This document shows positions 1-43,636 of a DNA stretch of 43,636 nt, one piece after another; positions within the stretch are counted from its first letter, which is position 1, and every line of letters begins with the position of its first letter. The stretch spans positions 1 through 43,636 of the forward strand of contig JYFJ02003328.1 in assembly GCA_000934665.2 (NCBI GenBank). The letters are read 5' to 3'. Under the pieces are notes generated by a model that had not been told where the DNA came from, searched no databases, and saw nothing but the letters and a program-made list of their open reading frames with translations. The position numbers and the translations under genes were made by a program. This DNA is from Catajapyx aquilonaris (Eukaryota).

Positions 1-104
1 CATGTAAACAACGCGTCATGGTTACTGTGAGGGCCCGCTCTGATTGGTCCGCGGCGTCGACGAGAACTAAAACCAAAACCGTCGACGGCCTGTGTGAATG
101 GGCC
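1..104. mobile_element. MITE family A, right part (PIF/Harbinger-like)
   Basis: Ends in GGCCTGTGTGAATGGGCC followed by TTA; homologous to 19587-19766. Confidence 0.65.
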
Positions 105-289
105 TTAAGCCTGCAAGAAGCAAGCGGCGGTATCCACAGAGACTAAACGTGTGGATCATGAGAAGCAATCACAGTGAGGCAAATGCAATGTTGGAAGATG
201 AAGCTTCGTTACTGACGGTTAACTTTTTATCCAGGAGAATTATTCGAACTTGGTCCAGAGATAGGCACATAACACTGTAGAACCTGTCA

Positions 290-331
<42 letters not shown>
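290..331. repeat. (TAT)n microsatellite
   Basis: About 14 trinucleotide units. Confidence 0.9.
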
Positions 332-332
<1 letters not shown>

Positions 333-1040
333 AGGTGCAGTCAATAAAGAACGAGCTGTATAATATATTGTGGAAAACCTGTGGGACAGGCAATAATGCT
401 GATTGGCAGGGATTAACCTTCAAACCTTAGAGAAAGTGATGTGCATGCACATGTGCGGCTCGAGTGAGCAGGTGTCGCGTGATCAAAAGGGTAGCAACAC
501 ACCGAAAGTGCCTTCCAGTCAATAAAAACAAGCTGAAAGCCATTATCAATGTCACGTTTTGCATTTTGTCAAAAGTATTGACTGTGATAATTTGTACATT
601 TATTCCCCTTAGACGCTACGCATGCAAATTCCTTCTCACAAGTCTTTGGGTTGTTACTAGAACCACGTCCAAACGCTCTTCTTCACTTCATTGTCCATCT
701 GGAATCAGCAAAGCTTTCTTCAGTTCACCAAAACTGCGGAAGTCTCAGTGTGACAGGTTGGTACTGCAGTGGGAGGGGGATGGCCGAGGACTTCCCACTT
801 CAATTTACTCGCAAGATCTTCGATGAAATTTTCTGTATGGGGGCAGGCATTACCATGGCATTTGGACAGCGCTTTCAGCAGGTGGCTTCCCTTTTGATCA
901 TGTGACGCAACAGCTGTCCCCTCTAGCCACACATGCTAATTTTCTTTAAGGTTTGAAGGTTATCCCTGTCAATCAGCGCTACTGCCTGTACCATAGGTTA
1001 TCCACAATAACTCAGGCTCCATTTTCATTGATCGCCCCCT
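333..1040. mobile_element. MITE family B (Tc1/mariner-like, TA-flanked), long form
   Basis: Imperfect ~175-bp inverted arms (333-510 and 869-1040) starting AGGTGCAGTCAATAAA; homologous to 18783-19116. Confidence 0.7.
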
Positions 1041-1258
1041 AGTACTTTCACTGAGCTCATACAATTACTCCATATTGAATGTACTATTTCACTCAAAAGA
1101 TGGAGACGATTTTGCATTTGGTTTCAGTGCGGACCAGATGCCCTTGTAGTCTTTCAAATGGATGGGCAGCAAATATTAGTAGCCAATACTTTTGATAACA
1201 ACTAAATATCATTAGGCTTGGGATTGTCCGAGCTATGAATATGATTTTTGAATGCCAT

Positions 1259-1445
1259 GTACATGGGTTGTTTCATAAGTCATTGCACGTATTTTTGAAT
1301 TCAAAAAAGCTGACGCATACAGATATGACCTTTGCCGATTTTGAAGCTCCGGCGATTACAATTTCATCTGGCTGTAGATGTCGCCCATATCACATGGGAG
1401 GCAGGGAAACAAAAGGGGATCATTACCCCACCACCGCACCACCGC
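1259..1445. mobile_element. MITE family C, single arm
   Basis: Matches the arms of 16853-17223 (taagtcattg, tacagatatgacc, ccggcgattacaattt, aaaggggatc). Truncated next to the TTAA element at 1451. Confidence 0.6.
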
Positions 1446-1450
1446 CTTAA

Positions 1451-1794
1451 GAAGGCCCGAGCTGTTGGACGATGCATGCTGGACACTCTGACAACACAGG
1501 AGCTTGCTTTCGAGTGTGGGACATGCCCCAGAGCCATATGTCATCCAACGCCACAAACCGTTTGAAAAAACCATCGCCCTCAATGCGATCGAGTTCCAAG
1601 CGAAGGCAAAATGGTGGCTCTTTTGCACCTCACAAAGATGGTGAGGAACCAGTGAGGATGTCACCTTCCTGAGACCTTTCCGTCTTTCAGACTCCTAAGC
1701 ATAGTACTCTGACTTGTCCCACACTCGAAAGCAAGCTCTAGTGTTGTCCATCGCCGAGTGTCCAGCACCTACAACTGCGAGTTGCTTCGCTTTT
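1451..1794. mobile_element. TTAA-flanked MITE-like element
   Basis: Inverted arms tgctggacactc..gagcttgctttcgagtgtgggaca (~1477-1523) and tgtcccacactcgaaagcaagctc..gagtgtccagca (~1714-1767); TTAA at 1447-1450 and 1795-1798. Confidence 0.55.
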
Positions 1795-2705
1795 TTAAAG
1801 ACCTAGTACTGTGAAAAATCGGTAGAAAACAATACCATCACTGTTTGAAGCCATTTCACGCTTCCACGCAACATGTGCACAAATATACAAGGTGGTTCAC
1901 TGCCCAGATTACAAGTCTGGCAACAGTAGAAAGTTGATGCACTGTGAATGTCCCAGCCATGCGAACTCATGGCCCTCTTTCGGTGCAATTGCACATTGTA
2001 TGATTGTTGCCGGGTTTTTATTACGAAATTGTAGAAAATTAAAATAGGCAACCTGCTGATCCTACTCTGACATTACTTATCAAGAACATCTGCAGTACCC
2101 CGCAATTGGCCTATCAAATTGTGCAAAATGTTACAGGTAACTTGAAAACTTGGCTGGAATCCTTGCGATGGCAACTCATTAAACCTGATAACAAAATGAA
2201 ACATGTCCCGAATTAAATTACAGTCTGCAGTCCCAAGTAGAGCAGTGTGCATAGAAATCTCCGTCTGCACAGTCTTGCTTATTATTTTACCTCTAGGTGG
2301 CTACAGGATTGGCAATGTTGTCAAATTAAAAGACTTAGATATTGTAGACCTGTGCATTACAATTCTCATTGAAAACTACCGCATTGGAAATCAATTAATT
2401 TTTTATAACTTCCGACGTTCCGAGCCCAACTTGTCGAAATACCAAACCCCATAAATGCTACCTCTGCAAAGCACACCCAATCGCTACAATATTAAAATAC
2501 ATAGCTACCGTTGGTGAATACAGCAATGCAAAAATTGTGTCATGATGGGTGATGGTACCAAAATGCTCAGTAAGCTTGGAAATTCATGTGTGATTGACTC
2601 TCAAACCAGAACATATCATTTTATAAAATTATAAGAAGAAAGAATCATTTGATATCCTCCTTTCCCAACCCACACCTCTCCCTTGGCATTGTCAGCGTGT
2701 TTCCA

Positions 2706-2779
2706 ATCCCCGCCAGGAATCGAACCTGGGACCATCTTCATTGCAATGCAAGAGTGCTCTGCCACTGAGCTACAGGGAT
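2706..2779 (-). ncRNA. tRNA-like cloverleaf T1 in POP1a intron (Ala-like)
   Basis: ATCCCTG-TA-GCTCAGTGGCAGAGC-ACTCTTGCATTGCAATGAAGATGGTC-CCAGG TTCGATT CCTGG-CGGGGAT. 7-bp acceptor stem extendable to 11 bp; irregular anticodon arm; no downstream T-run. Confidence 0.7.
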
Positions 2780-3142
2780 TAGATGAATGCCAGATCTCCC
2801 TCCCCCATCCACCCAGGTACAGAAAAAAAATCAGCCAAATTAAAAGCATAAAATAAAATAAAAGGCTTGCTTTCAAGAAAAATTTTGATACCATTGCCCA
2901 TTACAGACACGAGTAAATAATTATTAAATGTTGGGGGGTTGCTGATAATAATCACACCTAAATCTGAGTTTTTGTTCGCAAATAAACCAGCCTGAACTAT
3001 TGCAAGAGACAGCAACTACCGCCTACATCAAAGTGTTCTCATTCAAATTGAATCATCAATGTAAGGTAGCATTCAAGTTGCAACATCCACCTTCAGGACT
3101 CCAGCCACACAGGCGAACTGCAGTTTCCAAATTACACTTTAC

Positions 3143-3475
3143 AGGGGAGGCGAAGTGGCGCAACGGTAACGTTCGCGCACACGGATGTTAAGGTCTCGGG
3201 TTCGATCCCAACCTGGGGACACCCCCTTCATCTCGTGCAGAGTTCAGGGGTCGCCTCTGGCTTCGTCTCGGGTGGTATTTCCTACAGTCTAAACCACCCG
3301 GGGGAGTTCACTAAAAATGGCCACAGCGTCAGATGCACTGCACCTTGCACATCCGCTCCTGTCATCCTGCCCGTGGGCCCGGGCGATACGTACAAAGGCT
3401 CCAATGTACACAACAATTAAATAAAGGTCCATGCGATAAACCCTGATGGGTGAAAGCATTACCCAACCAATTATT
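3143..3475 (+). mobile_element. tRNA-derived SINE, copy 1
   Basis: A-box AGTGGCGCAACGG, B-box GGTTCGATCCC, body shared with 11140-11454, short ATT tail, and a 14-bp TSD aaattacactttac (3129-3142 and 3476-3489). Confidence 0.85.
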
Positions 3476-5351
3476 AAATTACACTTTACGAAGGGCCAAT
3501 GTGCATTAATATCCGATCCATCTGAATTACCAAATGCAAATTCCGTTACTCATCCAGTCAGAAACCTTAATAATCCCTCAATATGTCCAGCCTTCAAACT
3601 ACAGACACGATCTCAAGGCAGGTATACTCGAACCCCCCATAGAGGCATAAAACCCATTGTACACCAATGTTACCTCGAAGCAGCTCAATTTTTGTGGCAA
3701 TTAAGTCATGCATGGAGTTAAATAACTCTTCACCTGTCAAGGCACATGACCACTGTGTGGCTTATGCCCAGTTCATTCCCTTCAATCACTTTTGTGATAC
3801 TAGAATCTTTGCTCAACCTAAATGGCCTACAACAGGTTTTATGCAACTAGAGTGGTACGTTTCTAGCAGTATACCCACCTTGGTTCACCGTGTGACATGT
3901 AATCCAAAGGTAATGCCAATCTCCCACCTGAAAGCAATGTCAGGACGCAGGATGCATTCTCAATGGGAAAAAAAGATGGTTCACTCCATCTCAATACGTC
4001 TTGGTAATGGCGCATACGAAGCAATTGAGCTAAAAGATCTCCGCCCCTTCTACTTAGTCCTTACTTTGCATGCGTAATGGCCTAACATTATTTTCATCAT
4101 AAAATACTATCATAAAATCCTCAAGGGTGCCCAATGTTTGAGGCAGTGATTAGCAAAAAAGTTGCAGGAATATTTCTGGTAAAAAAAAAAAATCCCAGCA
4201 TATGGACGTTGGTATGAAGTTGGTTGGTCATGTTCATGGGGAAAGAAGGGTCACAAGGGTATTGTTCGAGTAATCCGTTGCGTCATAGAATTTCCAGGAG
4301 CAGATTTTAGCCTGCATACCAAACCATTGGTGCATTTGGGTTTGGCACTTTCAGGCTCTTACTCTCTTTCTCTAAGGTAATGTAGCCTAACCTCACAAGT
4401 CGTTCTGCAGTCTTCACCATGTCCACTTGCATAAAAGTGCAAATTTTACATCGCAGTCGTCACTCAAATCATGAAGCATTGCTTTTATAAGTAAAACCCA
4501 CATATCAAGAGTCTACATGTCGTTGAGATCGTGGTAAAATTTGCCCCATTATGCCGAAACAAGGTGCACGGCTGCATATTCCTGTTAATGTCGTAATAAA
4601 TTATAACTCACCAGCACAGAATCAACCGCAACCTCACAATTTCAGCACATGCATAAAATTCTCATTTAATAATTGTGCAACAAGGTGGCCTATCCATTAT
4701 TATCCATTATTTACCTCGCCACTGAATCTTCAGAATTGTACGTAAATGCCGAATGAGAAGCAACGGCCAATTCAGTGCAAGTGGCACGAATAACACAGCT
4801 CTACCACATCCTGTCCTTGGCCGAGGTGTCCACTGCTGCACAAAATGGAGCCTAATGGTGCAGAACCAAGTTCACAACCCTTCACCTGAAACAGCAAAAT
4901 TCTGGCATTAGTTTCACACATCCTCCAGATCACATTCGCAGGTGGCCAAACATTACTTACACGAGTCAGTTACAGCAGGCCTCATCAGCACTTCCTACAA
5001 TATTAATGCTCCCCCACATCTACAAGTACACTCCCTTTTACGAGTTGGAAGCATTTTCCCCACAAATTTCATCACTTTTATGAACCAAGGGGACCTGAAT
5101 TATGTCAACCAGTTCGGCAGTATCATTACCACAAACAAGTAAAAGCTTGAATCCTCTACAACTCGGTCTGACACTGAATTCTTATTTCAACTTCAGAATT
5201 TGCCATTGCCAACACCATTATTTCACTTCATCCTAACCTGACTTTTTCACAAGTCAAACTGCGCATGAGCAGGACTCCCTCCAGAGCCAACCCACAACCC
5301 CTGCTGGAATTCCACTGACTCAAGCTGAATGCTGCCAGTGCAGTGACTTCC

Positions 5352-5424
5352 GCCCCCGCCAGGAATCGAACCTGGGACCACCTCTCCTCGAGAGCGTGTG
5401 CTCTGACCACTGAGCTACAGGGGC
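5352..5424 (-). ncRNA. tRNA-like cloverleaf T2 in POP1a intron
   Basis: Acceptor GCCCCTG/CGGGGGC, D stem GCTC/GAGC, middle arm CAC-G-CTCTC-GAG-GAGAG-GTG, T arm CCAGG TTCGATT CCTGG. Confidence 0.7.
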
Positions 5425-5572
5425 TTCCTACATCTGCAAGACAGCAGTCAGGTAAATACAATTCACCTGCTTTTCCCATCTTTCAACTAAAAGGAAGAAC
5501 ATTCAAGCAGTCATTACGTGTTGTTCCACAAAAACAATTAAAAAGGCACAACCATGGCAGAGAGTGACCCTA

Positions 5573-5644
5573 GCCCCCGCTGGGAATCGAACCCAGAAAC
5601 ACACTTGACGTCCAGTGTGCACTCCGACCACTGAGTACAGGGGC
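5573..5644 (-). ncRNA. tRNA-like cloverleaf T3 in POP1a intron
   Basis: Acceptor GCCCCTG/CGGGGGC, D stem ACTC/GAGT, middle arm CACACT-GGACGTCA-AGTGTG, T arm CTGGG TTCGATT CCCAG. Confidence 0.7.
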
Positions 5645-6381
5645 TTCCCACTGACCACACATGGTTCCACATCACTCGCGTGCGCACACACATACACACA
5701 AAAATAAAATAAGTGCAGACTGCATAGATATTGGCAATGGCAATTTCCAAACATGCAAATGAATTTAATTCCTCCTATTTATGTAGGTCAGATCAGGTGG
5801 TGCAGTGACTTCAGAAATCATTCCCCATAGTAATCCGCACCAGATGAATGAATAAAAGCATCTCCAAAAGCAGCCAGACTGCCCAAGTTGAGCGCTCAAC
5901 TCATACTGCCCGACCACTTTTAGAACCGCATTTAATCAATCACACCACAACCACCTTCAACAAATGCTTCGATGAAGTTTCCCCCATCACAGCCAACCCA
6001 ATGGTTAAGCTTACCTTGCAGGTGACCACACGTGAACCCATTTCCAACACATGCAATTGTGGTAAGGTCCTGACACGCAAATAATCATGAAATGCAATCC
6101 CAATGTACACATATCCACTTGCTCTGAGTTTCAGTACTTAAAATTCCACGTCATAGGAATATTTTTTCCCTGCATTTAGATGCAGCAAGAACCATCTGCA
6201 ACAAAGCTAGTTATGATCTCATCCTATGTGGCTGCTCAGAAGCGACAGCATAATGTTGCAATACTAATCCGCAATTAAATTATTATTTTTTAAACATTGT
6301 TACTTCCTTGGCTTGGAGGAAACCCTTCTGTCAGGGTGAGGTGAGTAATGGGAAGTCATCGACTCCAGCATGGTGAGAGGT

Positions 6382-6452
6382 TCCCCCGCCGGGACTTGAA
6401 CCCGGACCTCGGATTGTGTAACCCGTGTCTTTGCCAGTTGGACCACAGGGGC
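6382..6452 (-). ncRNA. tRNA-like cloverleaf T4 in POP1a intron
   Basis: Acceptor (G)CCCCTG/CGGGGG(A), D arm GTC-CAACTGGCAAA-GAC, middle arm CGGGT-TACACA-ATCCG, T arm CCGGG TTCAAGT CCCGG. Confidence 0.65.
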
Positions 6453-6710
6453 GCCAATACCCGCTCTGTCATTTCGCATCAGGGTGAGATTGCAGTGAAT
6501 GGATCCAAAGAGGTTTTCTCCAGGCCTTCTTCCATCATAGTGATTTAACGGACAACATTATGCCGCCCTTCCACTTCCCCAAAGTGCTCTCATTTTCTTT
6601 CAATTTCAAGCACACGCTTGGCAGTGAAGAAATAACACACAGCGAAAAGTGCTTGCTCGTCATATTCACACCCATAAGCTCTGAACCTTGTAGTGGGTCT
6701 TTCGTTTTTG

Positions 6711-6783
6711 GCCCCCGCTGGGACTTGCACCCAGAACAGCACCGACCCCTAGGGACAGCACTGCACCACTTGGTTTCAGGGAC
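6711..6783 (-). ncRNA. tRNA-like element T5 in POP1a intron (counterpart of T8)
   Basis: Acceptor GTCCCTG/CGGGGGC, reduced D arm ACC-AAGT-GGT, long middle hairpin CAGTGCTG..CCC-TAG-GGG..CGGTGCTG, T arm CTGGG TGCAAGT CCCAG. Confidence 0.6.
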
Positions 6784-6844
6784 TGTTTTTGTCACCACTA
6801 CTTGGCCTCCTCCCCCCCGAACCCATTGGCATGTCACGTTTCCA

Positions 6845-6919
6845 ATCCCCGCCAGGAATCGAACCTGGGACCAGCCTCATTGCAATGCATTGAGTGCTCT
6901 GCCACTGAGCTACAGGGAT
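6845..6919 (-). ncRNA. tRNA-like cloverleaf T6 in POP1a intron (near-duplicate of T1)
   Basis: Same acceptor, D and T arms and immediate flanks as 2706-2779; middle arm CTCAATGC-ATT-GCAATGAG. Confidence 0.7.
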
Positions 6920-7192
6920 TAGATGAATGCCTCTTTCCCCTCATGGGCCATTTCAGTCAAGCACCAGTCATACACGGTAAGTTTAAGTGAGACCTTCTAT
7001 AAAACACTGCCATTCATAATCACCTTCACGTATTCCTTTCATACACATGTGTATTCAGCAATAAATAGGCACAGGCGAAATATTAATTAAGAGCATCAAA
7101 ATTCGTTAATTGTGCCTAAGGTGCCACGAATATACCTGGATGGAAACGTGTGTGAGTACGGAGACGTGTTGGAAATGAAAAAGACTCCAAAC

Positions 7193-10100
7193 CTGAAGTG
7201 CTGATCAGTCTTCTCTCTCCTCTTTACCCTTTCCTCCATCCGGCAGGCGGCTGAGTCCGGACAGTTCCAAGGAGCAGGCAGCTGCCCTTGCTCGTAAGCC
7301 GTGGCAGCAGCCTCCCTAAGCCCCCCAACTCGAGCCCCGCGGTACACTAAGCTGATCCAGAAGGCCATGGCCCAACCCGGAGGGACAATCACATCCCAAC
7401 CACAACCATAGCCTGGAATCATTTCGAAGGATGGGGAGGGGAGAGGACAGGACAAAAAAGAACATTGCATCAAGTAAACTTCGGAATGGCTCAAACGGCA
7501 AGACTTCTCATCTCACTTTTGGGCCTTCAATATTGCCTCAGGTTGTAAAAACAGGTCACAAAGAGCCACTTTTTTTTTGCATGCTAGCAAGGGTCTCGAC
7601 ATGTGACGATTCAATTAGGACTACAATTTTCAAACTTCACCGTTCTGGTGAATTGAATGACAAATGGAAGTGAAAGGCCCAAAATACGAGATGGGGGGGA
7701 CACAACAAAAGCAAAATGGCGGCCCGCTGTGATTGTGGGTGATGGGAAAGGAACAAAAAAAATAAAAAAGTGTGCAAACCATTCCTACCCAGCCTCTTCT
7801 CTTTGGGATCTTGGCTGCCGGGTCTTTGTATAAGTATGACTGGAACTCTGGCTTCATCTTGGCCCAGGTCCAGCGGAGTGCCGGGAATGGTGTGCCTGGC
7901 TCTTATCTCATTCATCTGGTTATCCGAGGTCTTGGTGGTGGTTACCTCATCCCTCACCCAGGCTTCCCATAAAGGGGATGCACTCAGCAGGGTAGGGAAC
8001 TCACCCAACGATTCCCCTGTTGTGTCCCATGTTACTGTACGAAACAAAGGGGTAGAGGTCACTCACAGCCACATCAAGCTAACGAATATGCGGTAAAAAA
8101 ATATATATTCCAGTGAAACTCCTGACGTACCATCGATGTCTGGTAAAACTTTAGTCCTCTTGGGTGGCAGCAACACCCTCGGATCTCTGACAGTCAGACC
8201 TAGTATGGCGCGAGGAGGAACCTGAGCTGGTGATAAGGCGCCTTCCAGATCCTGCCAGACAGCTCGCTGACCAGCTGCCGCTTTCTTCCCATCATCCGTG
8301 GCATAAAAGTACTGCCACCATTGAGGGCGACTGCGCCCTCGCTTTTGTTTCACTCCTATGCTCTCATCGCCACTGCTAAGATCGCTTTCCAGAAGCGGAG
8401 ACAGCACAGTGTTGTTGTTCTGCTTCACACACCCGTTGGCATCCCTCTTGACCGCAATCCCCTCCAAGTGGTGGCGCTTGAGGCCGCCATTTGGAGAATC
8501 ACGTGGCTTCCTTGCTGGCCTTATGTCCACAATATTGGCAGGTCTGAGGCAGCTGCTTAGAATGGCACCAGACGATGGTCCTTGAAGCCTAAATCGATTC
8601 AGTGTGTCCTTCAGCAATGCCATTCGGACAGCCCCATTGCTGAACTTGGGAACCCGTATAAATGGGATGTTGCGAGTGGCCAGTTTAAGCTGATCGACAT
8701 TTTTCCTGGGTCGTGATTCTTTGGCCAATTTCTTACGCTTCACATTCTCCTCATCTTCATCTTCCACCACGCATGGTATTATCTCATCCTCCAGGGGCGA
8801 CAAGCCAAATACCGCCACCAGCTCGTCCACAACTTCCTGGTAAAATGAGGGGTGGACCCAAATCCACAAGTTGCGTGAACGCTCAACATCCATGGGCAGC
8901 AATCCATGCTTGACCCTGGCATGGCGGAGGATCCGACCAGATGTGAGCCAGTCGAGGGGCCTCCACATGAAGGACACCTCCCCAATGGCTCCCTTCGGAT
9001 ATTCCCCCCTATGGAAGAGGACAGCGCTCCCTTCGCGGTTCCCACCCAGCAAGCTCTTGGCTGCAAAAGTGAGGCCGCAAGCAGGATCCGTTATGGCAGA
9101 GAGGCCTTCTAGAAGCTTATTCTCAGGGCCTTCTAGCTCTATACATACGTTGAAGGAGATATCCTGCAAGCCCCAGCCCGGAGGGAAAAGAGGAGCGATA
9201 ACAAAAGGCTGTGGGATTGCTTGTTAAAGCGGTTAATGTTATTTTGCATTAATTTGAAAATTTAATTGGATTTTTACTTGACTAATTCCTTCACATTTGT
9301 GTTCATGTCAAGTGCATCAAAAACTTTGCAAGTAATTATTCTGGAAAAGTTCCATGCAATCGAACAATCAACGAAACTTTTGACAAAATCATTTAAATGA
9401 AATATTTCGTTATTTTAGCAAATGTCACTGCGTGTCGAGACGCTCGTTAATCCCCGTGTTAGCAATACCCTACTGCTACCCACCAGAATTCCTCGGGTTA
9501 ACTTTACCTGTAATAGGCAATTACTTGCACTTGCTCGGTAGCAAGCTCTCACACTTTTGTCATTCGGAAAGTTGGCAATTTTATAGCCCCACTTTACAAC
9601 CACGTGAAACCTGCAAAAACAAGGGAGTCCTCAGAACCTTCACACTTTTTCTTTCTTTCTTTTCTTTTCTTTTTTTTTTTGCATTTCATACAATTCGGCA
9701 TCTCCTTCTGCTTCATCCAAAAGTAATAATAATCAAGGCAGCCACTCATCAAAAACATTAACTTCCACCTACCTGCTTCTACACACATGTACCCCCTGAG
9801 CTTTTCACAGCAAAAGTGATTCTCATGCAATGCGCACACAGTTGGTAATAAAACACACAGGAAACACATGACTATATGAATACTTTTGCTGTGAAACTCT
9901 CAAGTCAGAGTCAAGATGATGTCCTGCTCCTTTATTCTCTTAATTACCTACCTCATGGCTTAAAATCCTGAAATGAATGTTTTATTTGCAACATAACCAT
10001 CTCTTGTCTTTTTGGCCTTTTTTTTTGCCCCTTCCCAGCCAACCCACTTCAATTGTATTTTCATTCAAGCTGCTGCGACCTTCAGTTGTGATACCACAGT

Positions 10101-11026
10101 GGATAAGTGAAACTCACCCCCGCCGGGAATCGAACCCAGGACCACGCCGGTTGGGCGAATGCTCTAACCACTGAGCTACAGGGGCTCCCCACTAGGCACC
10201 AGGTATACACAACTTCAGTATGTTTTCCCAACCCCCCCTCCCACATTTCCTCAAATTAACATTGGGGGGGACGGAAAAGAAAGAGAGCACACCCCCTCGT
10301 AACATTTCACTCACCTTTTCGCATGCCACTTATGAGTTTCCAACCATACATTTTTCCTCTGCCGCCTGTTATACTCAGCCAAGAGGTTACTAGGTCTTCT
10401 ACGGAATTTTCGACTAGGTCTCTTTGACTTGAGTGGCATGCCACTCTTTTCCAACTGTAAGCAAAATGAAATATAAGTCTTTTTCGCAACCGTGACAACA
10501 AAACAGCCCACGAGACGTACCTGATTAATGTGAGGCTCTCTCAGTCTCCTGGGCATTCTGTTTGCATTGTGACTCATTGCCCTTCTCCTCATGTACCTTG
10601 GGAGTTGTTGGAACACAAGCGCAGTCTTGGTGGGGTTGTCTAGAGTGGAACATGTCGCATGAATATATGTTCCAAGTGTAGGCATGCGCCACCAACTGAT
10701 TTAGAGAAACCATTGCTATTGTTGCAAGTGGCGTTGAAAAATCAATGTCATATTTTACTGTAATCTGGCCTTATGTCTTCACAAAAGCGTATAATTTACA
10801 CGAGTCAAACATCTCTAGTTCCAAGAAAGGACGTGTCACACACAAAAATTCTCCCATGGCCTGGCTCACCTATAGACTGCGACATGGTTCCAAGCTCCTG
10901 CACCCTGGCAGCCACAAACTTTGTCATGGCCAGATCGGAGGTCAGCTCTTGTTGACCCCCTGCCAGGATGTCGAATTCTGTCTTCTGGGGCTCCATCTTG
11001 CACAGCATCCTTCTAAAGAGCTTCAT
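7193..11026 (-). CDS. POP1: RNase P/MRP protein subunit POP1, copy A (3'-partial; remaining exons presumably beyond the window start)
   Basis: Phase-consistent GT-AG exons: 11026-10870, 10639-10521, 10454-10315, 9610-9508, 9163-8131, 8034-7789, 7412-7193. The protein has POP1 hallmarks [55 protein letters not shown] and [22 protein letters not shown]. No RPNY-containing next exon was found in 1-7192. Confidence 0.93.
10116..10185 (-). ncRNA. tRNA-like cloverleaf T7 in the POP1a intron after the WHAKR exon
   Basis: Acceptor GCCCCTG/CGGGGGT, D arm GCTC-AGTGGTTA-GAGC, middle arm CGCC-CAACC-GGCG, T arm CTGGG TTCGATT CCCGG. Confidence 0.7.
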
Positions 11027-11139
11027 GCGAACCTCTATACTTAGTCACCCTCTTGTCTTGAAGCTAATCATCGTGCCTTACGTAGCGTCTGAAAAAAAAA
11101 AATCAATATTAATGCCCGTCGCATGTTAATGGTTATATC

Positions 11140-11409
11140 GGGAGGCGGAGTGGCGCTGCGGTAACGTACGCGCCCACGGACGTTATGGTCCCGGGTTTGA
11201 TCCCAGCCCGGGGACACCCCCTTGATCTCGTGAAGAGTTTAGGTCGTCTCTGGCTTCGTCTCGGGTGGTATTTCCTTAGACTAAACCACCCGGGGGAGCT
11301 CACGAAATGTACCCATAACAGTCCCTGCACTGCACTTTGCACATCCCCTCCTGCCCATGGGCCCGGGCGCTTCAATAGGCACCAATGTACAATAATAAAC
11401 TACCCCAGG

Positions 11410-11454
<45 letters not shown>
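11140..11454 (+). mobile_element. tRNA-derived SINE, copy 2
   Basis: Homologous to 3143-3475, with a long (ATT)n tail and a 17-bp TSD atgttaatggttatatc (11123-11139 and 11455-11471). Confidence 0.88.
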
Positions 11455-11456
<2 letters not shown>

Positions 11457-14435
11457 GTTAATGGTTATATCACAAATAACATAGTTTGGTGGTAAAGTTG
11501 CATCATTGATAGTAAAATGGGCCAGCCAGTTCGATTGCCCTCCATTTTGTTCCGCCCACTCACCATCCACCCACCCACCCACCAAGCCCGCCATTTTGTG
11601 CGACGTCATATTATTCGCCAAAAAATATATATTTTTACGCCCAAGTTTACGCTGCTAAAAAACAACAGGCAACGAACCGAACCCAGCAAACTTTAAACTG
11701 AGCTTAAATTGCCGCGCGTCGACTTAATTAACGTCGGGTTAAAATATTTAACCGAAGCTATTTTAACCCGGTTTATGTTGGGTAATTGGTAGCCTGCGAA
11801 TAGTTTTATGATTTGATATTTTTTGTACACTGTAAATATTGCAGTGGTCTGACCACCCTTACAAGATGGCCCGAATAGAACGGTTTTCCATGCCCGCTGC
11901 TTCCGGGGGCTGATTGCACGCTGGGGGGGCTCTGTACAACTCCGTACATTCCCATGCATCCGGTCCCGCCCCTGGTTGCACTCACCACCGCCTGTGGCCC
12001 GCCCCGGGGCCGCCCCACCGGCCCTCGTCAATCCTGCGTCGTTCCATCGAGGAAGGCGGAGATGGAATAAAAAGGAGGGGGATGCGTTCTGAGGGGGTGG
12101 GGCAGGGCGAGTGGGGCGAGGTTGCCACGTCGACCACGCTGCGTTGCCAAGTCGGGCAGGCGCCAGATTTCAACGTTTCGTTTCGTTCCAAATTGTTTCG
12201 AATGGGCCTTTTGGATGGCTAACAATGAGGCTTTTTTCAACACATTGTTGCATTGTTGTGGGGAGGTACCTGAACGGTACGGAGGTGTTTGTAACGGGAA
12301 GTGGGTTGCGTGGCGTGGCGCATGTGCGGGGTTGTTTTTGAGGGCAAGGCAGGAGCCTAGCCTCGCAGGCCAAGGGGTTCCTCACACCACCAGCCAGACG
12401 GCCATTTTGAATCGACCCACTCCCACAAGAACATTTTTTTGGAAAGAAAAAAAAAACGTAACCCGATGTTAGCTTCCGTAATGTAATTCTTCTGTTGTCG
12501 ATAGGTTGGAGGTCAACGAACTCACCTGTAATTATCCTGACCATAGTATCGGCGTAGTAGCTCACTGAAACATATGCTAGGTTATGCGAAAGGCGCATCA
12601 AATCTATGCAAAATCATGCCATTTTTGCACGTAAGTCGCAATAGTCTTTGCTCACGAAGGGCATTAATCAGATGGACATGAACCGCAGTGAACCTTGGAG
12701 AGTAACCAGGGTTAACCCACCCATACTAAAGAATTTCCATGTAACATTTCTCCGCTATGCAATAATCAGCATCGTTCTCTACTTGAAGAAATGAGGATTT
12801 CCACAGAACCCATCCAAATGAATCAAATGCATCACCAACAGATTATTCTGCATATAAGACCCTTATAGAGAAATAATTATGACAAATTCAGCCCTTCATA
12901 TCCGGTTACTTCGCATAATGAAGCCACTTTCGAGGCACTACGTGAAATCCAGGCCTAAGTTCTACTGATATTGGATCCGCCTACCATGAAACAAAGCCTT
13001 TGTTACGAGGCAGTTCTAAGAATGGTGATGACAAAGAGCAGGTCGTTTCTGTGTATCCGACTCGCGTATGCAGAGTACGGGCAACGTAAGATTTCGGAAT
13101 AATGTGCCACGCCATCTTTATCTACGCAGTCCTCTTGCTACCCTGAGACTCTTTCCCCCCCACCACAAAATGTGGGTCGCGGTCTTAACATCCCTCCAGC
13201 CTTCTTCCCAAACTCCTTCTGGTCCCTCGAAGGAGACATGCATGGAAACCCGATGATTTGGTGGCATGCAAGGAGTGGTAACCCACCTTAAGTTGTGGGG
13301 AGGCCAGGTCGCCAGCGGACCCCAGGACTCGCTGGGAGCTGGCATGGCGGCCATTTCCTGCTGCAGAGAGGAGGGAGAAGAAGGAAGGAGGCCTCTCTGT
13401 CTCCCACAGGAGGACGAAGAGGATGGGGAGGGTTGGAAGAGGGGGACTCCTGGTCTCCCCCTTGCCCCTCGCTAGCCTCGCACCCGATCAGGAACGGGCT
13501 GCAAAACAGGGAATTGTGTGATCCCAGCAGCCGTGTTCAGGCTTCTCCCACACGGCGCTGTTACCCACTCTATCCCGATTACGAGGGACAGGAGGGAAAA
13601 TGGGTTTCTTTTCAAGTTCTTTAGACTTGTGGTTAGGCAAGGTTCTGCAAAGGTGTAACATGTAACACAGGGAAGTAAACAGAACAATGCATTCATAGAA
13701 TTGTAAGGTGTTTGTGTACATGTAACAGAGGGAAGTAAACACCAATGCTTTCATATCACCGGAGCTTTATTTTAACACTAATTCCTTAGTGTGTACATAG
13801 GAATGATTTCTCCCAGTGGAAGTCAGTCAGAAATCTCTAATTTCTCAGATCTTTCCTGCAAGCAACCAGCCAGGCAATAAATGCATGGTCCCTCACACCA
13901 GCAAGTTCCTTCATATTATGGCAGGCCTGCCCATTATTTATGACCTACTGTCAGTAACAAGACAATACATGACATGAGTAAGCCACCCCCCTGTAATCCT
14001 AATAAGCTGGAGTCTAAATGCGAAACCTAGTACCAGGGTGAGCAAATTGTCAGTAAAAACATGGAGCTAGGTCTTACAAACTGGCGGTCCATGTGGCACT
14101 GGGACAATAGCAATTTGGGCAGATGTAAAAATATGCCCCATTAGTGAATTGTAATCTTTGCATGAAGCAGACAGAAACCATCTTACATAAGTTACAAACA
14201 AACATTCAATGGGTATCCCTTTGGTTTAGAACTGCTTGAATAACAAACCGAAGCACAAATGAACCAATCATTCACATCCAACTGGCAGTAAAATACTGAA
14301 CAATCTGTATTTAGCTCATCGGGACCTTAGAATCGAAAATTGGAACCTTTGCCATTTCAACTGTAACAGCCGACTGATTTCTACAAGTTGACTACTACAT
14401 CCCCATCAGAATGGCGTTATTTAAACCATTTGAGA

Positions 14436-17400
14436 TCACTGGGTAATGGCCAAATTAGCCAAGTGGTACTGATGCGAATCTGGGTTCCGTACAAGCACCT
14501 TAAGGTCCCTATTCCACGGCCTAGTGCTTATCAGTTTCAGCAATCCGGGAAGTGCTATGAATCCTAATCCTCTTCCCTGGCCCTCAGTCGCTGAGAATTT
14601 ACCCTGGCAAGCAAATCCAAATGTCTCCCTGGAGCATGCCTCACGAACTGTGGTTACATCTGCCAACCACAGAGAACGGAGCTTCTCATCATGTTGCATT
14701 CCCAAATCTGGCAAAGCATCAGCTGCAACCTTATCCTTTTGCCGATTGATTTGCTCTTGGTTCTTCCTTTTTTTCCTACGTTCCTGTTTTCTGGGAGTAA
14801 AATCCATTCTATTACATACCTATCGACATGAAATAGTATTATGTGTATTATAATATATTTAGAGGCTACTTCCTACCCAACACAATTATGTAGTATGCGT
14901 ATCAGTAGGATATAAATTTCAAATTTGTAAACTTGCATTACAAGCCTCCATTACATATGAGTAAAGATTGTGATAATAAAAGTGAAAATTTCCTAATCCT
15001 GGCATCCGGGCTTGTCACAAGCACGGCAAGAAAAAGCCACTCAGAAGCATTTCATTAAGATATTAAAGAAGTAACATGAAAGTCATGTACTTAACTTGGC
15101 CTGACCAATAACTTAACCGTAATTTTACATTAATTACATTTACAGCAAGGAGCCAGGGATCCTCAAACATTAGCTAATGAATCCATCTTTAAACGCTGCC
15201 CCAGCAGGGCTCAAAAAGAGTTTCATTGATCCTTTGATTATTCTGGCTTGTTTCATTGTCCAAGAAATTAAACTAAGACTGCTTTAAATTCCCTTGGAAA
15301 TTCAACCGTGCACCAATTTGGCTTTAATGTTCACTGGAAGAGTAATGTTCACATAGCATTTCCCATGCTCTTCTTACATGATTCATGTATACACTGAATA
15401 ATAATGTCAGTCAAACTATTACCAGTTAATGTTATGGTTGCAAGCTTACATAAATGATGCCAAATAATTTCGGGTTTATTTCAGGTGTGTACAGATACCT
15501 TAACATGGAAAAGTTTGCGGATCTCTACTTATACCAAATGTGGCAAAAAATTATGCCCCGAACATAAGTCAAGACTGTAAATAAATTCATACTTAATTCT
15601 GATGTGCTCGTGTCTAATTTCCTCCCTCTCAGCCTTGTGTATGTCCTTGTGCTGGGGTTCCGTCCAACCCTTCCTCTGTATGTCGATATTCTGAGGCAGG
15701 CAAATCATTGCTTGGGGTTTAATGTGGCCTTTTTTCACCAGGTTGATCTTGACGGCCACCAAGCAGTTCATCTCTTCTGCAGGAATCTTTTGCAAAAGTG
15801 ATCCTTTCATCTTTTGTTGTGGAGACAAGGCTTCACTCAGTAATTTCAGTCTCATTTTGTTTCTCAAAACAACAGGAACAAGCTGCACCCCCTTCATTTC
15901 TCCAGAAGCAGCAGCCCAGTCTTGTATTAGTTCACTCCACGGAGAGTGGAAAGGAGCCACTGACCCATACTTGACGTAGTTGGGACGATGACTAGGTGGC
16001 AACCTACAAGAATATATCGCTAAAGAGCCTCACCTAACCTGCACATTCATGATCTTGTCCCTTACAACATTATCCTGATAACACTTATGGATTATTATAT
16101 TCTGACTATTTCAATCACCGTGTCTTTTAAAACACGTAGCTTCAATTCCTACACCTGCCTATAAACTTACTAGTTCCTCCAAAGTTATATCCACCTTGAT
16201 GTGCTGGTGTGGCTCCGAGAGATATGTCAGAGTGGGATGTCTTGGCTTCCGACAGAGCCTTCCCAATTAAAATGGCATCTGAACATCCTGAGTCAAAGAG
16301 AGGCACCTCCTTACCTGTAGGTCCCTGCCTCCCTCAGTTATATCATTATTATTTATATTAACCTATGCTATGCTGCTTGGCCTTAGTTGCCCTGGCTCCT
16401 TCCACTAATCTAACTAGAAAACTTGGTAACGGTTTTTTTTAAAATAACCTGCTTAAGGGCTCCTTAACCCTGTAGCGGGCATTGTTGCCTGAGGGCAACA
16501 ATTAATTTGTGCAGGTGCCATAAGCTTCAACATTGGTCCTGGAAACCACAGTGTGGCTTGATGTCACAGTTAGTTTGTTAGCTTCCGCTGGATGACATGC
16601 AATGTCGACAATGTTACGATCGGGATATGGTATGAAGCGGAGAGGAGCCAAGGTCGTTGAAAATGGGGCGCGAAATTTGAATTTGCTGAAGCAGCAATTG
16701 TTTCTGGAGCTGATTAGATATAGGTGCAGATATTAAATATCCAATTGCATGTGTAACACTACAAGAGTAGCTCTCTCGTCGCCATTTGAGGCCATTCTAA
16801 TTTTGCCAGCACAATTTCATCACATTTTTTGGCGGCGCAGGCACAATATTGCTTGAGGTTTGTCCTAAGTCATTGTACTATTTTTATTCAAAAACGGAAA
16901 CATGTACAGATATGACCATTACTACGTTTTAAAGGCCCGGCGATTACAATTTGGACTGGAATATAGATGGCCCCGAGATCTCAAGGGGAGCCGGTAAACG
17001 AAAGGGGATCGTGACCCCCCACCCCGAGCTGCATGAGACGGTGGAAGGGTGGGGGTTATGATCGCCTTTAGTTTTCTGGTCCCCTTTGCGATATGGATGC
17101 CATCTATTTATCAGATGAAATTGTAATCACCGGACCTTCAAAACTTAGCAAAGGTTATCTCTGTATGTGTTACCATTTTTGAATAAAAAAATACTCGCCA
17201 TGACTTTTGACTCACCCGGTGTAACTTCAAAGTCATTGGGTCAGAGATGACCAAAACATAATAAAAACCATCCTTACGTCGCATATGATGAGAAAAGGGC
17301 GTTAGAATTTTTTTCTTCCCCCAATCCTAAATGTGTGCAGTACAGGGTTGATGTGATAATAAGGTGGATGTGGACATTAAGTCTGGATGAATCATTGAGA

Positions 17401-20400
17401 CCCTTTCATCCCAGACTTGTCACCAGGTTGAAATTGTATGTCACCAAGTAGCTTGGGTTGAACATATTCAGAAGAGTGGGAATGGTTTAAAAAATTTACT
17501 AGCGCACAATTAGCATTCCGATTGCCATATGCAACGTTAACCCTAGTGTTTTGTCGATTGCAGATAATGTTTAAAACTATTCTGTTGGGACAAAAAATAT
17601 TTGAGCTCCCCAAAATCACAAAAAACAACGAATCAACTTACGACATAACACAAAAGGAATGGCATGTATCCACATGTAGTGGTAGATAGTCACACTTGTT
17701 TTTTTTCCAAAAGCAGGCCAGCATTGATCTTGAAAAATTTTCCCATGAACTTATGCAAATACTGCCTGGAATTTCCCTTACTAGTTACTGCTAACTTAGC
17801 AGCACCATATTGCAATGGTAATGCTAAGTTAGCAGTAACTAGCAGTGGGACGAAAATTCCACCCAATGACATTCATCAGAAATAAACTACTTCAATTAAA
17901 ATAATGGCATTGTAGGACTTTATTCTCCACCATGTGGTAATACTAGCCTCCATGTCCAAGAAAGTCATTGAACACTGCGTGGGATCTTGACGTTAGAAGC
18001 CTGAATTGATGTCACCAGTGCGTCCACTCACCTTACGTAAAACTCAAGCCACTTGGGCATGAGGATTGCTTCATGTTTTCATAAATATGGACTAGTGCTA
18101 TTGACGTCAGGATCTGAATTAATCATGGATTCATTGCAATAATTTTGCTGTTTATAGCCGGTAATGAATGCGCGACAGCATTGGGCTGTAGGTCCCAGAT
18201 GTTATCAATGGAAATTTGGCTGAAAAGAGAGGGCTCTATCCTTATGGTGAACCATGCAGATGTCCATAAGCCATGAGTCTTCCCTTACCCTGCAAAATCT
18301 TGCTTATTTTAAAAGGAAAATAAATAAGATTTTTTTTTAAAAAACATTTCACTATAAGACAATCCACTGTCAGTGTTTGCAATCATATTTCACATATGAC
18401 TGCAACTATCTACCTGTAAATCACAACTAGACTGATATCAGCAATGTTCTTCCAATTCATAAGATTTTTTTTTTTTTTGGACAACAGACTGTAGTTGTTG
18501 TTATTCCTTTTTAATTGCAAGAGCCAAGGCAACTAAGGCCATGAGACATTGCTGGTTGTCGGTGTGACATACCATTACGTAGTGAAGCCCTACTACCAAC
18601 ATCTACTGATGTGTTGTCAGCCTATTCCACTACCCCTGCATATAACCGAATGTCTGTTATATCAGGAGTAAAAATACGCAGGGCCTTATGAAAGTTTGCC
18701 GGGACCAGCCTTTCGAGTCTGTTAAAACCGAAAGTCTGGTATAGCCAAGGCTGTTATATCCTGATTCAACTGTATTATTTTATGTGCGGTCAATAAAACA
18801 TGAGCCATTCCTATTGTGGAAAACGTGTGGGACAGGGAATAATGCGATTGGGAGGCACAACCTTCAAACCTTAAAGAAATTTATGTGAATGTGCATGTGA
18901 GGTTAGAGGGAGCAGCTGTCACATCACATGATCAAAAGGGAAGCAACACACGGAAAGTCGGTGCTTTAGTGGGTTGCTTCCCATTTGATCACATGATGCA
19001 CCGCCTGGTCCCTCTAGCCGCGCATAATTTTCTTTAAGGTTTGAAGGGTGATCCCTGCCAATGTGTCCCATGGGTTTTCCATGATAAAATTCGGCTCATT
19101 TTTTATTGACTGCACCTAATGTCATCAATTATTGTAAAACAAAACCTTTAATAGGACCTTCTCAAAGGAGAAAATACTTATCCTACCTTTCTTGCCTTAC
19201 AAAAGGCACATAACACATGCCACCATATCCGTTTTCAAACTGAACTTCAAACCATTAGCTCTTCTTAATTAATTTCAAACTCATCACCAACTGGCAGAAT
19301 AAAAAGTGCCTCGTTTTCGTCTGATGAGCAATTCAAGACTACAGAAATCCCATAACTTTTCTTTTATCTGTATTTTTCTCATCTGAGGAGCTCCCAAGCA
19401 AAATCAGCTCTATCCGACCGTGTGAAAAAATGAGTTTGAAGTGGCATTGAATTTTCCATGTTGTCCGCTACCTAGTATTTTGTATCATGACCCATTTGCT
19501 CCGTTCAAAAGAATGAAGCAGGAAGTGAAAAATAAGTACACAGGATGGAAGGTAGGTGAGGGACCATAAGAAGGATTCAGACATAAGGCCCATTCACACA
19601 GGCCGCCGCCGGTTTTGGTTTTTGGTCGCGTTGACACCGCGGACCAATCTGACTCATGTAAACAAGCACAACCCATTGTTTAGAGCTTGTTTACATGGGT
19701 CATGATTGGTCCGCACGGTCAACGCGACCAAAAACCAAAACCGTCGATGGCCTGTGTGAATGGACCTATAAGGGATGTATAAACTACCAGATACATTGGA
19801 TTTGTGCCCATTCCAAGGGACACAAATGTGAGCTGAGATGGGACTACCAGCACACACAACCAGTACCAGTACTCTCAAGTAGCACGACCCCCTGTTGTTT
19901 TCAGGCCGTCAATGGTGGAGCCATCATCAGTAGCCCTGCCCTCAATGGCCATCTAACGGTCACGGCTTGGGTGCACGGACACAAGCCACCCATCAAACTC
20001 ATTCGCGTGAAGGGCCACAAGGAGTAAGCATGAATAATAGTCTAGCACCATCCTGGAACAATAAAATTACACCAATTGCATTTTCAACCAACAAATTACC
20101 AACGTCACCATCTTGGAGAAGTGGTCTTTGTACTCACAGTCAGAGTTGCAAGCCTTCAAAGTTCACCAAATATCAAAAACAAAATTTAAAAATCTTGTTG
20201 TCTTAACTCCACTTATGACTGAACCTAATCCAACATTACGATTATGCACAAAACAATCCCACTAGGCATGCAAAGCATTACAAACTGCCCGAATCAAGAA
20301 CCAAAGTACCTGTGTTCACTAAACAGAAGCTAATTCGTTGCATGTGGTGTCGTTTGGCCCCTGCTGGGAATTGCACCCAGAACAACACGTGTTTTCACAC

Positions 20401-22630
20401 AGTGTTGCACCGCTTGGAACAAGAGCGATTTGTCACCACTACAACACTAACGGAAGTTAGGGGATAGTATTTCAAGAAGACATGCAGCAAAGTAGCAACA
20501 TCTTAATCACATGAATCACTAGTTTTAGTCAGATGTAAAGACCCACCAATCATTGAAATTACTCTACCCTGCAGCTAGCTTCAAAATAATCGCATTCATT
20601 GCTTCACAGAATGAAAACAAGAGTCAAACCTGAAATACTCATCAGTGTTCTCTTTCCTCTTGATGGCTTCGTCCTTTCTGCAGGCCTCTGAATCGGGACA
20701 GTTCCAAGGTGGCAGAAGCCTTCCTTGCTCAAAAGCTATGGACGCTGACTCCTGCATGCCTATCACCTTGGCGCCTCGCTTCATCAGGCTCTTCAGGAAA
20801 GCATTTGCCCAGCCTCGCGGTAGGATCACATCCCATCCACAACCAAAACCTGCAACAATTACACACTCAGTATGGGATCCAAATGTGCAACTCAACAAGC
20901 GCAAAATTATATTGTTGTTTATGAATAAACATTACATTTTTTTTAGATCACGCTAGTCCATTATTCTATGATCTTAGGGCAGTAATACCATATTTACAAC
21001 CTTTGCATGGCTACCGTACCAGTCTTTTCCCCATTTCTGTCTTGCACACCAGGAATCTGAACTAAGATAATTGGCACAGCAGACTCATCATCCCCTAGAT
21101 CCAGCAGGCCTCCTCCGGGAGCAAATTGGGCTTTCAGGTCATTTAGATGCTGGTCTGACGTCATGGTGTCTGTCACATCTTGCCGCACAATCTTGTCCCA
21201 CAGTGGTGAGAAACTCACCATCGACGGAAGCGTGGCAATGGAGCTACCAGAAGTGTCCGAAGTGTCAGCTGCAAAATTAAATTCAAGCTAAGTAATGAGC
21301 GGTGAATAAAATCATGGCATACCTCCGGTAACGGACAAAACACTGGGCTTAAAAATTGACTTAAATCTTCCACACACCCTCAGTGTCCGGTTGTGCGTCC
21401 TGTTGAACAACCAGACGGGGATCTCGCACCACCACACCTAACACGGACTTCGGTGGTAACTGCGAGGGAGACTGTACACCTGCCATTGCCTTCCAGGTAC
21501 GATTCTGCACTTCAAATGCCGTCTTCCTGTCTTCCGTGGTATAGAAAGTAGTCCACCACTTGGACAGGCTCTGGCACCGCTCGAGCGTCACAGCCCCAGC
21601 TTTTCTTCTGACATGCTCACCTAAAATTCTAGCTGGCTTCAGACAATGCTGAAGAGTAGTTAGAGACTCGCTTCCTAAGACTCGGAATCTGTTCAGCAGG
21701 CCTTTCAATGCGCAAAGTCGCACAACGCCATTGCTGTACTCCATGTCTTTACGTCTCTTTTGAGGTGGTTCAGCCTTTTCCTCGAAAGATGAGACCAGCT
21801 GTTCCCAAATATCTTCCCAGAAGGACGGGTGGGCCCAAATCCAAAGGAGGCGCCTTTCATTTTCATCCTTGCTTTCGAGGGGCCTCCACATGAAGGCCAC
21901 TTCCCCGATGGCACCCCTCGGATACAAACCACTCTGAAAGAGTAAGCAGCTTCCCTCATGGCTTCCGTTCAGGTAGCTCGCAGCCGCAAAAGTCAGTCCG
22001 CACAACTTGCTTGTGAGAGAGGACAGGCCATCCACAAGCTGATTTTGCGGGCCTTCAAGTTCGATGCACACATAGAACGAAAGATCCTGCAATATTTGAG
22101 AAAACAGCATCAGATTTGGATCCACAGCACTGTACGCTCTAACGAGTACCTGAACTGTGCAATTGGAAGACAGCTTCTCATTGGGAATGTCCGCTATATT
22201 ACAACCCCATGCTTGAACCATCCGGAACCTGCAACAGCAACATACTTTTTCCACAAGCACTCACAGGTCGTCGAGACAAACATGAAAAACAGCAATAATT
22301 CAATTTGCTTGAAATCCGTGGTCCTTGCTGCAGGCTACCACGGCAGCGTTTGGATATCACCCCCGCTGGGAATCGAACCCAGAACCACACCCGATTCCAG
22401 GTGCTGCTCTGACCACTGAGCTACAAGAGTTCGTCACCATCCACCGGGGCAGCCCTTAGCAACGCACCTTTCACCAAAATCATCTGAACAGCCCATCTGC
22501 GCATCTTTCATGACTTTTGCCTCAGACTCACTCAATTTCCCTGCTCACCAAACAACGAGAGGCGTACTCACCACTTGGCATGCCAATCGTGCGTTTCCGT
22601 CCGAGCCGACGTGTCATTGTTACTTGACAT
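14436..22630 (-). CDS. POP1: POP1 paralog, copy B; N-terminally truncated and diverged, ~693 aa
   Basis: Exons 22630-22572, 22228-22150, 22086-21378, 21268-21020, 20849-20630, 16003-15593, 14790-14436 (2082 nt, open frame). Intron positions and phases match copy A where comparable. Motifs ETHDWHAKWFRM, LLWIWAHPS, GFGCGWDVILPRGW, RLPPSHRPNY, VLVRNPDSHQYHLA. The start codon is inferred. Confidence 0.85.
16853..17223. mobile_element. MITE family C, palindromic copy (Tc1/mariner-like end)
   Basis: Imperfect ~180-bp inverted arms; right end GACTTTTGACTCACCCGGTGTA. Confidence 0.62.
17768..17860. repeat. Short inverted repeat (hairpin or MITE remnant)
   Basis: Perfect 21-bp arms ctagttactgctaacttagca (17781-17801) and tgctaagttagcagtaactag (17822-17842). 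Confidence 0.75.
18783..19116. mobile_element. MITE family B, internally deleted hairpin form
   Basis: TA-TGTGCGGTCAATAAAA ... TTTTATTGACTGCACC-TA; the arms abut directly. Confidence 0.72.
19587..19766. mobile_element. MITE family A, full palindromic copy (PIF/Harbinger-like)
   Basis: TAA-GGCCCATTCACACAGGCC ... GGCCTGTGTGAATGGACC; the element is near-palindromic throughout. Confidence 0.7.
20357..20426 (-). ncRNA. tRNA-like element T8 in POP1b intron (counterpart of T5)
   Basis: Acceptor GCTCTTG/CAGGGGC, middle arm CAACAC-T-GTGT-GAAA-ACAC-GTGTTG, T arm CTGGG TGCAATT CCCAG. Confidence 0.6.
22359..22430 (-). ncRNA. tRNA-like cloverleaf T9 in the POP1b intron after the WHAK exon (counterpart of T7)
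   Basis: Acceptor ACTCTTG/CGGGGGT, D arm GCTC-AGTGGTCA-GAGC, middle arm CACCTG-GAAT-CGGGTG, T arm CTGGG TTCGATT CCCAG. Confidence 0.7.
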
Positions 22631-25058
22631 AGTCGGCTCCTCTCCTCCCTGGTCTACCTAATAATTACTCTACCTTCAGGGCCGATGCGGTGCATTTTTG
22701 CAGCTAAAATGCGGCACATGTTAATCGCAATGGGAATCACACACGTACAATATGTAACGAGCCTCACCTTTTAATCGTGTAGTCGCTAAACGAGCCATGG
22801 TTGGTTCCGTCTCAGCACCGCACATCCATCTTTCTGCCTGAATTAAATTAGATTAAATTAATTAAAAATTAAATTAGGTAATCTGAATGAAATTAAACTA
22901 ATAGGAAACTATCCCTTAACTTAAGTGACCCTCTCAATAGGTTTCATACCTTTTCTATAACTATTTACAGCTAATCTATACCTTCCATACTTCCCGCCCC
23001 TGCTTGTGGCTCGCCCCTGGGCCAACCCGGGTCCTGCCCCGGGGCCAAAACCCTGTCCAAAAAAAAAATCGAACGTGGAACACTCTTTGGTCGACAACTG
23101 CCAAAGTAGCATAGCGGCTACCGGATCATTGCGTAGTCAGTGTTTGTAAGAAAACCTCTTCTTACGTGTAATTAGGCTCGATAATTAGCTGCGTAATAAG
23201 ATTGTAAAGTACATGCTGATTGTATGACACACAATACTGGTCCTAGAGCTGGTTTTAGTCAATGTAACAGGGTGTAACATCTCTAGTTAGTTAAAAGCTG
23301 CTTAGTGGGAAACTAGCTGCGATTCTGACCCAAGCCAAATGGCGGATGCGGTGTTGCCAAATGTGACGCCGCTGCCAAATTTATTATTCATTAATTTAAA
23401 ATATGATCGTCTAATTATGCTGCAATTACCATCATGGGCACTACTTTTTATAACTAATAATCAGGTCATGTGTTTCATAGTTATCACAAGCACATTTTAT
23501 TTAAAAAATATTAGGCGCCGAATTTGAACCGAAATTTGAACTGATTACCTTAGAAGCAATTATTGCTAATTGCAACCTATTGTAATTGTTGAAACGTACA
23601 GCCAGGTTTTTTTTTAGGTCAAATTCTTATTTTTAACGGTGGGCAGAGCCACAATAACATTCGTTGGCACAATGACGAACCGCATTGTTGGCCGGATTCA
23701 AACCCCAGCACAATAGGGCTCCTTCTGTTTGAATGTTTGTCCTGAATATATATTTTTTTCACACGAGGTGCGGTGGGTGACTCACTGCAGAAGCGACCCT
23801 CCGCAGGCTCTCCATTCTTGTGAGATGCGCGCCAATGGGGGGGGGGGACATCCCTGCCATTTCCAGAAATGGTCATCCACTTTTTTTCTGTCTCCTTCCC
23901 CTGCCTTTATTAACTGTCCCCCTTTTAACCATTGCACTCACGTCTTTTGTCATTTTTCTTCTTCTTCTCTGTTGGGTCCCACTGCTTAGCTAGCTAGCAA
24001 GCCGTTGCCCCTTGCTGGCACTAAATCCCCTCAAAGTGCTGGAAGCTATTAGCTAGGGTCGTGACTGTGCACAAGTGCTCGACTAATTCACACATTCTCG
24101 CTGCCTTATATCACTAGACGCTGCAAAACAAGTCTGGGTGGCCAGGAACGTGCCGGAACGATCCGGGCACCTTCAATTATTATCTGGCACAATTTTTTTT
24201 TTCTTCTTCTTCTTCTGCGCGCGGGATTGTTGTCCATCGTTACAGTATGCCTGGTGTAAGCTCTCTGACCTTAACGACTCCCCATAAAAATTAAAGGCTT
24301 GATTTATGGTGGTGCCCGCAACGTGTCCGATCCAATTCTATCAACACCCTGCCACACATGCTTGCTTGGCACCAATAATAATCGCCAGGCCCACCCAATT
24401 AGAAGACTGGCGAAAATCTGCACGCACCACACACCTCATCACATCGACAGCAACCAAAAAAGTTACGATGGAGCTGCACATTATGGCCATCAAGTTGTCT
24501 GAATTTCACATTCTTAGGAAGAAATATTTTAAGCAGAAAATGTCCAGTGCTAATTCGGTCACTTTTTTTTTATGACCACGACACAGCATTCGGAGGTCAT
24601 GAACCAACCAGTGTTTGAATCCGATCTGGCGGCCGGATTAAACCAAACAAGAACCAAACTACAAACGACTTGTTTATATCGTAAAACAACAAGAGATTGA
24701 TAAGAGGATTGGAGGCTTTGGGGGTCACCACCAACCACCCTTAGTAATTTTTTTTTTTTGGAAGGTTTTAAAAGAGTGGGGCCTCCGATTGGTGGTTGGG
24801 TCACGTGGGTGGGGGTGATGTGTGTTGATTCTGTCTAGTTCTCTCTCCCTTCCCCACTGTGTTAGAAACCCTCAGTTTAGTAGTGTGGGTCCAGCAGACC
24901 AGAGAGGAACTTGGGTGGTAGCAAAAAGGCAGGCAGGCATTACATCAATTGCAGGTAAATAATTCCCCGCCAGAAAAAAATCTGCTTACAAAATAACATG
25001 GGTTGCTAGAATGAACAAAAGGGCGCGTTTGAATTTGAATTTTTTGAAATATTTTCAG

Positions 25059-28000
25059 ATGGCCGGAATTATATTGGTCGCCACTTTTATCATCATCGTC
25101 AGATGTTGCGACTCGTCGCCAGGTAGGAAAATATGCCTTCAAAATACACGCCGACAGAACGGTAATTTTTGTAAGACAAAACGACACTTATCGACCCGAA
25201 ATTTCTAATGATACGTCCCTTTTTTAAAGATATGTGGGGCAAAAGTGGGTAAATAAATGCCTAGATACGTTTTTATCTTGCATGTTTTATGAACTTGATG
25301 TTCTCCCCTTTTTTACATACAAAGTGAGCAACTTTTTGAGTAAACTGTATATAAGCCCAGACTTGCCCATTTTTATGGACCAGGTTTTTCACGCCTCTGA
25401 TACATTTCCACGCAACTTTTATGGGCCCTACCCCCCTCCTCACCTCACCACATCTTCCCTAAAAAATTCTGGACGAGTGGGTGCTTTTGGGGTCCCCAGC
25501 AGGAGGGTTCTTCGGGGTGTGTGAGACAAACCATCGGTGTGCATGATGGGCATGGTGGATGATATTCGAGACTTGGAGCCTGGCCACATGTTTCGGCTGT
25601 CTGAAGATATCACCTGTCCTTATACACTATGGCCTGTCCAACCGTGACATCTTGCAGCCTAATAAAACGTGGCAAGGAGTTACAACCAATCCTCTTTGTT
25701 TTTATTTTTATTACACGCCTTATATTATAGCTTCACCGCCACGGGTGTGTGTGAGTACGCGTGCAGCGAGTTCGCAACTTCCACACCATCTAATAGCGGA
25801 AGATATAGTCACGTTAGGGGGGCGAGTGCGCAACTTCCACACCATCTAGCGGTAGTAGTCACGTTAGGGGGGCGAGTGCGCGACTTCCACACCATCTAGC
25901 GGTAGTAGTCACGTTAGGCGGGGCGAGTTCGCAACTTCCACACCATCTAGCGGTAGTAGTCACGTTAGGGGGCGAGTTCGCGACTTCCACACCATCNGTG
26001 AGGGGGCGAGTTCGCGACTTCCACGCCATCTAGTAGTAGGTAGTCACGTTAGGGGGCGAGTTCGCAACTTCCACACCATCTAGCGGTAGTAGTCACGTTA
26101 GGGGGCGAGTTCGCGACTTCCACACCATCTAGCGGGAAGTAGTCACGTGAATGGGTGAGTTCGCAACTTCCAGTAACAGGCTCTCAGAATCGAGTTCTTT
26201 ACCTCATAAAGCCATTATTAGAGATTTTTTGGGAAGATTTTCCTCCCCTATTGGGTGTTTGTACAGTACAAAACAACCTGTGAGTATATAGGCTTAGTAA
26301 ATGACCGAATCGAGTGAGTAAATGGCGGCAATTACAATTAACACACCTGGCGCGAATTAGCCTTTTAATGGAAAGGGTTGTCGCCTTGTGGCGAAAAAAC
26401 CTGTGCGAAAAAGACTCAATCAGCAGCCTGCGCATTCCTGCATCTAATTAGGACCCCGCAGGATTTGGCCAAATTCAATGGTGGAGAGAGAATTGAGGGA
26501 CCACTCCCCTCTCACTCTCTTGTGTCCACATTCCAGGTGTGGGCCGCTCAAGGTAGCACCAATCAATCACTTTCTTGTTTGTTTTTTTTCTTCGATTTTT
26601 CCCGAAACTTATAGATAAATTTCGTGTGGAATCAATAGGGCCGATTGCTGCCTTAATTAGAAGGCTAGCCGGATAAGAAGAAGGAAAAAATGGCAGTAAA
26701 TCCTCGCGTTAAATGGCTTTTTTTGATTCTTATCGGGATTAGGCGGTGTAGGGATGGCAACACCGCTTCAAAAGGCTGGCTACCGGTTCTTTTTCGCATT
26801 AAAAACAGCCATTAAATTTATAAACATAAAACATACCCGTTATTCTCCCCATCCGGAGTATCAAGCAGCTTCATATACAGTAGTCGAAGGCTGATCATTT
26901 GAGAGTTTTACACCTGTAGTTCGATCCCCATGGGTTTTCTTGGGTTTCCAATACACTCGTTAAAAATCTGACAGGATTTGGAGCAGTGAGCCACCTTGTA
27001 CATTTTCACAAGATGACAAGTGGTGGGTTTTTCGTCCTTCTACGAAAGTTATTGCTCTCATTAGTTAACAACAACATGTAGTCGAGGAAATCCATAAATT
27101 AACGAAAGAACAGCATCAAAATGTGAGCCGAATTGACAATTACTCGTCTTTCTCCTAATAAGCTTATTCTCTCCGTCCGGATGTTTGTCCGACCTGATAA
27201 TACCGCTATATCTCGCACGACCTGAGAGTGGCAGTTTCTCCTAATCCGTCGGCTGTTTGTCCGACCTAATAGTGTCTCTATCGACCTGACGGTGGCGGGA
27301 GTGTGCGGAGGGAGTCTGCGCCATCTATCCGGGAAGAATAGAACTGGTTGGTAAATCGGCGGGCAATTTCACTAAATTGTTTAATTGTCACGTTCATACA
27401 ACGGGTTCACTATACCGGAGCGTTTAGGTTTTCACATAGTAGTTTTGATACGGATGTGACCAATATTGTGAAACACACCGTGACTGTTTCCCCTGGAGTA
27501 AATTGGTGAATTGTCGGCATGAGGTGGAAAGAAAGCTGTAAAAAAGCGCGTGTGTGTGAATCCACGCATTAGCTCCGATGATAAATGGGTCTGGTGGCGG
27601 CCCACTCATCCCCAAGGCTCAAGAAGTTCTCTCTGCTGCTACACATAACCTATTAAGATATTTTCCAAGCCCTTCCAGCATCACACACGCATTCCCTTTC
27701 GTCCGACGAGGCACCCCCCCCTTTTCCTCCTTATATATTTACACACACTTTGCGGTCTCAGGGGGCAAAAGACTAATGTATTCCTGGCACGCATATCTCC
27801 CTTCGACGTCACGGGTTGCTCCAAACCCATCCATGATCATCCCGTGGGTGAATATGTGACCCCTAGGGTACCCACCACACTTCTTCAATGTCGAGATCCT
27901 TCAGGGTCAGATAGATCCCTATATGGATTCTCCCTGGATATGAATAAAAGGGGTTCGCCGGCCCCTTTTTCTTGAATTACCATAAGGCGCTAATAAGGGG

Positions 28001-31000
28001 TCAATCATCCGGTGATTAAACTGGAGCCGGTCCAGACTAGTTTTGTACATAAAATATTTAAAAATCTCGAAAATTATGGGGAAATATATTTTCCATAAAC
28101 TGTTCATTTTTTTTTTTTACATCCACGATTAATTTTTAATGAACTTCGCTTTGTTTTTGTTTTAAATGTTCAGAATGTTATTATTAAAGGAAAGGAGCGT
28201 CGAACTCATGTTATTAAAAATCATAAAAGAAGGAAAAAAAACATGGGTTTTATTTACATAGGTCGGTGCTCTTTTGACTCACAAAAAAAAAATCAAAGAA
28301 AATGAACATATTCCTGCTTCTAAGACATTCCTGAGAGTCAAAAGTGAATTCATGGACCAAAAAAATCATACTTTTGCAGAGGTGATTAGGTCATAAACCT
28401 AAAATGTATTGAGTACTTTGATTTTTTTTTTTAAATTAATCCAACCAATTAAAAATAAAACTTTAGTGAGAAATTTCCAGATTCATTTGAAATCAATCTG
28501 GATTGATTCCCAGTTTTACATCCCCATTCTAAAACGTGTGGGCTGAACACACACGCTTCAAAACATATTTTTCCCCTCCCCCTCCTAACAAAACGACCAA
28601 CTAACAATAATTAACCCTGAAAAAGGAGGAAACCCTCGCTCATTTAACTGCCCTTCCGACTGTTCGCGGCGTCTCTTCGGATTAGTTGGCCTCTCACAAC
28701 ACGACGAGGTCTCTCTCTCTCTCATATTTTTTCCCCCTTCCCCCCCCCCCCCACCCATCCACAACTTCCTTTTTCCTCTTTCTTTACCCCACCCACCCAA
28801 CCGCCCTTTTTTCCTTAAGCCCAACAACACACCTCCCACACACTCAACACACATACACACGTCAATGGCCCTCACTGCTCTTCATTCAAGACTTTACAGC
28901 CCCACAAAAAATATGTAAGGCAAGTTTGCTACACTCATTAATTTGGTACACACCACAAACTGATCTGGATCACAATTGATCACTGATGCCCGCCTATTTT
29001 TAATTATGATTTCAAGTGCGTCTTAACATGACTAAAAAAAATCAGGGTGTTGGCAACACACAAAAAAAGAGCCACTCCTGTAATCTGGTAGAAGCACTAT
29101 AAATAATACCATGGTTAGTTTGAGGGGGGGCCAACCTGGTGATTACTACACTCTAATTGCAGACCAGGCCCCCCCAAAAAATAATCTCAGGACCACTCCT
29201 CTGTTATTGTTGATGGTTATGATGCGAGGGGATAATAATTGAGTGTGCGGTTAGTGTGTGTTCACGATCTAGTTTGTTTCATGCGCATTTTTCCTGCTCA
29301 AAACTTGGAAAAAAAATTCACGCCATCACACGACACGCTAGTCACGGATATCACGATCACAATCATGGCAGGTTACACCGGATGTCAAAATTTAAGGAAA
29401 AAATATGTAATCAATAATTTTTGCACATGACGTCAGCAAGTATTTGGCACAATCCCATTTATCATGTCACCTGTCTGAATCAACACTCCAGGTAGCTAAA
29501 CACTCGTCAGGAACAGCAATGGCAACAATGGTCCTTCCATAGGTGCTGAATAGGGAAGCCCTTGGAGAGATGAGCTGTCATTGGTGCTCATTCACTCATG
29601 ATTACACACACTGAGAGTTGAATGGGCGTGAACGCAATTAGAATCCAGTCACGCGAAGTAATTGCCGACAGTTTGAAAAGGACATGAAAAATATGGCCCA
29701 CCTCGCAAGGTCCGTACAGATCAGGTCCGCTACCCGTGTTGAATCAGACGCTTCTGTTGGGTCGGCATACCACCCACTCCGTCACCCTTTTTTTCGTCCA
29801 ATCAAAAGACACTTATCGCTAACAATCACATCGTAAAAAAAATAAAAGTAAAGGGGCATTCACAAGACTGGTTTCAATTATTCATGATGTATGGGAGCCA
29901 CCTGTGTGATTTAGGTAGGCCTACAAAGAAAAATCTACGACTTACGCAGAGCGTTCCTCGAATTTTACGTAAGTCGGACTCTACGTAAGTCGAATTTTAC
30001 GTAAGTCGAATTTTACGTAAGTCGAATTTTACGTAAGTCAGACTCTAGGTAGCCTAAGTCGAATTTTACGTACCGTATGTCAGACTCTACGTAAGTCGAA
30101 TTTTACGTAAGTCAGATTTTACGTAAGTCGAATTTTACGTAAGTCGGACTCTACGTATGTCGAATTTTACGTAAGTCAGACTCTAGGTAGCCTAAGTCGA
30201 ATTTTACGTAAGTCAGATTTTACGTAAGTCGGACTCTACGTAAGTCGAATTTTACGTAAGTCTGACTCTAGGTAGCCTAAGTCGAATTTTACGTACCGTA
30301 TGTCAGACTCTACGTAAGTCGAATTTTACGTAAATCGGAACCATGTTGTGTTATGCAATATTCGCCGGGCAAAATATTTTCTGGGGGGTGAAAGTAGAAG
30401 AACGTCTTTCTAGATGAGAACTAACGGGCTAAAAATCACGAGCTGTATAATTTTTGACTCACGGCGGCTCAATCAAAGTATCGACATGTCAATCACGTAT
30501 CACCAATACAAAAAATAAAAAAATAAAAAAAAAATCGACATGGCCCACCCTTGAGAGTCTCAAAAGTCACCCACGCCTTCGAACCGGTTCCATTTTCAGT
30601 CGACTATAAATAAAAAAAAATCTTCCAAATGGTATATAATAAAGGCGTCCTGATGACCGGCCAATCAATCGGTAATCGATTATGAAGACGCTGCAATTGG
30701 TGAAAGGGGGAAGTCTAGTCACCCAGTTTCCTTTTTTGGCACGTGACACCCTAATTCACATGCTTCGAGCTGTCAATCACTTCCACGCCATTAAAAAAAA
30801 GGGGGGGTTAAAATTTTGAGTCAGCTAACGGAACTTGCATGGAAATTAGTCAAAATAATAGGGCTAATTTGGACTGATTTTAATTGACCGATTAACGTTA
30901 GATCGCATCGACTTTAAGAGCGGCTCTAAATATTTTTTTAAAAAAACTAGCGCACCCACACTCGCGCAGCTCCATTGTTCAGACAACATTGCCACTGCGG

Positions 31001-34000
31001 TTCGTCGTAAATGTCGGCCATTTTTGTTCTCCCCCATACCTAGCGTTGGAAATAAGTGAGATAATTCCAACCGTTGCTAGCTGCGCGATCTGTGGTGCGC
31101 ACTCGGTTGCGCTCGTAATAAAAATGCGTCTGTACATCTGGCAACTGGTGTGAATCCCTAGTGAACGCCATTCATTCCGTTGTAACTTTGACTGACGCCT
31201 TTTCCTTCCTCCTCCTCCTCCTCATCTTCTTCTTCCTGCACAGCCTCCCTGATGGTCCATTTCGCCGCCGCCCATAAAAAAGCATGTTGTTTGAAATGAA
31301 AGCGTCAGTAAAAAAGCATTGGAGGGACGTCAATCCTGCTGAAGTCCGAGACTGGCTCCATCCAAATTGCGTGCATATAAAGCTCGTTACGCGTGTATTT
31401 TTATCTGTCTTTTCGGCGGCGGCGGCGTCTATCACACTGATGCTTTGGTATAGACAACCCCCAGCTGAGTCACCCTTTTTTCGGCGAGGTCCAATCAAGA
31501 CCAATTCACATATGGGATGGCCATAAACCACACGCGCGTTATGTATGTACACGGGAATTACCTCCAAACTTTTGCTGAAGACACTGGACTTGTGCCATCG
31601 GAATGTCAATGTGTTTTAACTGTCGGCAAAAGGGGCGTCCGCGGAATGGAAGGGTTTGAGGCTCATTGAACACCACTCATGTTTATGTAAACAACCCAGC
31701 GGGAGGACCCCGGCAGAAGAGAAATGGGGTGTCCTCCTCCTGGATGAAGTGTAAAAGTCAAACACCGAAACACCACCGCACGTGCTGCTTACACTTTAAT
31801 GAGACGGCATCATTAACAGACCAACGAAGACTTATACAGGGTTCCGACACGTGCTGTACCAAAGCCTGACATGAGTGACGCCCGATCGCCACAGGCACCT
31901 GGTTCGTGTCATCGCCTCCAATCGTCCAATTTGAACCCAGGTTGACCTCCAGTCAGTCGCCTCCTAAATCACTCATTGGCCTAATCAAAGAGCGTCTACT
32001 ATATACGCATGAGGTGTCAATGCAAGAGTTGTCGACAGCAGCCTCTTGACGTCTCCTTCCACAGATCCCTGCCTGCCTGGAGGTCATCGGGTACTGGATG
32101 ACCTCAGGAGAAGCCCGCACTTCCGGCCAAGGAGTCCTGCTGACCTCCTGTGCGACCGGAAGCTGGAGCCGGGTTGGTACAGGTTCCTGATGGACGGAAA
32201 ACCAGCGGAGATGCCTCGAAGCTGCGCGGCTGTCAACTACTGCGGCACCCAAGCACCGGTGTGGTTGTCGAGCCCGGGGCCGCCCGTGGGCCAGGAGACG
32301 GAAGGGCGTGGGTGCGTGTCGTGGGCCCCCGGGGGTGAGGTGCGGTGCTGCGCCTTCACCATCCAGATAAGACTCAGGGGCTGCCCCGGGTTCCTGCTCT
32401 ACTACCTCACACCACCCGCGGGCTGCCCGGTGGCCTACTGCGCACAGCCCACAGGTAAATTAAATCTGATTAGCCACGGGTCAACGGGGGACTAATTAAA
32501 TTTAGCCATAATTGGGCCGAAGACCACGCCCATTTCTAATCAGTCGTCAGGACTTTCAGACTCTTCTCACAGTGTGCCAATAGTTTCAGCACTCTCAGTA
32601 GTCCGGAAGTGTATCCTGGACATACAGACAAACTTTCTGTTTTGTATATGTAGCGGGTGATTATTTTAATTATTGTTAAACTTTGGCCGGAGCGAAATCG
32701 TCACGGGGGCCAATATGCCGGGGGCTAAAAGTCTGGGGCGAAACGGCGGGGGCGAAAAGTCCGAGACTCTTCGGGAACTGTTCACGAAGTACGCTCACAG
32801 ATGGCGTAACCTCCCTCTCTGCACAGTGCTGCCACTCCCGAAGAGTTTCGGACTTTTCGCCCCCGCCGTTTCGCCCCCGGCATATTGGCCCCCGTGACGA
32901 TTTCGCCCCGGCCAAAGTTCAATAATAATTAAAATAATAACCCGCTACGTATATCATAAATCAGAAAGTTTGTCTGTATGTCCAGGATACACTTCCGGAC
33001 TACTGAGAGTGCTGAAACTATCGCTCACAGATGGCGTAGCCTCCCTCTCTGCACAGTGCTGCCACTCCATGGGGGAGGTGGTGGTACTACATGGACAAAC
33101 AAACACACAGACAATTCTGTTGTTTGTTTTTTTCCTCCAGATGAGAAGGCCCTGTTCGCTGGTCGACCCACGATCCGTCCGATGGTCAACGCGGGGTCAC
33201 TCTTCCTCAACTGCTCCTTCAGGCTTCACCACCATCAAAGTGACCTGATACAGTTCCAGGTGACCTGGTATAAGCTGGCCAAGGAAGGGGCGACCAGGGT
33301 GGCCACCCATCTGCTGAGGTCATCCCAGCCCAACTTTGACCTCCTGCCCAGAGGAGGCAACCTTCAGATGGGCCAGCAGGTGTGTGTGTATAGTGCGTGT
33401 GTGGGCTTCCCAACACAACATACGAGAGAGATGGCCATCAGCAACATCACGCACGTGGTTTTTATCATCTTCAATGTCCTGTGATGGGGGTCGCCACCCA
33501 GGGGCTGCCAAAAAATCTTGATTGGAAATAATTTGCATCGCGGGTATCAGAGAGAGGCAAGCTCACGAGCAGATTTTGTGACCCGCCCACCATCGCAGGG
33601 GTCACTCGTCAGCAAGGGTGGTCGTGACCCACATCATCACGGACAATCATTTGCAACCTTTCCCTAACGTAGATGACTCACCGCGGACAGAGGCACAGAA
33701 AGAATACTAAAAATTTGGCACAACTGTTACTTACTTCGCTCATAGATGGCGCAGCCTCCCTCTCCGAACAGTGCTGCCACTCATGGCGGTGCGGGAGAAA
33801 GCTGAACTATCAGCTCGGACAAACATCTTAATTACTTGATAATTTGTTTCAGATGATGTGCGAAGTGGAGGCGCTGCATGGACGCCATCCGTCTGTGACC
33901 TCTCTGCCCTTCATGGCTGGGGTGACCGTGACCCCGACCGAGGTCAGCCTGACCGAAGGAGGTCCTTCGACTAAGCTGACCTTCAGAGCTACTCTCCCGC

Positions 34001-37000
34001 TGGTGTGCACCAATCGAAACGACACTTGTCGGCTGCGTTTGCGACTCAGGCTGGACAGAAAAGGTCACCATCTTGACCTTTGACCTCACTAAGGTCACAG
34101 CTAATTTCCGGGCATATTTCAGGTCCTGGCATGCCTGACGTGCGTTTCTCGTCGTGTCTGGTGGACCTGGACAACCGCGAGGGGTCAGAGGTCACGGTGA
34201 CCGCAGCCGAAGACATGGTCACGGACGGGCTGAGTCGCAGCGTCATACACACGGAGCTGGTCACTGACGGTGACCCCTACTGGGCCGGATACGACCCTCC
34301 AGACATACAAGTCCAGGTAAGCCGTGTGAACTTAAACTGGCCCAGGTCCAGACCCGGTCCACTTTTATTCCGACAGGTAGAGGACGTGCCTACGAGCCAG
34401 TGCCATGTGTTCACACGGGCGCACGTGGTCACATGGGACCAGTTCTCCTACCAGGTGACCTCCACCGGCACGTTCCTCCTGCACCGAAGCACCAGGAGGG
34501 ACTTTGAGGTATACCGGTACCGCTGCCACATCTGGAGCATTGTCTTATCTCTCTCTGACGGGCATTGTCGACTGCGGTGGGCGGGGCTCACTGAGGACGG
34601 CGCTTGCGCACTACAGTCTGTCTGCGGTGGGCGGGGCTCACTGAGGACGACGCATGCGCATTGCAGTCTGTCTGCGGTGGGCGGGGTATCCCGAGCGCAT
34701 GCGCACTGCAGACAGACGGCGGTGGGCGGGGCTCACTGAGGACGACGCATGCGCATTGCAGTCTGTCTGCGGTGGGCGGAGAATCCCGAGCGCATGCGCA
34801 CTGCAGATAGACTGAGGTGGGCGGGGCTCACTGAGAACGACGCATGCGCATTGCAGTCTGTTTGCGGTGGGCGGGGCATCCCGAGCGCATGCGCACTGCA
34901 GACCGACTGCGGTGGGCGGGGCTCACTGGGGACGGCGCATGCGCATTGCAGACAGTCGCGCCGCTACAAAGTCGACAATTTACAAAATTCGTGTCCTTAT
35001 AGGTCCAGATACGAGTGTGGAAGTGTCCGTGGAAGGATCAGACGGCCGCGTCTCCTTGCGTGTGTGGTCTGGCTGCCAGGGAAGGTGACGAGGTGGTCAG
35101 GATCGACCTCTGCGGTCAGAAAGGTCAGGACGACCAAGGTCACCTACCGGAGGTCACTCTCAGGACGGCCAATACCAGCCCCAGGACCACAGTTTGGGAG
35201 TCCAGGAAGGGAAAGACCATCACAGTAAGACGAAATAAATAATTGTACGAGGGGCAACAAAATAATACTGTACGAGGGGCAACAAAATAATTGTACGAGG
35301 GGCAGCAAAATAATTGTACGAGGGACGTTCATAAATACATCTACCTCCCAATCATGGTGGTCATTATGCAGATATGACATTTTCTCATGGTATTGCAGAT
35401 ATGGCCTTTTCTCATAGTATTGCAGATATGACCTTTTCTCATAGTATTGCAGATATGACCTTTTCTCATAGTATTGCAGATATGGCCTTTTCTCATAGTA
35501 TTGCAGATATGACCTTTTCTCATAGTATTGCATATATAGGACATTTTCTCTTAGTAATTCAGATATGTCATTTTCTCTCGGTATTGAAGATATGACTTTT
35601 TCTCTAAGAAGCACAGAAATTCCCTTTTTCTAAGTATTGCAGATAATTATATGCTCTTCTCTCTTAGTAATGCAGATATGCCATTTTCTCACAGTATTGT
35701 AGATATGACCTTTTCTCTAAGAAGCGCAGATATGTCCTTTTTCTAAGTATTGCAGATATGTCCTTTTCTCAGAGTATTGCAGATATGTCCATTTATCTAA
35801 GCAATGCAGATATGCTCTTTTCTCTAAGCATATTGCTGACATGTCTTAATTCTACGGATTGCAGATATGTCCTTTTTCCTGAGCATTGCAGCAGATATGT
35901 CATTTTCTCCAAGTATTGCTCGTCCTAACTGCCCACAGGCTGAGTTCGCATCCGGAGCGTTTGTCCGTGTCCACCTGGAGACCTGGGGTCTGTCCGTGAC
36001 CCTCCAGGCCCTCAGCTCGGACTGGAGGAGCACCCAGGGTCTGTGCGGGTCATTCGACGGGGACAAGCACAACGACGTCCACGCTTCAAACCAGGTCTCC
36101 ACCTCGCACGTCCTGCGCCTCATCGATTCGCACAGGTCGGTCATCCCAACAAGCTGGGTGGCAATTCTGCGGAAGCCGTAACTCATCAGCTAATCGCCCC
36201 ATCCAGCCCCATAAATCCCCCATAAGGCCTAATGAAGCGTTTAAAACATTTTCTAATCTGGCTTCCAAAAAAATATTTGACAAGATTTGCATAATCAGTG
36301 TGTAATGTCAGCGACCTTCTGCCCTCCGCTTCCTGTTTTTGAATGTGCACAATGGCCTCCCTTGTGCTGCCGAACTAGGTTGAAGCCAAGCGGAAGCCTG
36401 TTTGAGAGACACCCGGATGCTGCGGCTGCACCGGATCAGCCACACTGCGCCTGCAACGCAAGCGGGTGTGTGCGGCTGCGAAGCGAGCGGCTCTTCTCGT
36501 CCGTTGATGTGACGAAGGATGTGGTGGTCCTTCCGCAGATGGATAAGTACGTAGCGTTGGAGGGCAGCGAGGAGCACGTGGGTCTGCCGTCCTCTGAAGC
36601 TGCAACTGGAAAAGGAGTGTACTGGACAACCGGAAACCAATCTAGTCATAACGAGTTGGAGGAAGGGGTGCACCTGCCTGGAGTTGGGAAGATGCGGCTG
36701 AGGTGGAACCAGGATGCGGCTGAGAGCGTGCAGTTCCTCTGCTCCAACCTGCTGGTCAACTCCACAGTTGCACGTGAATGCGGGTTGTTCCTAAGCAGCG
36801 AGATCATGAACGCGATTGACATCTGCGTTAAAGGTGAGTTGCGGATCATGCGGACTGGCTGATGGTCTGTCAGATGTGTTGTTTAAGGAGGATCCGGATT
36901 GGGCCAAGGAGGCGCTGGGGCTTGTCGAGGACCAGTGTGAGGAGAAGGCCATCAAAGGCCAGCTGCAGTGGCCGACCGATTCAAGCGGGCATGTGTCCGC

Positions 37001-39046
37001 CCCGCCTGAAATAGTGGACGCCCTCAACTGTCCAAACGGTTGCTCGCAGCATGGAAGGTGCACCAAAGACGGATGCGACTGCAGCAAGGGATTTACCGGA
37101 GCCGACTGTGCGGCGGTCAGAAGTAAGCGCAATTTTGAACCGAGCTTGCCGGTATGAATCGCGTACGTTTCCAGCCGAGTCGCCGCCGCATCTCATCGCA
37201 ATACGACGTAGCCTATGCGACGTGGCACACTTTCCGTGCCAGCTGGTGAAGCTGGATGGCCGACATTTCCATCCGGATCTGACCTGCCAGCTGGAGGAAG
37301 CCTGGATGTCCAAGTGGTTCCAGTCCGTCCAGCTGGACTCCAAATTCCACAGCGCATCTTCGGCCCAATGCCAACTTCCAATGCAGATTGTGGAGCAGCT
37401 GCAGACGCACGGACTCCGCCACAAATCCTTCTTGGTCCAGGTCACGGCCAGATCCATGAAGAGCAACTCGCTTCCGCTGACTCTATACAACTCCAACTGT
37501 CTCCAATGCGCTTTTAAAGGCGACAGTCCCAAGTGTCGGAGGCGAACTGACATCTGCGTTATCGACAGCCGCTGCTTTCCAGCCGGGGCGACCCAGCAGG
37601 GAAACACATGCAACGAGTGCCTCCCGCACTTAACCGTCCAACGCTGGAGCCCAACCACAAGTTAGTCCGTTATCCACACATTCCGAGGGCATACTAATGA
37701 AATTTCTGTTCGCAGAAAACTACCCACCGGAAATCCAGCCGGTGCCGTCCGCTCCTCTTGAGATTCTGTCGGGCGACTTGTTCGAGTTTCAGCTTTCCGC
37801 CAGAGATCCCGAAGGCGGTCAGGTCACATTTGATCTCACGAGAGGTCCGTCCGATTCCCAGCTTTCATCAGAAGGACTGTTGCAGTGGCAGTCACTTCCA
37901 GAGTCAGAGTCCGCCACGTTCGTAGTGTCCTCGTACGACTCCTGCAATGCGTCCGCTTCTGTCCAGATCAATGTCCAGGTGCTGCCGTGTCCATGCCAGA
38001 AGGGTGCGAAGTGTGTGCGAGAATCCAACCTGATACCTGGAAAGTACAGATGTGAGTGCCCACCAGGCAGGTACGGTACACGGTGCGAGAGGAGCAATTC
38101 GGCCCTTCAGCGCTTGGCAGGGTGTGCCAAAAAGTGCAGGAACAACGGCCGATGCGTTAAGGGACACTGCGTGTGTTCACATGGATTCGGCGGACGATAC
38201 TGCGAGATATGTAAGTAACCGCTGGGTTAGATCAATGCTAATTTTCATTGCTGTCGTATTTGCAGTGCTGTGTCATCCGCCTTGTTTGAACGGCGGGAAG
38301 TGCCTGCGGACAGGGCACTGCTCATGTCGTACCGGGTACTCCGGATCGCACTGCCAGGTGTCGCCTTGCAAACTTCCCTGCTTGAACGGAGGGTACTGCA
38401 GCCACGCCAAATTCTGCATCTGCCCAGAGGGGTTTTCAGGACGACAGTGCGAGATTTTCCACAACAAGCTGCCGTGTATGGGAGGCTGCGGAAGAGGCGG
38501 AACCTGCGGAAATGACACCTGCTCATGTCACAGAGGATGGGACGGCGACAGGTGCCAATCACGTAAGGATTCCATTAGAGCAATGTCAGAACCGTAACGT
38601 AACAGTCATTTCCGCAGCAATATGCAACCCTCCGTGTTCAAACAATGGCACCTGCATCAAGCCAGGGAAGTGCGCCTGCTTGCCCGGCTACAGAGGCAAA
38701 CTCTGCCACAAAGTCATTTGTACAAAGAAGTGCAAGCATGGCGGCACATGCGTTGCGCCAAACCAATGTGCGTGTAAGCCCGGATTCGAAGGCGCCTCAT
38801 GCACCAAACGTAAGACGCCTTTATCAAAACACTGCATTTGTGGTTACGACTTTTCTTTCCGCAGCAATATGCTCTGCTCCGTGCCAAAACGGCGGCCGAT
38901 GCGTGGGTCCCAACAAGTGTCTGTGTCGACCGTCTTATGTGGGACTCACCTGCGGCCAGAGGTCAAGAGCGATCCGGCCGCACCGACACCGCAGAAGGCT
39001 CTGGCGATGGAAAGAGTACGTCCAGACCCACACAGTGTTCACATAA
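25059..39046 (+). CDS. VWDE: von Willebrand factor D and EGF domain-containing secreted protein, ~1334 aa
   Basis: 15 phase-consistent exons: 25059-25122 (signal peptide MAGIILVATFIIIVRCCDS), 32065-32454, 33141-33379, 33853-34063, 34123-34316, 34377-34508, 35003-35224, 35939-36135, 36379-36833, 36874-37122, 37175-37660, 37716-38210, 38266-38562, 38618-38809, 38865-39046. Domains: uromodulin-like Cys-rich module (LCDRKLEPGWYRF, CGTQAPVW), vWD (TQGLCGSFDG), an Ig/cadherin-like module and C-terminal EGF repeats. Joining the first exon is inferred from phase and hydrophobicity. Confidence 0.88.
25767..26172. repeat. ~50-bp tandem repeat, about 8 units, with one ambiguous base at 25997
   Basis: Unit gcgagttcgcaacttccacaccatctagcggtagtagtcacgttaggggg, in VWDE intron 1. 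Confidence 0.9.
29958..30336. repeat. 16-bp minisatellite with variant units
   Basis: Units aagtcgaattttacgt, aagtcggactctacgt and aagtcagactctaggtagcct. Confidence 0.9.
32581..33020. mobile_element. ~440-bp fold-back element with ~190-bp inverted arms in VWDE intron 2
   Basis: Arms 32581-32776 and 32835-33020 are near-perfect reverse complements apart from a short indel and scattered mismatches. Confidence 0.75.
34572..34956. repeat. 45-50 bp GC-rich tandem repeat, 8 units, in a VWDE intron
   Basis: Alternating units ctgcggtgggcggggctcactgaggacgacgcatgcgcattgcagtctgt and ctgcggtgggcggggtatcccgagcgcatgcgcactgcagacaga. Confidence 0.88.
35240..35325. repeat. ~22-bp tandem repeat, 4 units
   Basis: Unit aattgtacgaggggcaacaaaat. 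Confidence 0.8.
35368..35918. repeat. 27-bp minisatellite, about 20 degenerate units
   Basis: Unit gcagatatgaccttttctcatagtatt; it produces the spurious 9-aa-repeat ORFs in the track. Confidence 0.9.
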
Positions 39047-39052
39047 GGATAT

Positions 39053-39107
39053 TTTATTAACTATTATCGACATGAAGACGCGGGAAGGAAAAAAAGTTAC
39101 AAATAAA
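39053..39107. terminator. Opposed polyadenylation signals of ARMC8 (minus, 39053-39058) and VWDE (plus, 39102-39107)
   Basis: One AATAAA on each strand in the 121-bp gap between the two stop codons. Confidence 0.55.
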
Positions 39108-39167
39108 ACGTACAAATCATACATTACACTTATTAGCGAAATCCTGTTAAATCTGCTACGGGCTTCC

Positions 39168-42100
39168 TTACGAGAACTGCTGCAGCGCTGTTTTCACCCT
39201 GAAACGACAAGCGATTGTTCACACCCATTCGTCTTCAATTACTGTAAGCGTACGTACTTGTCGAATAGAGTTGTGTCGCTTGTTCCTAGAAGGTTTTGAA
39301 GCAGCTTGTAAATCCCCAGCTCCTTCAGCCTCGCCTGCCTGACGCTCGCTCCTTCCTCCTCATTCCACACGAGGTTTGAAACACAAAAGGTGGCCGCAAT
39401 CTGCAGCTTCATGTTTCCAGAACTCTGCGGAACATGTCGCGGATTAAAAGCGAGCGACGCCAACCCGCAACAATACTCACGATGTATGCCGCTAGCTTCT
39501 TGATGACTTCCTCGTTAGCCATTATGTGGTCCTTGGCCGTGTCTCCGTCCGCAATGTTGGCCAGTATGCACAGCGCCTGCTCTTTCACCTCGGCTCCGTG
39601 ATCCGCATCCAGGACCATACAGACGGCCTGCATTATGTCCTTCCCGTGCGCTCCCATTATCTGGTCTATGTGCGGACGGGTCGACAGAAGGTTGCGTAAC
39701 AGCCCCAGCATCTTCATCACAACACCGACCTCGCCATCGGCCAACAACCGGAAGATCTGCTCCGTCCCCAGCGTGTTCAGTATCTGCGACTTTACCTTCT
39801 GGTCGGCCTGAAATGTAACGATTCGTTTAACGCAACCGTTGCGGTACGACACACGGCGACATTACCTGAAATGCCATGTTCATCAAAGCCCAGACGCCAT
39901 TCAAACGCAATGCCGGATCCTGATGGCGTACTAATCCGCAGAGAAGCTCCATGGCGCCTGACTCAAGAATCGCCTCTTTCGACGGCGAGAACTCCAGCAG
40001 CAAGTTGCAGAGAGTCGACGAAGCGGCCGTCAGCATGTCGTCTGAAGAGGTCTGCAACAGTCGCATGAGAGGCTTCCAGACCGAGTGGTCCTGAAAGGTT
40101 GTTCGCAGCTGCTGGACAGACCTGCTGAGAGAGTGCAGACAACGGACTGCGGACAGCCGGATCTGCGGGTTCGAATCCTGCAGCGAGGACATGACATGCT
40201 TCATCAGGGAGTCCGTCTCGATTATCTTCTTCCGGATATCCTCGTCGTTTGCGCCCAGCGAAGCGAACACCCTGTACGCAGCCTGCTTCATATCCTGCGC
40301 GATCTTCACCTCCTGCTCTAGTTTCCGCGAGACCTGCTGTGCCTGAAACTGCGTTGTCCCGATCCCAGGGCCGACCCCTGTGCCAACCACGCTGCCAATG
40401 ATGCCAACTCCGACCCCCGGCTGGTACTTCAGAAACTCGGCCATTGTTGCGATCAAATGGTTCGAAATGGAGGCGACTCTTTGCAAGTCCGTGTCCACTT
40501 CGGTCAGATACGCTAGGGTTTCGGCTGCGACGATTCGGAGCTCCGGTTCGGCCACTTCTTTCTTACAGCTTCGGACTAAGCAGGGTAAGGTGCGGTACAG
40601 TACTCGGGGGTCCTCTGGCGCTAATGCACCGGCTCGTTGCATGTACGCCATGCACCGTGCACATGCAAGCTGCATTTCGACCGGCCGGTCTCGGGACATC
40701 AGGGACGTCAGGAGGTCGGGAACGGACTTGCCTCCGTAGCTGGTGGTCGCAACCCGCGAGGACACCTCCGGGTTTTGGAAGCACATGCTGGCCAAGCAGT
40801 TGAGACTCGGCATCTGAACCTTGTAGAGCGGAGAGCACACCAGGGCAGCCAGTGCTTCGACCGCCCCATGCCTGCACAGCGCATTCTGATGGTCCGCCAA
40901 CTGCAAGATAATATCACCAGATATGATACGAGTATGATCCGCCGCAATAGTATCATCTCCTTATCAGCTAAACCCGATCCGCAACATCCTTTCATTGCCA
41001 AGGCTGACTCACGCAAATGCCAGTTTGCTCCAGACGCTACAGCAGATGGTTTAAATAGGTCGCATCTGAGGTAAGTCTGGGATAATTACCTTGCAAGCGC
41101 TGGCCAGAATGGTTGCGACGCACACCTGGTTGCTGACACTCTGGTTCATTAGAGTGATCAGGTGCGGGACCAGACCTGGCTCAGCGTAGAAGAGGTCGCA
41201 GGGCACGAAGGGGTGTTGGCTCACAATGCGCAGGCAGCAAAGGCATGTCTCCACCAGCCGAGGACTACTGTTGGTGCTGCCCAAACCTTTAAAAAAAAGA
41301 CACATAACGCAATTGGCAGCTGGGTAAACACCTGGTTCATTACAATGCAACATTTCCCAACCGCACCTTTCGATATGAATTTATGATCGGTATACATTGG
41401 AACATCAAACGTCCGTCATTGGCGACTGACATTCTGCCGGTTTTAATGCACCAATGTTGCAATTAAAGGTTGAGATGCGACGACTAATCGCGGCTGTGCT
41501 CCTTCTGCTGTGCGGTCTAACGATCGCCAATTGGAACGAGGATGACGAGCATTATTGGCAGGAGGATGATCCAAATTGGTACCTGCCTAACGCCTCGGAT
41601 ATTGTCGAGAACGATCAACTGAAGGTGGTGGCGACTGCGGGAAATGCTAACGAGGTGATGGACCTTATTCTGGAGGATGCGTACACCGTAATGATGATGG
41701 ATAAGCTCGACCCGTTGACATTAACGCACTTGGCCCTGTCCCTGCGGCTCACGATCAGAAGCAACATAGAGCAAAGGGTGCTGCTAATGCTGGACCAAAT
41801 TGAGATGAAAGGTCTGCGGTCCATCACGAGAGGATCGGACGCAGCGTACGGAACCAACAACGAGAGTCTGCTTGGATCGATCGTCTTCAAAGACGTGGTG
41901 ATGGAAGCCAAGTATTCCATGGAGCTGCCGATGAACGATTATGCGAGGCAAGTATGAACCGCTACGATTATGATCATAAACTAATCTGGATTCACAGTGG
42001 GGTTGCGCGAACATCGCCGCGAGACGTTGAAACAGCCGTGGTTTTTGGGACGGACAAAAATGTACCGAGCCACATCCTCGTTTTCAGAAGCGTCAAGCAG

Positions 42101-43087
42101 CAAGCGCTTGTAAGTCACATGCCGCTCTCATTACGACAAGCACCGTGAGTAATGCCTGCCCATTTTCAGCCCGTGCGATTCATTGCCAACAACACCTGGG
42201 ACGTACAACGCTACCTGCTTCACCACGTCTTTGATGAGATCATGGTGTCGGCCGTGGACCAATTCGTCTCCCCGGTCCTCAACAGTGTTCTTCTCTACCG
42301 AAGCCTCCTCTAACCCCTGTACCTTCAACTACAAGGCTGTGACGCAAGCTCAACTAATCCTGCCAATTTGTATTCATAATTCAGGTGTACCCAACATGAC
42401 TTAAACAGTACCCTTTTCCAATAAATTTCAATAAAACGAATTCAGCGAATTGCTCAATATAAACGTAGCTGTGAAAGTTTCAAGGTCGATTTCCATTAAC
42501 AGAATTTTACTGATTGAAGCCGCAATGTGCCGAGCACACTTTACACGTATTTCATGTGAGAAAATGCGGAGTAATTGCGACCAGCCTCTCACCGTTGATG
42601 AGCAGCGGGACCAGCCCCGCGTCGATGAGGGCCTTGACGTTCTCCGTGGTTCCCATAGCGAGTGATCCGAGCGTGATGGCCACTTCCACCTGGACGTCCG
42701 CGGTGTGCGTGGGGCTGACCAGCAGCTGGATCAGCCTGGGGACGACCCCCTGCTGGATGACGCTCGCCTTCTGACGGTTGCTGCCGATCACCGAGTTCTT
42801 CAAGTTGCTGCGTGCGATTGGGGAACGTCGCGTAATTAATGATTTAAAAAAGACCTTCCATTGCAAATCGACAACTCACACGACGGCGTCCAGGCATTTC
42901 TGCGGGTCGGAGGAGTACAGCTCGTCGATGAAGCTGCGTGAACTCTCCACGTCCTGCAACAATGGCCAATTGTCAATAGTTAAACCTCAACAATGCCCCC
43001 TCCTCGAGCATTGTTTCTTTCCTTCCCTTCCCCAACAATGTATATGATCTGATCTCTCTCTCTCTCTCTCACCATGTACGGCTGCAT
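39168..43087 (-). CDS. ARMC8: Armadillo repeat-containing protein 8 (GID5 subunit of the CTLH/GID E3 ligase), ~686 aa
   Basis: Exons 43087-43073, 42953-42880, 42807-42593, 41286-41090, 40900-39866, 39807-39481, 39424-39258, 39198-39168 (2061 nt). Motifs [80 protein letters not shown]. An alternative in-frame ATG lies at 43099. Confidence 0.93.
41475..42313 (+). CDS. Nested secreted protein, group-7 allergen/JHBP-like (TULIP-type lipid-binding fold), ~242 aa
   Basis: Lies inside ARMC8 intron 3 (41287-42592) on the opposite strand. Exons 41475-41947, 41998-42109, 42170-42313; the first intron needs a GC donor (AG|GCAAGT). Signal peptide [18 protein letters not shown], motifs LDPLTL and [10 protein letters not shown], and a helical C-terminus. 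AATAAA at 42420 and 42430. Family assignment is from motif resemblance only. Confidence 0.7.
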
Positions 43088-43636
43088 GACGGTCACCATT
43101 GTTCAGCAGGACGGGGGACGGGCAACAATCGAGCGACCGATAAATAGAGGCGTCCAACAATCGAAACACGGGGAAAGGGAAAGAGGAATCAATCGAACGG
43201 GAGGGAAAAAGGAACAACAATGGAACGTTCTTTTTTGTTGCTGTTGTTTTGTTGTTGTTTTTTTGACTGCCAGGAGGCGATACCATCGAGGCTGAGACAG
43301 CTACACGTGAATTGAACGGCCAGGTTAATTGTCATTATTTAAATTTGAGTAATTATATAAAAATAATTAAGCCCCGGGTGTTAATTGTGCAATTAGCAGT
43401 GGTTTAACTGGAAATTTACACAGGGTTTACATACTGAAGTACCAGACAAGCTGATTGGTTGTTGCAGCAAAATTCAGGCGTGCGATTGGTTCGTCGCACT
43501 TACGTGCGCACAGTGCTAGCCCGTGTAAATACTTTTAAAAAATCTGGCTACAAGAAGAGGAGAAAAACACCCAGGCAAAATTTGTACGCAGGACAGGGAA
43601 AAAGGAATCAAAAAAAAACAGGAGTTAAGTGGTATC

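Follow-up and report, generated by a model that had tools for sequence, protein, structure and literature searches.

POP1 is the largest protein of RNase P/MRP, and we questioned why two tandem POP1 copies in Catajapyx aquilonaris hold a cluster of tRNA-shaped folds on their sense strand, and whether RNase P uses these folds to limit the output of its own subunit. The question came from an original prediction made on one stretch of DNA (contig JYFJ02003328.1, 43,636 nt; hereafter the window), which listed nine such elements. The answer we favor, at a probability of about 0.5, is that they form a low-copy family of structured, tRNA-derived modules, specific to the lineage, which multiplied locally, and that their presence in POP1 is incidental.

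All nine tRNA-shaped folds were recovered where they had been placed, from e2706 to e22359 (Table 1). A covariance model built from the nine elements (R1) and run over the window, on both strands and with filters off, returned exactly nine matches (55.6–85.4 bits), all on the minus strand, with a runner-up of 12.5 bits (E 0.69). Both POP1 paralogs are also on the minus strand, in agreement with the predicted sense orientation, and the VWDE/ARMC8 half was free of elements as claimed (no R1 match at 23–43.6 kb on either strand). Mutual homology across all nine was detected with blastn, and their GC content was 0.54–0.66. ARAGORN recognized six of the nine as tRNA; five passed the Rfam tRNA gathering run (43.1–49.8 bits), and in the E-value run e6382 was a sixth above the gathering score (35.3 bits vs 29). 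The remaining three missed that score, e5573 and e6711 having only sub-threshold tRNA-Sec or mascRNA matches in Rfam and e20357 no Rfam match at all. The shared strand (9/9, two-sided p = 0.004) and the confinement to the 22.4 kb half (9/9, p ~0.0025) are both unusual if the copies are taken as independent, an assumption that local copying violates.

Table 1. Positions of the tRNA-shaped units, the POP1 paralogs and a contrasting SINE family in the window.
Feature	Positions	Strand	Parts	R1 (bits)	Rfam tRNA (bits)	Basis or remark
e2706 unit	2678..2799	minus	fold 2706-2779, leader and trailer	80.0	44.5	
e5352 unit	5324..5444	minus	fold 5352-5424	85.4	49.8	
e5573 unit	5545..5664	minus	fold 5573-5644	77.9		
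e6382 unit	6354..6472	minus	fold 6382-6452	55.6	35.3	
e6711 unit	6683..6803	minus	fold 6711-6783	63.8		
e6845 unit	6817..6939	minus	fold 6845-6919	79.5	43.1	
e10116 unit	10088..10205	minus	fold 10116-10185	77.6	44.1	
e20357 unit	20329..20446	minus	fold 20357-20426	62.0		
e22359 unit	22331..22450	minus	fold 22359-22430	83.9	47.3	
POP1a	7193..10700	minus	exons ~10315-10700 (POP1_N), ~9507-9610, 8131-9162, 7788-8034, 7193-7411 (POPLD)			Pfam, spliced contig joints, homolog mapping
POP1b	14439..22230	minus	exons ~21400-22230, ~21018-21263, ~20632-20850 (POPLD)			
POP1b, POP1_C exons	within 15532-16029 and within 14439-14819	minus				Pfam, tblastn
High-copy tRNA-derived SINE (other family, for contrast)	3145..3410	plus, antisense to POP1				word depth
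Second copy of the high-copy SINE	11140-11391	plus				81% identical to the first

POP1 is present in the window as two tandem copies (Pfam POP1_N/POPLD/POP1_C; PDB 6ahr_B), POP1b being sister to POP1a with branch lengths of 0.62 and 1.59. All POP1b exons in Table 1 were placed with Pfam and tblastn. The spliced contig joints in POP1a (9162/9507, 8034/8131 and 7411/7788) have GT..AG ends on the minus strand, and further exons of this gene lie past position 1, outside the window. A spliced RNA contig reaches 1,192 nt past 7193, out of the window, and no POP1_C exon was found within 1–7192, which bears out the assumption that the six elements below 7193 are intronic. The intron of e10116 has its donor at 10315/10314 and its acceptor near 9611/9610 (homolog mapping), and e20357 lies in the POP1b intron between the POPLD exon and the POP1_C exons. 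The first POP1b exon that could be detected begins ~129 nt downstream of the 3′ end of e22359 (acceptor site ...ttgcag/GTTCCGG), and no N-terminal exon of POP1b was found upstream of ~22230 by tblastn or homolog mapping; the predicted intronic placement was thus verified for eight of the nine elements and stays putative for this one. Distances to splice sites vary: a 5′ splice site lies 129 nt from e10116, the POPLD-exon donors are ~200, ~274 and ~410 nt upstream of e20357, e6845 and e6711, respectively, and four elements are deep in introns, more than 700 nt from the nearest splice site.

The determinants recognized by RNase P are the acceptor and T arm, and these are the parts of the fold that the family has kept. 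Pairing amounts to 98.4% in the acceptor stem and 100% in the T stem, and the 7-bp and 5-bp stems are intact in every copy, with double changes at five pairs and a covariation score of 0.307 compared with 0.200 in shuffles (0/500 shuffles reached 0.307). The best-conserved alignment columns are those of the A-box and B-box regions, which are degenerate in e6711 and e20357. At the position of the anticodon arm each copy has a hairpin of its own (4–10 bp, loops of 3–8 nt), and the family as a whole lacks the 5-bp stem and 7-nt loop of a canonical anticodon arm. In line with the remark that canonical anticodon loops are mostly missing, they are irregular in three of the six ARAGORN calls (“anticodons” of 2, 2 and 4 letters), and three elements were not called. 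The cloverleaf is the minimum free energy (MFE) structure for e5352 and e5573; for the bare fold of e22359 the MFE structure is a long hairpin with no cloverleaf, and e6711, with degeneration of both the D arm and the T loop, has an MFE z of −3.22.

Most copies are also surrounded by a leader–trailer closing helix, absent from the original description, with 7–14 bp of complementarity. Closing helices had −13.5 kcal/mol compared with −7.25 ± 1.13 kcal/mol at random intronic sites (0/400 sets as low), and among individual copies e5352 had −13.2, e5573 −16.0, e10116 −18.5 (14 bp) and e20357 −17.6 kcal/mol (13 bp; 0/500 shuffles equally low), with e6711 closed by GUAGUGG/CCACUAC. Seven of the nine copies leave nucleotides unpaired between the closing helix and the first acceptor base. 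In e2706 the acceptor stem is instead lengthened by 4 bp across the expected cleavage site, with an outer helix GGCAU/AUGCC, and that of e6845 is likewise 4 bp longer and covers the site. Sense-strand units fold more stably than antisense units in 9/9; for the closing helix alone the sense strand is stronger in 7/9, and its termini differ among copies and include G-U pairs. Between relatives, 90 aligned closing-helix cells comprised 50 unchanged, 9 changed yet paired and 31 broken, besides 5 gaps, counts that depend on the alignment. A conserved 7-bp helix common to e5352 and e10116 that was noticed by eye was dropped, as the outcome of the covariation analysis depends on the alignment.

The family is not specific to POP1. 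Genome-wide copy number was judged from contig pile-ups alone, which are a rough guide and count only copies at least 80% alike; on this basis the pile-up over the elements was ~2–14×, against ~8,000× for the SINE at 3145–3410 (word depth ~258,000 vs ~31 in its flanks). Depth was 424 for e2706, 65 for e5352, 132 for e6845 and 126 for e10116, over a background of ~31, and at least 12 contig joints connect halves of different elements with differing letters in between. Copies are present outside POP1, one of them inside another RNA contig (depth 76). The genome-wide abundance that the original prediction had named as evidence against itself was thus not seen: the estimated family size is a few tens of copies in ~256 Mb of contigs, and the density at the POP1 locus far exceeds what that number would lead one to expect.

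Relationships among the copies indicate how the cluster arose. The folds of the youngest pair, e2706/e6845, are 95% identical, and the anticodon arm accounts for all 4 differences; identity over 113 nt is 91%, the differences being confined to that arm and the trailer. The folds of e5573 and e22359 are 81% identical, with a homologous anticodon arm; e5352 and e10116 are 78% identical and share colinear flank blocks (32 nt upstream, 19 nt downstream), so that the unit spans at least 215 nt; e6711 and e20357 have an identical 14-nt leader and agree at 33/36 positions in the 3′ half. No close partner of e6382 was found within the window by blastn. In three of these four pairs the closest in-locus relatives are at non-equivalent positions, implying that they arose by copying rather than by inheritance through the gene duplication. 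Retention since the POP1 duplication had been considered for e10116 with e22359 and for e6711 with e20357, and is weakened: e22359 is nearest to the non-syntenic e5573, which points to copying and not retention, and the post-POPLD intron shared by e6711 and e20357 means little because it is the largest intron in both genes.

Each module is ~120 nt long, with a leader–trailer closing helix that encloses a cloverleaf; the A-/B-box regions and the acceptor and T stems are kept, and a copy-specific hairpin replaces the anticodon arm. The family would have spread inside the tandem POP1a/POP1b locus through local copying in direct orientation, which would explain both the clustering and the uniform orientation of the copies. 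Copying could have proceeded by short DNA-level duplication, by ectopic conversion or as a small non-autonomous mobile unit; target-site duplications (TSDs), poly-A tails and clear inverted termini that would point to one mechanism were not recognized around the elements, by eye or in an inverted-repeat search (which gave one 28-nt pair around the cluster, 79% identical, at 5185–5212 with 5731–5758 and without clear termini). Within POP1 pre-mRNA the elements should fold as tRNA-like domains, on which tRNA-processing enzymes could plausibly act. We regard their occurrence in POP1 as most likely incidental, probably without a regulatory role, rather than as a selected feedback device. Incidental copying is weakened by the local density excess in both paralogs of the gene that encodes the largest protein of RNase P, by structure kept better than neutral decay predicts, and by the restriction of the e2706/e6845 differences to anticodon arm and trailer. 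It is weakened further by closing helices stronger than at random sites, by the greater stability of sense units throughout, and by the closing helix itself, for which a Pol III tRNA-type RNA would be too short.

Among the alternatives, we consider it improbable that the elements are ordinary retroposed tRNA-derived SINE copies or Pol III tRNA pseudogenes that resemble one another through diverged master genes. A family-wide SINE body, suggested by eye, was ruled out by a control test: mean flank similarity is near background (upstream 14.1 vs 12.3, downstream 15.1 vs 14.7), pairs above the 95th percentile number 5/36 upstream and 3/36 downstream, and flanks are common to three pairs only. The best conservation in the A- and B-box regions, motifs common to some trailers, the dispersal of copies in the genome and an A-rich run ~88 nt downstream of e10116 (the sole clear A run among the elements) agree with retroposition, and the shared flanks and the A run qualify the original statement that body, tail and TSDs are all lacking, which stands for a family-wide body; TSDs were not recognized by eye or in the inverted-repeat search. 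However, no Pol III terminator (T4 or longer) lies shortly 3′ of any of the nine, as had been predicted (first sense-strand TTTT at +29 to +239), and the few tens of copies contrast with the pile-up of the neighboring genuine SINE. Nor could retroposition starting at +1 give conserved leaders upstream of +1 or pairs with shared upstream flanks, and random insertion cannot yield nine copies in 22 kb. Small MITE-like DNA-transposon units that spread by local hopping, with inverted termini forming the closing helix, would account for the leader–trailer complementarity, for clustering within 20 kb and for a unit of ~110–215 nt that takes in sequence upstream of the fold. We regard them as very improbable, given the identical orientation of all nine copies, termini that vary by copy, use G-U pairs and form the stronger helix on the sense strand in 7/9, and the failure to find TSDs or shared termini.

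The remaining alternatives assign the elements a role in RNA. Negative feedback would result if assembled RNase P, together with RNase Z, cleaved nascent POP1a/POP1b pre-mRNA at the sense-oriented tRNA mimics in competition with splicing. POP1 in this arthropod lineage would then have collected RNase P/Z-cleavable, helix-insulated sense modules through which the holoenzyme restrains POP1 output; we rate this model as plausible but quite unlikely. It is consistent with nine sense-only, locally concentrated elements in two paralogs, with intact acceptor and T stems and compensatory changes, with stronger sense folding, with the unpaired nucleotides beside the first acceptor base in 7/9, and with a low copy number, which makes the local enrichment real. 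RNA contigs bear on it in both directions. One contig set was taken as RNA-like because its spliced joints are missing from the DNA runs, and only the parts that it covers were used: introns holding or adjoining e10116 are retained in it (depth 13.6 and 8.2 vs 23 for spliced exons) and two other POP1 introns have zero cover, but contigs run uncut over e5573 (5518–5774) and e10116 (9507–10285). Against feedback are also the pairing of e2706 and e6845 over the expected cleavage site, the POP1b exon not detected upstream of e22359, the non-syntenic nearest relatives, and members of the family that lie outside POP1, among them one within a different expressed RNA. The elements also have no counterpart in the POP1 loci of other eukaryotes that were compared. 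Among 16 POP1 loci of other eukaryotes (14 distinct, 83.7 kb; best 37–38% protein identity to the query, none closely related), ARAGORN found tRNA-like elements in 0/16, Rfam gave 0 matches, and the best R1 match was 23.2 bits and antisense; the POP1 protein search itself gave a top identity of 43% and no close relative. With ~250,000 windows scanned, a chance tRNA-like cluster in an RNase P gene is not unlikely. Functional intronic RNA domains with another role are the least unlikely of the alternatives, although still unlikely. They could be structured, nimtRNA-like enhancers of splicing, or intron-hosted tRNA-like small RNAs that RNase P/Z sets free; in the small-RNA case the closing helix would hold the intron halves together. 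The combination of closing helix and cloverleaf and the nearness of e10116, e22359, e20357, e6845 and e6711 to splice sites favor such domains, and the nimtRNA cloverleaf is reported to raise splicing efficiency in a position-dependent way (PMC7722341). Set against them are the four deep-intron elements, no conservation in the 14 distinct POP1 loci, and 31 broken cells of 90 in the closing helices of relatives, compared with 50 unchanged and 9 changed but paired. Precedents for an effect of intron cleavage are divided: self-cleavage by the intronic Cpeb3 ribozyme is reported to lower host mRNA (PMC10919898), but slowly cut introns still splice, so that cutting an intron need not lower mRNA (PMC2995048), and intronic tRNA look-alikes were not processed as tRNAs in 293T cells (PMC7722341).

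The POP1 elements resemble several known systems in part. Like mascRNA/menRNA (MALAT1, NEAT1; RF01684), they are sense tRNA-shaped domains in a Pol II transcript, and their acceptor and T arms suit RNase P and RNase Z, but they reach only 21–26.8 bits where the gathering score is 42.5, are intronic and multiple whereas mascRNA/menRNA lie at the 3′ end of an lncRNA, retain tRNA-type D and T loops, and have a closing helix. In Drosha–DGCR8 cross-regulation an enzyme cuts within a transcript and thereby reduces the output of one of its own subunits; the POP1 case is alike in that the sense transcript of an enzyme-subunit gene contains folds resembling the substrate. In both comparisons, and in that with the Cpeb3 ribozyme, cleavage of the POP1 elements is only predicted. 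Unlike a conserved autoregulatory device, the POP1 mimics have no counterpart in the 14 distinct orthologous loci. Our literature search found no description of a tRNA-processing enzyme under feedback through a mimic of its substrate; if POP1 pre-mRNA were cut at the elements, this would be the first control by RNase P of its own subunit through tRNA mimicry and a further natural case of intron cleavage in competition with splicing. The nimtRNAs are nuclear copies of mitochondrial origin that look like tRNAs and are reported to affect splicing but to undergo no tRNA-type processing (PMC7722341); they too are clustered in introns of protein-coding genes, and the cloverleaf matters in them as well. 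The POP1 elements differ from them in being nuclear-type, with the GC content given above and a GGTTCGATTCC T loop, in having no recognizable organelle DNA in their flanks, in being all sense, and in belonging to one family, in which the anticodon hairpin varies. Like tRNA-derived SINEs, including the two copies in the window (each with a tRNA-like head and a ~200-nt body), they have a tRNA-related head with A-/B-box regions and dispersed copies; unlike them, they number tens rather than thousands, have no shared body, no recognized TSD and a clear A run in one copy only, and keep an intact fold and a conserved leader upstream of +1. Feedback aside, the family is unusual among tRNA-derived repeats, as a low-copy one whose acceptor/T-arm fold is kept with compensatory changes, with a copy-specific hairpin at the anticodon arm and a closing helix that could form solely in a long host transcript.

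Searches of the window bore out the original prediction that nine tRNA-like elements (named here by their lower coordinates) share one strand. At the predicted coordinates ARAGORN called six minus-strand tRNA-like genes, five of which passed the gathering score of the Rfam tRNA model (43.1-49.8 bits). In a permissive Rfam scan, e6382 scored 35.3 bits as a tRNA, e5573 and e6711 gave only sub-threshold tRNA-Sec or mascRNA matches, and e20357 gave no match. Homology among all nine elements was found by blastn, always minus to minus. A covariance model built from the nine and run over the whole window (both strands, filters off) returned exactly nine matches, all on the minus strand (55.6-85.4 bits); the next-best match reached 12.5 bits (E 0.69). 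Neither strand of 23-43.6 kb held a match, in agreement with the predicted absence from the VWDE/ARMC8 half.

The POP1_N, POPLD and POP1_C domains were each found twice in minus-strand reading frames, with the long exon showing a match to human POP1 in PDB entry 6ahr. As the domain set is present twice on the minus strand, there are two tandem POP1 copies (POP1a and POP1b), with the elements in sense orientation. Protein identity between the copies is 34-62%, and their exon DNA agrees at 70-72%; a tree groups the two as sisters, moderately supported (84/67) and on long branches (0.62 and 1.59). Best named matches of the neighbouring gene ARMC8 were arthropods (64-68%). Splice joints were drawn from X5, a 2022 sequencing run of unrecorded type that we treated as RNA-like: a spliced contig joins 9162/9507, 8034/8131 and 7411/7788, with GT..AG intron ends on the minus strand, and these joints are missing from the DNA runs. 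Because a further 1,192 nt of this contig fall outside the compared stretch, and 1-7192 holds neither a POP1_C exon nor a match to the POP1b C-terminal exons, the six elements below 7193 are placed, as had been assumed, in a POP1a intron that is >7 kb long and continues past the end of the window. By homolog mapping, e10116 is inside intron 9611-10314, with the donor 129 nt upstream of it, and in POP1b the POPLD and POP1_C exons flank e20357. The claim that all nine are in POP1 introns is therefore supported for eight, with e22359 a candidate: the first POP1b exon that could be detected has its acceptor ~129 nt downstream of this element's end, and upstream of the element no POP1b exon was detected.

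POP1b (14439-22230, minus) is a fast-evolving tandem paralog (branch 1.59 versus 0.62 for POP1a) with open POPLD and POP1_C exons; its POP1_N exon was not detectable in the window, and it fuses two POP1a exons, the counterpart of POP1a intron 9163-9506 being missing. A long purine (A/G) tract (9645-9687, minus), at which DNA-run contigs break, closely precedes the acceptor of exon 9507-9610.

The observation of nine elements is confirmed, and their structure is richer than first reported. In their alignment, pairing held in 98.4% of acceptor-stem, 100% of T-stem and 76.5% of D-stem cells, with both-sided changes at five pairs, and fell to 45-54% when partners were slid. The covariation score was 0.307 versus 0.200 in shuffles (0/500 reached 0.307). 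Minimum-energy folds were cloverleaf-like with acceptor and T arm in eight of the nine; the anticodon-arm region is unalignable across the family, its hairpin differing from copy to copy. Sense units were stabler than antisense in every case (sums -399.9 versus -309.2 kcal/mol), with G-U pairs making up 46/324. A feature missed by the original prediction is a predicted pairing between leader and trailer: folding from -20 to +28 relative to the cloverleaf (sense strand) showed, for 8/9 elements, the cloverleaf separated by an internal loop from a 7-14 bp closing helix. Mean duplex energy was -13.5 kcal/mol; random intronic sites matched for geometry gave -7.25 +/- 1.13, and 0/400 random sets of nine reached so low a value. 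Comparison with shuffled trailers gave p values for the nine of 0.33, 0.10, 0.10, 0.44, 0.02, 0.13, 0.008, <0.002 and 0.47, combining by hand calculation to ~1e-4 for elements that are not independent. The helix is stronger in sense orientation for seven of the nine. In an alignment-dependent comparison between relatives, its pairs were unchanged in 50 of 90 aligned cells, altered yet still paired in 9 and broken in 31, so that no position-by-position conservation emerged. In e2706 and e6845 the helix adds 4 bp to the acceptor stem, spanning the position where RNase P would be expected to cut. As modelled, it would be formable only in a long transcript.

Closest pairs among the nine tRNA-like elements
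Pair	Fold identity	Detail	Common flanks
e2706/e6845	95%	all four differences in anticodon arm	12-nt leader, 26-nt trailer
e5573/e22359	81%	anticodon arm homologous	
e10116/e22359	79%		
e5352/e10116	78%		colinear blocks, 32 nt upstream and 19 nt downstream
e6711/e20357	68%	3' half 33/36	identical 14-nt leader

The nine are neither a standard SINE nor standard tRNA genes. The first TTTT lies 29-239 nt downstream, consistent with the predicted lack of an oligo-T terminator, and flank similarity is near background, with common flanks in only three pairs, as expected if no SINE body is present. By contrast, a genuine tRNA-derived SINE in the same introns (3145-3410 and 11140-11391, plus strand) has a tRNA-like head and a body of ~200 nt. 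Both SINE copies are antisense to POP1a. A trailer motif of TGGGTTGGC type follows e2706, e5352 and e10116, and also occurs as an orphan at 5983-6000 (minus) without a tRNA-like fold upstream.

Logan contigs of two DNA runs and X5 were compared with 2601-10300 at 80% likeness, a threshold that misses more diverged family copies. In one DNA run (X1), word depth, which is not a copy number, was 424 over e2706, 65 over e5352, 132 over e6845 and 126 over e10116, versus ~28-31 in flanks; bins with only e5573, e6382 or the edge of e6711 had 32-40, and the SINE ~258,000 versus ~31 in its flanks. Of 23 joints, at least the 12 listed link halves of different elements, with 3-20 differing letters between them; these represent additional copies carrying different anticodon hairpins. 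One copy (depth 76) sits in an X5 contig continuing for ~255 nt unlike the e2706 trailer. The family is thus present outside POP1, apparently in only some tens of copies at least 80% alike, so that nine in 22 kb is a real local concentration.

These relationships suggest copying within the locus in direct orientation, which would undermine the independence assumed in the chance figures for one strand (p 0.004) and clustering (p 0.0025). The one pair of nearest relatives that also occupies equivalent introns is e6711/e20357; as both genes have their largest intron there, the coincidence is weak. Several unrelated dispersed repeats (68-87% identical, both orientations) are also common to the long introns of POP1a (39-1447) and POP1b (16863-19772). 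We consider the most likely reading, with a probability of about 0.5, to be a lineage-specific, low-copy tRNA-derived family of ~120-nt modules that would have been copied locally in direct orientation and whose presence in POP1 would be incidental. A function in the host transcript retains some plausibility because the fold is preserved, a closing helix is present and the elements are concentrated in both paralogs of POP1, which encodes an RNase P subunit. The proposed negative feedback, in which RNase P cuts POP1 pre-mRNA at the mimics, seems quite improbable. With so many windows scanned, it is unsurprising that such elements should fall by chance within an RNase P gene. Unbroken X5 contigs span e10116 (9507-10285; depth 13.6 versus 23 for spliced exons) and e5573 (5518-5774; depth 2.1), so uncut RNA exists, although such contigs are blind to RNA ends and cut products. 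Full-text literature searches found no paper on RNase P control of POP1 via tRNA mimics. In work summarised in PMC2995048, splicing survives intron cutting by a slow ribozyme and is aborted by a fast one, and according to PMC10919898 CPEB3 expression rises when the intronic Cpeb3 ribozyme is inhibited; intron cutting can therefore lower output but need not. Some other intronic role is unlikely, if a little less so; PMC7722341 describes intronic tRNA look-alikes that are not processed like tRNAs in 293T cells and that raise splicing efficiency in a position-dependent manner.

Among other species, a POP1 profile search yielded 16 loci from metagenome contigs (best 37-38% identity), and the elements did not recur: no tRNA-like element was called by ARAGORN in any of the 16 or by Rfam in the 14 distinct loci (83.7 kb total). 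The best covariance-model match there (23.2 bits, rough E 0.004) was at 4358-4426 (minus) of one locus, L003, on the strand opposite POP1, with no ARAGORN or Rfam call. Since the closest POP1 in the protein collection is only 43% identical, a young, lineage-specific device is still conceivable.

X5 also covers the 5'-proximal POP1a introns 9163-9506 and 9611-10314 (depth 8.2 and 13.6 versus 23 for exons), and leaves introns 7412-7787 and 8035-8130 uncovered, a pattern that may reflect retained introns or an alternative transcript. The intergenic and VWDE-side half contains four tandem-repeat arrays (25766-26197, 29958-30337, 34572-34951 and 35366-35919) with units of 50, 16, 95 and 27/113 nt, respectively, and a single N at 25997.

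Follow-up and report, generated by a model that had tools for sequence, protein, structure and literature searches.

The analysed stretch (the window) comprises 43,636 nt of Catajapyx aquilonaris (GCA_000934665.2, contig JYFJ02003328.1, positions 1 to 43,636, forward strand) and holds two tandem paralogs, A and B, of the RNase P/MRP subunit gene POP1. A spliced contig from run X5 sets both edges of the POPLD exon of paralog A, homology alone those of paralog B, and the adjoining 5' splice sites (CAG/GTTTGG in A, CAG/GTTTGA in B) share a GTTTG donor. Over 381 codons the paralogs are 48-62% identical in amino acids, with a pS of 0.755 and the same base at 34/101 fourfold sites: synonymous sites are saturated and the duplication is ancient. 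The original prediction had placed two tRNA-shaped elements, T5 and T8, a few hundred nucleotides past the homologous 220-nt GCGWDV exon (221 nt in A), within an intron that could not be aligned by eye between the paralogs. Their acceptors indeed start +409 nt (T5) and +203 nt (T8) from the 5' splice site of the matching intron, T5 being separated from the exon by the 109-nt T6844 unit, and BLASTN (word size 7, E<=1) detects no flanking conservation, i.e., no similarity between the two introns apart from that of the tRNA-like elements and of further repeat families. The latter, 68-87% identical, are common to both big introns, so that parallel arrival of repeats does occur here.

Exons and tRNA-like elements of the POP1 paralogs, in window coordinates
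Feature	Position	Core	Strand	Details
POPLD (GCGWDV) exon, paralog A	7193-7413		-	221 nt; Pfam POPLD E 8.5e-20
POPLD exon, paralog B	about 20630-20850		-	Pfam POPLD E 5.8e-18
T5 tRNA-shaped core	6711-6783		-, sense	acceptor 7 bp, D arm 3 bp, T arm 5 bp
T5 leader	6784-6801		-	GTAGTGGTGACAAAAACA; GTAGTGG pairs with trailer CCACTAC
T5 trailer	6690-6710		-	CAAAAACGAAAGACCCACTAC
T8 tRNA-shaped core	20357-20426		-, sense	acceptor GCTCTTG/CAGGGGC, T loop TGCAATT
T8 leader	20427-20446		-	contains GTAGTGGTGACAAATC; 13 bp pairing with trailer
T8 trailer	20337-20356		-	CAAACGACACCACATGCAAC
T6844 unit	6823-6931	6844-6919	-	directly upstream of T5 leader
T2705 unit	2684-2794	2705-2779	-	7-nt direct repeat AGGGAGA flanking, p 0.10
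T6379 unit	6341-6478	6381-6452	-	perfect 10-bp direct repeat, 6331-6340 / 6479-6488, p 0.001
T5572 unit	5531-5663	5572-5644	-	perfect 8-bp direct repeat, 5523-5530 / 5664-5671, p 0.029; T-rich 3' end
T5351		5351-5424	-	own-sequence leader/trailer stem, 18 bp
T10115 unit	10087-10212	10115-10185	-	7-nt repeat ACTGAAG flanking, p 0.085; acceptor +129 nt from 5' splice site
T22358		22358-22430	-	acceptor +141 nt from 5' splice site

A covariance model of the family (R1) retrieves exactly nine copies in the 43.6 kb (E<=1.2e-11; next match E 0.81), among them T5 (64.4 bits, E 8.8e-14) and T8 (61.0 bits, E 6e-13); ARAGORN calls neither of these two, and Rfam tRNA gives no T5 match at E<=10 and does not call T8. 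All nine lie on the minus strand from 2705 to 22430, in sense inside POP1 introns (two-sided p 0.004 for 9/9, by arithmetic), and the same search finds zero copies in the other 21 kb of the window. Units of about 110-160 nt consist of a leader, a tRNA-like core and a trailer pairing back to the leader. The acceptor/T-arm frame of the core is conserved and its middle hairpin free-running, each copy having a middle (anticodon) hairpin of its own, different yet paired, and a distinct leader/trailer stem containing G-U pairs, that of T22358 (-33.9 kcal/mol) being the strongest of the nine. Typical copies carry canonical GG and TTCGA loops of the nuclear tRNA type and depart from the family consensus by 0-6% in the frame, with middle arms entirely different. 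In an alignment itself fitted to structure, 98.4% of acceptor cells and 100% of T-stem cells are paired, and 13 cells are altered on both sides, which is equalled in 0/500 shuffles. T10115, in the WHAKR intron of paralog A, and T22358, in the homologous intron of paralog B, form a second collinear pair beside T5 and T8.

The family is mobile, as shown by target-site duplications (direct repeats of 7-10 bp) at some units, by the T2705 and T6844 units, which are 95% identical over ~110 nt with unrelated flanks (their differences concentrating in the middle arm and trailer), and by genome contigs that match the T6844 core only, their loose ends being unrelated. T8 has a 6-nt candidate target-site duplication (p 0.32); none was found at T5, just a repeat inside the unit. 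Genome-wide the family is low-copy, with tens of copies: five elements are matched by 34/846,388 contigs, all at single-copy depth, and a large share of the detectable copies therefore lies in these two POP1 genes. The search with T5 returned paralog B itself as the sole extra contig. Neither R1 in the window nor, for T5, the genome contigs yielded a TGCAA-type copy beyond T5 and T8, and the flanking intron is not conserved to the same degree; many further copies or equally conserved flanks would have told against the original prediction.

All strings given earlier for the pair are present on the minus strand. T5, read from 6801 down to 6711, is GTAGTGGTGACAAAAACA followed by GTCCCTG..GGGTGCAAGTCCCAGCGGGGGC, and T8, from 20442 down to 20357, is GTAGTGGTGACAAATC followed by GCTCTTG..GGGTGCAATTCCCAGCAGGGGC. 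The leader proposed to be common to both, GTAGTGGTGACAAA, matches at 14/14 positions, the unusual T loops are TGCAAGT (T5) and TGCAATT (T8), and the description of the middle arms and of the acceptor strands is correct, both being paired in the MFE folds. The middle arm of T5 is long (9+3 bp including 4 G-U pairs), and that of T8 forms a perfect hairpin (6+4 bp) of Watson-Crick pairs throughout, with zero G-U pairs. Folding gives each element a cloverleaf with a closing leader/trailer stem. The cores fold at -35.3 kcal/mol in T5 (z -3.2; 0/200 shuffles equal) and -27.0 kcal/mol in T8 (z -2.4; 3/200), and the leader/trailer duplexes at -15.9 kcal/mol in T5, matched by 24% of random genomic controls and so not significant alone, and at -20.4 kcal/mol in T8, matched by 8.6%. 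The fold is specific to the sense strand: T5 reaches only -17.2 kcal/mol on the other strand, its G-U-rich stem pairs in sense only, and with 30-nt flanks the sense-strand excess is -10.7 kcal/mol vs -4.2 +/- 7.2 in 259 intronic controls.

The alignment and the family tree show that T5 and T8 are mutual closest relatives and the most diverged branch of the family (clade support 81/91, rising to 95/96 once the anticodon arm is left out). They have in common a 4-nt D-arm deletion, T55G, G57A, the TGCAA T-loop, the 14-nt leader and defective A and B boxes, and BLASTN of 1-13000 vs 13001-26000 aligns 6707-6742 with 20353-20388 at 33/36 positions (E 4.4e-8). Accidental likeness of two unrelated decayed tRNA-like relics, to which the overall core identity of 69% (not above the 71% of T5 vs T5572) might point, is scarcely credible in view of this E value, the clade support, the common deletion and substitutions and the identical leader.

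Similarity within the pair comes in blocks. The leader and the 3' block are together identical at 47/50 positions, an unpaired spacer included, 8/23 columns differ in the 5' acceptor/D part, and the inner hairpin is wholly different. The trailers align weakly over 70 nt (score 22 vs a shuffle mean of 8.8; 0/300 shuffles equal), and the similarity may reach ~6646, the distal part alone being equalled by 30/500 shuffles. Columns 2-8 of T8 (CTCTTGT) are the same as in T22358, and A57 and G59 of the T5 T-loop recur in T6379, 260 nt off. This pattern looks like recent common descent with patchy events rather than ancient fold constraint alone. That pairing was retained, as claimed, largely holds: a hand count from the folds and alignment finds 9/10 stem substitutions pair-keeping (P 0.003-0.07 if substitutions fell at random, the value varying with the share of transitions), with one true double change and the others one-sided wobble transitions. 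Since the duplication is ancient, by synonymous saturation and unalignable flanking intron, the pair is not a neutral relic; either it arose after the genes had duplicated or it has been under constraint.

The reading we favour, tentatively and with the scales close to balanced, is that the family's own mobility carried a copy of one element to the other paralog once POP1 had duplicated, and that patchwise change followed. The original prediction was right that the pair is real, that its members are closest relatives and that their flanks are unconserved; it is not established that fold selection has retained both elements where they are ever since POP1 duplicated, because the family is mobile and later copying between paralogs is at least as good an explanation of the similarity. 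T5 or T8 would have been copied into the neighbouring POP1 paralog by the same local, same-orientation process that may have produced the T2705/T6844 pair, after which the hairpin would have been rewritten, probably by template switching, and the 5' acceptor strand of T8 would have come to resemble its neighbour T22358. Pairing would persist since the copies would be young by comparison with the duplicated genes, changes in stems are mostly transitions facing G or U, and hairpins tend toward repair as hairpins. The timing and mechanism of copying, and the lack of a role for the host, are inferred. The reading draws on membership in a nine-copy mobile family with direct repeats and a near-identical pair, on the mosaic of 47/50 identity between saturated paralogs with unalignable introns, and on the clustering of the T2705/T6844 differences too. 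Template-switch mutations create and maintain hairpins, according to the parts consulted of bioRxiv 10.1101/2021.04.15.439925 (PMC8794818). On that description, they account for stems rewritten in one step yet perfectly paired, and could have created the T8 middle arm, the perfect palindrome CAACAC-T-GTGT-GAAA-ACAC-GTGTTG, in this way; they fail for the sense-only G-U-rich stem of T5 and the acceptor/T-stem covariation of the family. Copying is also strained by the coincidence of site, since random local insertion would hit the corresponding intron no more than ~400 nt from the equivalent splice site with a probability of roughly 0.05-0.1 (by arithmetic), by the second pair at +129/+141, by the uniform sense orientation, by the lack of a convincing target-site duplication at T5 or T8, by the preponderance of pair-keeping substitutions and by the far better sense fold of T5. 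Given the box defects in common, it requires the mobilisation of an already degenerate copy, and repeat lengths of 7-10 bp match no single mobile class.

A possible but less probable history is that the element pre-dates the POP1 duplication and that selection on its fold as sense RNA has preserved it in both paralogs, as a cis module of the pre-mRNA. The closing leader/trailer stem and A-rich single-stranded spacers would present an acceptor/T-arm minihelix to tRNA-recognising machinery. Were this so, cleavage by RNase P/RNase Z, feeding back negatively on a subunit of RNase P, would be about an even bet, enhancement of splicing at the weak GTTTG donor from within the intron would be conceivable, and some other role would be unlikely. 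Such a history would fit the placement of both pairs in matching introns, the sense-only family confined to POP1 introns and absent from the other 21 kb, its low copy number with many detectable copies in these two genes, near-identity where neutral sites are saturated, the two-sided changes in maintained stems and the sense-strand fold excess. The GTTTG donors in both paralogs are in line with it too, intronic cloverleafs being described as boosting splicing most 50-200 bp past the donor (PMC7722341, in part). However, identical unpaired spacers despite synonymous saturation exceed what fold selection alone predicts, and typical copies are clearly young insertions whose target-site duplications are intact, so that sense orientation and clustering may stem from the insertion process. 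The outer stem of T5 is also not significant by itself, T5 and T8 differ by a single double compensatory change, and the pair counts come from an alignment fitted to structure.

Concerted evolution without function, in which gene conversion between T5 and T8, however old these may be, and with neighbouring family members keeps patches alike, is improbable. Dispersed tRNA genes undergo such conversion, and it would explain identical blocks (33/36 and 14/14) beside unrelated stretches, CTCTTGT in T8 and T22358 (1.9 kb apart in the same paralog), the residues common to T5 and T6379, and uniform frames around unlike middle arms. It would however be unusual for islands of 70 nt, lying 13.6 kb apart in DNA that does not align, to convert each other, stem pairing and sense orientation are left unexplained, and the neighbouring exon, 200 nt off, is without conversion (70% identity).

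Autoregulation through a gene's own substrate is known from the DGCR8 transcript, whose hairpins are cut by Drosha. Similarly NOP56, an RNA-processing factor with intronic SNORD86, is self-regulated via its own substrate in the transcript, as outlined in part of PMC7722341. An RNase P/MRP subunit gene carrying putative RNase P substrate mimics in sense in its own introns would resemble both; our literature searches returned no report of a feedback loop of this kind involving POP1 or another subunit of RNase P.

The family also resembles tRNA-derived SINEs and MITE-like units in its tRNA-like core with motifs like the A and B boxes, its short direct repeats on either side and its dispersed copies with unrelated flanks, some recent and near-identical. 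In contrast with these, its units are only 111-138 nt long, lack a tRNA-unrelated body and an A-rich tail, and number tens, each at single-copy depth, not thousands; moreover, each copy has its own middle hairpin and G-U leader/trailer stem, and 9/9 are in sense. To our knowledge, mascRNA/MEN-beta and GUT15 RNAs lack a closing leader/trailer stem. Otherwise mascRNA/MEN-beta (Rfam RF01684) is alike in being tRNA-shaped, lacking a functional anticodon arm and lying inside a Pol II transcript, as is the intron-encoded tRNA-like RNA of Arabidopsis GUT15 in the sections seen of PMC6152437, and modules of this type would be expected to be read by RNase P and RNase Z. The RF01684 model scores T5 at 22.3 bits vs a gathering score of 42.5 and does not match T8.

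A further comparison is with the nimtRNAs, intronic tRNA look-alikes of mitochondrial derivation that act as splicing enhancers (Hoser et al. 2020, PMC7722341; this and what follows from part of that paper). They too are intronic and clustered, with a cloverleaf that survives base changes and no maturation to tRNA, and their effect depends on number and position, peaking 50-200 bp past the 5' splice site, and is strand-specific due to G-U pairs. By comparison, the POP1 family has cores of nuclear tRNA type and no numt context, and a cluster of five nuclear tRNAs reduced, not raised, reporter mRNA in that study.

The window holds two tandem POP1 paralogs, A and B, both on the minus strand and with collinear exons by tblastn; POP1 is the large protein subunit common to RNase P and RNase MRP. 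The large exon matched 32 POP1 homologues (best 36% identity, from arthropods), and the GCGWDV exons of the two copies are POPLD domains (Pfam PF08170). Paralog A is spliced, since a contig of the public sequencing run X5 joins its POPLD exon (exon A) on both sides, 7413 to 7790 and 7193 to sequence outside the window; the latter joint also makes the intron downstream at least 7192 nt long. It is this intron that bears the tRNA-shaped element T5, while its counterpart T8 lies beyond the POPLD exon of paralog B (exon B), which was placed, together with its 4.6-kb intron, by homology only. The acceptor of T5 starts 409 nt past the 5' splice site and that of T8 203 nt past it, behind the donors CAG/GTTTGG (A) and CAG/GTTTGA (B). 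Both POPLD exons thus have an unusual donor, CAG/GTTTG, with T at +3/+4; the WHAKR exons have GTGAGT. At 22560-22920, the N-terminal POP1 exon of paralog B is reduced to a short remnant (..THDWHAKW) with stops just upstream, and residues 34-130 of a thrips protein found no tblastn match in this paralog, which may be a truncated copy or one organized differently at its 5' end.

Coordinates of the elements, exons and repeats discussed
Feature	Position	Strand	Details
T5, leader to trailer	6801-6690	minus	
T5 core	6711-6783	minus	
T8, leader to trailer	20446-20337	minus	
T8 core	20357-20426	minus	
T8 GCTCTTG	20420-20426		
T22358 ACTCTTG	22424-22430		
Exon A	7193-7413	minus	
Exon B	~20630-20850	minus	by homology only
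Donor, exon A	7186-7192	minus	
Donor, exon B	20623-20629	minus	
Direct repeat flanking T6379			perfect 10 bp, p 0.001
Direct repeat flanking T5572			8 bp, p 0.029
Direct repeat flanking T10115			7 nt, p 0.085
Direct repeat flanking T2705			7 nt, p 0.10
Repeats shared between big introns	39-113 / 19578-19772		
Repeats shared between big introns	323-1035 / 18773-19120		
Repeats shared between big introns	1260-1447 / 16863-17223		
Second tRNA-headed repeat	3145-3378 and 11140-11370	plus	87% and 73% identity; R1 E 0.8-1.7
Tandem-repeat array	25814-26172		
Tandem-repeat array	29954-30339		
Tandem-repeat array	34569-34957		
Tandem-repeat array	35369-35891		

T5 and T8 belong to a larger family, the other copies of which are named by position. 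A covariance model built on the family cores (R1), searched unfiltered on both strands of the window, recovered nine copies and no more (E ≤ 1.2e-11; nine further matches listed have E ≥ 0.81), all on the minus strand and in POP1 introns, from 2705 to 22430, with the other 21 kb free of them. Over these copies, 98.4% of acceptor cells and 100% of T-stem cells are paired, and cells changed on both sides number 13, a count matched by 0 of 500 shuffles in an alignment that was itself fitted to structure; pairing counts based on MAFFT agree with it. The middle arms all differ, save in the pair T2705/T6844, and seven fold better than shuffles (p ≤ 0.055). Leaders and trailers, which use G-U pairs, pair better within a copy (-20.4 kcal/mol) than across copies (-16.5 kcal/mol, permutation p 0.0045) or in random genomic controls (-12.5 kcal/mol). 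The sense strand is the better fold in every copy, with a mean excess, including 30-nt flanks, of -10.7 kcal/mol versus -4.2 ± 7.2 in 259 control segments. Introns of paralog A also contain, in antisense, two copies of a second and unrelated repeat headed by a tRNA-like sequence (GGTTCGATCCC / GGTTTGATCCC), and four tandem-repeat arrays, with start-to-start spacing mostly of ~50, 16, 95 and 27 nt, lie outside the POP1 genes.

In both T5 and T8, a tRNA-shaped core lies between leader and trailer. The acceptor strands, both middle arms, the leader that the two have in common (GTAGTGGTGACAAA) and the T-loops, TGCAAGT in T5 and TGCAATT in T8, match the original prediction exactly. The cores fold into cloverleaves, that of T5 at -35.3 kcal/mol (z -3.2, equalled by 0 of 200 shuffles) and that of T8 at -27.0 kcal/mol (z -2.4, equalled by 3 of 200), with acceptor stems paired at 7/7 positions and T arms at 5/5. 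Inclusion of the flanks adds a closing leader/trailer stem in both (z -2.8 and -3.0), which by itself is not significant in T5 (24% of controls as good) and marginal in T8 (8.6%). The middle arms are hairpins of ~23-25 nt with loops of 3-4 nt and not canonical anticodon arms of a 5-bp stem and 7-nt loop. Neither element matched the Rfam tRNA model RF00005 (gathering threshold 29 bits) even at E ≤ 10, although six of the nine family copies pass it (35.3-49.8 bits), and neither was called by ARAGORN, which called six other elements; their acceptor and T-arm pairing notwithstanding, T5 and T8 were rejected as tRNA genes on these two tests and the form of the anticodon arm. Their B box reads GGTGCAAKTCC, versus GGTTCGATTCC in typical family copies, and their A-box region CCAAGYGG. 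Against RF01684 (mascRNA/menRNA type, gathering score 42.5 bits), T5 scored 22.3 bits (E 3.5) and T8 gave no match, and Rfam yielded nothing beyond tRNA-type matches, with mascRNA, tRNA-Sec and others below threshold. A snoRNA reading of the leader was dropped after box C/D-like motifs were sought by eye and a D box was not seen.

In the phylogeny of the family, T5 and T8 group together (support 81/91, and 95/96 when the middle arm is left out) in a clade that is sister to T5572 (88/94) and has a long stem and terminal branches of 0.42 and 0.44 changes per column; chance resemblance between two elements so grouped is highly improbable. They have in common a 4-nt D-arm deletion, T55G and G57A. 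Identity of the cores is only 69% overall and distributed in blocks, being 14/14 in the leader and 33/36 in a 3' block, while the 5' acceptor/D part differs at 8 of 23 columns and the inner hairpins are unrelated, that of T8 being a perfect Watson-Crick palindrome and that of T5 having four G-U pairs of nine. Similarity of the trailers may extend ~65 nt past the core, the distal part being matched by 30 of 500 shuffles. The proposal that pairing was kept despite rewritten stems largely holds by our own count, in which nine of ten stem substitutions keep the pair and one opens the D stem; of the pair-keeping changes, one alters both bases (G-C to A-U) and the others a single side by way of G-U. 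One newly broken pair at most is expected under random placement with P 0.07 (transitions only), ~0.035 (90%) or 0.003-0.008 (67%), in a post hoc test with stems read from the same sequences.

The duplication itself is old. The paralog proteins are 48-62% identical and, over the same 381 aligned codons, the proportion of synonymous differences is 0.755, i.e., saturated, with 34 of 101 fourfold sites identical. The intron flanks, already described as not alignable by eye, showed no similarity by BLASTN (word size 7) beyond the tRNA-like elements and some repeat families; the latter, common to the big introns of A and B at 68-87% identity, include some inverted pairs (MITE-like). Saturated synonymous sites and unalignable introns exclude the T5/T8 pair as a neutral relic of the ancestral intron, and the pair must thus be under constraint or else postdate the duplication.

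This is a mobile family of low copy number. Units of 111-138 nt are bounded by direct repeats, with target-site duplications individually significant in two of nine copies (T6379 and T5572) and not in T5 or T8; the repeat TTAGTG flanking T8 was rejected as a target-site duplication (p 0.32), as the trailer similarity seems to pass beyond it. T2705 and T6844 are 95% identical over ~110 nt within unrelated flanks. When contigs from three DNA runs on a single sample (~254 Mb each) were placed on 5300-7450 at 80% likeness or more, only 34-35 per run landed there, all at about single-copy depth. In run X1, 34 of 846,388 contigs fell on five elements at that threshold, and depth, against a baseline of 20.6, was 197-201 in the T6844 bins, 74-77 at T5351, 48 at T5572, 29.8 at T6379 and 31.7 at T5. 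The sole additional contig on T5 is linked to the exon by a joint from 6742 to 7243 and is hence paralog B itself, so that the many-copy TGCAA-loop subtype that would have implied independent insertions did not appear: the placed stretch, which held T5 and not T8, drew no further TGCAA-type copy from the DNA-run contigs at this threshold. T6379, clearly an insertion, is also almost without relatives, which makes orphan status weak evidence. A metagenome scan gave no match to the T5/T8 T-arm pattern and, for POP1 relatives, a single locus (L001), a contig of 2885 nt in which the POP1 frame stays open over 771 aa, without introns, and which gave no tRNA-like match; a literature search for three family strings found none.

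The T5/T8 pair would be explained by copying between the POP1 paralogs after their duplication, carried out by the mobile family, and it is to this account that we lean, tentatively and at a little under an even chance. It is favoured by the demonstrated mobility of the family, by the local same-orientation precedent of T2705/T6844, by the identity of unpaired spacers, which selection on the fold alone would not predict, and by the mosaic pattern of similarity together with the other repeats common to both introns. Such an origin still leaves an unusual family—tens of copies that conserve the tRNA frame while the paired middle hairpin and the closing stem are particular to each, concentrated, all in sense orientation, in two neighbouring genes—which is useful for separating selection on RNA fold from hairpin-preserving mutation. 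On this account, the case would also show that conservation can be mimicked in paralogous introns.

Retention from before the duplication under selection or constraint, a possible but doubtful alternative, agrees with the position of T5 and T8 near the corresponding donor and with a second collinear pair at +129 and +141, though T10115 has a candidate duplication; it also accords with the sense orientation of 9/9 copies, the kept stems and strand asymmetry, and the concentration of a family of tens of copies in two genes of an RNase P subunit. Under a rather unlikely extension, the intronic sense tRNA mimics of POP1 might act as sensors of RNase P/RNase Z activity, through cleavage of the pre-mRNA of the enzyme's own subunit or through binding that alters splicing at the weak GTTTG donor, kept since before the duplication and renewed by a fold-defined mobile family. 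Were this so, it would be the first case found of an RNase P/MRP subunit gene with substrate mimics of its own enzyme, and the feedback loop, open to direct test, would parallel other RNA-processing factors that regulate themselves; our literature search yielded no description of intronic substrate mimics regulating the gene of an RNase P subunit. Concerted evolution, i.e., homogenization of the two elements, is a clearly unlikely source of the pair. Exchange between neighbouring copies may be reflected in some shared states: over CTCTTGT, T8 and T22358 are identical in the 5' acceptor strand, with two C-to-T states in common at a distance of 1.9 kb in paralog B, and the T5 T-loop has A57 and G59 in common with its neighbour T6379.

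Among known systems, the family resembles tRNA-derived SINEs and MITEs but departs from them in its lack of a body and tail and in copy number, and apparently also in its termini. A tRNA-unrelated body and tail, as in SINEs, is absent from units of this length, the T2705/T6844 homology ending after ~110 nt, and the share of X1 contigs is not that of a high-copy element. MITEs have terminal inverted repeats common to the family and a duplication of fixed length; here, a leader pairs best with the trailer of the same copy, and the repeats measure 7, 7, 8 and 10. By analogy, the family would work most like intronic tRNA look-alikes. The nimtRNAs are reported to need the cloverleaf and to enhance splicing most strongly when 50-200 bp past the donor (PMC7722341). 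T5 and T8 share the intronic position and the kept cloverleaf. Mitochondrial origin (numt context) is a mark of nimtRNAs; typical family copies fit the general tRNA model and have loops of nuclear type. There is also a resemblance to tRNA-like modules released from Pol II transcripts (RF01684; GUT15).

Run X5 is taken to be RNA from the spliced contig only. T5 has no X5 contig, an uncovered stretch that is evidence in neither direction. A 779-nt contig (depth 13.6; 23 for the spliced POP1 contig) spans T10115 and both flanks (10085-10216), its loose ends being window sequence on both sides of the unit; if X5 is RNA, the T10115 intron segment is present uncut at a notable level; contigs by themselves show neither levels nor ends. 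Finally, a 4342-nt X5 contig at depth 76.4 has a core like that of T6844 (8 differing letters and 5 gaps), matched to 6848-6916, within unrelated flanks, and another well-covered transcript or locus thus carries a member of the family.

Follow-up and report, generated by a model that had tools for sequence, protein, structure and literature searches.

Our analysis suggests that a single tRNA-like element occupied one intron of POP1 before this gene was duplicated, that the elements T7 and T9 of the two present paralogs descend from it, and that both were selectively kept as RNA folds. From the comparison of the sequences we give this reading a probability of about 0.85. Each element is best pictured as a cloverleaf without a working anticodon whose own flanks pair into an outer helix, and the two parts would be linked through a small internal loop rich in A. 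The window, that is, the whole stretch of 43,636 nucleotides that was analysed, is one contig (C1694) of the 285.6-Mb Catajapyx aquilonaris assembly. It contains two POP1 genes, both on the minus strand, whose closest protein matches are annotated insect POP1 proteins (34-39% identity), and the Pfam domains POP1_N and POPLD were both found in exons of the window. The genes and the two introns of interest are as follows:

1..11026, minus strand: POP1 paralog A, with 7 coding exons in the window.
14438..22630, minus strand: POP1 paralog B, with 6 coding exons, ~714 aa.
9611..10314, minus strand: the POP1-A intron hosting T7 (704 nt, phase 2, GT-AG), from the exon map.
22229..22571, minus strand: the POP1-B intron hosting T9 (343 nt, phase 2, GT-AG), from the exon map.

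A long intron of POP1-A leaves the contig, and the final two exons of this gene were located at G000:C1726:4860-5721 on the plus strand; its open frame comprises at least 936 aa. In POP1-B ~115 aa are missing from the N terminus, and the motif WHAKRF has become WHAKWF, a W replacing its conserved R. The two proteins are 46% identical, and the synonymous sites of their genes are saturated (pS 0.785; 101 of 146 four-fold sites differ). In a quick tree of 29 proteins A and B formed one clade (SH-aLRT 99), B being a long branch. The intron that hosts T7 and T9 splits the WHAK(R/W)F motif in both genes (within a 13-residue stretch in A and as WHAK-W-FRMVQAWG in B), and keeping either intron in the mRNA would immediately terminate the frame.

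The sequence-only reading had proposed one cloverleaf per paralog in this same phase-2 intron, ~704 nt long in one gene and ~343 nt in the other. The exon maps, ARAGORN and Rfam agree on this point, and the placement in both paralogs is confirmed:

10116..10185, minus strand: T7 cloverleaf, with a 7-bp acceptor, an 8-nt D loop, a 4-bp middle arm with a 5-nt loop and a canonical T arm.
22359..22430, minus strand: T9 cloverleaf, with an acceptor containing 3 G-U pairs, an 8-nt D loop, a 7-bp middle arm with a 4-nt loop and a canonical T arm.

Both ARAGORN and Rfam RF00005 call T7 and T9 on the minus strand, in sense to POP1 (44.1 bits for T7 and 47.3 for T9; gathering score 29), and T7 starts 129 nt and T9 141 nt downstream of the donor. 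The acceptor changes between them are G-U compatible, as had been noted before, and the D and T loops of both cloverleafs are canonical and of the nuclear tRNA type. The minimum-energy fold of T7 is the cloverleaf; that of T9 keeps the acceptor and middle stems and has neither a D nor a T arm, the variable region being the partner of its D strand. The middle arms had been described as unrelated in sequence and both able to pair. Their sequences are as described, with the qualification that the T7 arm taken alone was not more stable than its own shuffles (p=0.15; for T9, p=0.01). A 5-bp anticodon stem with a 7-nt loop is absent from T7 (4 bp/5 nt) and from T9 (7 bp/4 nt), neither element carries CCA, and no Pol III T-run terminator lies within 45 nt downstream of either, while 12 of 12 true tRNA genes have one. 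A functional nuclear tRNA gene was considered and rejected: the canonical loops are present, but the anticodon arm is wrong and there is no terminator. The stretch from the D arm to the T arm of T7 aligns well with tRNA-Ala of the same genome, and a search of the genome for a nuclear tRNA-Thr donor gave no match. The canonical D and T loops, together with the likeness to nuclear tRNA-Ala, argue against a mitochondrial tRNA as the probable source. Since related copies are dispersed genome-wide, an element specific to POP1 was ruled out.

The alignable part of the two host introns amounts to 93 nt only (76%, E 9e-15). When the element frame was compared, T7 was the nearest copy to T9 (rank 1 of 126, tied with L010), five copies were closer to T7 than T9 was (rank 6 of 126), and the 89% identity between T7 and T9 was equalled by 9% of all family pairs; therefore, the core alone proves little on descent. 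Common descent is favoured because the flanks match: each of the 20-nt leaders of T7 and T9 has the other as its best match out of 131 other copies (12/20 ungapped, with runners-up at 10 and 9 and a mean of 4.8), and a gapped score over both flanks ranked T7 first of 131 for T9, and T9 third of 131 for T7. The 8-nt D loop is rare as well, being found in 4 of 127 parsed copies (T2, T7, T9 and L026). That the elements are older than the duplication and were retained had already been suggested, and the homologous flanks and the rare D loop, shared across saturated paralogs, bear this out. We also looked for T7 and T9 clustering with different dispersed subfamilies, and this was not so, T7 being nearest to T9 in both frame and flanks. 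By chance, one family copy would be expected in a 343-nt intron with odds of ~2-3e-4 (~180-250 copies in 285.6 Mb). A second counterpart pair, T5 and T8, lies in another shared intron, the only one besides that of T7 and T9 in which both POP1 genes have copies, and the best flank match of T5 is T8 (rank 1 of 131).

Beyond the acceptor stem the leader and trailer of T7 and T9 pair with each other, forming an outer helix of ~25 bp that the sequence-only reading did not contain. Its arms, placed by folding and duplex energy, are the following:

10187..10214, minus strand: 5' arm (leader) of the T7 outer helix.
10084..10112, minus strand: 3' arm (trailer) of the T7 outer helix.
22437..22462, minus strand, ends approximate: 5' arm of the T9 outer helix.
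22325..22352, minus strand, ends approximate: 3' arm of the T9 outer helix.

For T7 the duplex between 35-nt flanks had an energy of -25.4 kcal/mol, and for T9 one of -32.6 kcal/mol; both beat all 186 non-cognate pairings, and the T9 duplex ranked strongest among 94 family copies. With the flanks included, the fold z scores of T7 and T9 were -2.4 and -2.3, as compared with -1.2 and -1.35 for the reverse strands. When the outer pairs of T7 and T9 were aligned by hand, 6 of 10 had changed (5 on one side, 1 on both) and none was broken. Leaders and trailers exchanged between the paralogs still pair (-19.8 and -24.2; non-cognate pairings average -11.9). The predicted fold of T7 has the leader paired up to -2, with 1 nt open beside three G-U pairs, and such pairing could, according to this model, block the cut site; in the predicted fold of T9 the 5' leader is open.

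The genome was found to contain 90 matches to a T-arm pattern and 153 to a D-arm pattern (100 listed), with none for the reversed controls, and the overlap between patterns (53/62) gave a copy number of ~180, which is a lower bound. In 93 copies the pairs 1:72, 2:71, 6:67, 50:64 and 51:63 exceeded all 2000 column shuffles, in a test where the search pattern had already dictated some of the 3' strand and the shuffles ignore the kinship of copies; no covariation was detected for the pair 15:48. Among 40 loci chosen by the D arm alone, one of which is a true tRNA-Ala gene and one degenerate, 39 have the full T stem and 28 a 7/7 acceptor, and the T loop reads TTCRAYT in 37 of 38. The copies are on average 79% identical to each other and their stems are intact. 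Their middle arms, of 10-85 nt, are unalignable, and 75 of 118 fold better than shuffles. The family conserves the acceptor-T helix (7+5 bp) together with the elbow formed by the D-loop GG and T-loop C56; the acceptor, D and T arms show covariation, and the anticodon arm is free. The outer helix is also a family trait (-16.5 vs -11.9, n=94, p=5e-12; -11.6 in a shifted control and -9.4 in 12 true tRNA genes), and it was replicated in the validation loci (-16.0 vs -11.7, n=39, one of them the true tRNA gene, p=1e-6). Taken singly, 31 of 94 copies fall under the 5th percentile and the other 63 do not. On the family average, leader positions -1 to -4 and trailer positions +1 to +3 are open and A-rich and the helix lies further out, leaving the loop open at both the RNase P and the RNase Z processing sites. 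A metagenome scan for relatives returned three matches, all of them prokaryotic tRNA-Thr genes.

The window contains nine full copies according to the family profile, all in sense and all within POP1 introns. Besides T7 and T9, they are:

2706..2779, minus strand: T1, a family copy, from profile and sequence match.
5352..5424, minus strand: T2, a copy of the T7 lineage with an 8-nt D loop and an outer helix, from sequence and duplex.
5573..5644, minus strand: T3, a member of the T7 lineage that likewise has an outer helix, from sequence and duplex.
6382..6452, minus strand: T4, a family copy of another subtype, from sequence match.
6711..6782, minus strand: T5, a divergent copy in the long intron of POP1-A and the counterpart of T8, from flank match.
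6845..6919, minus strand: T6, a family copy and local duplicate of T1, from sequence match.
20357..20425, minus strand: T8, a divergent copy in the matching intron of POP1-B, from flank match.

At least four subtypes are represented among these nine copies, and part of the cluster stems from local copying (T1/T6; T2/T3/T7). POP1 carries the largest cluster, since every other contig has at most three copies among the matches listed, and the chance expectation for the POP1 span is 0.02 copies; the link between the cluster and POP1 was noticed after the fact. In the other clusters (C263 with three copies, C641, C1066 and C8461), 9 frames chosen from 271 gave no Pfam matches. Judged by eye, one of these is presumably chitin-binding-like and another neuropeptide-like.

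The sense-only placement and the lack of a terminator imply that the fold is placed in Pol II pre-mRNA. There nuclear RNase P, followed by RNase Z, would recognise its acceptor-T helix and D/T elbow, and binding or cutting would alter the extent to which the host intron is spliced, or the survival of the host RNA. According to the accessible part of PMC8509007, the elbow is recognised by the RNA of human RNase P, and its Pop1 subunit holds the acceptor stem in place. As the acceptor-T helix and the elbow are what the family keeps, we counted this in favour of a mechanism based on RNase P. The outer helix may hold the cut ends together, thus rescuing splicing, or may gate or shield the cut site, the direction of its effect being uncertain. 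POP1 encodes the subunit holding the acceptor stem and carries nine copies, so that the activity of RNase P would act back on POP1 mRNA, most probably as negative feedback. The mechanism as a whole, in which RNase P and RNase Z read folds in pre-mRNA and thereby exert feedback at POP1, is a tentative proposal to which we give somewhat less than even odds. It is rather unlikely that its widest form applies, in which a clamp-on-stalk cassette in ~180 introns would be excised by both enzymes while the helix holds the ends, tRNA-processing capacity would tune mRNAs and POP1 would be an autoregulatory hub. Against the mechanism we counted the uncut T7 in run X5, the lowest-energy fold of T9 and the absence of full copies from the stretches searched around other processing genes. 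The after-the-fact link to POP1, the local copying, the unreplicated donor bias and the 63 of 94 copies short of the 5th percentile were counted against it as well, as were the leader of T7 paired up to -2, the lack of tRNA-processing genes among the 17 identified hosts, the shuffles blind to kinship of copies and the human nimtRNAs, which stay unprocessed.

The orientation of the family was derived from a Pfam scan of 728 frames, 725 of them filtered from 87 loci (358 sense, 367 antisense) and 3 selected by eye. Matches were obtained at 18 of the 87 loci (17 in sense only, none in antisense only and one in both; 69 are undecided), and at all 17 decidable loci the element lies on the strand of the host gene. 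The hosts are mutually unrelated, comprising transporters, proteases, CUB, cuticle, homeobox, HMG and CP2 proteins and others, with no tRNA-processing gene among the 17 identified. The four copies examined in full reside in introns of ~220-290 nt. Splice hexamers in the 87 loci favour the strand of the element (95:51, 109:56 and 143:83); in the validation loci the bias held for acceptor hexamers (50:30, 60:43) and was absent for donor hexamers (36:40, 20:26). A strand caller based on codon scores gave 24 same against 6 opposite at a score of at least 10, but it was too noisy, missing known exons, and therefore no weight was put on its calls. No full copy was found in 69 kb around RPP30, POP4, ELAC2 and three POP5/RPP14 matches, a search in which gene ends were unmapped and which did not extend to RPP21, RPP25, RPP40 or the RNase P RNA. 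C1726:1-14000 likewise has no full copy, and the stretches with processing genes contain only partial matches, to the T arm of a different abundant repeat.

As one X5 contig joins two POP1-B exons, the final intron of this gene being spliced out, run X5, whose kind is unrecorded, behaves as RNA. Another result, among the matches listed for this run, is a contig spanning 9507-10285 in which the T7 intron is unspliced and T7 is whole, with 0 differences; the intron next to it is also covered in part in unspliced form. The coverage of the long intron by X5 is slight and was given no weight. This shows that uncut, unspliced T7-bearing molecules exist, and it implies that cutting is at most partial, although contigs do not reveal cut ends or levels. 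The uncut T7, the sense-only placement, the copies in introns of ~220-290 nt and the unrelated nature of the hosts would all be accounted for by the main rival explanation. Here the folds would be kept but not cut, and would serve other proteins as structure-dependent intronic splicing enhancers or silencers, and the cluster in POP1 would have arisen as copies multiplied locally within a long intron. The accessible part of PMC7722341 offers a parallel in the nimtRNAs, which work in sense only, require the T arm and are unprocessed. What this explanation leaves without a cause is that POP1 is the top cluster, with at least four subtypes, and that the leader/trailer loop is open at both processing sites; we regard it as rather unlikely.

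If cutting does take place, the product itself could be what is selected, the introns carrying a small tRNA-like RNA freed by RNase P and RNase Z while the outer helix lets the cut host splice. Intact acceptor, D and T arms, the missing Pol III terminator and the outer helix would fit such a case, as would the precedent of GUT15 in the accessible part of PMC6152437. The Rfam model RF01684 (mascRNA/menRNA) matches the family weakly, at 21-26.8 bits where the gathering score is 42.5; T7 obtained 22.2 bits, below that score, and no match was listed for T9. A single trans-acting product is, however, hard to reconcile with copies only 79% alike and with unrelated middle arms, nor would one expect the fold to be kept separately in both paralogs despite ~180 other sources, and for these reasons we consider a released small RNA improbable.

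The dispersal of the family, the 89% identity matched by 9% of pairs, the five copies nearer to T7 and the T7/T9 changes, which are mostly one-sided transitions into G-U, would also be expected if the copies were neutral relics, left by a body-less SINE of tRNA origin or by a small palindromic element, with T7 and T9 as independent insertions or as products of gene conversion. Flanking direct repeats were sought within 45 nt per side of 131 copies and showed no excess over swapped flanks (14 vs 12.6 at k=7; 0 at k=9); old target-site duplications may have decayed. CCA is present in 1 of 132 copies. The lack of a direct-repeat excess, the sense orientation at 17 of 17 loci and the stems left intact at 79% mean identity speak against neutral relics, and so do the homologous flanks and rare D loop shared by saturated paralogs. 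Gene conversion would have homogenised the middle arm too, yet the middle arms of T7 and T9 are unrelated. We therefore hold neutral relics to be very improbable. Slightly more improbable still are DNA-level A-box and B-box sites for TFIIIC, acting as an insulator or a nested Pol III gene: the most conserved bases of the family do coincide with the A and B boxes, but a DNA site needs neither acceptor and outer-helix pairing nor a bias to the host strand, and a T run follows 12 of 12 true tRNA genes compared, unlike the family, which has no downstream T-run excess (22 of 132 copies vs 20% background).

Retention of T7 and T9 as RNA folds places the family beside a few known systems. mascRNA and menRNA are tRNA mimics without a decoding arm that are cut from a Pol II transcript by RNase P and RNase Z, the mascRNA site being at the 3' end of a lncRNA, beside a triple helix. 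The family shares this mimicry within a Pol II transcript, but it is intronic and stays below the RF01684 gathering score. Rodent ID-type body-less tRNA SINEs and retropseudogenes are dispersed, tRNA-derived and endowed with A and B boxes; dispersal and boxes are common to both, whereas our family lacks an excess of target-site duplications, has one orientation and keeps its stems. In the DGCR8 mRNA, hairpins are cut by Drosha, so that the transcript of an enzyme subunit carries the enzyme's own substrate and feedback results. Enzyme and substrate differ from those at POP1, and feedback is shown there and would be an extrapolation here. Few examples of tRNA mimics in introns are known, namely GUT15 and the nimtRNAs. 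According to the accessible part of PMC6152437, the Arabidopsis GUT15 intronic tRNA-like RNA is processed and inhibits the splicing of its own intron; it resembles the family in having a tRNA-like fold in a Pol II intron without an autonomous Pol III gene. GUT15 is, however, a single lncRNA locus, while here ~180 copies occupy introns of arthropod protein-coding genes and have a free anticodon arm, an outer helix and a cluster in POP1. The human intronic nimtRNAs, as far as the accessible part of PMC7722341 goes, are mitochondrial tRNA look-alikes that are not processed. They share with the family the large number of intronic cloverleafs, the dependence on sense orientation and the importance of shape, but are mitochondrial insertions, in contrast to the nuclear-type D and T loops and pairing flanks found here.

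Intronic tRNA mimics as such are already known, and it is the stalked, anticodon-free, multicopy form clustered in POP1 that seems to be new. The literature searched, which included the accessible part of PMC6391926 and left most subscription papers outside, held no tRNA mimics in POP1 introns and no such arthropod family, and the papers found gave no account of how the supply of RNase P proteins is adjusted to what a cell requires. The intron-encoded RNase P RNA of insects, treated in the accessible part of PMC4287351, is a separate matter. T7 and T9 represent a clean natural experiment, with two 140-nt folds and compensated stems in saturated paralogs of the gene for a subunit that binds the acceptor stem, and the wider family would supply many pre-mRNA sites that, without being tRNAs, are candidate substrates for the nuclear RNase P and RNase Z.

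In and around T7 (10110-10191, minus strand), the tRNA-shaped cloverleaf of the phase-2 intron of POP1 paralog A, a consensus donor lies inside the 3' end of the element and an AG is located 6 nt upstream of T7. Together these signals could delimit a frameshifting cryptic exon of 76 nt. However, T9, its counterpart in paralog B, has neither a consensus donor nor a preceding AG, and the signals in T7 are therefore probably due to chance.

Among eight true tRNAs, the nearest to both T7 (73%) and T9 (65%) was L117 (G000:C4164:2630-2701), a gene called as tRNA-Lys(TTT) that has a terminator and is unlike the remaining Lys genes fetched.

The middle arm, at the anticodon-arm position, spanned just 10-14 nt in family copies L031, L037, L048 and L102, and reached 85 nt, still closed by a stem, in L011 (1499-1631). 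Copies on separate contigs had homologous flanks with the outer helix retained, as seen in L039, L051, L075 and L090, and also in L042 and L100, which implies that the stalk moves together with the element, or else with hosts that were duplicated.

Paralog B (14438-22630, minus strand) lacks the N-terminal arginine-rich region and carries W at the R of WHAKRF, a residue invariant across 28 other alignment rows. Its frame is still open and its splicing was present in X5, a run that behaves as RNA; this paralog is possibly a repurposed POP1. The X5 contig covering the T7 intron showed no differences from the assembly over 779 nt, and that covering the 9207-9536 intron showed 8 letter differences and 13 gap positions.

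Other features of the window are:
1-113, 16881-17189, 18780-19137 and 19578-19767, palindromic MITE-like repeats in POP1 introns
32013-39043, plus strand, exons of a gene that, judged by eye, is cysteine-rich and EGF/von Willebrand-like
39242-43331, minus strand, armadillo-repeat gene, 377-aa open frame

One palindromic repeat caused the assembly break between this contig and C1726, which carries the last two exons of paralog A. A very abundant tRNA-headed SINE-like repeat, distinct from the cloverleaf family, occurs at 11140-11370 and 3145-3378 (plus strand), with a summed DNA depth of ~56,000 versus 30-35; the copy at 3145 is antisense to POP1. Tandem repeats occupy 34569-34957 and 35368-35919 in the cysteine-rich gene. 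The armadillo-repeat gene, judged by eye, is presumably ARMC8-like, and long opposite-strand frames overlap it at 41430-41954.
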